64,000 nucleotides of DNA from Planctomycetota bacterium (GTDB lineage: Bacteria; Planctomycetota; UBA8108; SXIK01). The translations under genes and the position numbers were made by a program. The stretch is from positions 6,080,001 to 6,144,000 of the forward strand of contig OZ244999.1 in NCBI GenBank assembly GCA_965223265.1. The letters are read 5' to 3'. Shown in pieces: positions 1-64,000 of the stretch (position 1 is the first letter of the stretch; every line of letters starts with the position of its first letter). Under the pieces are notes generated by a model, which worked only from the letters and a program-made list of their open reading frames with translations, was not told where the DNA came from and searched no databases.

Positions 1-364
1 CGCCCATCACGTCCGCGTCGCTCCGACGGCGCCATAGGCGCTCCAGCATAGTCGGATGAGGAATGAGGTCGTCGTTCACTAGTAGCAGCCACGTCGTCGA
101 ACTGAGCTGAGCCGCTCGGTTGTTTCCCGCAGAAAAACTGGTTTCGGGGTCAACGTTGACCACCCGCCAGAGATGCTTCTTGGCAGTCGCCGTCAAGCTT
201 CGTTCCATCACGCCGTTGTTGACGAGAAATCGGATGCAAGAAACGCCAAGGTCTTCGACCTGTGGCATCAGGGCACGACTCAGGCGTTCCACGTATTGGG
301 TGTTTCCCCGCGTGAGAGTGATGATCTGAATGTCTGTTTCAGGCAATGGCGCAATCTGTTTCAT
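1..364 (-). CDS. GT2-family glycosyltransferase (5' part; runs off window)
   Basis: Manual translation from ATG at 364: MKQIAPLPETDIQIITLTRGN...FLVNNG...SFSAGNNRAAQLSSTTWLLLVNDD; typical GT-A motif with NDD. Not in ORF track because it has no stop in the window. Confidence 0.8.
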   Translation of the reverse strand, partial: MKQIAPLPETDIQIITLTRGNTQYVERLSRALMPQVEDLGVSCIRFLVNNGVMERSLTATAKKHLWRVVNVDPETSFSAGNNRAAQLSSTTWLLLVNDDLIPHPTMLERLWRRRSDADVMG

Positions 365-387
365 TTGACCTGAGCCTGAGGGGGCCG

Positions 388-2871
388 CTATCTCGCCAGT
401 GGGATCTCTACGATGCGTTCGTATTCAGGTGTCCTTCTCACGACGTCGCCGGGGTCTCGAATAAGAAGATTTTCTCTTTCGTAACCCTTTTTGAGGGTCC
501 GGATTGTCACTTCGAATTCACCCATCGTGACGGAGCCAGTAGTAGCTTGGCGATCGAGCCAACTGGGAAGTGTCCGCAAGAATCGGAAGTCATCCGAAAG
601 GCATGCCTTGGGTGTGGTTATGACTGTCACATCGCAGTCTGCCAACCGGAACCCGTCTGAAACGACTTCAACCTTGTCGTGTGTGAGTAGGGGCGTAACG
701 CGAGACTCCTCTTCTGTGTACTTACCCACTACTTCTCGTACAAGTCGTCTGTCGTCGACGTCAAGCACTTCGACTTTGGAGAATAGCGGTTCGACGACTT
801 GAAGCACCGAATACAGCACCTCCGGAACTCTCGTGTGAGTGACGTCAATCCCGAGTCCGATGTTGTACTTGGCGTCGACGATGGGTTTGCAGAAATCATC
901 GACGTGCGGCATTGGACGTCCCCATTTGCGGGAAAAATTTCGTCGATTCTTCTGCGTGCTACGCTGCCACTCGACGGAGTTTTTTCCTACCCCGTCCCGG
1001 AATCGAGAACCCCTACACGTGAAATGGTAACAGAGACTGGACCAGGACTGAACAGGCTCGTACTGAGCAAGCATCATTCGGTTAAAGAGGTCGGAGTCCT
1101 CGAGAGACTGAGGAGCGAAGACTGGATCATGGCCACCAATCCGAAGGTAATCCGCACGAAAGCACATGAATGGTGCGAAAAGTCCGTGGGTGAATTTTTC
1201 TGTATTTTCAGACCGTCTCGTTTCGCAGAAGTCCAAGAACCTCTCTTCTTCGAAATCTTCAACCTGAATGCCGAAGTTTTCGAGGATTTTGGCTTGTTCC
1301 TGTCCTCTGTGAATCGGTGGTTCGACGCGTGTCGAGCTGACGACGGTTCCGAGTTTGAGGTATTTATAGAGTTCGATGTCAGCTCTTCTTCCAAAGTACA
1401 TGTCAGAATGGACGATGAAGACGACGTCATGTCGAGCGCTTTTCACGCAGTAGTCGTATGCATGAACTATGCCAACACGTTCAGGTCCTGGATTGAGAAG
1501 CAGGTCATACCGATAGAGATTCTGATTGTTCTTTAGCCATTCGACGTCCCCATCGTTGGAGGCATCATCGAAGAGAAGGATTTGATGGTCGCCTCTTACG
1601 AAGTTGGAACGAATTGACTTCAAGGCAAGGGTCAGAAATGGAACCGTGTCTCGGTTTGTCAGGACGATCGAGAGCTGAGGGATCGACGACTTGGGTGCGA
1701 CCATGAAGTGACGCGGAGTCGATCTTCTTGTTGTCTCAGGGTCCTTTTGGGGTGAATGTCCTCTTCCGAGAATCTTGCGCAAATTCGGGTCGCGAGGAAT
1801 AGGGGCAATGGCAAGGTCGTCGAAGGGGTACCACTGTGGCTCGTCTCGGAGTTTGCAGCGAAAGTACGTGCCCTTAAACGGTGGCCGGTCGATATGGGAT
1901 CCCGTTCCGCAAGAGGAGGATTCCCACTTTCGGTCGTGCCACTGCGCATTGAGGAAAGGGTGGTCATTCGTGAACCCTTTTCGTCCGGCGGGCAAGCGTG
2001 CGGAATAGCCACTATGCAGAAGCGCGCATCGATGAACAAAGCGATCGTTTCCCGTCATCGATCCTCGCGGGTTTCCCTGGTCGGCACTTCGCCAATCGTG
2101 TTCCCTATTGAAACCGAGGACCCATGGAACTCCCTCTCGATTCAATCGCAGCGTGTAGTCGGTGTCTTCGAATCCATGATTGGAGACATATCGTTCGTCG
2201 TACCACCCGATTCTTCGTACAACTTCCTTGTGCATGCATAGGAACGCGAAGTTGTTGATGACGGCGAGCGCATCGCTTGCATGTTGCATTCTTTGGTAGT
2301 AGTCGAACCAACCAGGTAGTACCTCGCAGTCATCGTCGAAGGAGATTAGCCACGGAGTGGGGCAGCGACGAACCATTTGATTCCTCAGCCAGCTAATCGA
2401 GTTTGGAGAAACATAACCGGCTGCTGCGTTGTATGCCTCAGGGGGATCGGTCAGCTCGTATGAGAGGTGCTGCTTGATCCACTCTATGCCCTTCGAGGGA
2501 TGGGTGAAGTACTCGCTGCGGTACTCCAGTACCGTCCAGTTTGGGTGGTGGTATCGGACAGCCGAAACTGTGTCGTCGTCAGTGTTATTGACGTGGAGCA
2601 CGCGCGAAGCGCCGGGGAGTTGCTGTGACGTCCGCTCTATGGAGTCGATGAGTCTAAGGAGGAAATCCTTGCGATTGCGAGTGAGGATCGCAAGTGTCAC
2701 GTTGTCGGCGGTGAGCCGCTCCGACCGCGGAAGACGCTCTCCGTCGTCGTTGTAAAGTACTCCACACTCCCCCGCACTGATGAACGGTTTGCCTCGATGG
2801 AGCGGCTCGCGAAGCGCGACGCCCTCCCACTGCGGAGTATTTCGAAAGAGTATTGATTCCCGTGTCCTCAT
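388..2871 (-). CDS. Tandem double GT2-family glycosyltransferase
   Basis: Two GT-A domains: LAILTRNR..WLISFDDD..GWYDERY..GFEDTDYTLR and SIVLTNRD..LFDDASND..VHSDMY..GGHDPVF..EDSDLFNR. Confidence 0.85.
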   Translation of the reverse strand: MRTRESILFRNTPQWEGVALREPLHRGKPFISAGECGVLYNDDGERLPRSERLTADNVTLAILTRNRKDFLLRLIDSIERTSQQLPGASRVLHVNNTDDDTVSAVRYHHPNWTVLEYRSEYFTHPSKGIEWIKQHLSYELTDPPEAYNAAAGYVSPNSISWLRNQMVRRCPTPWLISFDDDCEVLPGWFDYYQRMQHASDALAVINNFAFLCMHKEVVRRIGWYDERYVSNHGFEDTDYTLRLNREGVPWVLGFNREHDWRSADQGNPRGSMTGNDRFVHRCALLHSGYSARLPAGRKGFTNDHPFLNAQWHDRKWESSSCGTGSHIDRPPFKGTYFRCKLRDEPQWYPFDDLAIAPIPRDPNLRKILGRGHSPQKDPETTRRSTPRHFMVAPKSSIPQLSIVLTNRDTVPFLTLALKSIRSNFVRGDHQILLFDDASNDGDVEWLKNNQNLYRYDLLLNPGPERVGIVHAYDYCVKSARHDVVFIVHSDMYFGRRADIELYKYLKLGTVVSSTRVEPPIHRGQEQAKILENFGIQVEDFEEERFLDFCETRRSENTEKFTHGLFAPFMCFRADYLRIGGHDPVFAPQSLEDSDLFNRMMLAQYEPVQSWSSLCYHFTCRGSRFRDGVGKNSVEWQRSTQKNRRNFSRKWGRPMPHVDDFCKPIVDAKYNIGLGIDVTHTRVPEVLYSVLQVVEPLFSKVEVLDVDDRRLVREVVGKYTEEESRVTPLLTHDKVEVVSDGFRLADCDVTVITTPKACLSDDFRFLRTLPSWLDRQATTGSVTMGEFEVTIRTLKKGYERENLLIRDPGDVVRRTPEYERIVEIPLAR

Positions 2872-3201
2872 GGTAACGAACCTGTGCTATCGAGAGATTC
2901 GGAGAGAAATCACGGCAACATCGCGCGAGACTTCATGAGCATAGTCTGATTCGAAGGACGCGCGAAACAAAAATCGAGAATGGCGGCCTTGCGACACGAT
3001 GTGGTTACAAACTGTTCCGATGGCAGCGAACGTTCGTTCGTCACTCGGATGGACTACGTCTCGTTGGAGTTGAAGATTTCGCGAATGAAATACGTTGCAG
3101 TTCAACTGGAGTGGCTGTATCGTTCGAGACCTCCGAGTAGTTGTGATGCCGCGGCAGTATGGATGATCAGCTGACAACTGATCACCGAGGAAGCAGTTCC
3201 T

Positions 3202-6075
3202 GTGAACGTACTCGTCTTCACAGAAGGTGACTTGCGCCTGGCAAAGGGTTGGCACCCGTCGCATTTCATTCTGACCGCGAGGCAGGATGGGGCTGGCGAC
3301 ATCAGGTACGACCCAGAGGAGGACACCTATGAGGACATAACGAGCAGACTTCCGTGCGGTTTTGGACTCGACGCCGTGCTGATTGCCAGCCTTGAGTATG
3401 GCAATTTCGTTTGGGGCCTTCACGAGGCGCCGGTTCCGATCGTGGCCACCGTCTCGGACACGAATATCTGTTTTGAAACGGTGAAGAGCACGATCCCGTT
3501 CGTCGACCTCTTCATCTGTAACGAGCGACTTCAGGCAGATAGGCTGGAGAGAACCGGCGCGAAAGTTGTCCATTTGCCTTGGTTTGCTCTCGACGCGGAG
3601 GTGTTTCGACCGGGGGATGTGACAGAAACGTGGGACTTGCTCTTCGTGGGGAATCTGCAGCCGTACATCCACAAGCGACGCGGAAAGCTGCTAGAGAGAC
3701 TCCTCAGCGCTCTTGGAAAGTTCGATTGTCGTGTCCTGACCAACACTTACGGACCGGGGTACCTGAAGGCGCTGGCGCGCGCCAAAATGGTGTTCAACCA
3801 TTCGGTGCGTGGCGAGATCAACATGCGCGTGTACGAAGCGCTTGGTGCTCGAAAGTTGCTCTTGGTCGAAGAGACGAACAGCGAGATTCTGGAGCGGTTC
3901 ACGGCGGGGGAGCACGTCGCGACATATTCTGAGGAGAACTTGATCGAGCAAGTTGACTATTTTCTCAGTCACGATCGTGAGAGGGAGGAGATCGCTCAAA
4001 GGGGCTATGAAGAGGTTGTCCGCAATCACTCATGGGAGGCCCGAGCGCAGAGCCTTGGTTCCATCCTCGAAGGCGTAGTCTCCAGTGGTGTGCAGCGCGC
4101 GGCCCACGATCTTTCGGAAGAGACGCTTCACCGCTTGGCGTCGCGCATCTTCATGAATCACAGAAGGTTCAACGCGGCGATTCGACATGCGGAGTCCGCG
4201 TTGTCCACCGAGAATTCGAGCGCTAATCGCGAGAATCTTTCTCGGGTACTCTGCAGCGCTGCGGCGTTCGTTGATTCTGAGAATCGGGAGGCTCACCTGC
4301 GATACACCGAACGGGCAACGGACGCAGCTCTCGAATCGGAGCGACGGAATGTGTTCACGGCGTTTAACACGCTGGAGCTTGATCAGGTTCGTGGCACACC
4401 AGACGGCCCGGGAATTGCTCGCTTCATCGACGCCTTGGTCGACGATGAGTACGATCATCTCGAAGAGGGTGGTCCTCTGAACGTGGACTTCGAGTACTTC
4501 CGAGTCAACTGGGAAACGCAACTGAATCACGAGTCGGACGTGGGGCTGGAGCCTGACAGACGGCGGAACATCTTACTTGCTCGAGCTCACGAACTTCTCG
4601 GGGACTGGGAACGCGGACGAGGGAACCACTCGAGCGCGGTAGAAGCCTACAGCGAGGCGGTCTCTCGGCAGGACTGGGGGTACCTTCGCCACAAACTCGG
4701 TTCGACTCTTGTGCGGCTTGGGCGATTGGAGGACGCTGAGCCCGAGTTTCGTGCTGCTGTAGGCGCTGAACCGTTCTTTTTCGCTGCACAGTGTGATCTC
4801 GCGTGCGTCTGTCTCGAGACTCAGAAGCTCGAGGAGGCGAAGTCGGTTGCGGCAGACGGTCTTCTCACGATCGCTGGCCCATTCGACTCGTTTGAGACAA
4901 GACTGGTCGAAATCCTGGAACGATGCGCGATTCCGGAGCACTTGTGCACCTACCAGGGCCACGAACCAATTCACTGGGAGGGCGTATTCTTCAATCTTAG
5001 CGCTCACGCTTTAGAGGCCCGAGAGCTCGCCTGTGAACTCGAACGTCGTTCCGCTCCTTTATCTCTGTCGTCGCACGACGTGGAGGAAGAAGCTATGCTC
5101 GATGTCGACGGCACGTTCTCGTTACTGAAGGGCCTCGAAGGAGAGCCCGATTCCGAATCGTTCGTCCATGTCTTTCACGGCTCACCGGCGGCGTTCGAAC
5201 CTCGCTCGCGCGCGTCCGTGAGCGTTGTTCGCACTACATTCGAAACCGATCGGCTGCCAAAAGGTTGGGCAGAGGTCCTTCAAGAAGCCGACCGAGTTTG
5301 GGTTCTCAGCGAGTTCAACCGGCGAGTGTTCGAAGAGCAGGGAGTCCCGGAGGACAGAATCGCGGTGATTCCCCCACCGCTTGGGCCGGTGCCACTCCCC
5401 ACAGCGACGCCGTTGGAAATCCTGAACACGAAACGGTTCAATTTCCTCTCAGTGTTCGACTGGGGAGCACGGAAAGGGTGGGACATTCTGCTGCGAGCTT
5501 TCTTTACGGAGTTCAGCGCAGTTGATGATGTGACACTCGTTCTACGGATCTGTTCGTTGCAGGGACTCAAACAGGTCGAGGTTCGGGATCGTATTCGCGG
5601 ATTCATTCGCAGCGAAATAGGTCAAGATCCGGACCGCGGACCCGAACTCTCGTTTGTCGACGAAACGTTGAGGCCAGGCGAGATGAGAGGCCTTTATGCC
5701 GCCGTCGACGCCTTTGTGCTTCCAACCCGAGGCGAGGGGTTTGGGCGGCCACTTCTCGAGGCGATCGTGGCTGGTCTTCCGACGATCGGAACGAAATGGG
5801 GAGGGCAGCTGGACTTCTTGAATGATCGCAGCGGTTATTTGATCGACGTAGAGGGGCTTGAGCGAATCGAAGGGCGTGTCCCGGAGTTCTTTGTCGGGCA
5901 CAAGTGGGCGGTTCCTTCGGTAGATCACCTTCGCGTCTTGATGCGTCGGGTATACGAGGATCCTGAGGAAGGGCGTCGCCGAGCACGGAGCTCCATTCCA
6001 GCTCTCCTGGAGCGTTACAACGTGAAGCAAGTCGCTAACTTGGTAGTGGATGATCTGAACCGTCTGACGGCATGA
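3202..6075 (+). CDS. Multidomain glycosyltransferase (CgeB/GT1_2-like + TPR + GT4)
   Basis: LLFVGN..INMRVYEALG..HSWEARAQ; central TPR repeats; C-terminal GT-B with RKGWDILL and FVLPTRGEGFGRPLLEA. Confidence 0.85.
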   Translation: MNVLVFTEGDLRLAKGWHPSHFILTARQDGAGDIRYDPEEDTYEDITSRLPCGFGLDAVLIASLEYGNFVWGLHEAPVPIVATVSDTNICFETVKSTIPFVDLFICNERLQADRLERTGAKVVHLPWFALDAEVFRPGDVTETWDLLFVGNLQPYIHKRRGKLLERLLSALGKFDCRVLTNTYGPGYLKALARAKMVFNHSVRGEINMRVYEALGARKLLLVEETNSEILERFTAGEHVATYSEENLIEQVDYFLSHDREREEIAQRGYEEVVRNHSWEARAQSLGSILEGVVSSGVQRAAHDLSEETLHRLASRIFMNHRRFNAAIRHAESALSTENSSANRENLSRVLCSAAAFVDSENREAHLRYTERATDAALESERRNVFTAFNTLELDQVRGTPDGPGIARFIDALVDDEYDHLEEGGPLNVDFEYFRVNWETQLNHESDVGLEPDRRRNILLARAHELLGDWERGRGNHSSAVEAYSEAVSRQDWGYLRHKLGSTLVRLGRLEDAEPEFRAAVGAEPFFFAAQCDLACVCLETQKLEEAKSVAADGLLTIAGPFDSFETRLVEILERCAIPEHLCTYQGHEPIHWEGVFFNLSAHALEARELACELERRSAPLSLSSHDVEEEAMLDVDGTFSLLKGLEGEPDSESFVHVFHGSPAAFEPRSRASVSVVRTTFETDRLPKGWAEVLQEADRVWVLSEFNRRVFEEQGVPEDRIAVIPPPLGPVPLPTATPLEILNTKRFNFLSVFDWGARKGWDILLRAFFTEFSAVDDVTLVLRICSLQGLKQVEVRDRIRGFIRSEIGQDPDRGPELSFVDETLRPGEMRGLYAAVDAFVLPTRGEGFGRPLLEAIVAGLPTIGTKWGGQLDFLNDRSGYLIDVEGLERIEGRVPEFFVGHKWAVPSVDHLRVLMRRVYEDPEEGRRRARSSIPALLERYNVKQVANLVVDDLNRLTA

Positions 6076-6083
6076 GGTCTTAA

Positions 6084-8885
6084 ATGGCGATCTCCCGAGC
6101 TCGACTGTACTCCAGAGGAAAGGGGCGGAGAATCCGAGTTCGTTATGAGGGGGAGTTCTCCACTCTTAGTAGTTTCGGTGTCGTTGCTAGAGAGATGGCG
6201 CTCTCGATGTGCTCCCGCCGAGAGATCGACCTCCACCTAGTTGACTGCGGGGCGAAGGACTTCGAACTGAGCGAGGATCCCAAAGCCCGTGTACTCCGCA
6301 GTTTCTTGAGTGAATCGCAATCAGATGAGGTTGACTTTCACATCCGACACCAATGGCCGCCGAACTTTGAGCCCCCGACCTCTGGGCGTTGGGTATTGGC
6401 GCAACCGTGGGAATATGGAAGCCTTCCTCAAAACTGGGTCGACGCATTCCGTGATTCGGTGGACGACGTCTGGTGCTTTTCACGATACGTTCAAGGCTCC
6501 TATCTCAGGGCAGGCTTTGATCCATTCCGGACAGCAGTCATTCCCCATGGGATCGATCCAGACGTATTTCGACCTGACGTTGATTCTCTTCCCCTAACCA
6601 CGAAAAAGACGTTCAAGATCCTTTACCTCGGAGGCACTCTCCATCGCAAAGGGGCGGACATCGCTCTGGAAGCCTATCTTCGTGCGTTTTCTTCCTGCGA
6701 CGACGTAACGCTCGTCGTGAAGGATATGGGAACGAACACGTTTTACCGGGGGCAGACCATAGGCGAAAAGATCATCGATGCTGCAAGAGATCCGACTCGA
6801 CCAGAGATCCTCTATCTGGATCGGCATTTCCAAGAGGGAGAGTTGGTTCGCCTGTACAACGCATGTGACGTGTTGCTTGCTCCGTACAGAGGTGAAGGAT
6901 TCGCCCTCCCTGTGCTGGAAGCCATGGCTTGTGGGCTTCACGTGATCGTAACATCAGGAGGTGCTACTGATGACTACGTCGATGGTTCATGCGGTACAAG
7001 AATTCCTTCGGATAAATCGATTTCAACTGATCGTCTACGCGACGGCACGAAGTGCGTGGCGCCCATCTTTCTCAGAGTGGCTGACGTTCACGAGGTTGTC
7101 AGATCGCTTCGTTGGGCTTACGACTATCGCCATCTTGGGGCGGAGCTGGGTCAGGTAGCCACTAAGCGCGCACGGCATGAGTGGACGTGGGACCAAGGCG
7201 TCGATCGCGCGATTGTTCGGTTCGAAGAATTGCTTCAAAGAGGTGTGCGGCGGTTGGAAGCCCAGACTACAAGTCACCCGACGCATGAGCCTCGACGAGA
7301 GGTCGCACCTGAGAAAGACGCAGCACCTTCAGAAGTTTCGCCATTTGTTCCGAGCACGACCTCTCGGTCTTCGAGCGTTTCGTTGACCATGATCGTTCGG
7401 AATGAGGAGAAGAACCTTGGTGAGTGTCTGGAGTCCATCCAAGGCGTCGTCGACGAGATTGTGGTCGTAGACACAGGCTCAACCGACCGTACAAAGGACA
7501 TCGCGAGGGAATTTGGTGCCAAACTCTACGACTTTCCGTGGGTGGACAGTTTTTCTCGCGCTCGTAACGAGGCCATCGAGCGGGCGACCGGTGACTGGGT
7601 TTTCTGGCTGGATGCGGACGATCGAGTGACACAATCGAATCGCGAGAAGCTGAAGCAGCTCTTCTCTGAGCTACCGCAGGATACATTGACAGCATACTCG
7701 ATGAAGGTGGAGTGCGTACCTCTTCCAGGTGGCTCGCCGACAGTCGTGGATCATGTGCGTCTATTTCCTCGTCGCGATGATTTGAGATGGGAGTACAGAG
7801 TTCACGAGAACATCCTCCCAGCAATCAATCGAGCAGGAGGCCAAGTAAAGTGGACTGATGTCGCCATCCACCACTACGGCTATCTCGACGCAGAGCTTCG
7901 AAGATCGAAGCGGATGCGGGACCACGCTCTCTTGCTGAAGGACCTAGAAGAACGGGCAGAAGACGCATTTGTCCACTTCAACGTCGGTCACAGCTACCTT
8001 GAGAACGAAGACTATGCGAAGGCTATCTCCCATCTAGAAGAGAGCATCAGCCGATCAGAGCCGCACTACTCTCAAGTAAAGAAGGCGTACGTCCTGCTCG
8101 CGCAAGCGAAGAACTCATCGGGGAGGACGAAAGAAGCGCTGGAAACACTGGACGAAGGGCGCAAACACCATCCACGGAATCCAGAGCTCCTGTACTATCG
8201 CGGTGTGTACAGCCATGTTGATGGCGACCTCGCGCGTGCAGCCGAATGCTTCCAGGAAATCCTCGAAACGAATGAATGGCCGCAGGAATTCGGCAGTTAC
8301 GACGTCGGAATACTCGACCACAAGTCCAGGCATCGACTAGCCCACGTGTATCTCGACCAAGGGCGAGAAAAAGACGGTGAAGCGTTGCTTGCTGAAATCG
8401 TCAAGACACACCCGAGTTACGTTTCGGGAATGATGGACCTGTGTCAACACTGGATCAAGACTGGTCGTGCAGACGGCGCGCAGAAATGTATCGAGACGCT
8501 CAAGAGTCGAGGATGCGATAGAGAGTGGCGTTTTTTGACGGGGCTCGTGAAAGAAGCTCAGGGAGACTTGGGAGGAGCAGCCAGGTCATTCAAGCAGGCG
8601 CTATCGTATGCCCCCGACTCCGAGGAGTACGTCGCGAAGTTGGCACATGTCTGCCTCAAACAGGGAGACCTGTCCGCGGCGGAGCACTTTCTTCGCAGGC
8701 ATGTAGAGCTAAATGGCAGATCGCCAGAGGCGCAGTACAATCTTGCTGGTGTTCTGTACGGAAAGGGAGACAAGTCAGCAGCGCTTGAAGCTTTGGAGCG
8801 TGCTCTTTCTCTTCGTCCAGACTACGCGTTTGCATTGGAACTAAAGGAGAAGCTATCTCAGGAAGAGTCAATGAGTAGCAACTGA
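6084..8885 (+). CDS. Multidomain glycosyltransferase (GT4 + SunS/flagellin-type GT2 + TPR)
   Basis: RKGADIAL..PYRGEGFALPVLEAMACG; SLTMIVRNEE..VVDTGSTD..FSRARN..WLDADD..RVHE..HHYGY; C-terminal TPR array. Confidence 0.88.
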   Translation: MAISRARLYSRGKGRRIRVRYEGEFSTLSSFGVVAREMALSMCSRREIDLHLVDCGAKDFELSEDPKARVLRSFLSESQSDEVDFHIRHQWPPNFEPPTSGRWVLAQPWEYGSLPQNWVDAFRDSVDDVWCFSRYVQGSYLRAGFDPFRTAVIPHGIDPDVFRPDVDSLPLTTKKTFKILYLGGTLHRKGADIALEAYLRAFSSCDDVTLVVKDMGTNTFYRGQTIGEKIIDAARDPTRPEILYLDRHFQEGELVRLYNACDVLLAPYRGEGFALPVLEAMACGLHVIVTSGGATDDYVDGSCGTRIPSDKSISTDRLRDGTKCVAPIFLRVADVHEVVRSLRWAYDYRHLGAELGQVATKRARHEWTWDQGVDRAIVRFEELLQRGVRRLEAQTTSHPTHEPRREVAPEKDAAPSEVSPFVPSTTSRSSSVSLTMIVRNEEKNLGECLESIQGVVDEIVVVDTGSTDRTKDIAREFGAKLYDFPWVDSFSRARNEAIERATGDWVFWLDADDRVTQSNREKLKQLFSELPQDTLTAYSMKVECVPLPGGSPTVVDHVRLFPRRDDLRWEYRVHENILPAINRAGGQVKWTDVAIHHYGYLDAELRRSKRMRDHALLLKDLEERAEDAFVHFNVGHSYLENEDYAKAISHLEESISRSEPHYSQVKKAYVLLAQAKNSSGRTKEALETLDEGRKHHPRNPELLYYRGVYSHVDGDLARAAECFQEILETNEWPQEFGSYDVGILDHKSRHRLAHVYLDQGREKDGEALLAEIVKTHPSYVSGMMDLCQHWIKTGRADGAQKCIETLKSRGCDREWRFLTGLVKEAQGDLGGAARSFKQALSYAPDSEEYVAKLAHVCLKQGDLSAAEHFLRRHVELNGRSPEAQYNLAGVLYGKGDKSAALEALERALSLRPDYAFALELKEKLSQEESMSSN

Positions 8886-8963
8886 TCCGCAAGTAGATCC
8901 ATGCGTGGTGGCGCGCCTGTTTTCGGGCGTCACAAGTACACTCAGGAATAAGCGAGGTGTAGG

Positions 8964-11900
8964 ATGACGAGTGCCGGTGGTTGGACACCCCTGACGGGCG
9001 CAAAAGTTCCCGCTGAGGCGACTCACCCGAGTCAAATGTCGTTTCCCACGCCGAAGGCACCTAAGGTGACGATTCCTTCGACGACGGATGACGGATTCAT
9101 GGATCCTTTCAACTGTGGTGGCCACTGCGGCTGTGAGGGGAACTGCTCTTCGAGCGGTAGTCGTCCCGCTGCGGTGAACATCGCCAGCGGTTCACTTCTC
9201 TACCACTACAAGATTCCTGAAAACACGATCCCGGTAGAGATCTACTACGAGTCAGACCAAGCCGGGATCTTGGCTCTAGGGACGGCTGATGGGTGGACGA
9301 CGAACCTTCACCGCCGCATCGAGAAGAGCGGCACCACGGTAACGGTGAAGACGTCCGATGGAGGGTCGGTAGACTATGAGAAGGGTACATCGGTCGTCTA
9401 TTATCCGACCGCCGGATACGACAATATCGTGGTCGAATCACCCGTTATTGCCGATTTGTTTACGGAGATTCTTCCGAACGGTGTGAAGTTCGTCTACGAC
9501 CTTTCGGAGTCGGGGAGACTGACGAACATCGAGGATCCCGACGGGCGTAAGTGGACGTTTACGTATTCGACCGGGACGCAGCTCTCATCGGTTGAAAACC
9601 ACCGCAGTCGCTTGGTCACTCTCCACTACGACGGCTCTCGCATCGAGGCGATTGAGGACACCGCCGGTCGGCTGACAAGCTTTAGCTACACAAGTGGGAA
9701 ACTCTCTCAGATCGAGGACGCGGTTGGCTGTTTGACGACTTTTGAGTATACGACGGGGACTGTGGAAATGGATCTGATCGAGGATCCGGACCATCGAACC
9801 GAAGTGGTGTACTCCTCGAGCAAGGTCCAAACGGTGAAGGGTGTCGATGCGAACGACACGACGAACAAGGACTTCACGACGTTCACGTACGCAAGCTCGA
9901 CCGAGACGGCAGTGAAGAACCCGCTTGGGCAGGTGACGTCGTATCTGTATGACAGCAGTGAGAAGTATCTCGACGCTCTAGAGAACGCTGAAGAGGAGGT
10001 GACGACGTTCAACTGGAGCTCGACAGCTCGTCGCGTGACGTCGGTGGTAAATCCTCGGAGCGTGACGACACGCTACACGTGGGAGTTGGTGAGTAGTGAG
10101 ACCGGCGAGACTAGAAGACGCCTGAAAGCCATAGAGCCCGGGGATCAAGGGGATTTCGTTACATACACCTACGAAGCTGCAGGCAGCTATCGCGTCAAGA
10201 GTGAGAAAGATCAGCTCGGGAACGTGACGACGTACACGTATGACGAAGGCCATCTGAGAAGTCTTCAGAACGCGAAGCGGGAGCTGACGACATGGGTGTA
10301 CGCAAATGATGTTCTCACTTCGATCGAGGATGCCCGAGGCAATCCGACGACTTTGACGTTCGGTAGTCAGGGGCTTGTGCAAACAGTCGAAGACGCTGAG
10401 GGGAACGTGACGACGTTTGGGTATGACGCGGCGGCGAATCCTGCGTACGCGATCGACGCGCTGAACCATCGGACGACGTTTGCCTATGATGCGTCCAATC
10501 GACGGACTGTGACTCACGACGCCCAAGGCGGGATCACGACAATCACGTATGAGGTATGTGGCCTCGTTCAGAGTGAGACCGATGCACGGGGGTATACGAC
10601 GACGTACACCTATGATCACAACGGCCAGCGAACGGAAACAATTGATGCGCTTGAGAACATTTGGACGTTTACGTACGACAAAGCGAGAAATCGTATCAGT
10701 CAGCAAGATGCTCTGGCTCGAGTGGCAACTTGGACTTATGACAAGGTGGGTAGGGCTGTCGCGAGAGTAGATGCGCTTGACCAGACTTCGACAACTTCTT
10801 ACGATGCTAACGGTAATGTAATTTCACAAGAAGATCCCAGCGGCGCCATCGTCACTACTCAGTACGATGACTTGGATCGTGTCCAGGTGTCCATCGATGC
10901 CTTGAAGTACAGAACGACGTACGCATACGACGCAGCAGGAAACCAGACAAGCATAACTGACGCGCGTGGCAATGTGACGACAAAGAGCTATGACGAGCTC
11001 AACCGCTTGGAGTCCGAGCATCGAGCAGACGGCGGAATCTCGACGACTGTATACGACGAAGTGGGAAACGTTAGGGCGACGATCGATACGAGAAACTATC
11101 GCACGACGAACACATACAACAAGGTCAATCGCCTGATTGCGGTCGAGAACGCTACGAACTACGTCACTACGACGAGTTACGACGCGACTGGACGGCGTAG
11201 GTCTGAAGAGAACGCACGAGGAGCAGTGACCACTTGGAGCTACGACAAGATCGGACGGGTGATTGACGAATCTGATCCTCTTGAGTGCCACACAACGTAC
11301 GCGTATGACGCCAGCGGCAATCGCACAAGTCGAACAGACGCACGAGGGAATCGTTCGGACTTAGTTTACGACGAGCTTGGCAGAAGGACAGTTGAGGTCT
11401 CTCCGCTTTCTGAGAGGACGACTACGTCCTACGATGCGGTGGGGAATGCGACAGAAATCCAATACCCGAATGGGGATCTTCTCACTCGGACCTTTGATTC
11501 TCTGAACCGGCGAGTTACGGAAACCAATCCAGCGGGTTACGTTCAAACAATCATTTACGACGACGTCCAGAGGGCACATGGAGCGATTGATTTCGATGGC
11601 AACAGAACAACGCGGATGTTTGACGCGCGTGGCGATTTGTCGACCGAAATAAGTTCAGAAGAAATACTTGTGACCTATACCTACGATGAAGCCAGAAATC
11701 GTCGATCGAGAGAGGACGGCGCCGGCAAACTAACGACTTTTTCGTACGATGGTCTCAACCGACTTGAGGCCATTGAGGATCCACTGAAATACCTTACTAC
11801 GTTTTCGTATGACACCGAGGGAAATCTCTCACTTAGAATGAACGCTGGGGGGATTGTCACGACATACAGTTACGACGAAATCAACCGGCGTTCGCGCATT

Positions 11901-13826
11901 GACTATGCGTCGAGCTTCGTTACATATGAATATGATGAGGTGGGAAACCTGAAACGATGGAGCGACTTAAGAGGTTTTCATTCACTCTCTTACGACCTTC
12001 GTAACAGTGTCACTTCGATGAAAAGAGGTGACGGTCTAATTCTTACGTATACTTACGATAACGTTCGAAATCGGAAGACGCTTACCGACGAAATCGGTGG
12101 CTTGCAAACTTATTCATATGACGCCCTCAACCGTGTCGAGGTTCTCGTCAATCCCGCAAACGAGAAGACCACTTTCAGCTATGATTCTTTGAGTAGAGTT
12201 CGGTTGATCGAGTGCGCGAATAACACCGATACGACTTATGGTTATGATGCGACGGGCGGCGTCAATGAGATTAGGACATATAAGAGAAGTGACCCCGGCG
12301 TCATACTCTCGACCCAAACGTACACCTTAGACCGATCTGGGCGACCTAAGGAAATGTTTCGTGTCGGGCACGGCGCGGTCCCGGTGACTGCAATCACAAC
12401 GTTCATATTTGACAAAGATCACCGGATTGTACGAGAAAAGAGGACATCGTCGAACTCCACAAACGAATTCGATATTACGTACACCTATGATAAGGCGAAT
12501 AATGTAAAAACGAAAGAAAGAGATGCCGTCGTTACCACTTTTTTCTACGATGCGCGCGGTTCTCTGACTGATGTTGAGGCGGCGGCTTCGTCAGAGTCGC
12601 GGACCCTCGAGTATGACCCCCGAGCCAATCTTGTTCTCGTTGACCAGGACGCTGGGCTGACGACGTATGTGTATGATGAGGAAAGTAGGCTGACTAAAGT
12701 TGAAGATAGTACTTCGGGGGCGGTGTTGAGTCAGGTCTATCGCTACGACGCTTTTAGTGATCGTTCTTCCTGGACCGATGAGGATGGTGCTTTTGTTACG
12801 GAGGTGAGAGATCAGGAAGGGCTTCTATCTCAAGACCGTGGGGTAGGTAGGAACAGGTTTACCGATGTCTCGCTACCATCGGGTAGGCAGGTGGTTAGTC
12901 AAAGCAGCGGATCAAGGTTTTATACGTTCAATTCCTTAGGGTCTTTGGACACTCTCGCTGGTTCATCTGCTTCGTTCCAAGGGGAATTTATATCGACTTG
13001 GTTTTGTGATGTTGTTTCAGATGTGTCGGGTGATTCGGGGCAGATTATAGTCCCGAAATGTCGGGCGAGAGAGGGTTGGTTGACAGACTCTAGTGGCGGT
13101 ATTCCGGAGGCCTTTAACAACCTGGCCCGGTGGGAGCAAGGTTCGGACTTTCATTACTGGCCATTTGCCTACGGAATTTTGTGGATTACAGAGGTGTATA
13201 AATGGATAGACGAGTTTATTCATCGACGATGTGGTCCAGATGTGACGGATTGGCTGAAGCGAGAGATGGCAATAAACTCATCTACGAAACATCTTCAGCC
13301 TCCTCCTCGCTGGCTTCTTGCCTTGCCTGTAATTGGAGCGGTTTATCTCGCGGATCATCTGCTTGCGTTTGCGAATTGTGTGAAGCCGCGAGCCGTCTGG
13401 GACTTTAAGAGTCAACATCGTTGGGTGGTCGATGGGTGTCCGTCGCAGGACTGCCGTAACACAGTTTCGATTTGTGGAATCTGTTTCCATCAGGACGTCC
13501 CGGGGAACATTCACTATGGGTATTTATGCAGAGCATTCGGATTTCGAGATTCGGTATGTTTGGCGGCTCCCGCAGTGCCAGCGCTCGGGAATGAACCGGC
13601 ACACGATGTTTGGGCAGTGTTAATCGGAATGACCGTTTACGACAAGAATGCAGACCTCTGCAAATTGGTGACTTTGCTGAACGGCTTCATGAATCGAGGA
13701 GCGCCGGGAGAGCGAGGTTACGCAGTTCCCTGTAGACCATGTTCGATCCGGTACGACGCTCCGAATCGACCATGTAATCCCAAACCTCTCCCACCGTACG
13801 TTGCGGATCCGATGTACGGGTACTAA
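8964..13826 (+). CDS. RHS/YD-repeat protein with C-terminal Ntox44-like toxin domain
   Basis: Dozens of TTYxYD repeats; VNIASG near N-terminus; tip WDFK..DVPGNIHYGYLCRAFG..D..AVLIG resembles Ntox44. Confidence 0.88.
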   Translation: MTSAGGWTPLTGAKVPAEATHPSQMSFPTPKAPKVTIPSTTDDGFMDPFNCGGHCGCEGNCSSSGSRPAAVNIASGSLLYHYKIPENTIPVEIYYESDQAGILALGTADGWTTNLHRRIEKSGTTVTVKTSDGGSVDYEKGTSVVYYPTAGYDNIVVESPVIADLFTEILPNGVKFVYDLSESGRLTNIEDPDGRKWTFTYSTGTQLSSVENHRSRLVTLHYDGSRIEAIEDTAGRLTSFSYTSGKLSQIEDAVGCLTTFEYTTGTVEMDLIEDPDHRTEVVYSSSKVQTVKGVDANDTTNKDFTTFTYASSTETAVKNPLGQVTSYLYDSSEKYLDALENAEEEVTTFNWSSTARRVTSVVNPRSVTTRYTWELVSSETGETRRRLKAIEPGDQGDFVTYTYEAAGSYRVKSEKDQLGNVTTYTYDEGHLRSLQNAKRELTTWVYANDVLTSIEDARGNPTTLTFGSQGLVQTVEDAEGNVTTFGYDAAANPAYAIDALNHRTTFAYDASNRRTVTHDAQGGITTITYEVCGLVQSETDARGYTTTYTYDHNGQRTETIDALENIWTFTYDKARNRISQQDALARVATWTYDKVGRAVARVDALDQTSTTSYDANGNVISQEDPSGAIVTTQYDDLDRVQVSIDALKYRTTYAYDAAGNQTSITDARGNVTTKSYDELNRLESEHRADGGISTTVYDEVGNVRATIDTRNYRTTNTYNKVNRLIAVENATNYVTTTSYDATGRRRSEENARGAVTTWSYDKIGRVIDESDPLECHTTYAYDASGNRTSRTDARGNRSDLVYDELGRRTVEVSPLSERTTTSYDAVGNATEIQYPNGDLLTRTFDSLNRRVTETNPAGYVQTIIYDDVQRAHGAIDFDGNRTTRMFDARGDLSTEISSEEILVTYTYDEARNRRSREDGAGKLTTFSYDGLNRLEAIEDPLKYLTTFSYDTEGNLSLRMNAGGIVTTYSYDEINRRSRIDYASSFVTYEYDEVGNLKRWSDLRGFHSLSYDLRNSVTSMKRGDGLILTYTYDNVRNRKTLTDEIGGLQTYSYDALNRVEVLVNPANEKTTFSYDSLSRVRLIECANNTDTTYGYDATGGVNEIRTYKRSDPGVILSTQTYTLDRSGRPKEMFRVGHGAVPVTAITTFIFDKDHRIVREKRTSSNSTNEFDITYTYDKANNVKTKERDAVVTTFFYDARGSLTDVEAAASSESRTLEYDPRANLVLVDQDAGLTTYVYDEESRLTKVEDSTSGAVLSQVYRYDAFSDRSSWTDEDGAFVTEVRDQEGLLSQDRGVGRNRFTDVSLPSGRQVVSQSSGSRFYTFNSLGSLDTLAGSSASFQGEFISTWFCDVVSDVSGDSGQIIVPKCRAREGWLTDSSGGIPEAFNNLARWEQGSDFHYWPFAYGILWITEVYKWIDEFIHRRCGPDVTDWLKREMAINSSTKHLQPPPRWLLALPVIGAVYLADHLLAFANCVKPRAVWDFKSQHRWVVDGCPSQDCRNTVSICGICFHQDVPGNIHYGYLCRAFGFRDSVCLAAPAVPALGNEPAHDVWAVLIGMTVYDKNADLCKLVTLLNGFMNRGAPGERGYAVPCRPCSIRYDAPNRPCNPKPLPPYVADPMYGY

Positions 13827-13829
13827 GCG

Positions 13830-14167
13830 TTGGACGTACGACCGCCTCCGCGAGTTCCGTGATTTCTATCCTAGTTCTTTACTGAAAAGAGAAACTCTCG
13901 ACGTTGAGATCGAAGCCTCGTTTTCAACGCACAATCACAGAGGTCGAGCGCGTCGCGCTCACGAGTGTTTTCGACTTGTCGCCATCCGTAACGAAGACCA
14001 CGGCCAGTATCACCTTTACGTCACCAACGTCGAACACGACGATCTCATCGCCGAGGAGGTCGCCAGCGTCTACCGCTATCGCTGGGAAATCGAACTCATC
14101 TTCAACGAGCTGGAGTCCGGCTACCGAATGGACCAGCTGACGAGTCGGCGCTTCCCACGTGGTGGAA
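13830..14167 (+). pseudogene. IS4-family transposase remnant (part before IS256 insertion)
   Basis: YHLYVTN..EVASVYRYRWEIELIFNELES (YREK-like motif); continues after 20418. Confidence 0.75.
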
Positions 14168-14225
14168 GGGATATTCTCGAAAGTTGTGGCCTGACGAGTA
14201 AACGAAAGGCGGCGTATCCTTTCTT

Positions 14226-14948
14226 GTGACCAAACAAGAAACACGCCCGAAAGGGCGGAAAGGATACGCCTTGGAGAAGAACGTACCAAGTCAGCAGACC
14301 GATAGCGAGCCTCGCCTATCGCTCGACGAAATCGTGCGGGACGGAGCGCAGAAGATGCTGCAAGCGGCCCTTGAGACCGAGATCGAAGTGCAGCAGCATT
14401 CGGGAATCGTCGATGAACAGGGACGACGACAGGTCGTCCGAAACGGCCACCTACCCGAGCGCGAGCTCCTCACCGGCGCTGGGAGACTCTCGGTGGAACA
14501 GCCTCGGGCTAGAGATCGTCGAGAACTGCCGGGAGAGGAGAAGATCCGATTCAGCTCTTCGATCCTCCCTCCGTATCTTCGTCGCTCCAAGAATCTCGAT
14601 GAGTTGATCCCGTGGCTCTATCTGCGGAATCTCCAGTGGAGACTTCTCAGGTGCTCTGGAGGGACTCGTTGGTCCTGAAGCGAGGAATCTCTCAGCGAAC
14701 GTCGTGACTCGTCTCACTGAGACCTGGAAGACGGAGTACGAGACATGGAGTCGTCGTGATCTCTCTGAGAAGACCTACGTTTACCTCTGGGCTGACGGCG
14801 TGTATTTCAACGTCCGGCTGGACGAAGAGAGGCAGTGTATCCTTGTTCTCATGGGGGCAACCAGCGATGGCCGCAAGGAACTCATCGGGATCCTTGACGG
14901 TTATCGCGAGAGTGAGCAGAGCTGGAGGGAACTCCTATTGGATCTGAA
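14226..14948 (+). pseudogene. IS256 transposase N-terminal part (frameshifted, interrupted)
   Basis: VVRNGHLPER..RFSSSILPPY..YLWADGVYF..GYRESEQSW..LLLDL. Confidence 0.85.
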
Positions 14949-15093
14949 TGTCATTCCCGGCAGAAGTTGACCCGTGTTCCCGGGCTCGGTTGACCCACCT
15001 CATTCGGCGTTTCTCATTCGACTGCGATTTCGACACCACTGCATCTCATTCCCCTTGATGTGCGGGACAACGAACGGGCCGACGGCGATGAGA

Positions 15094-15127
15094 AAAGCCC
15101 CGAGACCAGGTTTGGCGTCGGGGCTTT
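15094..15127 (-). terminator. Putative hairpin terminator after istB
   Basis: AAAGCCCCGA..TCGGGGCTTT stem just downstream of the istB stop. Confidence 0.4.
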
Positions 15128-15156
15128 CGGGGTGGCGTGTTGCTGCGAGGTCGTCG

Positions 15157-16017
15157 CTATGCGCCCACGTCGGCCGGCGTAGTGCGCTCCTTCGGTGGTG
15201 TCTGCTGAGACGGCGCCTCGTTGCTCGGCGATTTACGCTGCGGACGCGTTGGCCGGATGCTCGCGCCCGTCAGCCGTATCCCCTGTGCGCCCTCCAGCAG
15301 CCGATCACTGAAGGCCATGCCCATTGCCTTTGAGGGAAAGAACTGCCACCACTCGGTGACGTCGGTATTTGAGGTGACGATGGTCGCACCCGAGGCGAGT
15401 TCGTGACGGTCAACGATGAGGCTGAAGAGAAACTCCACCTTCTCCGGTGCGTAGGGAAGGTAGGCGAGGTCGTCGAGGATGAGTAGATCGACGTCGCGCA
15501 CACACTTGTAGACTTTGCCGAAGTGAAACGAGCTGCGCTTGGAGTAGAGGGTATCGACAAGATCGGCGGTGTTGAAGCTCAAGACCTTGAAGGCGCGCTT
15601 CAGCGCTTCCACACCGAGCGTACGCGCCAGGAAAGTCTTCCCGGTGCCGACGCCGCCGGCGAGGATTACGTTGCGCCGCGCACGCACAAACTCGCACTGC
15701 GCGAGGTCGCGCACCACGGCAGGCTCGAGGCCGTGCTCACGGGCAAGATCGAAGTCGAAGTGCTCGAGCCCGTACGCTTCGCTCAACCCAGAGACTTTGA
15801 GGTGGCGTTCGAAACGCCTCTGGCGTTTTCTCACCTCCTCACGCTGAAAAAGCTCGAAGAGCAGTTCGAGCTGACCCCAACCTTCCCTCTGCGAGGTTTC
15901 TAAAAGTTCGGCCAGTTCCTCTGCCATGGAGGTGAGCCTGAGTGCCCGCAGCATGGCGCAGAGCGCATCGAGAGTGTTGTCGCCGGGGCGCCCGGCCGTC
16001 GCGTTACTCGTCGTCAT
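15157..16017 (-). CDS. istB: IS21 helper ATPase IstB
   Basis: GGVGTGKT Walker A, LLILDDL Walker B, TIVTSN, SDRL. Confidence 0.92.
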   Translation of the reverse strand: MTTSNATAGRPGDNTLDALCAMLRALRLTSMAEELAELLETSQREGWGQLELLFELFQREEVRKRQRRFERHLKVSGLSEAYGLEHFDFDLAREHGLEPAVVRDLAQCEFVRARRNVILAGGVGTGKTFLARTLGVEALKRAFKVLSFNTADLVDTLYSKRSSFHFGKVYKCVRDVDLLILDDLAYLPYAPEKVEFLFSLIVDRHELASGATIVTSNTDVTEWWQFFPSKAMGMAFSDRLLEGAQGIRLTGASIRPTRPQRKSPSNEAPSQQTPPKERTTPADVGA

Positions 16018-17606
16018 CGCTGCTCCTCCTGCTCGTTGTTTGACTCGTCATCTTCGACGCTCTCGCCGAAGAATGTTCCGTACTGATCTGGCGAGCCGGG
16101 ATCGACCGAGCCGAGTGACAGCCCTCTCGGCATCTCATCCGACATCACACCGATGTGGCCTGTGGGACGCTCGCGGCTGAGAAGCTCCCGCACGTACCCG
16201 GCGGTCGCAGTCCCATCAGTCAAGGCACGCTCAAGCGCAGCTTCGAGCTCTTCGCGACGGTAACGGCGCGCAAGGGTGAGGACCTCACGTAGGTGAATCG
16301 GTGCGATCGAGCGCAAGTTCCGCTTGAGCTCCTCAAGGAAGCGCTTGTGAGCAGAGAAACGTTCCAGAAACTGACGTTCGAGCTCAGGTGTGCTCGTGTG
16401 ACGACGACGTTTGCGCAGCTCGGCGTAGTGCTCCTCGTTGACGATGAGCTGGCCTTTGTCTTCCGACAGCAGGTGCTCGGCGATGAGCTCGCCCTTTTGG
16501 TTGTGGATCAAGAGATCGGTAACGCCGATCGATACCCACACCTTGCGCAAGCCGTTTTCTACGAGACGCGATGGCACCGTGTAGCGGTTGCCACAGACCG
16601 ACACCGTACAGTCTTTCTCTACGAGCCGCGTCTCTACATGGCGGTGAAGGAGATCCGTCTTTGGCAGAGGGTAGAGATACTCCTTCTCCTGGAGCCAGCG
16701 CTCGTGCGGCACTTCCTGCGTGCTCGAGTGCTTGCGGCGGTTGCCTTCCTCTGGATCTTCACCGCCATCGAGCCAGCGGCGAAGCTGTGCGTTGAAATCC
16801 TCGAGTGACTCAAATTCGCGATGTGGAAGAAAGCCTCTCTCGCAGTAATAAAATGGCCTTTCGACCTTCCCTTTGCGCTCCTTGTCGCCTGGCGCGCAAA
16901 GAAACACTTCGAAGCCGTAGTGCTCACTGAAGGCGCGAAAGTCATCGCTGAGAAGCGGTCGGCCATCGATTTCAAACGAAGCGATCGTTTTCTGCCAGTC
17001 GTAGACGATGCGCCACGGCACGCCCTCAAAGTAGCGGAAGGCGGCGACGTGACCGTGAAGGAGCGTGGAGCGCTGCTGATCGAAGTACGCTCTGAGAAAC
17101 TGCTGACGACTCCAGCACAGAATCAGACTGAAGACTTGTACCTTCGTGAGCTTGCCTGCGATCTTCACTCGGTACTCGGTCCAATCCTGCTGTGATTCCT
17201 CCGCTGGCTGCGTCTCGAAGCGCGCGTACGCCTTGCGACTGCGGCGCCACCGGCCGCGACGACTGCGCACGTACTCCTCGAGAATCGTGCGGCCGCCGGG
17301 GTAGCCGAGTTTGCGGATCTCCTTGAGGATCAGCCGCACGCTGATTGGCCTTGTACGAGGGCTGGCCTGCAGGATCCGCTCGTCTTTTTCGAGGATCGCC
17401 TCGATGTGTCTCTTGTAAGGCTCCAGGACGGAAGTGCGCGGCGCCGCGCTCTCCTTGCGTTTCTCTCTGCGCCTGACCTTCAGTGTCGGCTCGAGTATCT
17501 CCCGCACGGTGTTGCGCGAGATTGCGAGCTTGCGTGCGATCGCACGGCTGCCGAGTCCGGCTCTCCTCAGCTTTTTGACACGATCTCGTGTCTCTGGTTT
17601 GATCAT
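16014..17606 (-). CDS. istA: IS21 transposase IstA
   Basis: MIKPE..IARKLAISRNTVR HTH; RFETQP..QDW; KGKVERPF. Likely start ATG 17606, though the frame is open to 17903. Confidence 0.9.
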   Translation of the reverse strand: MIKPETRDRVKKLRRAGLGSRAIARKLAISRNTVREILEPTLKVRRREKRKESAAPRTSVLEPYKRHIEAILEKDERILQASPRTRPISVRLILKEIRKLGYPGGRTILEEYVRSRRGRWRRSRKAYARFETQPAEESQQDWTEYRVKIAGKLTKVQVFSLILCWSRQQFLRAYFDQQRSTLLHGHVAAFRYFEGVPWRIVYDWQKTIASFEIDGRPLLSDDFRAFSEHYGFEVFLCAPGDKERKGKVERPFYYCERGFLPHREFESLEDFNAQLRRWLDGGEDPEEGNRRKHSSTQEVPHERWLQEKEYLYPLPKTDLLHRHVETRLVEKDCTVSVCGNRYTVPSRLVENGLRKVWVSIGVTDLLIHNQKGELIAEHLLSEDKGQLIVNEEHYAELRKRRRHTSTPELERQFLERFSAHKRFLEELKRNLRSIAPIHLREVLTLARRYRREELEAALERALTDGTATAGYVRELLSRERPTGHIGVMSDEMPRGLSLGSVDPGSPDQYGTFFGESVEDDESNNEQEEQR

Positions 17607-18453
17607 TCGTCGTAGCTCCGCTGACAGTGACCCGTCGCCCCTTCTCCCTGACCACCAGGGGACTGGGTGACGCCTTTTCTTCAAGATGTGTGGCGGCGCG
17701 CTCGATCCGCTCTGCGAGCGCACCGAGGACTTTGCGTGCGCGCTCGGGGTCTTCCTGAAGACTGAGCTCAAGCAGCTCGTCGACCGAGCGGCGTAGCTCA
17801 CCGAGCGCTTGAGGCGCAAGCGGCGCAAGAGACTCCAGTTCGCACAGTGCGGCGCGTGGGTCCTCGCGAAGCCGCGCGCGTTCGGTGGCGTCTTTTGACT
17901 CAAGCAGCCGCAGAAAGCGGATCGCCTCGTGAAGCGAGAGCGACGCCGCGCTCACGGCAAGCGCCGTCGCCACTTGCTCGGTGGGATCGAGCCGTGCCAG
18001 TGAAAGGATCACCGTCGGACGAAAGAGCCGTTCGGGAACGACGTCGTAGACCTCGTGCTCGAGCCTCTTCACAATCTCCAAGCGGTGACGGACCCAGCGG
18101 CGGCTCCGGCCGAGTCCTCGGGCAAGCGCCCGCTCGGTGAGCTTGTCTCGCACGGTGAGATCGGCAATGACGGCAAGCTCTTCGCGCAGCGTCGTTCGAC
18201 GACGCGGACTGTTGCGCTTGAGTCGCTCGAGCTTTCCCTCGACCCGACTCCAGGACTTCACGACGACCCAGACCTCGTCGACAGCCTGGGACTTCAGCGC
18301 GAAGAAACGCTTGAAGCCATCGACGAGCAGGAGACGCTTTCCCTCCTGAAGGACGAAGAGCGGCTGCTCTGGCTCGAGCGTCGTCTCTGCCGAGTTGCTC
18401 TCAAAAAGCTCAAGTGAGATCTCGCTGAGCGCGACCTTGCGCAAGCTGCTCAT
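17026..18453 (-). CDS. ParB/Spo0J-like protein (plausible part about 17600-18453; frame runs on over istA)
   Basis: LLVDGFKRF..N..R..EE..LARGLGRSRRWVRHRL ParB nucleotide-binding and HTH motifs. Confidence 0.75.
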   Translation of the reverse strand: MSSLRKVALSEISLELFESNSAETTLEPEQPLFVLQEGKRLLLVDGFKRFFALKSQAVDEVWVVVKSWSRVEGKLERLKRNSPRRRTTLREELAVIADLTVRDKLTERALARGLGRSRRWVRHRLEIVKRLEHEVYDVVPERLFRPTVILSLARLDPTEQVATALAVSAASLSLHEAIRFLRLLESKDATERARLREDPRAALCELESLAPLAPQALGELRRSVDELLELSLQEDPERARKVLGALAERIERAATHLEEKASPSPLVVREKGRRVTVSGATTNDQTRDTRSCQKAEESRTRQPCDRTQARNLAQHRAGDTRADTEGQAQRETQGERGAAHFRPGALQETHRGDPRKRRADPAGQPSYKANQRAADPQGDPQTRLPRRPHDSRGVRAQSSRPVAPQSQGVRALRDAASGGITAGLDRVPSEDRRQAHEGTSLQSDSVLESSAVSQSVLRSAALHAPSRSRRRLPLL

Positions 18454-18773
18454 CGCACCCGCCTCTGGGGTAACGAGAGCACCTGAAAGGTCGGATATTC
18501 AAACGCGACGAGATCCTTCTCGATGAGTCCGCCCAGTGCGTGGAGGTGATCGTCGAGCGAGAATCCCAGGCACTCTGCGATGCGAGCGTGGCTCCAGAAG
18601 CTCGTTCCTTCGGGGCCGGCTACCAGTGTGAGAAAGAAGTAGAGTGCGATCTCGTCGCGCGAGAGTTCAGTGATGAGTCCGCGATGGAACAGATCGCGAT
18701 CGATCCACGAGAACTGCCGGGGAATCGTGCGCACGCGCTCCGGGCGCACAGCGTCTCTGCGAGGGTCGGACAT
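18450..18773 (-). CDS. Small winged-HTH protein associated with IS21 elements
   Basis: PRQFSWIDR..ALYFFL..GTSFWS..LIEKDLVAF; overlaps the ParB-like gene start (ATGA). Confidence 0.7.
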   Translation of the reverse strand: MSDPRRDAVRPERVRTIPRQFSWIDRDLFHRGLITELSRDEIALYFFLTLVAGPEGTSFWSHARIAECLGFSLDDHLHALGGLIEKDLVAFEYPTFQVLSLPQRRVR

Positions 18774-18890
18774 GGCGAGTCTCCCTGAAAGTCTGTGTTA
18801 GGGGGTTGTTCCATGTGGCCGTTTGGCGGCAGAATTGGAACACTCGCCAAGGTATGATCTCTTCGTCACTTAGGACGAAATGAGAGAAGC

Positions 18891-19229
18891 GTGCACATCG
18901 GAATACACACACGCTGGGAGGTGCTCGAGGACAAGCTCGAGCTGCGCGAGCACCCACGCTCAAAGCGCGGCACATGGCAACTCTCCCGACTCCCCGAGAA
19001 GCTCTCGAAACAGGGACCGAACTACCTCTTCGTCGCCGTCGACGGCGTGTGGCAGGGCTACTTCACACTCGACGACGAGATCCTGTGGAACCCCGAGGAG
19101 AGGCGCTGCCAGTATTCTCTCGTCTTTGACACCGAGACCTGGGTCGACATCCGACCGATCAAGACGAAGCGATTTCGCGGCTTCACCTACAACACTCCAC
19201 CGCTCCAGGAGATCCAGCGCGTGCGATAA
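18891..19229 (+). CDS. Hypothetical passenger protein inside IS21
   Basis: 112 aa with coding-like composition, aromatic and beta-rich, ends RFRGFTY; divergent from the transposition genes. Confidence 0.6.
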   Translation: MHIGIHTRWEVLEDKLELREHPRSKRGTWQLSRLPEKLSKQGPNYLFVAVDGVWQGYFTLDDEILWNPEERRCQYSLVFDTETWVDIRPIKTKRFRGFTYNTPPLQEIQRVR

Positions 19230-19369
19230 TCCTGCGCCCGCCGGTCAACTTCACACTTCACACCGGCTGACTACTCAACGCGCCGCCGCCACTCAGCGGG
19301 TCAACCGATCACCGGCACGTGGGTCAATTCTTGCCGGCAACGCGGGTCAACTTTTGGGCGGCATTGACA

Positions 19370-19938
19370 CTGAAAGCTGTAGGCCTGAAGAGCGCACCGA
19401 AGATCGCCGTTGGAGACGGTGCCTTGGGGTTCTGGGCAGCCCTTCGGAAAATCTTTCCAACGACGCGAGAGCAACGTTGTCGGGTCCATAAAATAGCTAA
19501 CGTGCTGAACAAGCTTTCACGGTCGGTGCAGGCGAAGGCCAAAAAGAAAATCCACGAGATCTGGATGGCCGAGACGCGAGAGGACGCGAACAAGGCGTTC
19601 GATCTTTTCCTCGAGAAGTACAAGGTCAAGTACTCGGGTGCAGTCGACTGTCTGGAGAAAGACCGCGACGTCCTTCTGGGATTCTATGACTTCCCAGCGG
19701 AACACTGGATCCACCTACGGACGACAAACCCGATCGAATCGATGTTCGCCACGGTCCATCTCCGTCACCGACGTACGAAGGGAAACGGAACGCGTGCAGC
19801 GTGCCGTGCGATGGCCTTCAAGCTCGCCCGTGGCGCGGAGAAAAACTGGCGACGACTGAACTCCCCACTCTGCTTTCGAAGATTCTCGAGGGTTACAACT
19901 TCGTGGATGGAATCATGCAAGAGAAGGACGCCGCCTGA
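19370..19938 (+). pseudogene. IS256 transposase C-terminal part
   Basis: AVGDGALGFW..QRCRVHK..FYDFPAEHW..RTTNPIES; frameshift near 19870. Confidence 0.85.
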
Positions 19939-19968
19939 TTCTCAGGCCACAACATTTGACAGTTTCCC

Positions 19969-20356
19969 GTGCGACCGCGGCCAGCGTTACTGTTCCGTTG
20001 AGTGCCGACAGGCTTCGAGGCGCCGTCAGGTACGAGAGGCCGCGCAGCGGTACCAACGCACTTTCGGCGGGGCGGAGAATCATCGACTTCGACAACGACG
20101 TTACCGTGACCGGCGAACAGTTACGCGAGGCTGTGTGACTCATCAACCTAGGCCCGATGGCGCGAGAATGGTCGAAAACCCGGCGTTCTCGTCGAAAATC
20201 CAGCGTCCGAGCACTCCGAATCCTGGCCACTGCCTCGCCTGCGGAAGAGGAAGCAACGGCTGGTATTCGTGGTTCCATCTCAGGAGCGGGCGAGATCCTG
20301 AGGTCGACGCCTCAAAATGGCCAGGCAAGCGCCGGAAGCGCTTAATCATCGAATAG
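19969..20356 (+). pseudogene. Captured fragment of a Cys-rich ORF of the type found upstream of IS21 istA
   Basis: CDRGQRYCSVEC..RYQ..G..NHRLRQRRYR; lies between the two IS256 right ends. Confidence 0.5.
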
Positions 20357-20418
20357 TGTCCTTTTTCGCCCACCGTCAACACGCCTAATTCTCAGGCCAC
20401 AACATTTGACAGTTTCCC

Positions 20419-20650
20419 GTGGTGGAAGCGTTCGTCTACTGTGCAATTCTGACGCTTTTGTCAGCCGAGAGCTCCTGCTCACCTTGCCTCACGAGTCCCC
20501 AGAGTGCCGAGCGAGTCGCGGGCGTTGGTGGAAACTACACCTTCCGTGCACGAAATTGTCGGCCCTCATACCGACAGGCGTCCACTCTTTAGGTGTTTGG
20601 TTGATGTGGCGGCGTAAGTTTCATCACTACAGCACTTTGAGTGTTGTCCA
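20419..20650 (+). pseudogene. IS4 transposase C-terminal remnant
   Basis: VVEAFVYCAILTLL continues the IS4 frame across the TSD. Confidence 0.6.
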
Positions 20651-20931
20651 ATGCCGCATGGGTAAGCGCACGAGAGCGTTCGAGTCAGAAGCGGCGCGAC
20701 GTCTTGGTGGTCGGGTCTTCGCACTGGCGACGACCGGTTCTGGAGCGAAGCATCGGGGGAGACTTAACGACGCTCGAAGCTGAGAAATCCATTGTCGAAA
20801 GGCACTGGGGAGATCTACGCGGAAAGTCTTTGGCACCTTCTCCCCCGAGGAGATTAATTGTCCCCATTGAAAGAAGTTTTTGACGGCAACCACTTAACGA
20901 GATACATCGCGCGAGCAGATTTGGGGGAAGT

Positions 20932-21657
20932 ATGTCACGTACGAAAGACAATCGTTTGAGTCACCTGCGTGGATCATGTTCCGGCCGCCGCTGCTTTGTC
21001 TTGGGGAACGGACGGAGCCTAAGCGAAACTGACCTCCGAAAGCTCAAAGGTGAGGTCACGATCGGGTGCAATGGTTTGTACCTCCTCTTTGATCGGATGG
21101 GTTATACGCCAACATTTTACATGGTCGGAGATCCCCTGGTCGCGCGGCAAAGTGCACCGAAAGTCTGTAACATCCGTGACTCCACGAAGGTTTTTCCGTT
21201 GGATCTTCGGGATTGGCTTGCTCCGGATCGAAACACTGTTTATTTCGAAGTTGACCGAAGTCAGAAGCAGCCATTCCGATTTAGCGATGACCTTGGCGAG
21301 GTTGGCTATTGGGGGGGCTGTGTTCTTTACTTCGCGCTCCAACTTGCCTGGTATATTGGCTGCCGCGATGTGTACTTGGTCGGAGTCGATCAGGACTACC
21401 GTTTACCGCCTCGGGCGCAGTTTGAGGGCGTTTTACGTCTCGACACGGATGACCCATGCAATCATTTCGATCCGAACTATCTCGAGCGATGTTGTATTCG
21501 GGAGTACCATCTCCCAAGAGTTGACTTGATGGCGAGAGGGTTCGAACAGGCCAGAGAGTTCTACGATTCGCATGGCGGCAGGATTTCGAACGCAACCGTC
21601 GGTGGAAAGCTCGAGGTTTTTTCTCGGGTGTCCTTTGAGGGGTTGTTCCAATCATGA
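20932..21657 (+). CDS. DUF115/MptE-like (Maf-type) glycan-modification protein
   Basis: RCFVLGNGRSL..IGCNG..ALQLAWYIG..VYLVGVD..NHFDPNY..NATVGGKLEVF. Confidence 0.8.
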   Translation: MSRTKDNRLSHLRGSCSGRRCFVLGNGRSLSETDLRKLKGEVTIGCNGLYLLFDRMGYTPTFYMVGDPLVARQSAPKVCNIRDSTKVFPLDLRDWLAPDRNTVYFEVDRSQKQPFRFSDDLGEVGYWGGCVLYFALQLAWYIGCRDVYLVGVDQDYRLPPRAQFEGVLRLDTDDPCNHFDPNYLERCCIREYHLPRVDLMARGFEQAREFYDSHGGRISNATVGGKLEVFSRVSFEGLFQS

Positions 21658-21819
21658 GGCGAAGCATCGGGAAGAGCGCTGTCGTTCGTGGCACCATCAG
21701 CCCGTTGTCGTTGAGGTAGCGCTGGCTTCTGATATGTGTGTAGGCGCAAGCAGTTTCTTCGAGCTTCTGAGCTCTAAAAAAAGCACGCAAAAACAAGGGG
21801 AATGGCGGTTCTGCGAAGT

Positions 21820-21871
21820 ATGGAGAGACCACAAGTAACGAGAATCACTGACGCTCTCTTGAGCGCGATGT
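21820..21871 (+). pseudogene. 5' stub of a 2OG-Fe(II) oxygenase paralog
   Basis: MERPQVTRITDALLSAM resembles MENQVEPRITDVLLKAI at 28610. Confidence 0.5.
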
Positions 21872-21944
21872 GTTACCGAGCACGCTAATCCAGGCGTTCA
21901 GGGTCACGGTATTCCAGGATGAATGGTGTCAGTTGGTGGGATTG

Positions 21945-21989
21945 CCGTCCCGTCCCAGCGCATCTCCGTGATGTGTTGGGACGGGACGG
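21945..21989 (+). repeat. 20-bp hairpin
   Basis: CCGTCCCGTCCCAGCGCATC-TCCGT-GATGTGTTGGGACGGGACGG; both mismatches are G-U on the + strand. Confidence 0.75.
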
Positions 21990-22220
21990 ATGTTGATCAC
22001 CCCCCTCCCGTCCCCCCGCAAGCGGGGGAGGCGGATAGGAGGCATGGGGGGCCAAATCCGGAAGTTGATTGAGGAGGATGAAGAGAGGGGAGCCAGCCGC
22101 TTGTGAATGACTCCCCCCAAGCCGATAGACCTTCCGTGTCCTTCCGGCAAGCCTGCATGATCACGGGGGAGAATTTCGATATCGTCAGCGGTCCAACCCA
22201 ATCCAAAAGGAGGACCGCCG

Positions 22221-22491
22221 ATGCCCCGCAGAGCCGAACCGACACCTCGCCGACTTGAGACCGCACGCCTGCGCTTCGAGGAGTGGCGCGCCGAGCGCAA
22301 GCGTGGAGCGCGCATTCCGAAACGACTCTGGTCGCAGGCGGTCGAGCTTGCGAAAGAGTTTGGACTGCACCGCACCTCACGCGCGCTGGGGGTCGATTAC
22401 GCGACATTGAAAAGACGAGCAGGCGCAGTCGGTGAACCAGTCGTCGAGACACCGGAGCGCGGCGGCTTCGTCGAAGTCGCAGCCCTCCCGC
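22221..22491 (+). pseudogene. IS66 accessory TnpA-like HTH, truncated by IS21
   Basis: RIPKRLWSQAVELAKEFGLHRTSRALGVDYATLKRR..FVEV; possible IS66 left end GTTACCGAGCAC at about 21872. Confidence 0.7.
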
Positions 22492-22689
22492 TGCGGGATC
22501 CGGACGAAAGCGGCCACCGATTCCAGACGAATCCGATCACCCATTCCGATTGATTGCGATCACCGATTCCGAGGGAATCCGATCAGTGATTCCGATTGAA
22601 TCTGGTCACTTTTTCGATTGGTCTCGGAATTGCTGTAGCTGAGTTTGATTGGCGCTGGGCAACCGTCTGTCATGGGCACCTGAAAGGAG

Positions 22690-23428
22690 AAACCTTCGAG
22701 GACCTCGGCGCTTCGGCCCTCACCAGCCCAGATCACCCGTCCACGATCGTGGTCGACAACTATCGTCAGGTACCGATGCCTCTTTCGGTAGCTGAACTCG
22801 TCGACTCCGATGCGACGCAGATCCTCGAGACGCTCGGGATCGAGTCGCGCAGCGACAATACGCTCGACGATCGCCCCTACCGTAACCCACGAGATTCCCA
22901 TCAGCTTGGCGACCTTCGTCTTGTCGGTGCCTTGCGCCAGGTAGGCGACCATCTCCTCGAAGTCGCGGGTGAAGCGGCTTTGGGGCGTCGCCCACGGCAC
23001 TTCCTCGACGCGCACGCCACAGCGAGGGCAATCAACGCGCTGTGGCGCGTAGGAAAGCAAGATTGAGTAGCGCCCGAGTGCGAGGTGCCGCCACTTGCGC
23101 GCTGGCTTCCTGTCATAGCCTGGCGCCTGTTTGCTGCAGCCGCTGCAGCGCGGCAAGCGCCAGCGGGACTGAACATGAACCACGAGGCCATCGAATGCGA
23201 AGTCGACGTTCTTAACGAGGAGTTTGGTGACACCGAGAAGCTTTCGCAATACGGTGGTAACGCGCACGGGTTCTTGCCTCCTGTAGTCGTGGAAAACCAC
23301 AGAAAAGCAGGAACTTCGTGCGCGTTTCCACCTCCAAGGGGCAGGAGTGGGCGGCCAAGCGGCCGCGAGCGCCAACTCCTGGCGCTCGATGGCTCCGTCA
23401 GGTCACCCACTCTGACTTTAGGAGAGCC
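22690..23428 (-). pseudogene. ISL3 5' fragment (left IR and transposase N-terminus, start about 23267)
   Basis: Zn finger CSGC..RVDCPRC, VPWA..SRFT, IGVDEFSYRKRHRYLTIV; IR GGCTCTCCTAAAG at 23428. Confidence 0.85.
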
Positions 23429-24035
23429 GAAATTGGCTGGCCCCTACCGCAGGGGGTTGACGATGGAGAGCTCGAGAAGCTCCTCTTCGTTCGCAGGGAA
23501 GAGCAGCGCAGGGGGCGCCCGCTTCCCGATTGGTCCCACATTCATACCGAGCTCAGGCGGAAGCATGTCACCTTGATGCTCCTATGGCAGGAGTACAAGG
23601 CCGAACATATAGATGGCTACCAGTACAGCCAGTTCTGCGAGCTCTATCGCGCCTGGCGCGGCAAGCTCTCCGTGTGGATGCGCCAGGTACATCGTGGCGG
23701 GGAGAAGCTCTTTGTCGACTACTCTGGAGACGGCATCGAGTGGATCGATCCGAAGACCGGCGAGGTCCACGAGGCACAACTCTTCGTCGCCGTCTTCGGC
23801 GCCTCCAACTTCACCTATGCCGAGGTGACGCACAGGCAGCAACTGCGTGACTGGGTCAGTGCTCAAGTCAACGCCCTGAAGTATTTCGAGGGAGTGCCGG
23901 AGGTTGTCGTTCCGGACCCTGCAGTCAACCGCATCTGTCGATACGACCCGGAGACCAATCCGACCTACGCGGAGTTCGCTCGCCACTACCAGACGTGCAT
24001 CCTGCCGGCCCGCCCCCGAAAACCGCGTGACAAGG
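23429..24035 (+). pseudogene. istA: IS21 IstA central part
   Basis: LLWQEYK..GYQYSQFC..GEKLFVDYSG..FGASNFTYAE..PARPRKPRDK. Confidence 0.85.
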
Positions 24036-24054
24036 AGTACGCTTCATACTGCAC

Positions 24055-26130
24055 CTATTCCCTTCTTTGCGTGGCAGGTTTTCTCGCCGCCGCTCGGTTC
24101 GGGCGGCATTTCCACTTGTACTTCTGCGGACGATCATCTCCGAGAGGTTCGTAGAGGTAGTCGTTTCGGTCGTTGTAGGCGTGAGCTTGCAGGAGTCCAC
24201 GGCGACGCCAAGTCTTGACGGTGCAACGTGAGACATCGAGCTCTTGGGCGACCTCCTCCTGAGTGAGCATGCCGGCTTCTCGCAGGCGATCATAGCGGGG
24301 CTTGAGCTCGTAGTCCATCCGGAGCCGCCGTACCATGAGGCGGTCGAAGGAAAGCCCTTCGCCAGAACGATGTCCAGCGGCGTTCAGTTTGGCGGCGATC
24401 TGTACGTCGGTGTAGTTGTCGAGAAGCCGATCGATTTCCGCGATGACCTGCGGATGGGTCTGGCGTCGCTGCCAAGCCGGAATGGGGCGAGGCAGTGTGA
24501 AGGTGCGTAGCGCGCCGCCGCGGAACCGCACCTTCACTGCGATCGCCTCTTCCTTGCGGAGCGTCACGTCCTCGAGCAATAGACGCACCATGCGTTTTCG
24601 TTCCCTCGCCGGTGTTTTCGGATCATTCCATAGCCGGGGGATATCGGTAGCGAGCTCGAGGATGCGAGCGTGTTCTTCCTTGTTGAGGATGACTCGATCT
24701 GCTTCTCTCTCGCGTTCGTACTCTGCCTCCGCCTCGCGCTGAGTCCGGAGCTTCCGATTCCAATCCGCTTCGAGTTCGTCAGCGACCAGACGGTTGTCGG
24801 GGTCTACCTGCAAGTAGCGACGACGAGCGAGTTCCGTTTCGTAGCGAGCCCGCTCCACCTGCTGAGATCGCAGCCGATCGGCCTCGTCGAGGCGCGCCTG
24901 GATCTCTTCCTGGACAGCGAGCGTTACCTCGAGTGCCATGGGACTCACGGCCTCGATCAGAAGAGTGCCGATCGCCTCGTCGATGCTTGCTCCGGGAACG
25001 CATTGACACGACGGCGTAGCCTTCCGGATTCCCTCGCGTTGACACATATAGACGGGCTGGAGCTGACCGCGGTTTCTCTCATAGCGTACCGTCATACGTT
25101 TACCACAGACCCCGCAGACTACGAGCCCTTGCAGGAGTGCCGGGCCTTCGCGCGGAGGGCTGCGTTTGCGGTCGTCGCCGTGAGCGCGCGCATTCTCCGT
25201 GAGGCGCCTCTGGTTCTCTTCGAATTCCTCTATTGGGATATATCCAGGATGCGCACCGGGTACGAAGGCCGTCCATTCTTCGCGCGGCAATAGACGATAG
25301 CGCTGACCGGTGACATCCGGAAGTTTCCGTTGACGCATGCGACCGTAGAAGAAGACTCCGGCGTAGCGAGGATTGTGCAAGACATGCAGTACCAGAGAGT
25401 GATCGAGTTCGGCCCAGAGGATCTCTCCTTTGCTTGGTCCTGTCCGTGCCTTTCGTGGGAAGCGAAGTCCCTTCTCGCGGAACGCTTTCACCGTCGCTGT
25501 TGCTGAGCCGACTCGACGAAAGGTACGGAATAGCATCTGTATTGCGTCCCGCACCTGTCGGTCGGGGTGGAGCACGACTCGTCCTTCGGTATCGTAAATA
25601 AATCCTATGGGCAGCTTCGAACGGAGCTCTCCCCGACGAGCCTTGTTGATGATCCCTCCCTGCAACCTGGCCTTCAGAACATGCAGCTCAGCCTCACTCA
25701 TCGTCCCCTTCAGTCCCAAGAGAAGACGGTCGTTGAAGTGGGCCGGATCATAGATCCCGTCCTCATCGAGGATCAGAGTGTCCGTTAGGGCACAGATCTC
25801 AAGCAGTCGGTGCCAGTCGCTGGAGTTGCGAGCTAGACGCGAAACTTCCAGCCCCATGACGATCCCTGCGCGACCAAGACCGACCTCCGTCACCAACATC
25901 TGAAAGCCCTCTCGTTCGGTCGACGAGGCACCTGACTGCCCAAGATCGCTGTCGATGACGACGACCCGCTCGGCAGGCCAGCCGAGGGCTAGCGCGCGCT
26001 GCTTCAAGTCGTACTGTCTTTTTGTGCTCTCGGTGTTCTCGAACACCTGCCGTAGCGTTGACTGACGAATGTAGAGGTATGCATTGCGAGCAAGATGCCG
26101 TGAGTCAACCTTCTGGTGGGCTTCGTTCAT
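24055..26130 (-). CDS. Large serine recombinase (resolvase + recombinase + Zn ribbon)
   Basis: YLYIRQST catalytic Ser, EVSRLARN, LHNPRYAG, LLQGLVVCGVCG, coiled coil, C-terminal HTH. Confidence 0.95.
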   Translation of the reverse strand: MNEAHQKVDSRHLARNAYLYIRQSTLRQVFENTESTKRQYDLKQRALALGWPAERVVVIDSDLGQSGASSTEREGFQMLVTEVGLGRAGIVMGLEVSRLARNSSDWHRLLEICALTDTLILDEDGIYDPAHFNDRLLLGLKGTMSEAELHVLKARLQGGIINKARRGELRSKLPIGFIYDTEGRVVLHPDRQVRDAIQMLFRTFRRVGSATATVKAFREKGLRFPRKARTGPSKGEILWAELDHSLVLHVLHNPRYAGVFFYGRMRQRKLPDVTGQRYRLLPREEWTAFVPGAHPGYIPIEEFEENQRRLTENARAHGDDRKRSPPREGPALLQGLVVCGVCGKRMTVRYERNRGQLQPVYMCQREGIRKATPSCQCVPGASIDEAIGTLLIEAVSPMALEVTLAVQEEIQARLDEADRLRSQQVERARYETELARRRYLQVDPDNRLVADELEADWNRKLRTQREAEAEYEREREADRVILNKEEHARILELATDIPRLWNDPKTPARERKRMVRLLLEDVTLRKEEAIAVKVRFRGGALRTFTLPRPIPAWQRRQTHPQVIAEIDRLLDNYTDVQIAAKLNAAGHRSGEGLSFDRLMVRRLRMDYELKPRYDRLREAGMLTQEEVAQELDVSRCTVKTWRRRGLLQAHAYNDRNDYLYEPLGDDRPQKYKWKCRPNRAAARKPATQRRE

Positions 26131-26438
26131 GTGATGTCTCCAGCTTTTTCCCGCTCCAGCGCCATCCCCGCCAACACCACAACCACGTCCGAGCCGAGCG
26201 CACGGGGGATCACCGCCGCGGAGGAACGACCTGGCTGGGGTTCAATCGAGGAGGCACCGAGAAACTCAGTCCAAGCCTGCATCCAGGCCGCCATCCCACG
26301 GTGGACGAAGAGTGCGTACGCGTGTCTTCGAGAAGAACTGCCGCCTGCTGCCAGTGCGCCGCGCCGTAGCTCTTCGTATCGTGCCATAGACTCCCCCGGC
26401 TCTGAGTTCGAAGTGGCCGAGGAAGTCGCAGTAGTCAC
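26127..26438 (-). CDS. Small accessory protein of the recombinase element
   Basis: YEELR..ALFVHRGMAAWMQAW..VVLAGMAL; 4-bp overlaps on both sides (alternative start ATG 26387). Confidence 0.65.
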   Translation of the reverse strand: MTTATSSATSNSEPGESMARYEELRRGALAAGGSSSRRHAYALFVHRGMAAWMQAWTEFLGASSIEPQPGRSSAAVIPRALGSDVVVVLAGMALEREKAGDIT

Positions 26439-26902
26439 TGCCGTTTTTTTTTCCGGCGCCTGAGCGCCCGTTGAACGCTGCGAGGGTGAACTTTGATATC
26501 GAACCGCTCTTCGATACGTGTTGCTAGCTGGGACGGTGAAAGAGAGCTGTCCTCTGTGAGAGCACTCTCGGCGAAGTCGAGCACGTCGTCTTTGAGTTTG
26601 TGCCGGCTGCGTGGTCCTCGTTTTCGCGGCACGAGACCAGGTATCCCGTCGCGTGCAAGCGCGGCCTGAGCGGCATAGAACGCTGGCCGGGAGAACCCGA
26701 ACGACTTGGCACAGTCGCTGACTGACGCCCCCTCGATCTGAGCCCGTCGAAGCATCTCGTACTTGACCTGAACCAGGTCCCGAGGGTCGAAGAACTCGTC
26801 GTCGGTGAAGAGGGGGTCGGTGACTTTCTCCGGCTGGCGATTGAGCGCCTGGTGCTCGAGGAGATGGGTCTCCTTTGGATCCTTCGGTTTTCGCGGGCTC
26901 AT
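26435..26902 (-). CDS. HTH DNA-binding accessory protein
   Basis: FFDPRDLVQVKYEMLRR..FGFSRPAFY..GLVPRKRGP..VHPRSVQRAL; RBS GGAGG. Confidence 0.85.
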   Translation of the reverse strand: MSPRKPKDPKETHLLEHQALNRQPEKVTDPLFTDDEFFDPRDLVQVKYEMLRRAQIEGASVSDCAKSFGFSRPAFYAAQAALARDGIPGLVPRKRGPRSRHKLKDDVLDFAESALTEDSSLSPSQLATRIEERFDIKVHPRSVQRALRRRKKKRQ

Positions 26903-27019
26903 GCAGACCTCCAGGTGACACCGAGAAGTATGTAATATAAATTACATCCCTAATCGCCTCGGTGTCAAGGTTCATTCTCGGAACGCCAAGGCCTATAAAT
27001 AATTGGGTATTAGGCAAGC

Positions 27020-27400
27020 TTACCCCTGCTCACCCTGCCCATCTTTCGGGACGTATTTTACTTTACCTTCATGGACGTCTTTTCCTTTACACTCTCCATC
27101 CTTCTCGGAACGATCGCTTCCCTCCACGTTCGTCACCAGCTCTACAAGGCGCAGGAGGTCGGCGACCCTGAAGAAGGCGCGGCCGGCAGAGACGACCACG
27201 AATGGATCCTCGGCACAAATGCTCGTCCAGCTCGCCGGCAGGCGCCGAAGACTCCCGTGATCGTCGTGGAAGTAGACTCGCTCCTCGCCCCAAACCTTGC
27301 CCAGCTCGACCAGCACGAACTCCCGTCCACAAAGCGGGTGAAAGGGGTGAGTGACTCGGAAAAGCTGCTTCGCATCTTTTCCGTCGACGGCATTCGACAA
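27020..27400 (-). CDS. DUF5372 (Y4bD/Y4pK-like) protein lacking its own ATG in the integrated state
   Basis: FRVTHPFHPLCG..WGEERV..LPASWT..DPFV..SAGRAFFRVADL. Confidence 0.75.
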   Translation of the reverse strand: MSNAVDGKDAKQLFRVTHPFHPLCGREFVLVELGKVWGEERVYFHDDHGSLRRLPASWTSICAEDPFVVVSAGRAFFRVADLLRLVELVTNVEGSDRSEKDGECKGKDVHEGKVKYVPKDGQGEQG

Positions 27401-27412
27401 CTTCTTCCAAGG

Positions 27413-28015
27413 CGAAGGTCGAGTCCGGCGTGCTCATCGCGCAACGCTGGATCATTGCCGTCGTCAGGAATCGCACCTTTCATTCCCTCGATGAAGTCAA
27501 CGAGGCGGTCGCTGAGTGTGTCGAGAAGATCAACGATCGTACAATGCGGCGCGTCGACAAGTCGCGTCGCGAACTCTATCTCGAAGTCGACAAACCAAAC
27601 CTGAGCCCTCTTCCCGAAACTCGTTTCGAGTTTTCCGACTGGAAGATCAAGGCCCGAGTGAATCTCGACTACCACGTTGTCTTCGAGAAAAACTACTACT
27701 CCGTCCCGTATCAGCACACGCACCAACATGTCGACATTCGAGCAACGACGGCGACGGTCGAAATCTTCCTTACACAGAAGAGAATCGCCAGCCACGAGCG
27801 AATCGCTGGAAAGCATCGCTACTCGACCAAGGCGGAGCACATGCCTCGCTCCCACCGACAGCACGCCAAGTGGTCGCCTTCACGCCTGATCCGCTGGGGT
27901 GAGACAGTGGGGCCATCAACGGCAACGCTCGTCGAGGCAATTCTCAATGAGAGACCGCATCCTGAGCAGGGCTACCGTGCGTGTCTGGGCATCTTGCGGC
28001 TCGGAAAGGAGCATA
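27413..28015 (+). pseudogene. istA: IS21 IstA C-terminal part
   Basis: AKVESGVLIAQRWI..DYHV..YYSVPY..HMPRSH..HPEQGYRACLGILRL. Confidence 0.85.
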
Positions 28016-28252
28016 GGGCGACCCCTCCTGAGCCCCCGCCGGGGTCGCTCCGGTGCCGCTTTGCGACACCTCCCCACCGCGGCGACCCCACCCTGCCAGA
28101 CTTCGATCAGCGGCGTGCAACACTTGATCAATCCGATCACCTCGAGTACAAACCCTTCAGCCCAGCGTCACCCTCGGGCGGCTGATCGGAATCCTCCGGA
28201 ACAGGTGGTCGAAATCGATCGAAATGGGTGGCCGCTTTCGCTGGAATGCGCA

Positions 28253-28482
28253 CGCAGGGGGTTCTAACCCTCAGTGAGGATGACCCTTGCAACCACTTTG
28301 ACGCGAACTATTTTGAGCGATGCTCCCTCAACGAGTACAATCGCCCAAGGTTAGACCTCATGACGAAGGGGTTTGAGAAGGCCAAGGAGTTTTACGGCGT
28401 TCGTGGTGGGACGATACGTAACGCGACTGTCGGTGGAAAACTTGAGGTCTCTCCTCCGGTGTCTTTTGATAGCTTGTTTTGA
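28253..28482 (+). pseudogene. 3' fragment of a second DUF115/MptE-like gene
   Basis: DDPCNHFDANY..PRLDLM..NATVGGKLEV, clearly homologous to the C-terminus of 20932-21657. Confidence 0.8.
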
Positions 28483-28609
28483 AGTGAAGGGAGTGTTGAA
28501 GACGCTTGTGGATCTCTGGATGAAGTGGTGACGCGAAGTGGGCCCTGAGCCGATCTTGGGCTCTCCGTCGTCTCGGGGGTAGCTTCCGGAGCAAACACCT
28601 CAACTGCGT

Positions 28610-29365
28610 ATGGAAAACCAAGTCGAACCGAGAATCACCGACGTCCTGTTGAAGGCGATATCGCGCGCAGAAGTTTACGTTCAATTGTTGGGAGATTTTC
28701 CACGACCGGAACGCTTCGACGGTGTGGGGCATCCTGACGCTGTTCGCGCGGATGGATCGAGTACTCGTGGGATTTTTTTGCTTGACGTTAGTTCAGCCAC
28801 AGAGCTGACGGACGGCCAACGGGACTTCTGGGATGGGGTGACGAGAGGACTTCGTTCGGACGAAGTCAAGCGAGGGTTTTTCAGGAGACTTCGGAAGGGA
28901 TTGGCGCATCGATACGCGATTTCGACGAGTGACGTCGAGGCCATAGACGCGCATGTCGACATCGTTCTCTCAGCTGATGTCGCTGGATACCGTATTGGGC
29001 CACATCCCGATGGGCCGGAAAAGATAGTGGTTGTACAGTTCTATCTTCCGTTCGATGAAATTCAGCGGGAGTTCGGCACGACTTTCTACCGCCGAAACCG
29101 AGAGGGCTCCTTCGTCACTCTGAGGAAGTGTGATTTCAAACCCAATTCAGGATTCGCATTCGCGAAGTCGCCCGAGAGTTGGCACGCCGTGCCTGAGCCA
29201 CTTCCAAAGTCGGCCAGCCCGCGGTGTTGCATCATGCTCAGGTACTTCGCTCCGGGGCACGCGCCCAGGCGGCTTGGCTATCGCTTTTGTGCTCCCGACG
29301 GTTGGCCGAAACAGCAGCGACCGCCGATCCCGGCTCAGAAGGCAAGCACGTGGTTCATTGACTAA
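28610..29365 (+). CDS. 2OG-Fe(II) oxygenase superfamily protein
   Basis: GYRIGPHPD (HxD), QFYLP..GTTFY, PNSGFAF..SWHAV..R. Confidence 0.8.
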   Translation: MENQVEPRITDVLLKAISRAEVYVQLLGDFPRPERFDGVGHPDAVRADGSSTRGIFLLDVSSATELTDGQRDFWDGVTRGLRSDEVKRGFFRRLRKGLAHRYAISTSDVEAIDAHVDIVLSADVAGYRIGPHPDGPEKIVVVQFYLPFDEIQREFGTTFYRRNREGSFVTLRKCDFKPNSGFAFAKSPESWHAVPEPLPKSASPRCCIMLRYFAPGHAPRRLGYRFCAPDGWPKQQRPPIPAQKASTWFID

Positions 29366-29366
29366 G

Positions 29367-29930
29367 TCAACTTTTAGATTGAACGAATCTGTCAGAGAGG
29401 AATGCAAGAAGCCGTCTATTGTACTCGCGAGCCAAGGAAGTCCACTGACTCAGCGTAAGTCGTTGTGGCCGACCGGGGAACAACTGAGAGACTCGGAGCT
29501 GGGACTGCGCGATCTCGTTTGGGTCACGAAAACAACAAATGAAATGAGGATGCATCAGATGGGGGAGATATAGTCGAACCGTCAAGGTGGTCCGTGGATC
29601 CTTCCAACCCCACAAACTCTTTCCTTTACTCTCGTCACTCAGCAGGGCCTCTATCTCGTCAGAAAACCGTTTACCCTGAGCGACGATAGAGCTCTCACTT
29701 GGAGGCTCCCACCATGAACCACCGGCCGCTTCGAGGATGCGTTCGTTGAGGGCGATGAAACGTATGTTTTCCCAGAACCCCGTAGGATTGTCGCCATTTG
29801 GTGGGAGTAGGTCCTTCCCCATGTGGATCTCGTGCGCAAGGGACTTGGCGACGAGCGAAGTCGCACTTCGATGCATTCCAAGCACGACAAAGGTTTTTCT
29901 GTCTATGGAAGGTTGATCTCTTGCTACCAC
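29367..29930 (-). CDS. Sulfotransferase-family protein
   Basis: VVLGMHRSATS, DNPTGFWE, WGWKDPRT, FRDP. Confidence 0.85.
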   Translation of the reverse strand: MVARDQPSIDRKTFVVLGMHRSATSLVAKSLAHEIHMGKDLLPPNGDNPTGFWENIRFIALNERILEAAGGSWWEPPSESSIVAQGKRFSDEIEALLSDESKGKSLWGWKDPRTTLTVRLYLPHLMHPHFICCFRDPNEIAQSQLRVSQLFPGRPQRLTLSQWTSLAREYNRRLLAFLSDRFVQSKS

Positions 29931-30048
29931 AACGATTCCTTCTCTGCTGCGCCTCGTATTGCCGAGCGGTCCTCATGATCCTAGGGCTACCAAGGGTGCC
30001 ATGTGGGAATCTCCCCGCACGGGCGGGCCGACGTTGGGACTATGAACC

Positions 30049-30642
30049 TCAATCGAGACATAGAAGTCTCTTGATCAGGGTTTCGTCATTTCTCGGGTCG
30101 ATCTTTCCTCCTTCTCGGATGCTTTTCGGTATCTTCGAGTTAAGGGCAGGGTTCGGTTTTCTAAAGTAATCAAATCCGACAAGTTGGAGGGAGCTGTAGA
30201 CTCTCACAAAATTCACGAAAAAGAAAACAGCCTTGCACCCGGCGCTTGGCCAAGATCCATGGCAGCGCTTGAATTCGTCTAAAACGTGGCTTTCCCAGCG
30301 ATAAGTTGCACGTTCCAAGTCTGGAGGCAACGATTCTTCGCGGAGTCTCAGAATATAGCGTGGCGGTGATGTGAACCGAGCATGGAGTTGTGTGTGATAA
30401 CTCCACGGGTCTGACAGTTCAGGTTTCCGAATGTTATTGACCCAGACATCCGTCCTTGATCCCATGCTCTCCAGAAACTTTCGGCGTGGATAGCCTTCGT
30501 TAAACCGGACAACAATGTCGTGGGACTCTATGAATTGGGCTCTCGCACCGCTGGATGTTTCGATTCCATTTCCGACAAGGACAATAGACTTTCGTGAGCA
30601 GAATCTTCGAATCTCGGTTAAACCAACCACTGTGTGAGCCAA
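30049..30642 (-). CDS. GT29 sialyltransferase-like protein
   Basis: IVLVGNG..IESHDIVVRFN..GSRTD (L-motif-like), PSAG..LVGFDYF. Confidence 0.7.
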   Translation of the reverse strand: MAHTVVGLTEIRRFCSRKSIVLVGNGIETSSGARAQFIESHDIVVRFNEGYPRRKFLESMGSRTDVWVNNIRKPELSDPWSYHTQLHARFTSPPRYILRLREESLPPDLERATYRWESHVLDEFKRCHGSWPSAGCKAVFFFVNFVRVYSSLQLVGFDYFRKPNPALNSKIPKSIREGGKIDPRNDETLIKRLLCLD

Positions 30643-30781
30643 CCTTCATGAGACAACTCCGCAATTCGGAGACTATGATCGATGATCGAATTGCATAGAC
30701 CGCCTCGCCACAGTATAGCGGTTCTACTAATGGTGCAGAAGTACTTTTCGAGTTGCGTGAGACGTGGCGTCGGGGCCGTGG

Positions 30782-31431
30782 ATGAGTGATACAGTGTCCA
30801 TTATGGAGACATTGTTCGCTTGCTTAAACGGCTGTCGTGCGAAGGCATATCCCTATCCGCATTGGCTGCTGAGCGACGTGTTTCCTCGCGCGGTATGCGA
30901 AGCGATCGTGGCACTGCCAGGGTCAGCGAGGGTGACAGTGCAGGGGAACGGAGAGTAAACGATCGGGAGCGGTTCTTCTTCTCGAGTTCCCACTGTGAAA
31001 GATTCGTTAGTTGCCGGTATGTGGCGGACGCGATGCAGCACAAGGAGACAGTGAAGAAGCTCGAGCGCATCGGCGGAATTTGTCTGACTGGGAGTTTTCT
31101 TCGTATCGAATATTGCCAGGACGTGGACGGCTTTTGGCTCGAGCCTCACAGGGATCTAGGCGTGAAGCTCCTTACGATTCAGACGTACCTTTCGATTGGT
31201 GCTGAGTCGAAAAAGTGGGGAACTGATCTCCTCGATGCGAATCTGAGAGTGGTGTCGACTACATCTTTCACGTTCAACTGTGGCCTTATGTTCGTCCCGG
31301 GGGAGAATACGTGGCACGGTTTCCGGAAACGACCGATCAAGGGAGTCCGTCGTTCCATGATCGTAAATTACGTATCTAAAGAATGGAGAAACACACATCA
31401 GTTGGCGTTTCCCGGTCAACCAGTAGGTTGA
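30782..31431 (+). pseudogene. 2OG-Fe(II) oxygenase with single frameshift near 30918
   Basis: PYPHWLLSDVFP in one frame; LRIEYCQD..WLEPHRD..TWHGF..RRSMIVNY in the other. Confidence 0.75.
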
Positions 31432-31673
31432 GGCTGAGTCAGAGTGGGCGGCATGTGCACAGCGCTTTGGTGCTTGGGTTCCTTCGTCTGCGGCGACGGT
31501 GAGCGGGCGAACTGCTCACCACAATCCTTGGTAATTGTCGTCATCAAGTGACTGTCACCGGTGATCAAGAAAAGACACTATTCGGTGACTAAGCGACGCC
31601 CCCGCACCGCTGGGTCGGCGTCATGACTTTTAGGATTTTTGTGCGCGAAACACCGTCATCGTACAATTGACGT

Positions 31674-34600
31674 TCAGACCTCAGACTTGTCAACAGTCCC
31701 CAGCACAGCGGCGATATACTGACCGACCATGCCGGTGCATCGTGACTCCTTGAGTGAGTTGACGGCGTCCTCTAGTTCTTTCGGCGCAGTCGGTCTATGG
31801 TCAAAGCGCTTACAACTGACTTCGGTTTGATTCCAAAGCTCCACGAATCGAGCGGTCCGTACGGGATCAATCTCTGTCACCAGACGGGTCCCAAGCCTAA
31901 ACACTTCGCTGCATTGCCAGTCTCCCATGCAGTCACGACAGCGATCGACTGCAATCGACGCGAGTCCTTCGCAGACCGTCAGTCGCAATTCGTAGTAAAG
32001 TCCCCACCACCACACGCTCGTCGGTCGCATAGCGAGCCACCGTTTTGCCCGCCATAACGCGATCTGCGAATCTTCAAGATAGGCGCTCTTTGCCGCTTTG
32101 GACGCAGCTCCCGCATACTGTGCCTGTCGCAGGTAGACCTCGGCTCTCCTCAGTTCGATAACGGCCCACGGAACGCTCTCGACGGCTTTGGAAGATTGTC
32201 GAAGATATCCAGACGCCTCGTTCAATCTTCGGTGGGCTTCCCAAAAGCGCCTCATGTTTGCCAGGAGGATTCCCGTGTGCGTACGGATAAAGGCATTCTC
32301 CACTTGGAGAAAATCGTGATTCTCAATGTGGCGCATCACCGTTGTAGAGAATGTGTAAAGGCCCTCGCAGTACCACAAGAGCTTCTTCTCTTCGCGGTTG
32401 ATCTCTAAATGCATCTCTTTGTCGGCAGCCGCCTTCCCTGTTCGTCTAGTAAGTTGCGCCTTCAGCAACAAGAGGAATTGGTACTCACGCATCGCTTTGA
32501 TGGTCAACTCTCTCTCCTCCTGCGACGGCCGAACGTCGCGACACCATGCACGCGCGATCATTCTCATATTGACAATAAGTGAGTCCGAATCCTTGGTTCC
32601 CATGTCGGGGAATCCTTTGACTCGCAGACTTTGTATCAGGTTTCTGAACTCGTTCGAAGAATCCTCATATAATCTCTTTCCCTTGAGACGAACTGCGTGT
32701 TCGTATTTCTTCCGCAAACTAGATAGTTGAGTATCAGCGGTGCGCGGTGAACCTTCGAGTTTTTTGCTCCAATCCCGCGCGCCGTCGAAGTCGCCGATCT
32801 CTTTGCAGAAATCGCGAAGTACCGCGCAACACTCTCGTCGAAGTGCGACAACAGCAACGCTTCCTTTCTCTTCATCACAGAACTTCACGAGCGAACACAT
32901 GAGGTCAACGCAAGTCCCAAAGTGCGCGCAGGAAAGAATGCTTTCGCGCGCGAGCTTCAATGTCTGAACGGCCTCACGGAGCGCTGTTTCCCGAAGGTCC
33001 ACTTCACCAGGCCCCACCTCTTCGGCACATTTCAGGCGATGATAGATCGACTCCAGCGCCGCACCGGGATCGTCAGAAGAACGAAAGAGTTTTTCGTACC
33101 AGTCGGCAATTCCCTGGTGGCACGTGGCGGTTTCTTTCACAAGATCTTGTCGTTCACGAAGGAGTGTCTCTCGCAAATAAGTGCGCACGGTTTCGTGCAT
33201 CCAAAACGAACCGCCAGGTTGATAGCGTCCAACACCACATCTCGTGAGCGCATCAACCTTCTTTCGTGCAGTTTTCGCTCTTTCTTTGTCATTGTCCTGA
33301 TTGTCAATTCGCCCTCGAACGGGTGCGCGAAGAAGGGGCCATGAGAGCAGCGCAGCCGGTAATCTAGATCGCCGAAAAAGTGTTAGAGAATACAGAAAAC
33401 GCCCATCGTCTTTTTCTGTAGAGAGCACGTCTACCTCTTGCGACTTCCGAACTCTTTCAAAAACACTGGACGGAGTTACTTTGACCGCATCTGCAGAATT
33501 TTCTACGATTGTATACGATTCTTCGTGCGAAGGTGGTTGGAGAAACTTGCTCTCACCTGCTCGACACAATACGACGATTTCGAATTTGGAAAGCGTTTGT
33601 AGCCCTTTGACAGCGTCCCAAAATTTCTCCTTGTCCTTGTTAATCCAACTATCACAATTTGACTCTATTCCAATATTTTGTCCCACTCCGTCTCGGCCGT
33701 TCAGGAAGACCACGAACCGATTTGGTGAGCGTCGAAGCAAGTCTTGCAGGAAGCTTATGCACGTTTCTAACTTTAACTCAGGCAAAACGGGCAGTTCCGA
33801 CACGGCGCCGAGCTTGAATGCGATCGATTCAATAAGGACAGCGAAGAGATTGCTCATACTTGAGCAGGTGTCCAACTCCAGCCACACGCATTCTTGTTTT
33901 GCGGATAGAGACTGCCATACTTGTGCCGCCACAGAGGAGATTCCCCGGTTCCCGTGGACTACGATCGGGAAGTTCGTCTCGCCGTCTTTCAGAGGAGTCG
34001 ATGATTTGGTTCGGCTCTCCAGGTGACCGTGCAGCTGTTCCAGAGTTGTCTGAAATGGTTGCGTTCTGTCATCAGATTGATACGGATACGGAGGCACCTT
34101 GGATAAGGCTGGAAAACCGGCTCCCGGTGGAGGAAGAGAGAGAAATATTCTTTGGTAAAGTTGCAAAAGGAACAAACCCGTTTCGCGCTGAATTGTGATC
34201 TTGAGGCGCGCTCTATCGAAATATGGTGTAACGGACCTAAAGGCCTTCTCTACCTGTTCACTCTCGGTGTCCAAGAAACACGCCCAGAACACCTGCATTC
34301 TCTCATTGTCTTGGAGTGCACGATGAATGAGCTGGATAGTACGAAGATCCTGTCCGGACACACCCAAAACGAAAATGTGCTTGGCCGCGTCGGTTGTGTG
34401 CAGACTCGAAAAATAGTCGCTAAACGCTTGCTGGTCCTTCTCGGTGGGTCGTTCATCGAGCGAATAGTCTGCGCGCAAGCCAAAGCGTCCGCCGTGGAGC
34501 TTCACGACCGCTCGTTGTGCCTCTACGAGTGACGCCGGAGGAAGCCCGGCAGTACGATGTACGATGAAGGTCGAAACCGGCATCTCATGAGATTCAAAGG

Positions 34601-35135
34601 CGTCCTCGATGAGGGCGTCGAAGTTGGTTGTGAGAATCGTTCGAATTCTCAGGCCATCGGCAAGATGAACCAACATCTGGTGAGGTAACCCCGGTTTCGT
34701 CTCCGAAACCAGACGTGAGAAAGCGGCATCCGCGACGAGGTCAGAGGGAGGTCCCAAGCGAAAGCCATGGCTGGGGTTTCTCCGAAGGCGAGAGAGGAAG
34801 CGCAACGTTTCTCGCCAATCTGAGAGTGCCCCGATCGCCGCGCACTGCAGGTCCAGGTCGCTTGCAAGCACCTGGGTTATTCTCTCTTGCGTTTGCTGGT
34901 GTTCGCAGGTGCTCTTGAAAGCTCGCTCCAGAGGCGGCCAGGATTGTGTTTGTGGATCCCACTTTCCACTGATCGCTTGAAGCAAGCAGTAGTAAAGGTA
35001 TTTCCTCAAATTCGAAATCGTTGGAATCCCTGCCGAAACAGACATACCTGCTCCAAGCAGTGGCAGAAAACCATCCCCCGACTCGATGGCGTTGGCGATC
35101 TCATCGCAGAAGTCGTTCGCACTTAAGGTATTCAT
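31674..35135 (-). CDS. SIR2-like NADase domain + degenerate STAND-like region + TPR/helical repeats (putative defence effector)
   Basis: LLGAGMSVSAGIP, ILTTNFD, VKLHGG, FVLGVSGQD; wHTH-like FWMHETVR; helical C-terminus. Start set at 35135 because 35213 lies inside the adjacent IS end. Confidence 0.8.
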   Translation of the reverse strand: MNTLSANDFCDEIANAIESGDGFLPLLGAGMSVSAGIPTISNLRKYLYYCLLQAISGKWDPQTQSWPPLERAFKSTCEHQQTQERITQVLASDLDLQCAAIGALSDWRETLRFLSRLRRNPSHGFRLGPPSDLVADAAFSRLVSETKPGLPHQMLVHLADGLRIRTILTTNFDALIEDAFESHEMPVSTFIVHRTAGLPPASLVEAQRAVVKLHGGRFGLRADYSLDERPTEKDQQAFSDYFSSLHTTDAAKHIFVLGVSGQDLRTIQLIHRALQDNERMQVFWACFLDTESEQVEKAFRSVTPYFDRARLKITIQRETGLFLLQLYQRIFLSLPPPGAGFPALSKVPPYPYQSDDRTQPFQTTLEQLHGHLESRTKSSTPLKDGETNFPIVVHGNRGISSVAAQVWQSLSAKQECVWLELDTCSSMSNLFAVLIESIAFKLGAVSELPVLPELKLETCISFLQDLLRRSPNRFVVFLNGRDGVGQNIGIESNCDSWINKDKEKFWDAVKGLQTLSKFEIVVLCRAGESKFLQPPSHEESYTIVENSADAVKVTPSSVFERVRKSQEVDVLSTEKDDGRFLYSLTLFRRSRLPAALLSWPLLRAPVRGRIDNQDNDKERAKTARKKVDALTRCGVGRYQPGGSFWMHETVRTYLRETLLRERQDLVKETATCHQGIADWYEKLFRSSDDPGAALESIYHRLKCAEEVGPGEVDLRETALREAVQTLKLARESILSCAHFGTCVDLMCSLVKFCDEEKGSVAVVALRRECCAVLRDFCKEIGDFDGARDWSKKLEGSPRTADTQLSSLRKKYEHAVRLKGKRLYEDSSNEFRNLIQSLRVKGFPDMGTKDSDSLIVNMRMIARAWCRDVRPSQEERELTIKAMREYQFLLLLKAQLTRRTGKAAADKEMHLEINREEKKLLWYCEGLYTFSTTVMRHIENHDFLQVENAFIRTHTGILLANMRRFWEAHRRLNEASGYLRQSSKAVESVPWAVIELRRAEVYLRQAQYAGAASKAAKSAYLEDSQIALWRAKRWLAMRPTSVWWWGLYYELRLTVCEGLASIAVDRCRDCMGDWQCSEVFRLGTRLVTEIDPVRTARFVELWNQTEVSCKRFDHRPTAPKELEDAVNSLKESRCTGMVGQYIAAVLGTVDKSEV

Positions 35136-35188
35136 ACGTAGCGACCTCAAATGTCCTGACAGCCCGATCTTTGGACAGACAACTAAAA

Positions 35189-36879
35189 AGTTCCTGTTGA
35201 AACTCGCACGCATCAGCCACCTTCGACCGGTCTGCTCGATCCTCGTGCACTGCCGCCAGGACCTCGAGTGACGCGATCGTCAAGCCGATCGCGTGAAGTA
35301 TAGTCGAGTCGAGGAAATCTGGAGCGACCATCCCTTTCCTTCGTTGTTTTCTTGGCAGTCGAATCTATCTCGGTGAGCTCACTTTCCAGGCGGACCTGTT
35401 AGAAGTACAAGGTTGTGGCAAAAGACGCCGAGCGCCACGTGGCTTTCGAAATTCCTAAATCCTCGATACTGCGACCGAAGGAGCCCAAACGCGCGTTTTA
35501 AGACCGAGATCGAGCCTTCGATGCCAGCTCGAAAATGCTGCAGCGCGACGAACGCCTCGTCGGCGAAATCTTTGAGGCGCTGGGGAATTGCGAGCACCTT
35601 CACCTTTTCGCGCAGCTTGTTCATCGCCTCACGATCGCCACAAAATCCCTTGTCGGCCACAAGCGTCTTGGGGGGCTCACCGAAAACCTTCTCATGGCGC
35701 TTGAGAATGTCCTCAGGAAGCTTCGAGTCCGGAATCTTCTTTCGCATCACGTCGTACTGCGTGATGAACTTCTCGTTCGTCTGGCCGAGAAGGACCATGT
35801 GGCCGAACTCCACTGGCTTGTGACGTCGGCCCCGCTTGATCAGCTCTGTGTGATGCTCGAAGATGCTGAATATTCTCTCCTTCGCCGGTACGACCTCCCT
35901 GTCGATCCACGCTCGCTTCGCAACTCGTAGTGCCTTTTCGATCTTTGGGAGATACGACTCGATCTCGAGCCCGATCGCGCAGATCCATACGTCGGCGAGC
36001 TCTCTCGCCTCTTGACTGAAAACCCGAGAAAACCGCAGGATTCGTTCTAGGTGCGAAAGGAGTTTCTTCTGCGATCGCCTCACCTGTCTCTGACGCTTCT
36101 TGCTCGAACTCGTCGAATAGCGCGTCACGAAGAGATGGAGCTTCTTCACCTTGCGCTGGTGGAAACGGCTGTCGACCAGCCCCGGCTCGTGCGTTGAGAC
36201 TTTCCTGAGCAGGCGATAGAGCGTTCTCCAGCCGTCCCAAAGAAGCGACGAGTCCGTCGGCCAATGGATGTTCGATTCGACGACGGTTGTGTCAACCCGG
36301 AGCGTCTCGGGAGAAATCCGCTCCTCGCCGAGCGCATATTCACGAAGGGCGTCGTTGATCTTTCCCCACGTCGCCGGGCCGATAGCGCCAAAAGCCCGAC
36401 AGAGAAGCGAATGATCCATCACCGGCCGCGTGCCGAGTCGCAAAAAGTCTTGCAAGAAAGAGTTGTGAGCGAGTCGGATCACCGTTCCCCGAAACGCGGT
36501 GCCTTCGATCTGATGGACGATGAGCGCCCGCAGGAGATTCTCCGCGGTAAACGTCGCCTTCCGCCCCTTCCGCCTCCCCGTCGAGAGCTTTCCGAGATCT
36601 CGAGCGGCGAGGGTGAGGATCTCCGGGTTCCGATCGAGAATCTCGCTGATCTTGTTGTACTTCTCTTCGTACTCCCGTACGATCTTCGACGTCGATGCTG
36701 TCGACCAGTGGAAATATTGCTGCGGATCAGATTTCAAGCGCATTCTCTTCCTCCTTTCGGGTTGCAACCTTGGAGAATATGAATGCGCTTCTTTTTTGCA
36801 AGCATTACTCGATAGCGTTCAGACGGCACCCGAATCCTCAGCAGGAGTCAGGCGCCGATCGCTTTCCGCAACAGGAACT
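35189..36879 (-). mobile_element. IS5/ISNCY-like insertion sequence
   Basis: IR AGTTCCTGTTG (35189-35199) and CAACAGGAACT (36869-36879). Confidence 0.75.
35379..36767 (-). CDS. DDE transposase (IS5/ISNCY-like), intact
   Basis: RVDTTVVESNIHWPTDSSLL, SIFEHH..VEFG, LVADKGF, FRAGIEGSISVLKR. Confidence 0.9.
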   Translation of the reverse strand: MQPERRKRMRLKSDPQQYFHWSTASTSKIVREYEEKYNKISEILDRNPEILTLAARDLGKLSTGRRKGRKATFTAENLLRALIVHQIEGTAFRGTVIRLAHNSFLQDFLRLGTRPVMDHSLLCRAFGAIGPATWGKINDALREYALGEERISPETLRVDTTVVESNIHWPTDSSLLWDGWRTLYRLLRKVSTHEPGLVDSRFHQRKVKKLHLFVTRYSTSSSKKRQRQVRRSQKKLLSHLERILRFSRVFSQEARELADVWICAIGLEIESYLPKIEKALRVAKRAWIDREVVPAKERIFSIFEHHTELIKRGRRHKPVEFGHMVLLGQTNEKFITQYDVMRKKIPDSKLPEDILKRHEKVFGEPPKTLVADKGFCGDREAMNKLREKVKVLAIPQRLKDFADEAFVALQHFRAGIEGSISVLKRAFGLLRSQYRGFRNFESHVALGVFCHNLVLLTGPPGK

Positions 36880-36944
36880 CATTAACGTCAGAACATCTCT
36901 TTATGTAGCCATCAGGGAGAGACTTCTAAACCAGAGGGGGAGTT

Positions 36945-38783
36945 ATGTACAGACGAGTTCCAACTTCGAGTCATAAGCCGATTCGTTCAATTCTACAGGT
37001 TTCTTCGGCCCTACTTGTCGGAACGGCTCTTGCCGTAGGCTGCGGGACACCACCCACTGCGAGTGTCTCGGACCCAGTCGTTTTTACCATGTGTGATGTG
37101 GAGCGTGCCAGTGCAGACTATACCAATTCCGTAGGTGGTGACGCCATGAGCGTCCGCGGGGATCTCTCTCGGTTCTTTCGAACCAAACCCGGCGAATGGG
37201 AAGACAAAAAGGTTCGCCTCGACGAGATGCTTGAAGCGGCACAACGTCGATCTGCATATTTTCAGTCTATTCAGACTCTTCTCAGCCTCGACGTTGTCGT
37301 GAATCTGCTCACGAAAGCCCCGTCTCTCAGTACCGAGGAAAGCGAGGTGCAGCCTGCGGGAGACGCAGAGAATCCTGCAAGCGACGGGACCGGACCTGAC
37401 CCTGTACTCAAGGACGTGCGACAGAAGATGGCCGAGGCGATCGGCCAGTTCCTCGACAAGGCACTGAGCAAGCCCGTTCACGACAGCCCGTTTGATTTGC
37501 TCGATCGCGCTTCTGATTTTTTCGCTGCGTACGTCGTGAAGGTTCTACGCCTCCGCGGTGATTCACGTGCCTGGCCAGGTTCTTGCGCTGTTGATCCAAG
37601 CCGAGAAACTCCGTTTCTAGCAGGGCGCGTCGACCATTCCGCGACCGGTGACCTTCCGTTTCTGGATGGTGGTGATGGTGGTGATGGTGGTGATGGTGGT
37701 GATGATCGTGACGACTCGGCGACTGACAAGCCTGCGAAGCAACCTCCTGCACGCCTTATACTACTCTTGTTGCAGGCCCACGTTCATCCTGGTAATCGCC
37801 CGAATCACATGGCAGGTGTGCGGATTCGGGTCGTGGAAGCCCAACTCAAAGACTCGACACCCGAAGAGTCTGAAAGGAGCCCGCCCGGATGGAGCGGCGC
37901 GTCTGGTCCGGATCTTGTCAAGGTCGTCCGGTTGCATCCCACGCGTACCTATGACGTCGAACAGCTTTCGTTCGGTGAAAGTCTGGTCCAATCGATCGCT
38001 CTAACAGGTTCAGCGGAGATCCCGACGAAATCCGCGGACGTCAACCTCTCAGGCGCACGACGTGCAATGCGCGAGGCTGAAGCTCGCCGTCAGTTTCTCT
38101 CACGAGTCAGCAAAAACGTCAGCTTTGCTAACGCCGCCGAGCACGTCTTCGGTTGGAACTTCTATCCGTCAAACCTCGAGATTGGAAGTCCCGGCGCGAT
38201 GAAAACTCTCTGGGGCTGGCTCTTCGGGACCCCGAGAGCGTATGAGGTGACAGCACACCTCGAAGGCGGTGCACGAGATTGTGCCGCGTATCTCTTGGTG
38301 CCGCCCTCCCTCGAAAGTTTCACATGTAGTGTAACGTACGTTCACGCTTCGATCGATGGAGGCAAAGAACACCGTTCAGAGCCCAGCGAACCGTTCACGG
38401 TTCATCTGCCACCGTGGCACAGCCACGAGTCTGAAGGCAGGCTTCTCGACCTTCCAGCACTCACCAGCATGATCAAGATCAGCAAAGACAACGACTCATA
38501 CGAAATCCTCCACCGCGATGGTTTCGTTGAAGCGGACAAAGAGAAGCTGGAATTCTTTGTTGGCCACACTCGTGTCGACTCGGAAGACGAGTCTGCAATT
38601 CTCGCGAGTACCACCCTCGGGGGTGGCCGATTCCATATTCCGGCGAATCTCTTGGAAGAAAAAGAAGTGTCCGCTGTTGGCTATGGTGACGACAAAGCGC
38701 TCTTGGACACAGCTGAAGGGGTGCAGTCGCAGCATAACGCGGATCAGGCCGCGATCTTCATCTCGCCGAGTATTTGCTCGTGA
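36945..38783 (+). CDS. Hypothetical lipoprotein, 3' end probably cut by ISKra4 at 38718
   Basis: Signal and lipobox LLVGTALAVG-C; 612-aa ORF; last ~22 codons lie in the IS end. Confidence 0.65.
   Translation: MYRRVPTSSHKPIRSILQVSSALLVGTALAVGCGTPPTASVSDPVVFTMCDVERASADYTNSVGGDAMSVRGDLSRFFRTKPGEWEDKKVRLDEMLEAAQRRSAYFQSIQTLLSLDVVVNLLTKAPSLSTEESEVQPAGDAENPASDGTGPDPVLKDVRQKMAEAIGQFLDKALSKPVHDSPFDLLDRASDFFAAYVVKVLRLRGDSRAWPGSCAVDPSRETPFLAGRVDHSATGDLPFLDGGDGGDGGDGGDDRDDSATDKPAKQPPARLILLLLQAHVHPGNRPNHMAGVRIRVVEAQLKDSTPEESERSPPGWSGASGPDLVKVVRLHPTRTYDVEQLSFGESLVQSIALTGSAEIPTKSADVNLSGARRAMREAEARRQFLSRVSKNVSFANAAEHVFGWNFYPSNLEIGSPGAMKTLWGWLFGTPRAYEVTAHLEGGARDCAAYLLVPPSLESFTCSVTYVHASIDGGKEHRSEPSEPFTVHLPPWHSHESEGRLLDLPALTSMIKISKDNDSYEILHRDGFVEADKEKLEFFVGHTRVDSEDESAILASTTLGGGRFHIPANLLEEKEVSAVGYGDDKALLDTAEGVQSQHNADQAAIFISPSICS
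37665..37703 (+). repeat. (GATGGTGGT)4 in-frame microsatellite encoding a DGG linker
   Basis: Directly visible. Confidence 0.85.
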
Positions 38784-40208
38784 GCGCCCCAGAACGAATC
38801 CCACCGTCGACCCAAGACGGCGCAACGTAGATTCAAAATCTGCTGGCCGCCGCGAGAGGACCACCGCATGCCCGATCGTTTGAGACGGTGTCCGACGACG
38901 GTCTTGCACGCAGCTTCGACGACACCGCTGCCAATCGGCAGTCCCTTGGTGAGATAGGTCGAGTAGCGCATGTGTTCACGGTTGCGGTCGTAGTATCGTT
39001 CGGTTTCGTGAAGAGTCTTCGCTCGCTTCCCTGACGTGATACCTCGCCGCGTGCGACGGTTGCGTAGGGACCGAAGTACGTGTTTGACCCCGTCCTTCTG
39101 CTCGAGAAGCTTCGCACGTTGCTCTCGGAACCACGTTGTCGCTTCCGAGCTCCCGGGACCAAACAGAGCTTCGGAAGCTTCGCGCAGCTTCTCGGCAGCG
39201 TGAAAGAAATCGAGGATGCCTGTGGCGCGCTTGAGGATCGGATGCCCAGACTGATACGTCCAGTTCGAGAGCGCTCCGTCGGCGAGAAAGACCAACTTCG
39301 CGCCCCGAGGAAGGCTGCCCTTGACAGCTCGGACCTCTCGGTCGAGCTTCTCGTTCAAACCTTCCACGCTTCCATCGGGCATTTCAGCGACGTACTTTGT
39401 TGAGAGTCGTTCACCAGCTTTGTCGTAGAGCGCAATCGTGCCGACCTCCGCCTGACGCCAGCCCTCGCCGCGAACGTTCACCATGGTGCCGTCTCGACTC
39501 ACAGCGGCGACCTTAGCCGACTCGGCTTCGTCTTCGGTGGACACAGCGTGCTCGAAATAGATCTCAGAGAGATCTTCTCCTAGCTCGCCGACTTCGCTTG
39601 CTACGTGCTTGATCACCGTCGCGCATGGACGAAGAAAGTGCCAGCGCCGACAGAACTCTTCGACTTCCGCGGGGACTGACAATGCCGTCGAGTAGCTCAC
39701 GAATTCGGCGGCCAGCGGTGTCATGCCGTGGTGCAAAATGCCTGCATTGCGCTCCAACGGACACATGGTGCGAGCCCTCGCCCCGTTGGCCTGATAGACC
39801 GTCCGCTTCACTTCGATTTTCCCAAGAAAGCACTGATACTCCCTTGGGGCCGCGGTACTTGCGGTAGTGCCGTTCGCCATCGATGTCGAGGTGCGGTTCG
39901 TCAACGTCGCTCTCTTCAAGAACCGTCCGTTCGATCGTTCGCCCAAGCTCCCCGAGCTGTTCGAACAGCGACCGCTCGAAAGCCGACAATGACCGCGGGC
40001 TCAAGCCCGCCGACTCGAAATCCCCGAGCGTTTCACAGAGCTGACGCTTGAACTCTCCAAGCAAATCGTCGATCTTCTCCAGCATTGTCATGTCCTTTCT
40101 CTTCACTGACTTTCCAATTCGAAGAGAAAGGACTTTTTTCGTGCCGTGTCAAGCTGCTACGCCTTCGTAAATCCCTACGAAACCGACGTTATGCGACATC
40201 TGCACCCC
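38718..40208 (-). mobile_element. ISKra4-like element; transposase 38744-40106 frameshifted near 39843
   Basis: IR GGGGTGCAG..GCATAACG at both ends; SRDG, FLADGALSNW, LDFFHA, GLPIGSGVVEAACK..RLKRSGMRW. Confidence 0.85.
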
Positions 40209-40219
40209 TCTCGGAGTGC

Positions 40220-40436
40220 AATACGCCAGCAATTCACGGTGTCGTCGCGTACGTCAGTACATCCCTCACCAACCGCCTCGTCGAGGGACTCAACAACAAG
40301 GCTGCGCATGATCGCTCGGCGCGCCTTCGGCTTTCACAATGCTTCCGCTTGATCGCGATGCTCATTCTCATCAGCGGCGGTATCCAGCTTGACTCTCCAC
40401 TACACGGAGTCGACCCGCTCGAACTTTAGGAGATCT
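40220..40436 (+). pseudogene. ISL3 3' remnant with right IR
   Basis: LTNRLVEGLNNK/RMIARRAFGF; end CTTTAGGAGATC resembles the IR near 23416-23428. Confidence 0.7.
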
Positions 40437-40460
40437 TCAAACATCCCCCAAAGAGGTAAA

Positions 40461-41114
40461 TCAGTTCAGCTGCAACAAGTTTACGAGCCGGAGGATGAAG
40501 AGCACGAAAAACGGCTTTCTCGTTGCGACCCATCCCGGAGTGATCGTTTCTCCCGTCTCCGTGACATAGACCGTCTCGTCGTCTTCCCACCGCAGATAGT
40601 CTCGCGTCTCTGCGTCAGCGTACGATACCGGGACGGAATAAATGTGACGCCGCACGAATGGAAGGCCGTCATAATTGAGAAACACTTCCACGTGTCCGTT
40701 GCCGCGCGCGTAAGCTCCTACCGGATAGAATTGAGCGATGACTGTTTTTCCTCCTCCTGGAGATCGCACTTCCTGCAGCGAAAAAGAGGCGCCCACCTCG
40801 GACAACCAAAACATCGCCGGTAAGGCAAGAAGCACGAAGATGAGTACGGCCAGGACGTGACAGGCGCTGCCAATCGCGGAGGGCAAAAGACACAGGAGAT
40901 GTGAAGGCCAGAACGAATAGGGTCGATACCGCACGAGGGTGACGAACGCCAAGAGACCTACCATAAAGGGGTATGCCACGTTTAGGAACGTATTCGCCCA
41001 AGCGTAGTCGGTAAGGAAACCAAACCATAAGATCCCCCCGAGCAGTAGGTTCACTGAAAGAAGGAACTTTGAAATCCGAGGTGGATCAGCCGATAGGCTC
41101 GACACATCGTTCAT
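40461..41114 (-). CDS. Hypothetical multi-pass membrane protein
   Basis: About 4 hydrophobic segments, then an EVRSPGG beta domain; probable start ATG 41114. Confidence 0.65.
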   Translation of the reverse strand: MNDVSSLSADPPRISKFLLSVNLLLGGILWFGFLTDYAWANTFLNVAYPFMVGLLAFVTLVRYRPYSFWPSHLLCLLPSAIGSACHVLAVLIFVLLALPAMFWLSEVGASFSLQEVRSPGGGKTVIAQFYPVGAYARGNGHVEVFLNYDGLPFVRRHIYSVPVSYADAETRDYLRWEDDETVYVTETGETITPGWVATRKPFFVLFILRLVNLLQLN

Positions 41115-41645
41115 AGAAAGAATCTTCGCTCTTCTGACGATTTGGTCGTCGGTGTGATGCCGATATTCTAACCGAGCGCCGCATGTTTTCCTCCTTTCGC
41201 TCCGGCCGAGCGGGCACATTAACGACGGCAATTTGTCCATGTCCACACTTTTCAACCAAAACTGGTAGCTCTTGCGTCACCAGCACCCCAGGTCAGGTAC
41301 CCAACTACCCGCCGACAACTTCCGGCGTCGCGACCTAGGTGGGCACTCGGTGGCGCGAAGCGATGGCCGACGCCAACTATCTTTCTCTCGCGACCACTAA
41401 GAATTACGTCACGACGCACTGGTCGCGACCACGTAACGCACCTAAGAAAAGGCCTTGCAAGCAGGCTCGCTCGAGCCTGCCCCGCCGACGCCGTGCGCCT
41501 TTCCCATCCAGACGCGCTTGAAGCACGCCCGTTACACAGTTCCGCCGCCGCACTCTGCTCACCGACCCCGGTCGATCCACGGAGCGAGAACGCCCACTAC
41601 CACCATTGTCTGCGAACGCAAGCTGAGAGGTGCAGCCCCAGGCCG

Positions 41646-42209
41646 CTACTTCCCCCCGCACTGCATCGGCTGATCGGCCGACGGGTCCAGAACCGCGCTC
41701 ACCATTGTCACCGCTCCGACCGTCGGTGTGATCTCCCCTGTCCAGAGATCGATGTCGCAGAAGTCTTCGACGGCCTTGAAATAGCCGCCGGGTCCGAAGA
41801 GGCCTCGCTGCATCCTCGTGGCGCGCCCTTCCTCGTTGAACCATACGCTGTAGTCTTCATGGACGAAACCTTCTATCTCCGGCTTGATGTGATGCTCGAA
41901 CATGTACGAGTGGATGAAGCCCTCGAACGGCACTCCCTTCTCCTTCATGTCGCGAAGGATCAGGAAGTTGTCTGTTCGCTTGCCGATGGCCTCCATGCGC
42001 GCATCGACTTCTTCTGCCGTCTGACCGAAGTTGACGCCGAGTGTTACCCACTCATAGCTGCCCTCCTCCCAGCCGAAGGCCTCTCGGCTCTGATCGTAAC
42101 CAGCGCGAAGCTCCTTATCGTGCTCGACCGAGTAGATATAACCACCGACGTAGATGCCGAGGATCGTGGCGAAAAACCCAAACTCCAGGAGAAACGTGCG
42201 ACCTTTCAT
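41646..42209 (-). CDS. Hypothetical membrane-anchored protein
   Basis: RBS AAGGAG, N-terminal TM, 187 aa, downstream of the ECF gene. Confidence 0.7.
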   Translation of the reverse strand: MKGRTFLLEFGFFATILGIYVGGYIYSVEHDKELRAGYDQSREAFGWEEGSYEWVTLGVNFGQTAEEVDARMEAIGKRTDNFLILRDMKEKGVPFEGFIHSYMFEHHIKPEIEGFVHEDYSVWFNEEGRATRMQRGLFGPGGYFKAVEDFCDIDLWTGEITPTVGAVTMVSAVLDPSADQPMQCGGK

Positions 42210-42317
42210 GTGACTCTCCTTTCTCTGTCCGACACTAGGATTCGGTCTCTACTTCTCTTGCTTCGCGCTCCCAGCGCAGAAGCAACTCATCTGCCCAGCG
42301 CTTCACGACACCGTCCA

Positions 42318-44984
42318 TCACTCCCCCACGTCCACCTCGACGTGCGTCGTCTCACCGGCAGCGACCTCGGCGCTGCCGCGCCAGACGACATGGCCTCGGC
42401 TTCTCACGACGACTCGGTACTTGCCGCTTTCGATCGTCGCGGCGAAGACGCTCCAGCGCTCGCCGCTTGCGTGCGGCGGCAAGTAAAGGCGCGCTCCATC
42501 TCTTCCGCGGCTCTGGCACTCGACCTCCGCTTCCGGGAGCGGCCGGCCTTCAGCGTCCGCAACGGAAAGACGCAAGACGCCGCGGCGTTCGAGGTCGATC
42601 GAGATCGACTGCGTAGCTCTCGCCAATTCGCTAGCGACGCGAGCCTTGTCATCGACAACTTCATCGTCAACTCCCCCCTCGCCCAAGGCATCCTCCTCGC
42701 CGCCATCGATCTCAAGCTCGATCGGCGGCGCGAGCGGATACTCAAGCTCCGGCAGCACAAGCTCATAGCGTCCCGGCACCAGACCTTCGAACGTGAACCT
42801 GCCATCTTCCGAAACTCTCGTCTCGCCGCTTCGATCTGCCCCCTCGAGACGCACTTTCGACACGTTATATATAGAGGCACCTGCAATCTCCCCGCTCAGG
42901 CTCTTAAGCCCCACCACGAACTGGACTTCGGGCATCGATGTCGCTGTGATGCTCAATCGCTCGAATAACTCCCAAACAGTAGGGCCCAGAATGCTGACGA
43001 CGTAGTCCCCCGGCGCGTGGCGGAACATCAAAACGCCGTCCTCTCGGGTCTTGCCGCGAAGGAACGCGGAGCCGGCAAATTGAACGAGCCTCACGACCGG
43101 CTTGCCGGCCGGATCAACGAAGCGTGTGGGGACGACGGCCGTCGGCGCTTTGCCGAGAACGACGTTCAGCGCTTCACCTTCCCCAAGCGTTGCGGTCACG
43201 TGATGGACAAACGGATTCCCGGCGCCCTTTGGCCTCTCGATCTCGAACCTGCACTCCGCCGCGGGAAGATGCGTGAAGACGCAGACGCCTTCGGCGTTCG
43301 TCGTCTCGGAGATGGCGTCGCCTGCAAACCTGCAGGTGACCTCGACGCCTTCTTGCAGTTTGCTCTCGGGATCGTAGACGCGCACAGTCACCTCGCCGCT
43401 TGGCGGTGCCGACGGCTGAAGCCATACCGTGTTGAGTCCTTCAAGGTCGACACTCCGAAGCGATGTGCTTTCGTATCCGTACGCTGCAACGTCGAGATCG
43501 TAGGCGCCTGCTCGAAGACCGCGAAACGTGCAAAAACCTTCTGCGTTCGAAACACTTCGGATGCGCTGGTAGGTGTTCTTCTCTTCGATGCGGGTCTTGG
43601 CCATGACTGCCGCTCGTGCGATCGATTCGCCCGTGACGGCGTCCTTCAGTGCAATCTGCGCCCTCAGCCGCGACCTCAAGACGATCTCAACCTTGCGGTT
43701 CTCCCCAAGTTCAGCGCGAAAGCGAGCGCGGCTCAGCCGCGGGTACTCATCGGCATACACCCGCGCAGTGAGATCGACGCCAATGAAACGCTCCGAAAGA
43801 AAACGCAAGCGCCGCGGGTTCCTCTCTGCGAGGTTGTACGTGTCGAGACGAAGCGCGATCTCATCGCCGCGCACAAGACCTTGGTCCGGACCTGGCACCA
43901 TGCCCGGACCGTAGAGTGTGACAGTTCCGTGACGGACCGGGACGTCCTCTTCGTCAACGACGTGAAGCTCGACCGACGCGAGCACGTTCGGTGGCTTGTT
44001 CTCTTCGACCGCTGCTGTCTCACCGCTTTCAGCTTCAGGCTCGGCGGCCGCAGCAGGCCTCGGCACCGGCGGCGCTTCAACGCTGTGCGCGACGGCTGGT
44101 GTTACCTGCGCCACTGGCTCACTCGCGGCCTGTGACTCAACCGCCGTGGGCTCCGGTGCGCCTGCAACGCCCGCGCGCTGCTTCAAGTCACGCTCGACCA
44201 TGCGCCACACCGCCGTGAAGATGAGAGAAGCAAGCAGCGCCGAAACCAAAAACAGCTTTGCCGCTTGAACCGAAGCGCCCGCGGGCAGCCGCTCGCGCGG
44301 GCGATTTCTGAGAGGTACCGAGTCAGGCGCGGGCGTAGCGTCGCTCCAGCTGCGGGCGATCTGATCGAGCCGTGCGGCGAGCGCCTTCGGGACTTCCGCT
44401 GCGCTCACCTTCATCTTCTCGTAGAGCGGATGCAGCACCGCCGCGATGAGAGCGAAGCGCGCCGGACTGAGTTTTTGACGTAGTGTCTTCGTGCCGGCTG
44501 CTATGCGATAGAGTACCGTGCGCCGATTTCGGTCGATCGCTTCAGCGATGGAATCGATCGATTGCCCCTCGAGGTAGCGCCTCTCAACGCACTCGCGGTG
44601 GGCGGGAGGGAGCGACTCGATCGCTTCGTAGATCACCGCCAGATCGAGAGGTGAGAGCCCGATGGGCGAGGAGGCATTCTCCACCACGTCTGGCGCCAGA
44701 ATCTCGTAGTGCCTTCTCGCCTCGCTCCGCTTTTTCGTGCGCGCGACCGACAGCGTCAGCGATGTCACGAAGCCGAGGCCGCTGCGGATCTTGTGGTCTT
44801 GCCAGCGGCTGGCGTCGCACAGCAGCAGGAACACATCTTGCGTGACGTCCTCGGCGAGCGCGTCATCCTTCAGCACCCGCGCCGCCAACACGTAGACGTG
44901 ATCGCGCAGCTCCTCAACAACGCTGCGAAAGCGCTGGCTCGTCGGTGCTTCAAGGTAAAGTGCGAGAACGTCTTTAGATTTCAT
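42318..44984 (-). CDS. ECF sigma factor fused through a TM helix to carboxypeptidase-regulatory-like repeats
   Basis: Sigma2 (AEDVTQDVFL) and sigma4 (AIESLP..RYLEGQSIDSIAEA); TM LFLVSALLASLIFTAVW; repeats such as TNAEGVCVFTHLP and SEDGRFTFEGLVPGRYEL. Confidence 0.88.
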   Translation of the reverse strand: MKSKDVLALYLEAPTSQRFRSVVEELRDHVYVLAARVLKDDALAEDVTQDVFLLLCDASRWQDHKIRSGLGFVTSLTLSVARTKKRSEARRHYEILAPDVVENASSPIGLSPLDLAVIYEAIESLPPAHRECVERRYLEGQSIDSIAEAIDRNRRTVLYRIAAGTKTLRQKLSPARFALIAAVLHPLYEKMKVSAAEVPKALAARLDQIARSWSDATPAPDSVPLRNRPRERLPAGASVQAAKLFLVSALLASLIFTAVWRMVERDLKQRAGVAGAPEPTAVESQAASEPVAQVTPAVAHSVEAPPVPRPAAAAEPEAESGETAAVEENKPPNVLASVELHVVDEEDVPVRHGTVTLYGPGMVPGPDQGLVRGDEIALRLDTYNLAERNPRRLRFLSERFIGVDLTARVYADEYPRLSRARFRAELGENRKVEIVLRSRLRAQIALKDAVTGESIARAAVMAKTRIEEKNTYQRIRSVSNAEGFCTFRGLRAGAYDLDVAAYGYESTSLRSVDLEGLNTVWLQPSAPPSGEVTVRVYDPESKLQEGVEVTCRFAGDAISETTNAEGVCVFTHLPAAECRFEIERPKGAGNPFVHHVTATLGEGEALNVVLGKAPTAVVPTRFVDPAGKPVVRLVQFAGSAFLRGKTREDGVLMFRHAPGDYVVSILGPTVWELFERLSITATSMPEVQFVVGLKSLSGEIAGASIYNVSKVRLEGADRSGETRVSEDGRFTFEGLVPGRYELVLPELEYPLAPPIELEIDGGEEDALGEGGVDDEVVDDKARVASELARATQSISIDLERRGVLRLSVADAEGRPLPEAEVECQSRGRDGARLYLPPHASGERWSVFAATIESGKYRVVVRSRGHVVWRGSAEVAAGETTHVEVDVGE

Positions 44985-45098
44985 TTCGTTCGTTTCGTTT
45001 TCACCGCCTTACGATTCGGCTTCGCTCGCGCGCTTGCTGGAGGATCGGGGCGATCGCTCCACGCCCAGTCCAAGCCGTCGAGAAGAGGGCGCGATCGA

Positions 45099-45371
45099 TC
45101 AGTTCAAAAGCGTGTAGTACAAAATCAAAGCCTGAATGATGAGTCCGAGCACGCCGAGAATGACAACGAACGCCCAGCTCACCTGGCTGCTGACCAGCCG
45201 GATGTGCTCGCGGTTCGTCACCACTTGGCTCGGGATGCTTTGGCCATTTCCGTGGATGAGCTTTCGCATCGCCTCGAGCTGCGTCTCGATTTTCGCGGCG
45301 CGCGTCTTGAGCGCCGAGACCTCGAGCGCGAGGCCGCCTTCATCGCTTTGACCGTTCATGCTGCGCGTCAT
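45099..45371 (-). CDS. Small coiled-coil protein with C-terminal TM (XhlA/phage-like)
   Basis: LKTRAAKIETQLEAMRKLIHGNG..WAFVVILGVLGLIIQALILYY. Confidence 0.6.
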   Translation of the reverse strand: MTRSMNGQSDEGGLALEVSALKTRAAKIETQLEAMRKLIHGNGQSIPSQVVTNREHIRLVSSQVSWAFVVILGVLGLIIQALILYYTLLN

Positions 45372-45699
45372 ACCCTTGAGTTTTCACCTCCGTCTCTCCA
45401 ATGTACTTCAAAAGGAAGAGCCGGCACCGGGCGCTATTGTGTGGTCGTCTCCCAGTGCCAACTCTTTCATGCAGGTCTACTTGTCTTTAGTGGTCGCAGT
45501 TACGTTTTTTTAGTGTTTCTTCACCTCCTTTCTCCGGGCGACCGACCCCACCTGTAGCCGGTCGCCCGAGTGACTCTGGAGCATCACTTCAATCACACCC
45601 GTGATCTCCTCGCTCCCTGCGTGCGGCTGAAAAGGTCCCGCCCTCCTCCCCGTCCCGTGCCGACGCCAGCGGTCGCCGCCGGTGTGGGACTGCACCGTT

Positions 45700-46122
45700 T
45701 CATCCGCGCCTCGCGCGCGCACCTCCAAGCTCGAACGAGCCAACCTCGGCTTCATGGATCCACGCACTGGAGCGCTCACCGGTGAGCTGCCAGATGCGAA
45801 TCGGCCGCAGGCGCCGGCGCCACCCGGCGCGTTTCACTCGCCACGGCATCGCGCTCCACTCGCGGCCGCGAAAGACGTTGCCGAGCAGCGGCCCGAGCGC
45901 CGAGCCGTCAACGCCATGCTCTTCCATCGCCGCGATGACGTCGTCGACGGTGCAGAGCCTCAGCGAGTGGCTGAGCGCACGTTCGGCGGCGACGCTTCGC
46001 GCCAAGGTCAAAAGTTCATTGGGCGCGACGGGTCGACGCGCACGAGCGCGGCGAAGCACTCGCACCTCGGGGCGCACTCTCGAGCGGCTCTGCCGGCAGG
46101 CGGTGCGCGCTTTGGACTGCAT
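45700..46122 (-). CDS. Hypothetical basic phage-like protein
   Basis: RBS AAGGAG before ATG 46122; TVDDV..ALGPLLGNVFRG..W..RPIRIW. Confidence 0.6.
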   Translation of the reverse strand: MQSKARTACRQSRSRVRPEVRVLRRARARRPVAPNELLTLARSVAAERALSHSLRLCTVDDVIAAMEEHGVDGSALGPLLGNVFRGREWSAMPWRVKRAGWRRRLRPIRIWQLTGERSSAWIHEAEVGSFELGGARARRG

Positions 46123-46175
46123 TCTCTCACTCCTTCTCAAAGGGCCAACTGATGAAAAACTGTTCTCCACCTCTT

Positions 46176-46203
46176 AGTTGCCGCTCGAGGGAGTTAGGTG
46201 ATG
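46176..46203 (-). promoter_or_regulatory. CATCACCT-N12-CGGCAACT motif, copy 1
   Basis: Upstream of the 46122 gene run; shares the downstream AAGAGGTGGAGAA with copy 3. Confidence 0.7.
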
Positions 46204-46289
46204 TGGAAAATCGAAAAAACGCGAAAAAACTTTCCGCACGCGGTCATCGAAGCAGTTTCATGGCGTGCGAAGTGGGCAGAGAGTGGCCG

Positions 46290-46467
46290 CGGGACCGCTA
46301 CGCGGGCTCAGGGGAACGCTACGGAAGTCGGTTTTGGCATAGCGGTCCCCGCGGGCGAGCTCGTAAGGTTCGCATGCAAAGGAGTTTGTGATGACGTAGG
46401 CCCGCTGGGACCGCTGGGACCGCTACGCGCGCATATACCCGCTGAAATCCGCGGCGATGTGACACAC
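46290..46467 (+). repeat. Diverged copy of the iteron arm (GGGACCGCT repeats)
   Basis: About 155 bp similar to 50072-50227, ending GGGACCGCTGGGACCGCTACGCGCGCATA..GATGTGACACAC. Confidence 0.85.
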
Positions 46468-47356
46468 GGTCTTTGGGGCGTTGGTGGGCTCTGTGTGCAG
46501 GATTGCGTTTGGTGCGGATTTCTCGTGCGGTAGTGGTCGCCCGCGGTGATCTTGCCGCGCGGAGGCGAACAACTCGAGCTGCTACGGGTCGGCAGCGCGG
46601 TGGCGCACGTGTTCGTCGCTGTCGGGGAACAATCGAGTCACGCTGGCCATCATGCTGACGCGGGCAACCGCACCGTGCTCTCGGCAAATCAACGAAAGCG
46701 TGTGTCCGGATGACGTGCTGGGCAACAGTCGCATAATGGGGTGCTCAACCCCGGAGAGCCCCTCGCAACTTCTCCTTCAACTCGGACAAAAGTCGAGACT
46801 TCTCAGCTTCATACGAAGCTCGGCCGAATTCTTCGGGGAGTTTCGCTGTCCCCAGAACGAAGATTCCCGTGGGTGTGTGGACGACTCTGAGCCGGTTTCC
46901 TCGTCCGAGTCCAAGCCAACTCGAGGATGTGCGAGTCGTCGACAATCCTGAACTCCTTGTCGAGGCTTTCATGACGACGCTCTCAAGAGCCAGATATCTT
47001 CCACAGAACGACGGCGAGCTGCGTCACGCTTGGCGAGACGTGACGCTTCACGCCGCCCTCTGAAGAACCTGTTGCGCTGCCCCGCTCGAAGCCAGACGGG
47101 CGATTTCGAGGCGAGATCGCGACTCACCTCGAGAACAGACGGAGCCATGCCGCCAGGAATACCATCAGGCAACCCGCGAGGCAAATGGTCGTGCCTGATC
47201 CGAGCCAGCAGAGGGTTGTGTGAAGCGCCCACGCAACGCATAGATGGCGCCCGTCCCTACAACGTCCGGTCAGAAGTTTTCTATTCGTGCTCGAGGACCG
47301 AGACCGTGAGACGATCGCCGATCGACTGGAAGGTCGTGCAACGTGGGGTGAACACC

Positions 47357-48037
47357 TCAGCGCGAGCCATCGACGCCTCTCTTGACGATCGAGTCGATGA
47401 CCTGAGACACGCCGAAACTCAATTCCGGATGATTATCTCGATACTCAAGCAGTGCCGGAAGTGCATCCGTAGCTTTCTCGCCCAGATTCTCAAGTGCCAA
47501 CAAGGTATACAGTAACGTGCATAGATCTTGACGTTTACGTCTCAGCTGCCTCACAAAAGCATCTACGACTATCTTCTCCGAGGCTCCCATTCGGTATAAC
47601 GTGTGCAGAGCCTGCGCGCGCATCTGAAAGTTGGAGTCCTCCACCGCTTCCACCAAAGCACGTAAAGAGGCGTCTCCGATATTCTCGAGCGCTCGAGCTG
47701 CATAGTGTATTTCCATGTACCTTCCGCCATGCCCCTCAGGAATCAAGATAAAGTGCCACAGATCGTCTACTTCGCCTGGAAGCTCACTGAAGTCTCGGAG
47801 CGGATCTGGCTCTCTTCGTACGACGTTGAGCAATTCAGGAACAGACTTCACAGACTTCAGATCGCCCAGAACCTCTGCGGCCCACCGCCTGCTTTCTTCG
47901 TTTTCAGCCTGAAGACATCGAATACACCACCACTCCCAGAACATGCCCTTGCACGCGAAAACCAACAAAACACCAGCGACGACCCCCACACCAACGGCAC
48001 ACCTACGACGCAACACGTCGTCTCGCTTCCCGCTCAT
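47357..48037 (-). CDS. HEAT/PBS-lyase repeat membrane protein
   Basis: N-terminal TM; RRWAAEVLGDLKS..SVPEL, AARALENIG, ALENLGEKATDALPAL. Confidence 0.8.
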   Translation of the reverse strand: MSGKRDDVLRRRCAVGVGVVAGVLLVFACKGMFWEWWCIRCLQAENEESRRWAAEVLGDLKSVKSVPELLNVVRREPDPLRDFSELPGEVDDLWHFILIPEGHGGRYMEIHYAARALENIGDASLRALVEAVEDSNFQMRAQALHTLYRMGASEKIVVDAFVRQLRRKRQDLCTLLYTLLALENLGEKATDALPALLEYRDNHPELSFGVSQVIDSIVKRGVDGSR

Positions 48038-48786
48038 ACACAGAACCGTAGGACTCTTCAGGCCATCAGGCGACTCGCTATATCATATCCATCATTCGCC
48101 AGAACGTGCCACTTTCACCACTTGGATCACCGCTGCCGACCTCGTGCGGACCTAAAGAATTCAAGGTTTTCCACCTTTTAGTCCCGGCGAATCTACTTGT
48201 GGCTGAGCTGCGGACAGTCGTCGTCACGCTGGTTTCTGTCGACATCTATACATCTATGCACCGCCGATCAGCGCGTCGCTTAAGTTCTCCGTGACACAGA
48301 TAGCTCTGTACGCACCGCGCAGAGACACCGAACGCCATGCGATCAAGCGATGACAAATCCGACAGCGCACCAGGCCAAGCAGAACGAAGCCCTTCGAATG
48401 TTCGCTCCGCGATTCTGATCGTGATAGCGATCGTTTCTCTGTTTCTCTCGCCTCTCGATTCTTTTCCGACGTCGATTGGGTCGGGGTTTTCGTTTCATCT
48501 CCGTCGAGTATTGCATGTGCTTTTGGTCTGGTTTGGATCATGCTCAAGGTCGTTGCGGCTTCCTCGAACGGAATCATCAAACCCCGCCCGCGGGACATTT
48601 TTGACGGCGCCGTATGTTTGGTTGGATCGACCATGTGGTGGGGGTTGGTCTTTCCGACGTAGAGACGTTCCCTCGATGAACGAGGCACCGCCGTACTCCT
48701 CACCATGCGATCACAACCCCCTTTGCGGTTCGGGGAAACACGGCAACGCAACGGGCAAAGTCCTTGTCCGGGGGTAGAATGCACGC

Positions 48787-49683
48787 ATGAAGGCCAAAGG
48801 GCGAAACGCTGTAATCGTCGGAGGGCTCTTGGCCCTCGCCCTCACGGCGGTTCTCATGGGCTACTGGCGGGAGATTCGGGTGTGGTATCTGCTCGTGACC
48901 CGCTTCGAGAGACTTCCGCACAATGAGCAAGGGTACCCGGAGTACCAGCACAGCGATACAGGGGTAGTGTTCGTATGGCTGCCAGGTGGAACGTTTCTCA
49001 TGGGAACGTCACCGGAACAACGCCAGGCCTATCTCAGCACCATGGCGGAAATGTCCAGCGCCAACAACATAGCCGTGACCCGGCAAAACTCGCTGGATGA
49101 GACTCCTCAAAGAGCGGTGACTGTGAGTTCATTCCTTATCGCGAAGTACGAGGTTAGCCAGGCAGAGTGGGAACGCATAATGGGAAGCAATCCTGCGCGA
49201 TTCAAAGGAGAAACCCTCCCTGTGGAGCAAGTATCCTGGCAGGAGTGCGTGGATTTCTGTGAGAAAATAGATCTCTCGCTTCCGACTGAAGCGCAATGGG
49301 AATACGCCTGCCGGGCGGGGACGAACACACTTTTTGCTTTCGGCAACACGCGACCCAGCAAGGCGCAGGTCAACTACGACAATTATATGACGGTTGAGGT
49401 CGAGGCAGTGCCCAATGACTTTGGTCTCCACAACACACATGGCAACGTTGCCGAATGGTGCGCGGACTTTTACGACCCGAATCGGTACGAGAAACTTCAG
49501 GAGGGGGCAACGGACCCCATCAGCAGTTCTCGTCCCGCCGGCAGCAACGACCTCCGGGTCATCCGAGGCGGCACCTGGAACTACGGTTGGTTTTACTGCT
49601 ATTCGGCTCTCCGTAGATATGGCCCACCGGACGACTACGTAGGTGCTGAGATAGGGTTCCGCCCTGTCTACAATCTCAAGTAG
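48787..49683 (+). CDS. FGE-sulfatase (SUMF1-like) domain protein with N-terminal TM
   Basis: PGGTFLMG, KYEVSQAEW, PVEQVSW, LPTEAQWEYACRAG, PNDFGL..GNVAEWC, RVIRGG, IGFRP. Confidence 0.9.
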   Translation: MKAKGRNAVIVGGLLALALTAVLMGYWREIRVWYLLVTRFERLPHNEQGYPEYQHSDTGVVFVWLPGGTFLMGTSPEQRQAYLSTMAEMSSANNIAVTRQNSLDETPQRAVTVSSFLIAKYEVSQAEWERIMGSNPARFKGETLPVEQVSWQECVDFCEKIDLSLPTEAQWEYACRAGTNTLFAFGNTRPSKAQVNYDNYMTVEVEAVPNDFGLHNTHGNVAEWCADFYDPNRYEKLQEGATDPISSSRPAGSNDLRVIRGGTWNYGWFYCYSALRRYGPPDDYVGAEIGFRPVYNLK

Positions 49684-49875
49684 ACCGGTGCCTGGGACCA
49701 TACATCTGTGCTCGTCGAGCGACCAAGTCGCACGACATGTCGGTCTGCCGGTCGACCGCCCAGAGTGAGCATCGTCGCTGCTTGCTCACCAACAGCCACC
49801 ACCGCTCACCGCCGAGCGGTCGCTCACGCTCAGACCGCCACCAGCCAAACAATCAAACAATCCCCACACGAAGAT

Positions 49876-50227
49876 GTGTGTGTCACATCGTCACCCCGAA
49901 CCGGGGTGTCTATGCGCGCGTAGCGGTCCCAGCGGTCCCAGCGGTCCCGCGGCTCATCTAAGTTCTTTGCGCATCGCACCTTGAGATGACGGCCATTCAA
50001 CATCCGTAGCGGTCCCAGCGGTCCCCTGGCGATCTGTAGCGGTCCCGTGGGCTAACCTCAGGCCCCGCTACGGGGACCGCTACAGCGCGCGTCTGGCGTA
50101 GCGGTCCCCCATCGCGCGCTCATAAAATTCGTATGCAAAGTAGTTTACGATGGCGCAGGCCCGTTGGGACCGCTGGGACCGCTACGCGCGCATAGACACC
50201 TCTGAAATCCGTCGCGATGTGACACAC
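49876..50227. repeat. ~350-bp imperfect palindrome with about 11 GGGACCGCT/AGCGGTCCC iterons (putative origin)
   Basis: Arms of about 95 bp, GTGTGTCACATCG..TATGCGCGCGTAGCGGTCCC and its reverse complement at about 50132-50227. Confidence 0.85.
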
Positions 50228-50330
50228 TCTCTCTCGGAGACTCTGCCGAGCCGTGCGCTGCCGATTGCACCTCACGCAAACTTCTTGCGTGGTTGCATCT
50301 GTTGTCGAACATCACGGGACGCGGCCTCGA

Positions 50331-50579
50331 TCAACTGCGCGCCCGACATCGCCTCAGCGCGATGTATCGCCGCACCTCCTCCGGCTCGAAGAGGAGTCTG
50401 CGCTCGGAGCGGATCACCGCAAGCTCGCCTCGCCGAATGCGCCGCCAAAGCGTCGTCTTCGAGACGCGCAGAATCTCGCACACCTCTGTTGAGCGCAGGA
50501 GCGGCTCGATCTTCTCTCCGGCTACCGCGCCGCCGGCGAGCGACTTCAGCGTCCGCCTCTCCATGTCGTTCGTTCCCAT
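50331..50579 (-). CDS. HTH_17/AlpA excisionase-like DNA-binding protein
   Basis: LLRSTEVCEILRVSKTTLWRRIRRGEL..RRLLFEPEEVRRYI; RBS GGAGG. Confidence 0.85.
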   Translation of the reverse strand: MGTNDMERRTLKSLAGGAVAGEKIEPLLRSTEVCEILRVSKTTLWRRIRRGELAVIRSERRLLFEPEEVRRYIALRRCRARS

Positions 50580-50721
50580 ACGTCCTCCAGTTGCGGGTCT
50601 CAGCGCCCTTCGGTTCTACGCGCGCTTGATCGCCTGCGATTCGCTGCTCGCGCACTCCCGATCGCCGCGCCGGCTTCAACGTCGAAGCTTTAAAAAGCAC
50701 GGCCAGCGCCTCCTACATGTC

Positions 50722-50749
50722 AGTTGCCGCAAACTGGCGTTAGGTGATG
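50722..50749 (-). promoter_or_regulatory. CATCACCT-N12-CGGCAACT motif, copy 2
   Basis: Upstream of the HTH_17 gene, same orientation. Confidence 0.7.
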
Positions 50750-50903
50750 CGAAAAATCGAGAAAATGTGAACCTCTTTGAACCGCCCTGCGATTCCTCGT
50801 CCGCACCGCACGCTGCGCGGTCCGCCCTCGCACTCGCCGCGGCTCGCTGTGCTCGCCACTCACCTCGAGTCGCTCGGGAGAACTCAACGCGACTCGGGCG
50901 GCC

Positions 50904-53645
50904 TTGAGCGGACTCAAAAGTCGACTTCACCAGCGCATTCGAAAATTTTTCCAGAATTCACATCACCTCAGGGGCTACTTCCGGCAACTAAGAGGTGGAG
51001 AATCTTTTTCTCTGCACGCTCGTGAACCCATGACGTGCAGAAAGCTCGCCTCAGCAGATTGTGGAGGAGACCCTTTGGTTCAATCTTCCCCTGAAAAACT
51101 ACTGGCGCACCACGCCAGACGCATCCGCGAATCCGCCGTCGCCGACGAAGTCGCCGCAGCGCGTGGCTACCGCTCCGTCGAGGTCCGCGCCGAGCTCAGA
51201 CGACTCGGCTTCAGCGAGCGACAAGCGCGCACCCCAGCGCTTCTCGTACCCATCTACGACGTTCACGGCGAGGTCGCCACCTACCAAATCCGCCCCGACA
51301 CGCCGCGGGTCGACCGAAACGGTAAGAGCGTCAAGTACGAGACGATCGCCGGCGCCCGCATGGTCCTCGATGTGCCGCGGCCCGTGCGTCGCTGGCTCGG
51401 CGATCCAGCGCGGCCGCTCTTCGTGACCGAAGGAGCACGCAAGGCCGACTCGGCAGTCTCGCAGGGGCTCTGCTCGATCGCACTCCTGGGCGTGTGGAAC
51501 TTTCGCGGCACCAACGAGCAAGGTGGCAAATGCGCACTGGCGGATTGGGAGTCGATCGCGCTCAAAGGACGCAAGGTGTACGTCGCGTTCGACAGCGACG
51601 TCATGGAAAAGCAAGCAGTGCATGCGGCGCTGGCGCGACTGAAGGGATTTCTCGAGTCGCGCCAGGCGAACGTCCGGCTGATCTACCTGCCGCCAGGGGA
51701 CGCCGGCGAGAAGGTTGGACTCGATGACTACTTCGCAGCTGGCGGTACGACGAGCGAGCTCCTCACCTTCGCCGAGACGGAGCTGAGGGGCGGCGCATTC
51801 ACCGCCGAGACCTACAGCGCCACCGAGGATGGGCTTGTGTGGAATCGCGTGCTTCGCGATGAAATCTCGCCGGTGCCGCTGGCGAACTTTGTCGCCACGA
51901 TCGTTCGCGACATTGAGATCGATGATGGTGCCCAGCCGCGGCGCGAGTTCGAACTGAGCGCGCGCCTCGGGAGTGAAGAGCGCAGATTCACCGTGCCCGT
52001 GGCTCGCTTTCGCAGCCTCGACTGGGCGAGCGAGCACCTCGGCGCCAAGGCGATCATCTATCCCGGCGAAGGCAAGCGCGATCACACGCGCTGCGCCGTG
52101 CAGACCTTGAGTGAAGAGGTGGAAGCGGCGAAGGTCTTTGCGCACACCGGTTGGCGGGCGGTAGGCGGCGAGCAGCTCTATCTCCACGCCGGTGGCGCGA
52201 TCGGTGCAGCGGGCATGTGCGCAGACGTTCGCGTGGAGCTCGAAAGCGCACTTGAAAACTACTCGCTCCCCGAGCCGCCGTGCGGCGCGGAGTTGACCGC
52301 GTTCGTGCGCGCGAGCATCTCATTCCTCGACGTCGCACCGCGCCGCGTCACGCTGCCTCTTCTTGCGGCCACCTACCGCGCCGTTCTCGGCGACGTTCGC
52401 GTCAGTCTCCATCTCGCCGGGCAGAGCGGGGCCGGCAAGACGGAGCTTGCGGCAGTAGCGCAGCAGCACTTCGGCGCCGCCATGGATGCGTCGAGCCTGC
52501 CGGGGAGCTGGTCGAGTACGGCGAACTCGCTCGAACGCGTGGCGTTCACTGCCAAGGACGCGCTCCTCGTCGTCGATGACTTTTGTCCGATCGGCAGTCA
52601 TCAGGACATCACGCGCCTGCACGGCAGTGCGGATCGGCTCTTCAGAGCGCAGGGGAATCGCTCGGGCAGGCAGCGACTGCGCGCCGATGGTGAAGTCATT
52701 CGGGCGCGGCCGCCGCGCGGACTGATCGTCTCGACCGGTGAGGACATACCGCGCGGCGAGAGTCTCCGTGCGCGCATGGTCATCGTCGAGATCGGGCGAG
52801 GCGACGTTGACTGGAGGGCGCTCACAGAAGCCCAAGGCGCCGCGCGCAGCGGAGAGCTTGCTGGTTCGATGGCTGCGTTCATTTCCTGGCTCGCGCCGCA
52901 GCGAGACGAGATGCGAGACGTGCTCGAGCGAGAGGTCGTGCGGCTGCGCGCCGAACTGGCGGAGAGCCCGCGTGCGCACAAGCGATCGCTCGGCAACTTT
53001 GCGAGCCTCCTCGCCGGTTGGAACATCTTTCTTTGGTTCGCGGTGGGTGCCGATGCCATCGACGGCAGTGCCGCAACGAAGCTCGGGGACGAGGCGAAGA
53101 ACGTCTTCCTGGAGCTCGGCCGCGAGCAGACCGAGCACGAGCGTGCAGAAGATGCGACCGAGCGCTTCTTCGCACTCCTCGGCGCGGCGATCGCGGCGGG
53201 CCAAGCGCACGTCGCCTCGGTCGACGGCACCCCACCGGACGACCCGCTCGCCTGGGGCTGGCGAAGCGCGTCCGGCGACGACCAGCGCGCACCGCTCTGG
53301 CAACCGCAGGGCGATCGCATCGGTTGGCTGGGATCGGAGGGCGACCTGCTGCTCCAGCCAGAGGCGGCGTACTCCATGGTGCAAAAGCTCGCGGCAACCG
53401 TCGGTGGAACGGTCGGCGTTGGGATGCGGACGCTTCAGCGACGGCTGGAGGAGAGAGGGCTTCTGCGGCGAGTCGATGCAGGCCGCACCACGGTGCGGGT
53501 GACGCTGCAGGGGGTGAAGCGGCGGGTATTGTGCGTGGCGTGTGAGATGGTAGGCGGGAGCGGAGGGGATTCGGGCGGCACACGCTCTGCGAGAAGTCTC
53601 GCCGAGAAGGGCCGCCGGGAATCGGTGCAGCGTTTCTTGTGGTAG
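50904..53645 (+). CDS. DUF3854 TOPRIM primase + DUF927-like P-loop helicase (probable start TTG 51075)
   Basis: QIRPD..KYET, FVTEGARKAD, VAFDSD, GLDDY; GQSGAGKT, LVVDDF, STGED; RBS GGAGGAG at 51063. Confidence 0.85.
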   Translation: MSGLKSRLHQRIRKFFQNSHHLRGYFRQLRGGESFSLHAREPMTCRKLASADCGGDPLVQSSPEKLLAHHARRIRESAVADEVAAARGYRSVEVRAELRRLGFSERQARTPALLVPIYDVHGEVATYQIRPDTPRVDRNGKSVKYETIAGARMVLDVPRPVRRWLGDPARPLFVTEGARKADSAVSQGLCSIALLGVWNFRGTNEQGGKCALADWESIALKGRKVYVAFDSDVMEKQAVHAALARLKGFLESRQANVRLIYLPPGDAGEKVGLDDYFAAGGTTSELLTFAETELRGGAFTAETYSATEDGLVWNRVLRDEISPVPLANFVATIVRDIEIDDGAQPRREFELSARLGSEERRFTVPVARFRSLDWASEHLGAKAIIYPGEGKRDHTRCAVQTLSEEVEAAKVFAHTGWRAVGGEQLYLHAGGAIGAAGMCADVRVELESALENYSLPEPPCGAELTAFVRASISFLDVAPRRVTLPLLAATYRAVLGDVRVSLHLAGQSGAGKTELAAVAQQHFGAAMDASSLPGSWSSTANSLERVAFTAKDALLVVDDFCPIGSHQDITRLHGSADRLFRAQGNRSGRQRLRADGEVIRARPPRGLIVSTGEDIPRGESLRARMVIVEIGRGDVDWRALTEAQGAARSGELAGSMAAFISWLAPQRDEMRDVLEREVVRLRAELAESPRAHKRSLGNFASLLAGWNIFLWFAVGADAIDGSAATKLGDEAKNVFLELGREQTEHERAEDATERFFALLGAAIAAGQAHVASVDGTPPDDPLAWGWRSASGDDQRAPLWQPQGDRIGWLGSEGDLLLQPEAAYSMVQKLAATVGGTVGVGMRTLQRRLEERGLLRRVDAGRTTVRVTLQGVKRRVLCVACEMVGGSGGDSGGTRSARSLAEKGRRESVQRFLW
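50961..50989 (+). promoter_or_regulatory. CATCACCT-N13-CGGCAACT motif, copy 3
   Basis: Upstream of the probable primase start, same orientation. Confidence 0.7.
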
Positions 53646-53928
53646 CGTGGAGAGGTGGCCTTGGGTGGAAAAACGATGCCTGACTTACTACGCCATGAAC
53701 TGCGGGCATCCAGCGGGAAACGGTGTCATAAGTAGTTCAAATTGATCAATTTAGGACTACGCTGACGACGCTCTGATAACTTCTTGGTTGAACCACGTTG
53801 GAAATCGCCTCGGACAATTAGCCCCGTTCGGACCAGTCTGAACGCCTGCCGGCCACCTTTGCGGCTCCGCGTCCGAGGATATAGAATGTGAGATTATCGG
53901 GCCGTTAAAGTGAAGAGCCCCTGCCTGC

Positions 53929-54966
53929 TTGCTGCCCTCGAAGGGGAGTGCTCCGTTGACAGAACGAGCAGAGGTCATACTGGTCGAGTCTCGACTGGAC
54001 GGCCTGACCACCAAATCCCGTAAGACCGCTGAGAACGAGATTCAACTGGTTTACTCGATTCTGAAGAAGGCGGTCGAGAGCCTCAGCGACCAACCGACGT
54101 TGGGTCGCTGCTCCCTTCGCTTCCTCGTGTCGCCTGAATACTCGCAAGTTGTTAACGAGGTTTCGCAGGAGTACGAGGAGGGCTTGCAGCCATACGCCGA
54201 TGTGCGAAGACACGTTGTGGCGATGGCGATCACCAAGTTTCGACGAAACCGAGACGACACGAAGGCGACCGTCATCGTCAATTCCCGGCTGTGGGACAAC
54301 CTCGAAGGCGAAGCTCTCTTCTTTCGGGTCCATACTCTCCTGCACGAGGTTTGTCATGTGTTGATGGGAATCCAAAAACTGGAGGAGAAGCCCAAGGCCC
54401 AGACTTTCGATTTCTATCGCAACTTCATCGCGGAACAGGCATACGAGGAGTACCGAGTAGACCACCTGACAGGTCAACTCATCGAGTCATTCGGGATCTT
54501 CAGTGACGGTGACGGCCGCCTGATCACAGCGCCCATGATGCTCGGCGATCGCTATTCTCACGTTGCCGTCGCTATGAGCGATGACATCGTTGACTGGGTT
54601 GACCGACGAGTCCGGAACTACCCGGCCACCCAAGAAGGTCTCAACGCCATTCACGATGAAGTCTTTTCGATGTTGCAGGAGTTATTCGTCGTTTTCGCCC
54701 ACTACCTTGCAACCAACGACGAGGAGAAGACAGACGATCTCAAAGAGAACCTAAAGCGCGCGAAGGGATTTAACGCTTTCGTCGAACCTGACTGGGATGC
54801 CCTTGTCAGTGGCTTCCAGGAACCGAGCTGGGACGTTGGCGTTCAGGGAATCGAACAGGTCTTTGAGAACACCCTTCATCGCATGGGAATCGTTCCGAAA
54901 GATGTTCCGGCGGGCCTCTACATAGGTGTTCATGAACCAGCCGTCGTTGGGGAATCCGCACCATGA
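53929..54966 (+). CDS. Hypothetical protein with HExxH (zincin-like) motif
   Basis: HTLLHEVCHVL followed by AYEEYRVD; ATGA overlap with the next gene. Confidence 0.7.
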   Translation: MLPSKGSAPLTERAEVILVESRLDGLTTKSRKTAENEIQLVYSILKKAVESLSDQPTLGRCSLRFLVSPEYSQVVNEVSQEYEEGLQPYADVRRHVVAMAITKFRRNRDDTKATVIVNSRLWDNLEGEALFFRVHTLLHEVCHVLMGIQKLEEKPKAQTFDFYRNFIAEQAYEEYRVDHLTGQLIESFGIFSDGDGRLITAPMMLGDRYSHVAVAMSDDIVDWVDRRVRNYPATQEGLNAIHDEVFSMLQELFVVFAHYLATNDEEKTDDLKENLKRAKGFNAFVEPDWDALVSGFQEPSWDVGVQGIEQVFENTLHRMGIVPKDVPAGLYIGVHEPAVVGESAP

Positions 54967-55850
54967 CGCCTGAGGAAAAGCAGAAGCATGCCGAGGGGGC
55001 ATATCACGGAGCGGCCGGTGTTGCGGAGTACATGGAAGAAAAGGTCAAGACGAGGCTCGAATCGATTCTGGGCGACCGCAGCCAACGCGAGACCCATCTC
55101 TTCGGCTACTTTCTCCGTGCCCTCGGCTTAATGCAGAGCGTCCGTGCTCTCAACAGCACACAACATTTCCAATCCGTTGTCGCGTGCAACAGGGCCTTGC
55201 TGGAAATCCTCGTTGACACGATTCTCGTTCGATACGACAACGACGGCCGCTCAGACAAGCTTCTTCCGGCATGGGAAGAGTCGGCCAAGCTCAAGCACTG
55301 CACGGCAACCGTTGAGTACTACAAGAAAACCAGACGGTACATCCCGGACGCCCTGCGAGTCAGGACGGATTTCGTCACGAACGACACGGCACGAGTGAAG
55401 GCGACTCGGGCGAAACTATGGCCGAATCGGCGGAAGCCAACGACTCATCCTCAGCGCTGGACGGGTCGTGCGAACCTGCTCGAAGACATCCGGGCTGCTG
55501 ACAACCTCCACACCGTTCATTTCCGCTTCTCGCAGTCGTCAAGTCTCGAAGAGTATTACGAGACAGAGTTTCGGGAGCTCTGCTGGAACGTGCACGGTTC
55601 GGGCTTCACAGCCATTCGAAACACACCTGCGGAGACCATCGTCGGCATCTGTTCGTTCGGCTGGCTATCCTCCGCCGATCTCGCCTTGGAATGCTCGAAG
55701 CTCGTGCTCTTGAGCTTCGGATTCGACAAGGTGCTGGATCTTCCCGACGAATGGAAAAACATCGAGGACAACAGAGTCCGCATCCTGTTCGACCTTGTTA
55801 CGAAAGGCGACACGGAAGAGCCTGCCGTAGCCCAGCCTATAGACGGTTGA
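54963..55850 (+). CDS. DUF5677-like (possible HEPN-related) helical protein
   Basis: NRALLEILVD..W..FRELCWNVHGS pattern. Confidence 0.65.
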   Translation: MTPEEKQKHAEGAYHGAAGVAEYMEEKVKTRLESILGDRSQRETHLFGYFLRALGLMQSVRALNSTQHFQSVVACNRALLEILVDTILVRYDNDGRSDKLLPAWEESAKLKHCTATVEYYKKTRRYIPDALRVRTDFVTNDTARVKATRAKLWPNRRKPTTHPQRWTGRANLLEDIRAADNLHTVHFRFSQSSSLEEYYETEFRELCWNVHGSGFTAIRNTPAETIVGICSFGWLSSADLALECSKLVLLSFGFDKVLDLPDEWKNIEDNRVRILFDLVTKGDTEEPAVAQPIDG

Positions 55851-55904
55851 ATCAGTTTCCTCCGTCCACATCCCTGGTCAGCGACAATTACTCCTATCGC
55901 CCGA

Positions 55905-55979
55905 CGACAATGAAGAAGATCTTTCGGAAGTCGAGCGAGTCTTCGAGCGAGCATTTCCGAAAGATCTTCTTCATTGTCG
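55905..55979. repeat. Perfect 25-bp inverted repeat
   Basis: CGACAATGAAGAAGATCTTTCGGAA-N25-TTCCGAAAGATCTTCTTCATTGTCG. Confidence 0.85.
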
Positions 55980-56159
55980 CCAGAGAAAGAAATAGTTGAC
56001 GTCGACCACACATCCCACGTCGCCATCACGGAAAAGCGGGAGAGGCCGGGAGGGAGCACGAGAGACGCAGTGCCCGTTGAAAACTCGAAGGTTCCAGCCA
56101 GTTCGGATGATTGTACCGTCTGCGCCGCACCGTCTTCGGAAAACACACGGAGTTGTATC

Positions 56160-56345
56160 CTTCTAAGTCCTGCTTCGCGATCAGGAGTTGCTGCACCAGC
56201 AATGAGCAGCTCGCGAATAGCACCCGTCGTCCCTGCTGGACCAATTCTTGGGCGATCGCGCAAAGCAGATGAGTTTTGCCGCTGCCGGGGTTACCGAATG
56301 CCAGGACGTTCTCTGTACGATCGAGGAAGTTCCCTTCCAGGATGA
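56160..56345 (-). pseudogene. istB: IstB fragment
   Basis: ENVLAFGNPGSGKTHLLCAIAQELV..LVQQLL; nearby repeated TTGTCGYCAGAGAAAGAAATAGTTGACG at 55974 and 56767. Confidence 0.75.
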
Positions 56346-56918
56346 AGGGGCTGGGGATGACGTAGGGCGAGGCGACGCTATGAATCCTCGGCAACCGCCG
56401 ACGTCACTCGGTGCGCCATCTGCGAGGAGACGGTGACGGTAGTTTTCTTCTTCGCATCCTGCGTTGCGTTGCGAAGGGTGCCACCTGCCGCAGTGCCGGT
56501 CAGTATCGCGGGGAGTGTCGGAGGATTCCCCACCGCATCTCGAGGTTCCAGCAGACAGCAGAACCTTTTGGCGGTTCTTCAAGAACTCCGTTTCGACTTG
56601 GTATGTCGAAATCACCCGGTCTCTGACCTGCATTAGACGTTCCAGCGTTCCAGCAGAGTCAACGTAGCCTCGTTCCTCGCACGGTAGGAATCGAGGAAGA
56701 TATTGGCAACCTTCTCCCCCCGGGGGGGAGAAGGTCACGACCTACCGGTCGTGACGTAATTTCTAGTTGTCGTCAGAGAAAGAAATAGTTGACGCCGGCC
56801 AGGACGCGCACGCGTCCTACCTCTCGGGGAAAGTCAGAGGAAGAAGCCAGGCAAGGAGTTGGGTTCTGAAGGCGGAGAAGTCGAAGACTCTGTCGCTTGA
56901 CCATGCGAAGAGGCGCGC

Positions 56919-59141
56919 TTGTCAACCGGCGTCGACAGTGTGCGAAAGAAATCGCGAACCCTGGTACAATCTGCTGCGCAGACACTGGTACACGACAGTT
57001 CTTTCAGGCCTTTCGAAGAGAAGACCGCAATGGAGCAACCGCCTTCCAAAGACCCTTGGAGTGCCTTGACCCCAGAACAGAGGGCTATCGTGCGGTCGCG
57101 CGTCGGAACGCGGCTTCGCCGGGCGATGAACGAAGGGGTTGGGTTCGCGCTTGCTGCGATTCTTCTTCTAACTGTTTGCGCCGTTTCGGCCCGCCTGACT
57201 TGGAACCACTTCTCGAGATATCACGACAGTGTTGACTTAGACTTCTCCCGTACGATGCGTGCAACCCATGAACCACGCGTCGATGAGCCGTACTCAGGAA
57301 TCCTGGCCGCGGTTCTCGCTCCTTTCAATTCGAGTTCTACAACGGTTCCGAGAGTTGACCACGAATCAGAAGTTCTTCGTTCAATTGCAGTAGTCCACAA
57401 GACGTTCCGGATGTTGGTAGCCGAAGTGCTGGGAAACGCTGAAGCAGCTACGGCGATCAAACATGCGGCTGACAACTTGCTCCCACTCGGGGGGAAGCTG
57501 AATGACGTCGCGCTTTCGGAAGAGATAACTGCGGTAAGAGACGGAGCCACGCCCGTCGTGAAAGAACGACCTTTGGGAACCGCGAGCATTGGTTATGCCC
57601 GAGGATACGGCGGGATGGGTAGTGTGACGCCCCCCGCGATAGCAGACGCAGCTCTGAATTTCCACGTCCTGGTGCCTTCACTCCTGGATTTGTGTCCGGA
57701 GGACGAGCAGGAGGAGTGTTACTCCGACCGCGTCAAAGAGGCGATACGAGTCTCCTTCTTGTTGGATGACGTCATCTCGCCTGCGGTTAGCCGTCACGAA
57801 ACAGAGAACGCCGACTCGACTCGATTTGTGCAGGCGTATTTCATTTCCGTTGACAGCGTCCTGTCAATTTGGAGCGAGAAAGACAAACTACCCGAGAATC
57901 TCTACCCAGCGCCACGTCTGTGGGCAGCTGCTCACTACTTTCAACAGTTTCTGACCGATGACTTGACTCGAGTACGCGGTTACTACACGACACCGAGCTA
58001 TCTAGATTACTCGGGATTCGGGATGGTACAAACGCATTGCACCTCAATCGTCAATCCGACGGATGGCAGGCTGTTGGGTATCCTGTGTACGGATTGGACA
58101 ATCCCTCAAGCGGACATCACAAGACGGCTCACGGAGAGTCGCCTGTTGTCATTCATCTATCTACGCGTGAACCTGAAAGACTACCCGTTTATTCCTCCCG
58201 ATTGGCCAGCGCTGCAAGCGTGGCGACCGCCTCGTTCCATGTCTCCGGATACCCCGGGCTTCCCTCCCTTGGACGGGAAGGCACAAGAGGGAGGATGGCG
58301 GAAGGCCGAAAGTGCTGTTCCGGGCATCGCAGCCGCGCTCACGTCCATCGCGGTTGAGAACCGGACTACTCTGGCCTCACATGCCGCTCAAAAACAACGA
58401 GCCGCCCGTGGCAAGGGACAGAAGAACGCCCCGCAGCAGCCACACGTTTACGCCGAACGGTACGAGCTGCAGCGTTTGGTCACGCAAATACCGTACGAAG
58501 GGAAGCAATCCTTTACCGTGCCCATAGGCTCAGCCGAAGACGTAGAAGGCAACTACGCCTTCAACGCTCTGTTGATTACCCCTCGAACTCCAGGACCGCC
58601 GACGGAGGCTTTCTGGCCCGCCGTGGTCGCTCTGACAAGTTTCGTTCTTGCGGGCGTGTTCGTGGTCATCGGTGGCACGCTTTCCAAAACAGCTCACCGA
58701 TACACAGAGCGCCTTGCCGTTTTGAGAACTCTTCAAGCGGGCGTCGTGATCGCAGATGGAGACGACATAATCCAGGAAGCTGACGACCGTGCCGAACGAG
58801 ACCTCGGCGTGCCGCTTCCCAAACTGGGCCAGCTGGAGTCGGCCGCTGGAACCCAAGAATTCGGAGCTCTGATAGACGGTCTCGTTGTGAAAGAAGATGC
58901 GGACGGGAACCTCCAAGCCCAAGCGTCTCCCTACGCGCAGGTCTCGCAGGAGCGTCAGCGAGGTAGTTGGACGTCGTATTACGCTAAGCTGATACACGGA
59001 ACGCGGAAGGGCTATTGGGTTCATGTTTGGGCGTCGCCAGTCTCTCGCGGTCGTGGCTCTGCACCTCGGGTCTTCGGAGTCGTTAGTCGGGTTAGCCCTG
59101 ACCGCGAAAAAGACCTCGGAAAGAAGGTCGTACAGAGATGA
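56919..59141 (+). CDS. Membrane sensor: TM, Cache-like domain, TM, PAS-like domain, no output domain (probable start 57030)
   Basis: QAYFIS..YF..TPSYLDYSGFGMVQT..GILCTDW Cache-like pattern; LQAGVVIADGDDIIQEADDRAE PAS-like. Confidence 0.65.
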   Translation: MSTGVDSVRKKSRTLVQSAAQTLVHDSSFRPFEEKTAMEQPPSKDPWSALTPEQRAIVRSRVGTRLRRAMNEGVGFALAAILLLTVCAVSARLTWNHFSRYHDSVDLDFSRTMRATHEPRVDEPYSGILAAVLAPFNSSSTTVPRVDHESEVLRSIAVVHKTFRMLVAEVLGNAEAATAIKHAADNLLPLGGKLNDVALSEEITAVRDGATPVVKERPLGTASIGYARGYGGMGSVTPPAIADAALNFHVLVPSLLDLCPEDEQEECYSDRVKEAIRVSFLLDDVISPAVSRHETENADSTRFVQAYFISVDSVLSIWSEKDKLPENLYPAPRLWAAAHYFQQFLTDDLTRVRGYYTTPSYLDYSGFGMVQTHCTSIVNPTDGRLLGILCTDWTIPQADITRRLTESRLLSFIYLRVNLKDYPFIPPDWPALQAWRPPRSMSPDTPGFPPLDGKAQEGGWRKAESAVPGIAAALTSIAVENRTTLASHAAQKQRAARGKGQKNAPQQPHVYAERYELQRLVTQIPYEGKQSFTVPIGSAEDVEGNYAFNALLITPRTPGPPTEAFWPAVVALTSFVLAGVFVVIGGTLSKTAHRYTERLAVLRTLQAGVVIADGDDIIQEADDRAERDLGVPLPKLGQLESAAGTQEFGALIDGLVVKEDADGNLQAQASPYAQVSQERQRGSWTSYYAKLIHGTRKGYWVHVWASPVSRGRGSAPRVFGVVSRVSPDREKDLGKKVVQR

Positions 59142-59611
59142 CCGGAATAGTGCTATGGCCGATTCTCGGCGTTGTGTTCTTGTGGTTCGTCGAACGAGTA
59201 TGCCGGCATAGCCTCACGATTCACGCTGTTCGGGAAGGCGAACGGTTCTGGGTCACGATTCGAAACGAAGAGGACGTTCCCTTGGACGTTCCGGTTCAGA
59301 TGTTGGTTTCGGTTGGCGCAGAGACAGGGCGGTTTGTCCGCGCAGAGTTGGTCTCGCGCATTCGCGTCCTCGGCACTGAAACCAAGTTTCAGTGTGACCA
59401 GAAATTCGAAGTGATTCTCCCAAGTCTAAGACCGTTCGAGTCTTTTGAGGTTTCGCTTGTCACTAATCGAGAAGAGGGGTCTCTGAAGGTGACGCTGGTT
59501 GGTTGGGACCTGGACAAGAGTCGGAAGAGGTGGTGGTTTCCCGTATTGACCAGAAAGCTGGATTGGAAGTATCGAACAGGCCAAGCACGAAGTCACATGG
59601 GGGCGGGATGA
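59138..59611 (+). CDS. Hypothetical membrane-anchored beta-rich protein
   Basis: ATGA overlap with the upstream gene; N-terminal TM. Confidence 0.6.
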   Translation: MTGIVLWPILGVVFLWFVERVCRHSLTIHAVREGERFWVTIRNEEDVPLDVPVQMLVSVGAETGRFVRAELVSRIRVLGTETKFQCDQKFEVILPSLRPFESFEVSLVTNREEGSLKVTLVGWDLDKSRKRWWFPVLTRKLDWKYRTGQARSHMGAG

Positions 59612-59880
59612 GAGATTGGTCGTTGTGGGTATTAATGACGCTTGGTGCGACGGCGGGCTTTTTCCTTGGTGCGACGACAGGTTTCTATCTACCGGCCGCT
59701 GTCGGATTCGATTCCGTGTCTCTTGATTCAGTCGACGCGATCTTCGCAGCATCACTGGTCGCACTTGTCTTGGTAGCGCTGGGGTTCTGCAGGAGACCCC
59801 CTACGGACTCGATTCCCGGGTACCGAAACGCCACGCACGTTTCACTAAGCCCTCCGAACGAACCCGAGGTCGGGAATTAG
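59608..59880 (+). CDS. Small two-TM protein
   Basis: ATGA overlap; MRDWSLWVLMTLGATAGFFLG..IFAASLVALVLVALGF. Confidence 0.55.
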   Translation: MRDWSLWVLMTLGATAGFFLGATTGFYLPAAVGFDSVSLDSVDAIFAASLVALVLVALGFCRRPPTDSIPGYRNATHVSLSPPNEPEVGN

Positions 59881-59896
59881 ACGAAGGGAGTTGGGC

Positions 59897-60005
59897 TCAG
59901 CTCGCTTCGCTTTCGGCGAGGTGACGATAGAGGGTCGATCGCGACACGCCGAGTGTCCGGCACACCTCGGCGACTGACGTATCCCGGTCTCGACGAAGGG
60001 CGACA
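59897..60005 (-). pseudogene. Resolvase/invertase C-terminal HTH remnant
   Basis: SVAEVCRTLGVSRSTLYRHL. Confidence 0.6.
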
Positions 60006-60962
60006 GCCAGCCCGTTCGATTGACCGATGACGAGCGTCGACGACTCGCGCGGAGAGGCAAGGCCATCGGCAGGCGGGTCCTCGATGAAGTCGCAAGCATA
60101 GTTACGCCCGACACCATCCTGGGTTGGCATCGCAGGCTTATCGCCAGGAAGTGGGACTACAGCAAACGACGCCGGAAGGTCGGGAGACCTCGGGTGGACG
60201 TAGCGATCCCGCGGCTCGTTGTTCGTATGGCGCGCGAGAACACGACCTGGGGCTACACGCGGATACGTGGTGCGCTGAGTCATCTCGGCCATCAGGTCTC
60301 GCGTGGCACAATCGCCAAGATCCTCAAGGACAACGGGATAGAGCCTGCTTTCGAACGCCGCAAACGCACGCCGTGGCGAACGTTTCTCGAACGCTCATTG
60401 GGAGACGCTCGCCGCCGCGGACTTCTTCACTGTGGAGGTCGCTCGGCCCACTGGGTTGGTCACTTACTACATTCTTTTCGTCATCGAACTCTCGACGCGC
60501 CGCGTTCACGTCGGAGGCATCACGCCGGCACCGGACGCACAATTCATGAAGAAGGTCGGACGTAGTCTTACCGATGGCTTCGACGGCTTCCTGCTCGAGA
60601 AGCGCTACCTTATCCTCGACCGCGACAGCAAGTACACCGACGACTTCCGGCGGCTTCTCGAGGACTCCGGCACCAACACTGTTCGCCTGCCCGCGGGACG
60701 TCCGAACCTGAACGCCTTCGCTGAGCGGTTCGTCCTCTCGATCAAGAGCGAGTGCCTCGACCGCATGATCTTCTTCACCGAGGGCGCGCTGCGGCGTGCA
60801 GTTCGATCCTTCGTCGATCACTATCACGCGGAGCGGAGTCACCAGGGACTCGGCAATCAACTCATCGAGCCCGGTGACGTCGCCACCGATCCAATTGGTC
60901 GAGTCCGTTGTAACAAACGACTCGGTGGCTTGCTTCGTTACTACCATCGACGCACTGCGTAG
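60006..60962 (+). pseudogene. Integrase-core (rve) transposase, 5'-truncated and frameshifted
   Basis: [21 protein letters not shown]; [38 protein letters not shown]. Confidence 0.85.
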
Positions 60963-61245
60963 GGGTGGGGCCGGCCCGCAAATGTCGAGTCCGATGCTGC
61001 GACCTGGGCAGTTGCACTACGGACAGCGTTCGACGACGTTGCAGATTCAGAGAACCTGGTCGACTTTCGTTCGAAATTTGCGATTGCCGAGTGTGGTCAA
61101 TTCGTTGGCTTTGCACGTCGTTCTAGTTTTTGGACAGCACGCGTATGGCCGCCGGGCAGCGAGTCTTTCTTGTCGTGGCGCCAATGGCGACGATCCAGGA
61201 GCAGAATACTGTGCGTCGCGTGTGAGAAGGGATAGGCTCGCACGT

Positions 61246-62602
61246 CTACGAGGACCGAATGTCCTTGGCATAGGGGAGGGTTCGCCTCTCAGTGCTCATG
61301 AGAGTGGAGATATCAGACTCCGGGATCTTGATGCGGTCGTCCTCGTAGAGCAAGAATCCCCTAATGATCTCGCGGTATTGCTGATTGCGGCTGAATAGAG
61401 CCAAGAACCGAATCGTAGCCTTCCGTCCGAGCTGTTGTTCCAAGTACTCCTGTGCCTTGGAAATAGTCTGTCCAGACGCGACTATGTCGTCGACGAGCAA
61501 CACCTCCAAAGACCGAGGGTTCGAAGCTTCGATGGCCGAGAGAAGCGCGTTGTTAACCGGGCTTTGAAACATCTCCAGAGGCTTGCTCCGGTTCGCCCAC
61601 AAGGAGAGAATCGGGGTCTTTTGAAAGAGTTCGCGTCCCAAGAGATCGGCGACGACAAGCCCCCCGTTGCTTATCCCAAGGACGACGTCTGGAACGTAGT
61701 TCGCGTCTATTACGTAGTCTTTGAGCCGCTTGACCACCGACTGAAGTCGCGCCCAGAACTCCCTCCACGGCATAACGCCAATAGGTCCAGCAAGTTCTTC
61801 GTGCGTGGACTCGTAAACGCCCGGAATTCGGACTTCCATATCCGGAAAGACGTCATAGACAAGACTGTCGCGAGGCTGCGTTCGCCCCGTGAACTCGTTG
61901 TATATTACATCCGCAAGCTCTTTGGCAGCCACGTCGAATGCCAACTTGTCATATGAAATCGCCCGATAGGCTGTGATATCGAATGGGATGCGAAAGGTTC
62001 GCCTTTCGCAAAAGAACTGTCGTCGACCTCCTGATCCCGTATCTCATTCCCAACTCAAAAAAAACGTTGGGGTTCATTCCCGTGATGTCGGTTATTGCAA
62101 TATCCGCGCTCGCAGTTCGCCGAACAATGTCTGCTGTGATCGAGCCGGTCGTTCGATTGTCAACCTCGCGCGTGACCACGATCGATCGACCGAGGCGTTC
62201 CTGAACTTGCTCCATCCCGCTGCAGATTATGTGTGTGTAAACGAAGTCCGCCTCCCGTACGCCCTCGTCATACTCGTCGTTCGCACCCGACGGCATGATG
62301 ACAAATGCCTCAAGTGGCTTCGTGTTCGTCGAAACGTCTTGGGCTTCTGATCTCGCCGTCTGCGGTCGTTGCTCTTGATCGGTCGAGCTTGGCGAGGGTT
62401 CCTCTTGCTCTGTGCGCGGAGCCGCGCCGCGCCTTCTCCTTCTGTTCGTTACCTCAGTCGTCCGCTTCTTCTTGCTCGTACCGGCTTTGGTCGCACGCGA
62501 CCGCTTCCTTTGGCCGTTGGCTCCTTCGGTCTCGCGTGCGCGTTTCTTCGAGGCACTCGCGGCTTTTGTCACACGAGATCCCGCATTGGTACCCTTGACC
62601 AT
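61246..62602 (-). CDS. Nucleoside 2-deoxyribosyltransferase/TIR-like domain fused to a type I PRTase (one frameshift near 61995-62000)
   Basis: AFVIMP..ITDITGMNPNVFFELGMR; shifted frame gives IPFDITAYRAISY, continuous with DVVLGISNGG..VLLVDDIVASGQT. Confidence 0.75.
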
Positions 62603-62889
62603 GGTGTGCTCCTTTCGGTCGCGACAGTCGAGGACGTATCAGTGTACCCCGTTGCCGAAGCGCAAAACAAGCGGCGCATTTTCTCCTTCTCTTCTTGGTT
62701 TCTTGCCTACCTGTTTGCCCTGACATTCTCATTGATGTGGTGGGGGTGCGGGCCGGGCGGTGAACGTTCTATCCTCTGAACCCCAGTGGTTCACAAGCGC
62801 ACACGTATCCTGAACCTCCCGAGCTGGGCTCCGCTTTCTGCGTGACTGGTGATCACGATGGGGATAGAGGGGCTCTGGGCTCCCCGCGC

Positions 62890-63728
62890 GAATCTCGATC
62901 TCATGTCTTCAGTTCGTTAGTTCGATTAGCCAGGGTGCCAGCAAGAACACGATCGCCACGTACAAGCGGCGCCTTCCTCTGCTGACGCAGCATCTCAACA
63001 GGAGCCACGGTGAGGAGATCACGAGTGCCGATCTCCCCGACTTCCTGTACGCGGTTCGGCTGAAGGCTGATGGCACTCCGAAGAACCAGAGGACGATCAA
63101 CTCGATCAAGACTGCCCTGAAGTCGTTCTTCAAGTCGCTGGGCCTCCAGGACAACCGCTGAGGATCTTCGGATCAAGCGGGTCCGTATCGAGCGTGACTA
63201 CATCACCGAGGACGAAGTTCGAGTGCTCCTCGCTGGCGTCGACAACGTCCGTGATCGGACAATCCTTGCTGTCCTGTGCTTCCTCTGCCTTCGTCGTGAA
63301 GAGCTCGTCGAACTCAAGGTCGTCGATGTTCAGGGACCGTCGCTTCGGATTTTCGGCAAGGGCGGAGTCGAAAGAAATTCCCGATCAGCACTGCAGTCCG
63401 GGCGCACCTCGATCAGCTGTTTCGCTGGAAGGAGGAACGCGGGGGTCACTCGATCCCACCGCCCCTCTGTTCGTCAGGCCGAAAGAGGAATCCGCTGTCC
63501 GAGTCGCAACTCTACAACGTCGCCCGCAAGTGGACTTACGAGCTTCTCGACAAGGAACTCTACCCGCACGCCCTGAGGCACACGTTCGCCTCCATGCTCG
63601 TCGCCAAGGACGTCAACCTCGCGACGATCCGGCGCCTGATGCGACACGCTTCGGTCAGCATGACCGAGGTCTACCTCCACATTTCGAACGAGCTGAAGGT
63701 GGAGGCCGTCGAGAGTCTTGCGGTGTGA
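62890..63728 (+). pseudogene. XerC/D-like tyrosine recombinase with several frameshifts
   Basis: SKNTIATYK, RDRTILAVL..LRREEL, IFGKGG, PHALRHTFAS..MRHASVSMTEVYLH. Confidence 0.8.
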
Positions 63729-63776
63729 GGAACGGCGACTTGATCTGTAAGCTGTCAAGACCCTCCCCAGCTTCAC

Positions 63777-64000
63777 TCACTTCCGCTTGAGATTCAGTCG
63801 GAACTGTCCGCATAGGCATCGCAGGTCGACTGGATCTTTCTTCGGAGTCAAAGCAAGTCACGAGTCGCACTGAGGCTTCTCGCATCGAAACAAACTCAGA
63901 AGCTGCCGAAAGGCCGTCACGACCGGCTCAAAATCCTCCCTCGTCAGATTGGCCCACTCGTTGTAGTGAACCGCCTTGTTCGAACCCCGCCTGTACCGCC
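63777..64000 (-). pseudogene. 3' end of a probable AAA/SMC-like ATPase with Cys-rich tail and an internal TGA
   Basis: VHYNEWANLTREDFEPVVTAF..FRCEKPQCDS*L..LRCLCGQFRLNLKRK; internal stop at 63858-63860; family is from recall of similar C-termini. Confidence 0.45.

Follow-up and report, generated by a model that had tools for sequence, protein, structure and literature searches.

An oriented bipartite motif confined to a duplicated replicon-like block that encodes a putative membrane-anchored ECF-type sigma factor

Results

In a 64-kb stretch of DNA (the window), a promoter-like bipartite motif stands at the head of three gene runs of a single block, which occurs twice in the genome. The three sites and their 5' leaders are much better conserved between the block copies than the adjacent intergenic DNA, that is, they are phylogenetic footprints. 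One of the three gene runs encodes an ECF-type sigma factor fused to a predicted transmembrane and extracytoplasmic part. Judging from the sequence, we give an even chance to the proposal that the island's own ECF reads the three sites.

Bipartite motif in the window and in the genome

The first-pass annotation of this DNA had listed three copies of the motif CATCACCT-N12/13-CGGCAACT, and all three were recovered in the window at 46176-46203 (minus strand), 50722-50749 (minus strand) and 50961-50989 (plus strand). Among 100 dinucleotide-preserving shuffles, no match to CATCACCT-N12/13-CGGCAACT was obtained. Each of the three sites points into its downstream gene run, as had been claimed, and the element AAGAGGTGGAGAA is indeed common to sites 1 and 3. 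The promoter-like sites are as follows:

46163..46234 (core 46176-46203), minus strand: site 1, motif with a T-rich tract upstream and AAGAGGTGGAGAA downstream
50722..50749, minus strand: site 2, motif match that points at the HTH_17 gene
50961..50989, plus strand: site 3, motif match that points at the primase-helicase gene

The distance from the end of the site to the start codon is 54 nt for site 1 (ATG 46122), 143 nt for site 2 (ATG 50579 of the HTH_17 gene) and 41 nt for site 3 (ATG 51030, where the DUF3854+DUF927 protein starts in frame). A T-rich tract (TTTTnTCnA...TTC) lies 5' of each site, and the conserved stretch is longer than the one described earlier. Sites 1 and 3 have a 28-nt inverted repeat in common. 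The flanks of site 2 have diverged from those of sites 1 and 3, yet both half-sites are kept exactly. The two half-sites are unrelated to each other in sequence and form neither a palindrome nor a direct repeat. No sigma-70-type promoter was found at the three sites, and matches across the region equalled the shuffled expectation; a terminator scan of the region was not above the shuffled expectation either. Promoters of ECF sigma factors usually carry AAC in the -35 element and CGT in the -10 element. The half-sites CATCACCT and CGGCAACT do not show this signature; as a conjecture, CGGC might substitute for CGTC in the -10 element.

Scanning of the whole 9.18-Mb genome gave 6 exact matches, three of them in the window and the other three in a second copy of the block (C1:2805537-2816556). 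At 0, 1, 2 and 3 mismatches in the 16 fixed bases (spacer of 12 or 13 nt), the genome contains 6, 1, 25 and 275 sites, and the reversed-pattern control gave 0, 2, 20 and 300. Since the near-matches are not above this control, the motif is used by no host regulon or resident phage. A motif common before host genes had been named in advance as evidence against an element wired to its own ECF, and it turned out that the exact matches are confined to the two block copies. A relaxed motif scan of the block and its cargo revealed no further credible sites.

Divergence between the two block copies

The shared block spans 41469-53568 of the window. It is present as two paralogous copies of about 12 kb, 11.6% divergent overall, and we propose that it forms the conserved core of a genomic island that replicates and occurs twice in this genome. 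Both copies are paralogues within one genome and therefore do not make an independent evolutionary replicate. Site 1 with its flanks differs between the copies at 1 of 72 nt, and this change is within the spacer (binomial probability of such low divergence about 1e-3, computed for 76 nt). The segment from site 2 through the HTH_17 leader (50550-50749) has no differences, and the segment spanning site 3 (50900-51049) has one. In the divergent intergenic region of 450 nt between the HTH_17 and primase genes, 12 of the 13 changes fall in the central 150 nt, which lie between, and upstream of, both sites.

In both copies, purifying selection acts on five genes: those for the 140-aa ORF, the 90-aa ORF, the ECF fusion, the HTH_17 protein and the primase-helicase. 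The changed codons were 17 synonymous and 9 non-synonymous in the 140-aa ORF, 5 and 2 in the 90-aa ORF, 6 and 2 in the HTH_17 gene, and 105 and 17 in the primase-helicase gene. The sigma domain of the ECF protein has 15 synonymous changes and 1 non-synonymous, compared to 90 and 60 in the remaining protein (Fisher p = 0.006).

The ECF fusion protein and its gene run

The leftward gene run behind site 1 consists of four ORFs:

45700..46122, minus strand: basic, arginine-rich ORF of 140 aa, the first gene 3' of site 1
45099..45371, minus strand: ORF of 90 aa, coiled in its N-terminal part and hydrophobic in its C-terminal tail, immediately upstream of the ECF gene
42318..44984, minus strand: ECF-type sigma factor of 888 aa with a predicted transmembrane helix and extracytoplasmic beta-sandwich (CarboxypepD_reg-like) array, from Pfam and an AlphaFold model
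41646..42209, minus strand: ORF of 187 aa with an N-terminal hydrophobic segment, the final ORF of the run

In the ECF protein, Pfam recognised Sigma70_r4_2 (33 bits at a cut-off of 25.7) and CarboxypepD_reg (87 bits). Sigma70_r2 scored 22.2 bits, slightly below the cut-off of 24, and TIGR02937 scored 37.3 bits at a cut-off of 42.9. Many ECF subfamily models match residues 15-175 of the 888-aa protein, and it has the make-up of group IV (ECF) factors, sigma2 and sigma4 domains alone, without sigma3 or sigma1.1. The AlphaFold model contains helices at 6-100 and 112-171 with a disordered linker between them, a long helix at 237-271 over a hydrophobic stretch, a disordered Pro/Ala-rich segment at 271-332 and beta-sandwich domains at 337-885. 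According to the model, the protein is thus built like the fused type, with a transmembrane segment C-terminal of sigma4 followed by an extracytoplasmic domain. Three short helices (174-216) are predicted between sigma4 and the membrane helix, and no anti-sigma family of Pfam matched this part. Using Foldseek with the full model, we obtained generic Ig-like or beta-sandwich arrays as the sole matches. The protein is 93% identical to its counterpart in the second copy. Its gene lies 1.2 kb behind site 1, past two small genes and an untranslated gap of 330 nt, and has no motif directly of its own.

Neither the 90-aa nor the 187-aa ORF has a family match in Pfam, PHROGs or NCBIfam, and a sequence homologue search with the 140-aa ORF returned the protein itself alone; its language-model features place it closest to viral clusters of hypothetical proteins (score 0.94). 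The two copies of the 187-aa ORF differ by small indels and at 109 codons, 72 of them (0.66) with a non-synonymous change; the coding status of this ORF is doubtful.

Homologues of the ECF protein in other genomes

The ECF protein belongs to a family of proteins of about 850 aa with the same architecture, to which it aligns over the full length at 21-28% identity. The exact 8-mer CGGCAACT is located 38-40 nt before the ATG of two full-length chromosomal homologues from two other genera (G144:C67 and G167:C36). In both, a Shine-Dalgarno sequence lies between CGGCAACT and the ATG, and the 8-mer therefore fits a -10 position. In each of the two genomes, G144 and G167, the longer pattern TTCTCCGG-N14-17-CGGCAACT occurs only once. 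A third full-length homologue, G144:C61, has CGGTGAACT at -31. The chance of finding the CGGCAACT 8-mer within a given 40-nt window is about 1e-3, and among 80 generic metagenome ECF loci none has GGCAACT between -60 and -20 of the estimated start. The presence of CGGCAACT upstream of ECF homologues thus links the motif to the ECF family. This likeness was noticed post hoc and concerns the second half-site alone, the -35 half-site not being common to the upstream regions of the homologues. The upstream regions of G144:C67 and G167:C36 are homologous to each other and therefore count as one independent observation.

None of four ECF-homologue loci has a primase, and the stretches of the homologue genomes that carry the 8-mer yielded matches to neither the HTH_17 protein nor the 140-aa ORF. 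Using single-protein patterns, we found no close ECF relatives in metagenome or viral contigs, and a word-indexed search of 5.8 billion clustered proteins returned only the protein itself. A narrower family alignment scan yielded 80 loci, mostly generic ECFs, with two alone (L101 and L102) near the family. No full-length family members beyond those of G144 and G167 were found in 301 genomes of the phylum or 17 of the class of G144. This genome and its relatives encode many long ECF fusion proteins.

Replication module, cargo and mobility

The remaining features of the block are listed below:

46292..46424, both orientations: iteron cluster A, 4 copies of GGACCGCT, inside a repeat of about 140 nt (46335-46477)
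46576..49218, no strand: variable cargo, missing in the second copy, from comparison of the copies
47357-48037, minus strand: cargo, HEAT-repeat gene
48787-49683, plus strand: cargo, FGE-sulfatase-domain gene, its 5' part within 46576..49218
within 46576..49218: other cargo, two small ORFs and one 176-aa ORF
49922..50183, both orientations: iteron cluster B, 10 copies of GGACCGCT, with 9-bp tandem runs
50331..50579, minus strand: HTH_17 (MerR/excisionase-type) DNA-binding protein of 82 aa (Pfam PF12728, E 5.7e-11)
51030..53645, plus strand: replication protein of 871 aa with DUF3854 (Toprim-like) and DUF927 (Cch/SaPI-Rep-type helicase), from Pfam

The primase-helicase scored above the Pfam cut-offs for both PF12965 (70.8 bits) and PF06048 (30.2 bits), and PHROGs assigns it to 'DNA primase'. 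It combines an N-terminal Toprim-like domain and a helicase domain in a single protein, as Rep proteins of the DUF3854/DUF927 type do. The two iteron clusters hold 14 copies of the 9-bp iteron and look like origins; 33 of the 89 genome-wide copies of GGGACCGCT are inside the two block copies. By sequence features alone, the block thus has a candidate replication initiator and origin, i.e., the primase-helicase together with block-concentrated iteron clusters. The HTH_17 protein falls in PHROG 66 ('excisionase and transcriptional regulator') and scores 27.4 bits with TIGR01764, under the cut-off of 28.8. An excision role of this protein would be without a partner, because no integrase was found in the shared block.

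Homologues of the primase were collected from 49 loci in many phyla (37-66% identity). The first-pass annotation had stated that homologous primase loci lacking the ECF would speak against its proposal, and this was the case: neither the ECF nor the other small genes occur at any of the 49 loci, of which 31 span the full 10 kb upstream. It follows that the ECF does not belong to the element family as such and is a lineage-specific acquisition. Elsewhere, relatives of the primase adjoin integrases and AlpA-type genes, and one of them a terminase-like gene; an HTH_17/AlpA-type protein adjoins the primase in related elements such as locus L011. A third, truncated copy of the primase is present in the genome.

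The earlier label of a satellite or IME could not be established, since the shared block has no recognised integrase, att site, relaxase or packaging gene. PF00589 integrases are absent from 41469-53568 and from the equivalent block of copy 2; the nearest matches are a fragment at window positions 63471-63686 and, some 15 kb away from copy 2, a gene. No serine recombinase was detected by Pfam among the block-region ORFs scanned, and no att site or flanking direct repeats of the shared block were found. For relaxase, packaging, capsid-remodelling and small terminase genes, the ORFs of 40461-59611 gave no match in Pfam, PHROGs or NCBIfam. We rejected a 51-nt inverted repeat (41380-41430 / 56733-56783, with one further partial copy genome-wide) as the element ends: it is absent from copy 2. 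The integrases near copies 2 and 3 were also considered as the block's own. They disagree in order and orientation, and therefore none can be attributed to it. IS elements and duplicated segments form a mosaic around the block. Contigs from four runs of one study across 40000-58000 are fragmentary over the repeated block, and an Rfam scan of 40000-58000 gave no family.

Discussion

In the proposed circuit, three transcription units would each be headed by the same oriented bipartite promoter, composed of a T-rich tract, CATCACCT as the -35 element, a gap of 12-13 nt and CGGCAACT as the -10 element. The reader of this promoter would be the sigma domain (about residues 1-175) of the island-encoded ECF protein of 888 aa, whose predicted layout runs from sigma2-sigma4 through three short helices, one transmembrane helix and a Pro/Ala-rich linker to about six external beta-sandwich domains. 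The tethered sigma would be inactive or weakly active until an envelope or extracellular cue frees the sigma domain, possibly via regulated proteolysis. We infer the extracellular signal and the proteolytic release only by analogy with fused sigma/anti-sigma proteins (PMC8999054). Once free, the sigma domain would turn on its own operon (positive feedback), the HTH_17 regulator and the DUF3854/DUF927 primase-helicase, and the latter would act on the iteron clusters at 46292-46424 and 49922-50183 as origins. The identity of the motif reader, the signal, the release step and replication itself are presumed steps of this scheme. As an interpretation of the whole, it is tentative and in our view rather unlikely that the island carries a one-component envelope sensor, in which an outside cue (e.g., phage contact or envelope damage) frees the sigma to switch on Rep, the regulator and itself from host-insulated promoters.

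The wiring suggested in the first-pass annotation thus holds up in part. Its promoter side gains from the exclusivity of the motif, the footprints and CGGCAACT before ECF homologues, and its expected tie between primase and ECF failed at 49 of 49 loci. This absence, which means that the ECF is not conserved in the elements of the primase family, agrees with another explanation, unlikely in our estimate, that the sites are read by a factor encoded outside the block and the block's ECF is cargo serving the host. Such a factor could be a sigma or late activator of a non-resident helper phage, or another of the host's many ECFs. Known satellites are activated by helper-encoded proteins, and the promoters of phage P4 and PICI that answer to helper proteins would be a parallel. 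ECF fusions with varied C-terminal extensions are described as common chromosomal genes in this lineage (PMC7671368), and the upstream regions of the ECF homologues lack the -35 half-site. Against an outside factor, motif-like sites elsewhere in the 9.18-Mb genome do not exceed the control rate, the -10 half-site recurs upstream of homologues of the ECF, the motif heads the ECF operon too, and the sigma domain is nearly frozen between the copies.

If the motif were instead an operator for the block's HTH_17 protein or for the basic 140-aa protein, transcription would start from other, unrecognised promoters. HTH_17/AlpA-type proteins do adjoin the primase in related elements (L011), the 140-aa ORF is arginine-rich with viral-type features, and the conserved stretch of about 72 nt exceeds the length of a minimal promoter. 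We consider this distinctly unlikely: unrelated half-sites that are neither palindromic nor direct repeats, and an orientation that always follows the downstream gene, do not suit an operator. Moreover, no sigma-70-type promoter is found at the sites, and the same 8-mer precedes ECF homologues where matches to the HTH_17 and 140-aa proteins are absent from the stretches examined. Very improbable is the reading of the sites as functionless copies of one ancestral sequence from a recent duplication, in a block that is a decaying remnant. The 28-nt inverted repeat common to sites 1 and 3, the mosaic of IS elements and duplicated segments around the block and the truncated third primase copy would fit it. 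It is opposed by the purifying selection on five genes in both copies, by sites and 5' leaders far better kept than the neighbouring intergenic DNA, and by site 2, whose flanks have diverged while both half-sites remain exact.

Mobile elements are usually described as being activated via repressors, SOS signals or helper-phage proteins. If self-wiring by the island's ECF is true, the element has a transmembrane sensor-sigma factor of its own, together with a promoter class reserved for its replication genes, and a dedicated signal-transducing sigma, instead of a repressor or helper activator, decides on replication. It would be a compact, apparently orthogonal signal-to-replication circuit and a direct handle on what such islands sense. 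Engineering in this phylum, which is poorly tractable, would gain an insulated sigma/promoter pair. The case can be tested directly with the truncated sigma domain and three short promoters.

Comparison with known systems

Satellite phage P4 has the alpha primase-helicase, an ori and crr repeats; its control lies with helper activators and an RNA immunity system, and a sigma factor is not known to take part. As in P4, the block has a single large primase-helicase and two separated short-repeat clusters, a likeness of layout. DUF3854 proteins are described as plasmid Rep proteins (CyRepA) with an upstream region needed for replication (PMC10079941), and DUF927 as helicases of the Cch/SaPI-Rep type that bind iterons (PMC7581432). 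The block resembles the Pri-Rep-ori of SaPI/PICI, Cch of SCCmec and CyRepA in its DUF927 and DUF3854 domains with short iteron clusters nearby (PMC7581432, PMC10079941). Unlike in SaPI/PICI, where iterons lie just downstream of rep, here they are upstream of the gene, with a second cluster 3.5 kb away, and the shared block is without a recognised integrase, Stl-like repressor or packaging genes.

The factor Xpf is small, soluble and under repressor control, and it drives late morphogenesis and lysis genes. This positive control factor of the defective prophage PBSX of Bacillus subtilis has a sigma2-sigma4 layout (PMC10141391). It is a mobile-element-encoded group IV factor driving the element's own genes (PMC10141391), as is proposed here for the ECF protein. 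Unlike Xpf, the factor described here is predicted to be membrane-anchored with a large external domain, and its putative targets are replication and regulatory genes.

Planctomycete ECF sigma factors are reported to bear diverse C-terminal extensions (PMC7671368), and the ECF protein of the block is a long fusion of this kind, with the same architecture as the family of about 850 aa. Unlike the block's ECF gene, the inspected homologues are chromosomal, without a nearby primase (0 of 4 loci). Fused membrane sigma/anti-sigma proteins freed by proteolysis are described for IutY of Pseudomonas putida (ECF243) and SCO4117 of Streptomyces coelicolor (ECF52), which combine a sigma, a transmembrane segment, a proline-rich linker and an extracytoplasmic domain in one polypeptide (PMC8999054), as the block's ECF protein appears to do. 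Proteolytic release of sigma is proposed or shown for this type (PMC8999054), and for our protein it is suggested by analogy. Unlike IutY and SCO4117, the protein has no zinc-finger or other recognisable anti-sigma domain, and its outer part is an array of CarboxypepD_reg-type beta-sandwiches. It further differs in that its gene lies within a replicon-like block that is duplicated, and the replication module would be its regulon.

The bipartite motif in a duplicated block

The first-pass annotation had described the promoter-like motif CATCACCT-N12/13-CGGCAACT as occurring three times in the window, each copy pointing into a gene run. The search confirmed all three copies, and the gene runs were borne out as three units.

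Motif sites and the units downstream of them
46176-46203 (-): site 1; unit 1, with the 140-aa ORF, a 330-nt gap, the 90-aa ORF, the ECF gene and possibly the 187-aa ORF
50722-50749 (-): site 2; unit 2, with the HTH_17 gene
50961-50989 (+): site 3; unit 3, with the primase-helicase gene

No match appeared in 100 dinucleotide-preserving shuffles of the window. The genome is a single contig (C1; 9,179,496 bases, G+C 0.608), of which the window covers C1:6080001-6144000, and the exact motif occurs in it six times: three times in the window and three times at 2.808-2.812 Mb. Counted over the 16 fixed motif positions, genome sites with 0, 1, 2 and 3 mismatches number 6, 1, 25 and 275, and those of the control, the pattern read backwards, number 0, 2, 20 and 300. 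With near-matches at about the control level and only six exact copies, the motif is not common before host genes, a possibility that the first-pass annotation had raised against its own proposal. The shuffles and the mismatch control indicate that the motif is real, far beyond chance and outside any wider regulon in this genome. It is private to two copies of one block. As had been noticed, sites 1 and 3 also share the downstream sequence, running on into AAGAGGTGGAGAA. When the six sites are aligned, site 2 retains 5 of the 13 positions of AAGAGGTGGAGAA, a T-rich tract is seen upstream of CATCACCT, and the conserved stretch proves longer than first described.

In a genome self-comparison, window positions 41469-46576 and 49218-53568 recur inverted at C1:2816556-2805537 (copy 2), with identities of 88.9% and 95.0%, respectively. 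The interval 46576-49218 is found only in the window copy and carries a gene with HEAT repeats together with the 5' portion of an FGE-sulfatase-domain gene. This copy-specific cargo also contains overlapping ORFs of 75 and 90 aa (46745-46972 and 46969-47241, -) in a toxin-antitoxin-like arrangement, for which no family match was found. As a coding test, we used the non-synonymous fraction among the codons changed between the two block copies.

Coding test on the genes of the block
51030..53645 (+): primase-helicase, 0.14
HTH_17 gene: 0.25
45099-45371: 90-aa ORF, 0.29
45700-46122: 140-aa ORF, 0.35
42318..44984 (-): ECF gene, 0.37
41646-42209: 187-aa ORF, 0.66, coding doubtful
Antisense and overlapping ORFs: 0.7-0.9

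The primase-helicase lies in a 913-aa frame with DUF3854 and DUF927, and its likely start is the ATG at 51030, downstream of site 3. The HTH_17 gene is an 82-aa ORF that also matches PHROG 66, 'excisionase and transcriptional regulator'.

The ECF protein and its conservation with the sites

The 888-aa ECF protein contains Sigma70_r2, Sigma70_r4_2 and CarboxypepD_reg repeats. An AlphaFold model was built from 18 aligned homologues (mean pLDDT 74.8).

Segments of the ECF model (residues)
6-100: sigma2 helices, followed by a disordered linker
112-171: sigma4 helices
174-216: three short helices
237-271: long helix over the hydrophobic segment
271-332: disordered Pro/Ala-rich stretch
337 to 885: beta-sandwich domains

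With the full model, Foldseek returned generic adhesin- or pilin-type arrays. A word-indexed protein search gave no close relative, and there were weak matches to planctomycete sigma subfamilies; together with neighbouring pairs of an ECF gene and a Ser/Thr-kinase-WD40 gene, these suggest that the genome is of Planctomycetota. HMMER against 1.84 billion representatives recovered proteins of ~850 aa that form a family with this layout and are 21-28% identical to the ECF over the full length in the 18-sequence alignment. By analogy, the architecture appears to be that of a fused sigma/anti-sigma protein. Examples given in PMC8999054 are SCO4117 of group ECF52 and IutY, which is freed by Prc and RseP. 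According to PMC7671368, Planctomycetes commonly have ECFs whose C-terminal extensions vary.

Between the two block copies, site 1 with its flanks (46163-46234) carries one change in 72 nt, in the spacer, and the surrounding block is 11.6% divergent (binomial probability ~1e-3, computed for 76 nt). The HTH_17 and primase genes are separated by 450 intergenic nt with 13 changes, 12 of them within the central 150 nt (probability 1.7e-5); sites 2 and 3 and both 5' leaders together carry one. Within the ECF gene, the changed codons of the sigma domain are 15 synonymous and one non-synonymous, the latter in the inter-domain linker, against 90 and 60 in the rest of the gene (Fisher p = 0.006). Thus, the putative reader and its sites seem to be conserved together while the sensor part drifts.

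The putative -10 half upstream of ECF homologues

Among 301 genomes of the phylum, full-length genes of the ECF family outside this genome were found in two, G144 and G167, which belong to two other genera. G144 has full-length genes on contigs C61 and C67 and a partial match on C15; G167 has one gene on C36. The exact 8-mer CGGCAACT lies 38-40 nt upstream of the ATG in two of these three full-length genes, G144:C67 and G167:C36, whose upstream regions are themselves homologous and amount to a single observation, noticed post hoc. A Shine-Dalgarno sequence between this 8-mer and the ATG makes the spacing suit a -10 rather than a -35 element. The third gene, G144:C61, has CGGTGAACT at -31. The 8-mer occurs 328 times in G144, 432 times in G167 and 622 times in G000, which puts its chance of falling in a given 40-nt window at ~1e-3, and the extended pattern TTCTCCGG-N14-17-CGGCAACT is unique within G144 and within G167. 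Among 80 generic ECF loci from metagenomes, none has GGCAACT between -60 and -20 of the estimated start. The -10 half alone is common to the block sites and the homologue upstream regions; the -35 halves differ.

Four indirect lines bear on the idea that the block's own ECF reads the three sites, and this apparent link to the family's own promoters is the most telling of them. Judged from these sequence comparisons, such self-wiring is the best-supported reading, and we consider it about evenly balanced between right and wrong.

Putative replication module and the primase family

DUF3854 proteins have been shown experimentally to act as plasmid Rep in cyanobacteria, with the region 5' of the gene required for replication, according to PMC10079941. 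DUF927 is characteristic of Cch and of the Rep helicase of SaPIbov1; Rep helicases of SaPIs bind to iterons at their origins (PMC7581432). In the window block, GGACCGCT occurs 14 times, in clusters at 46292-46424 and 49922-50183, in both orientations and partly in 9-bp tandem runs. Copy 2 has 21 copies in three clusters, and 33 of the 89 genomic copies of GGGACCGCT lie inside the two block copies. We read the GGACCGCT clusters as candidate iteron origins; the cluster at 46292-46424 is directly upstream of site 1. An iteron-carrying repeat of ~100-140 nt occurs three times (46335-46477, 49878-49970 and 50094-50237), two copies being direct and one inverted. The two direct copies flank 3.6 kb containing the variable cargo, and recombination between the repeats could have caused the cargo difference between block copies. 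In a low-depth contig of run X2 (depth 2.8), window position 50554 is linked back to 42430 through 17 intervening letters of other sequence; the join may reflect a circular or tandem form, or an assembly error between the two block copies.

Homologues of the primase (37-66% identity) were found at 49 loci in Chloroflexota, Planctomycetota, Acidobacteriota, Actinomycetota and other phyla. At six loci examined, the neighbours include integrases (L003 and L011), an AlpA gene directly before the primase (L011), a terminase-like gene (L009) and an Abi gene (L021), which indicates that the family belongs to integrative, phage-related elements. The expected co-occurrence with the ECF failed to appear: none of the 49 loci, of which 31 are complete over the 10 kb upstream, encodes a homologue of the ECF or of the HTH_17, 140-, 90- or 187-aa ORFs (tblastn, E <= 1e-4). 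Likewise, no primase was found near the ECF homologues at four loci, one of which reaches the contig end after 6.2 kb. At L021:8190-9413 (Capsulimonadaceae), a small ORF and the primase homologue are immediately preceded by the gene for a 407-aa protein with Sigma70_r4_2/GerE domains, which makes this one more element of the primase family that carries a sigma-region-4-type regulator.

Limits of the island

The first-pass annotation had called the element satellite/IME-like and its HTH_17 protein excisionase-like. Neither satellite/IME status nor a role in excision is supported. The shared block lacks an integrase; the PF00589 matches closest to it are a fragment at window 63471-63686 and genes that lie about 15 kb away from copy 2. 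Because no integrase partner is present, the role of the HTH_17 protein may be no more than regulatory. A third, truncated primase copy (3' part) lies at C1:6050026-6051611, about 30 kb before the window. It has a further ~15 kb of right flank in common with copy 2 (C1:2791019-2807223, about 91% identity). This flank encodes an ECF sigma factor of 193 aa, a Ser/Thr-kinase-WD40 protein and a protein of ~1500 aa. At that position the genes of the window copy are unrelated, and the integrases beyond the flanks of copy 2 and the third copy are arranged in different order and orientation. The most fitting description of the 12-kb block is the conserved core of a mosaic island.

Several other features were seen around the block. 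A 51-nt inverted repeat (41380-41430 / 56733-56783; 78% complementary, with a hairpin within each arm) brackets 15.4 kb, that is, the block and 3 kb of cargo; it is absent from copy 2 and has one other partial copy, at C1:3300764. In the cargo downstream of the primase, a DUF5677 protein (54963-55850; 26.2 bits, just under the cut-off of 27.1) adjoins unannotated ORFs of 345 and 740 aa. About 1.3 kb left of the block is a 1.49-kb IS (38715-40208) with an ISKra4-family transposase (200.6 bits) and three more genomic copies at ~99% identity. Farther left, a 1179-aa protein (31674-35213, -) has a SIR2_2 domain, which occurs in defence systems; its gene adjoins an IS that encodes a DDE_Tnp_1 transposase (35379-36767) and recurs at other places in the genome. 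The 3.4-kb segment 24029-27410 is 99.97% identical to C1:2468207-2471588 and is either an active element or the product of a very recent duplication.

Comparison with known systems

Among the literature matches listed, no title or abstract describes a membrane-anchored sensor-sigma in a replicon-like block with one private promoter on three units. On the evidence of one genome, the combination of sensor-sigma, replicon-like block and private promoter may tentatively be called new. Its single components are all of known kinds: fused membrane ECFs, Rep-plus-iteron modules, and sigma2-sigma4 factors carried by mobile elements, with Xpf of PBSX as an example (PMC10141391).
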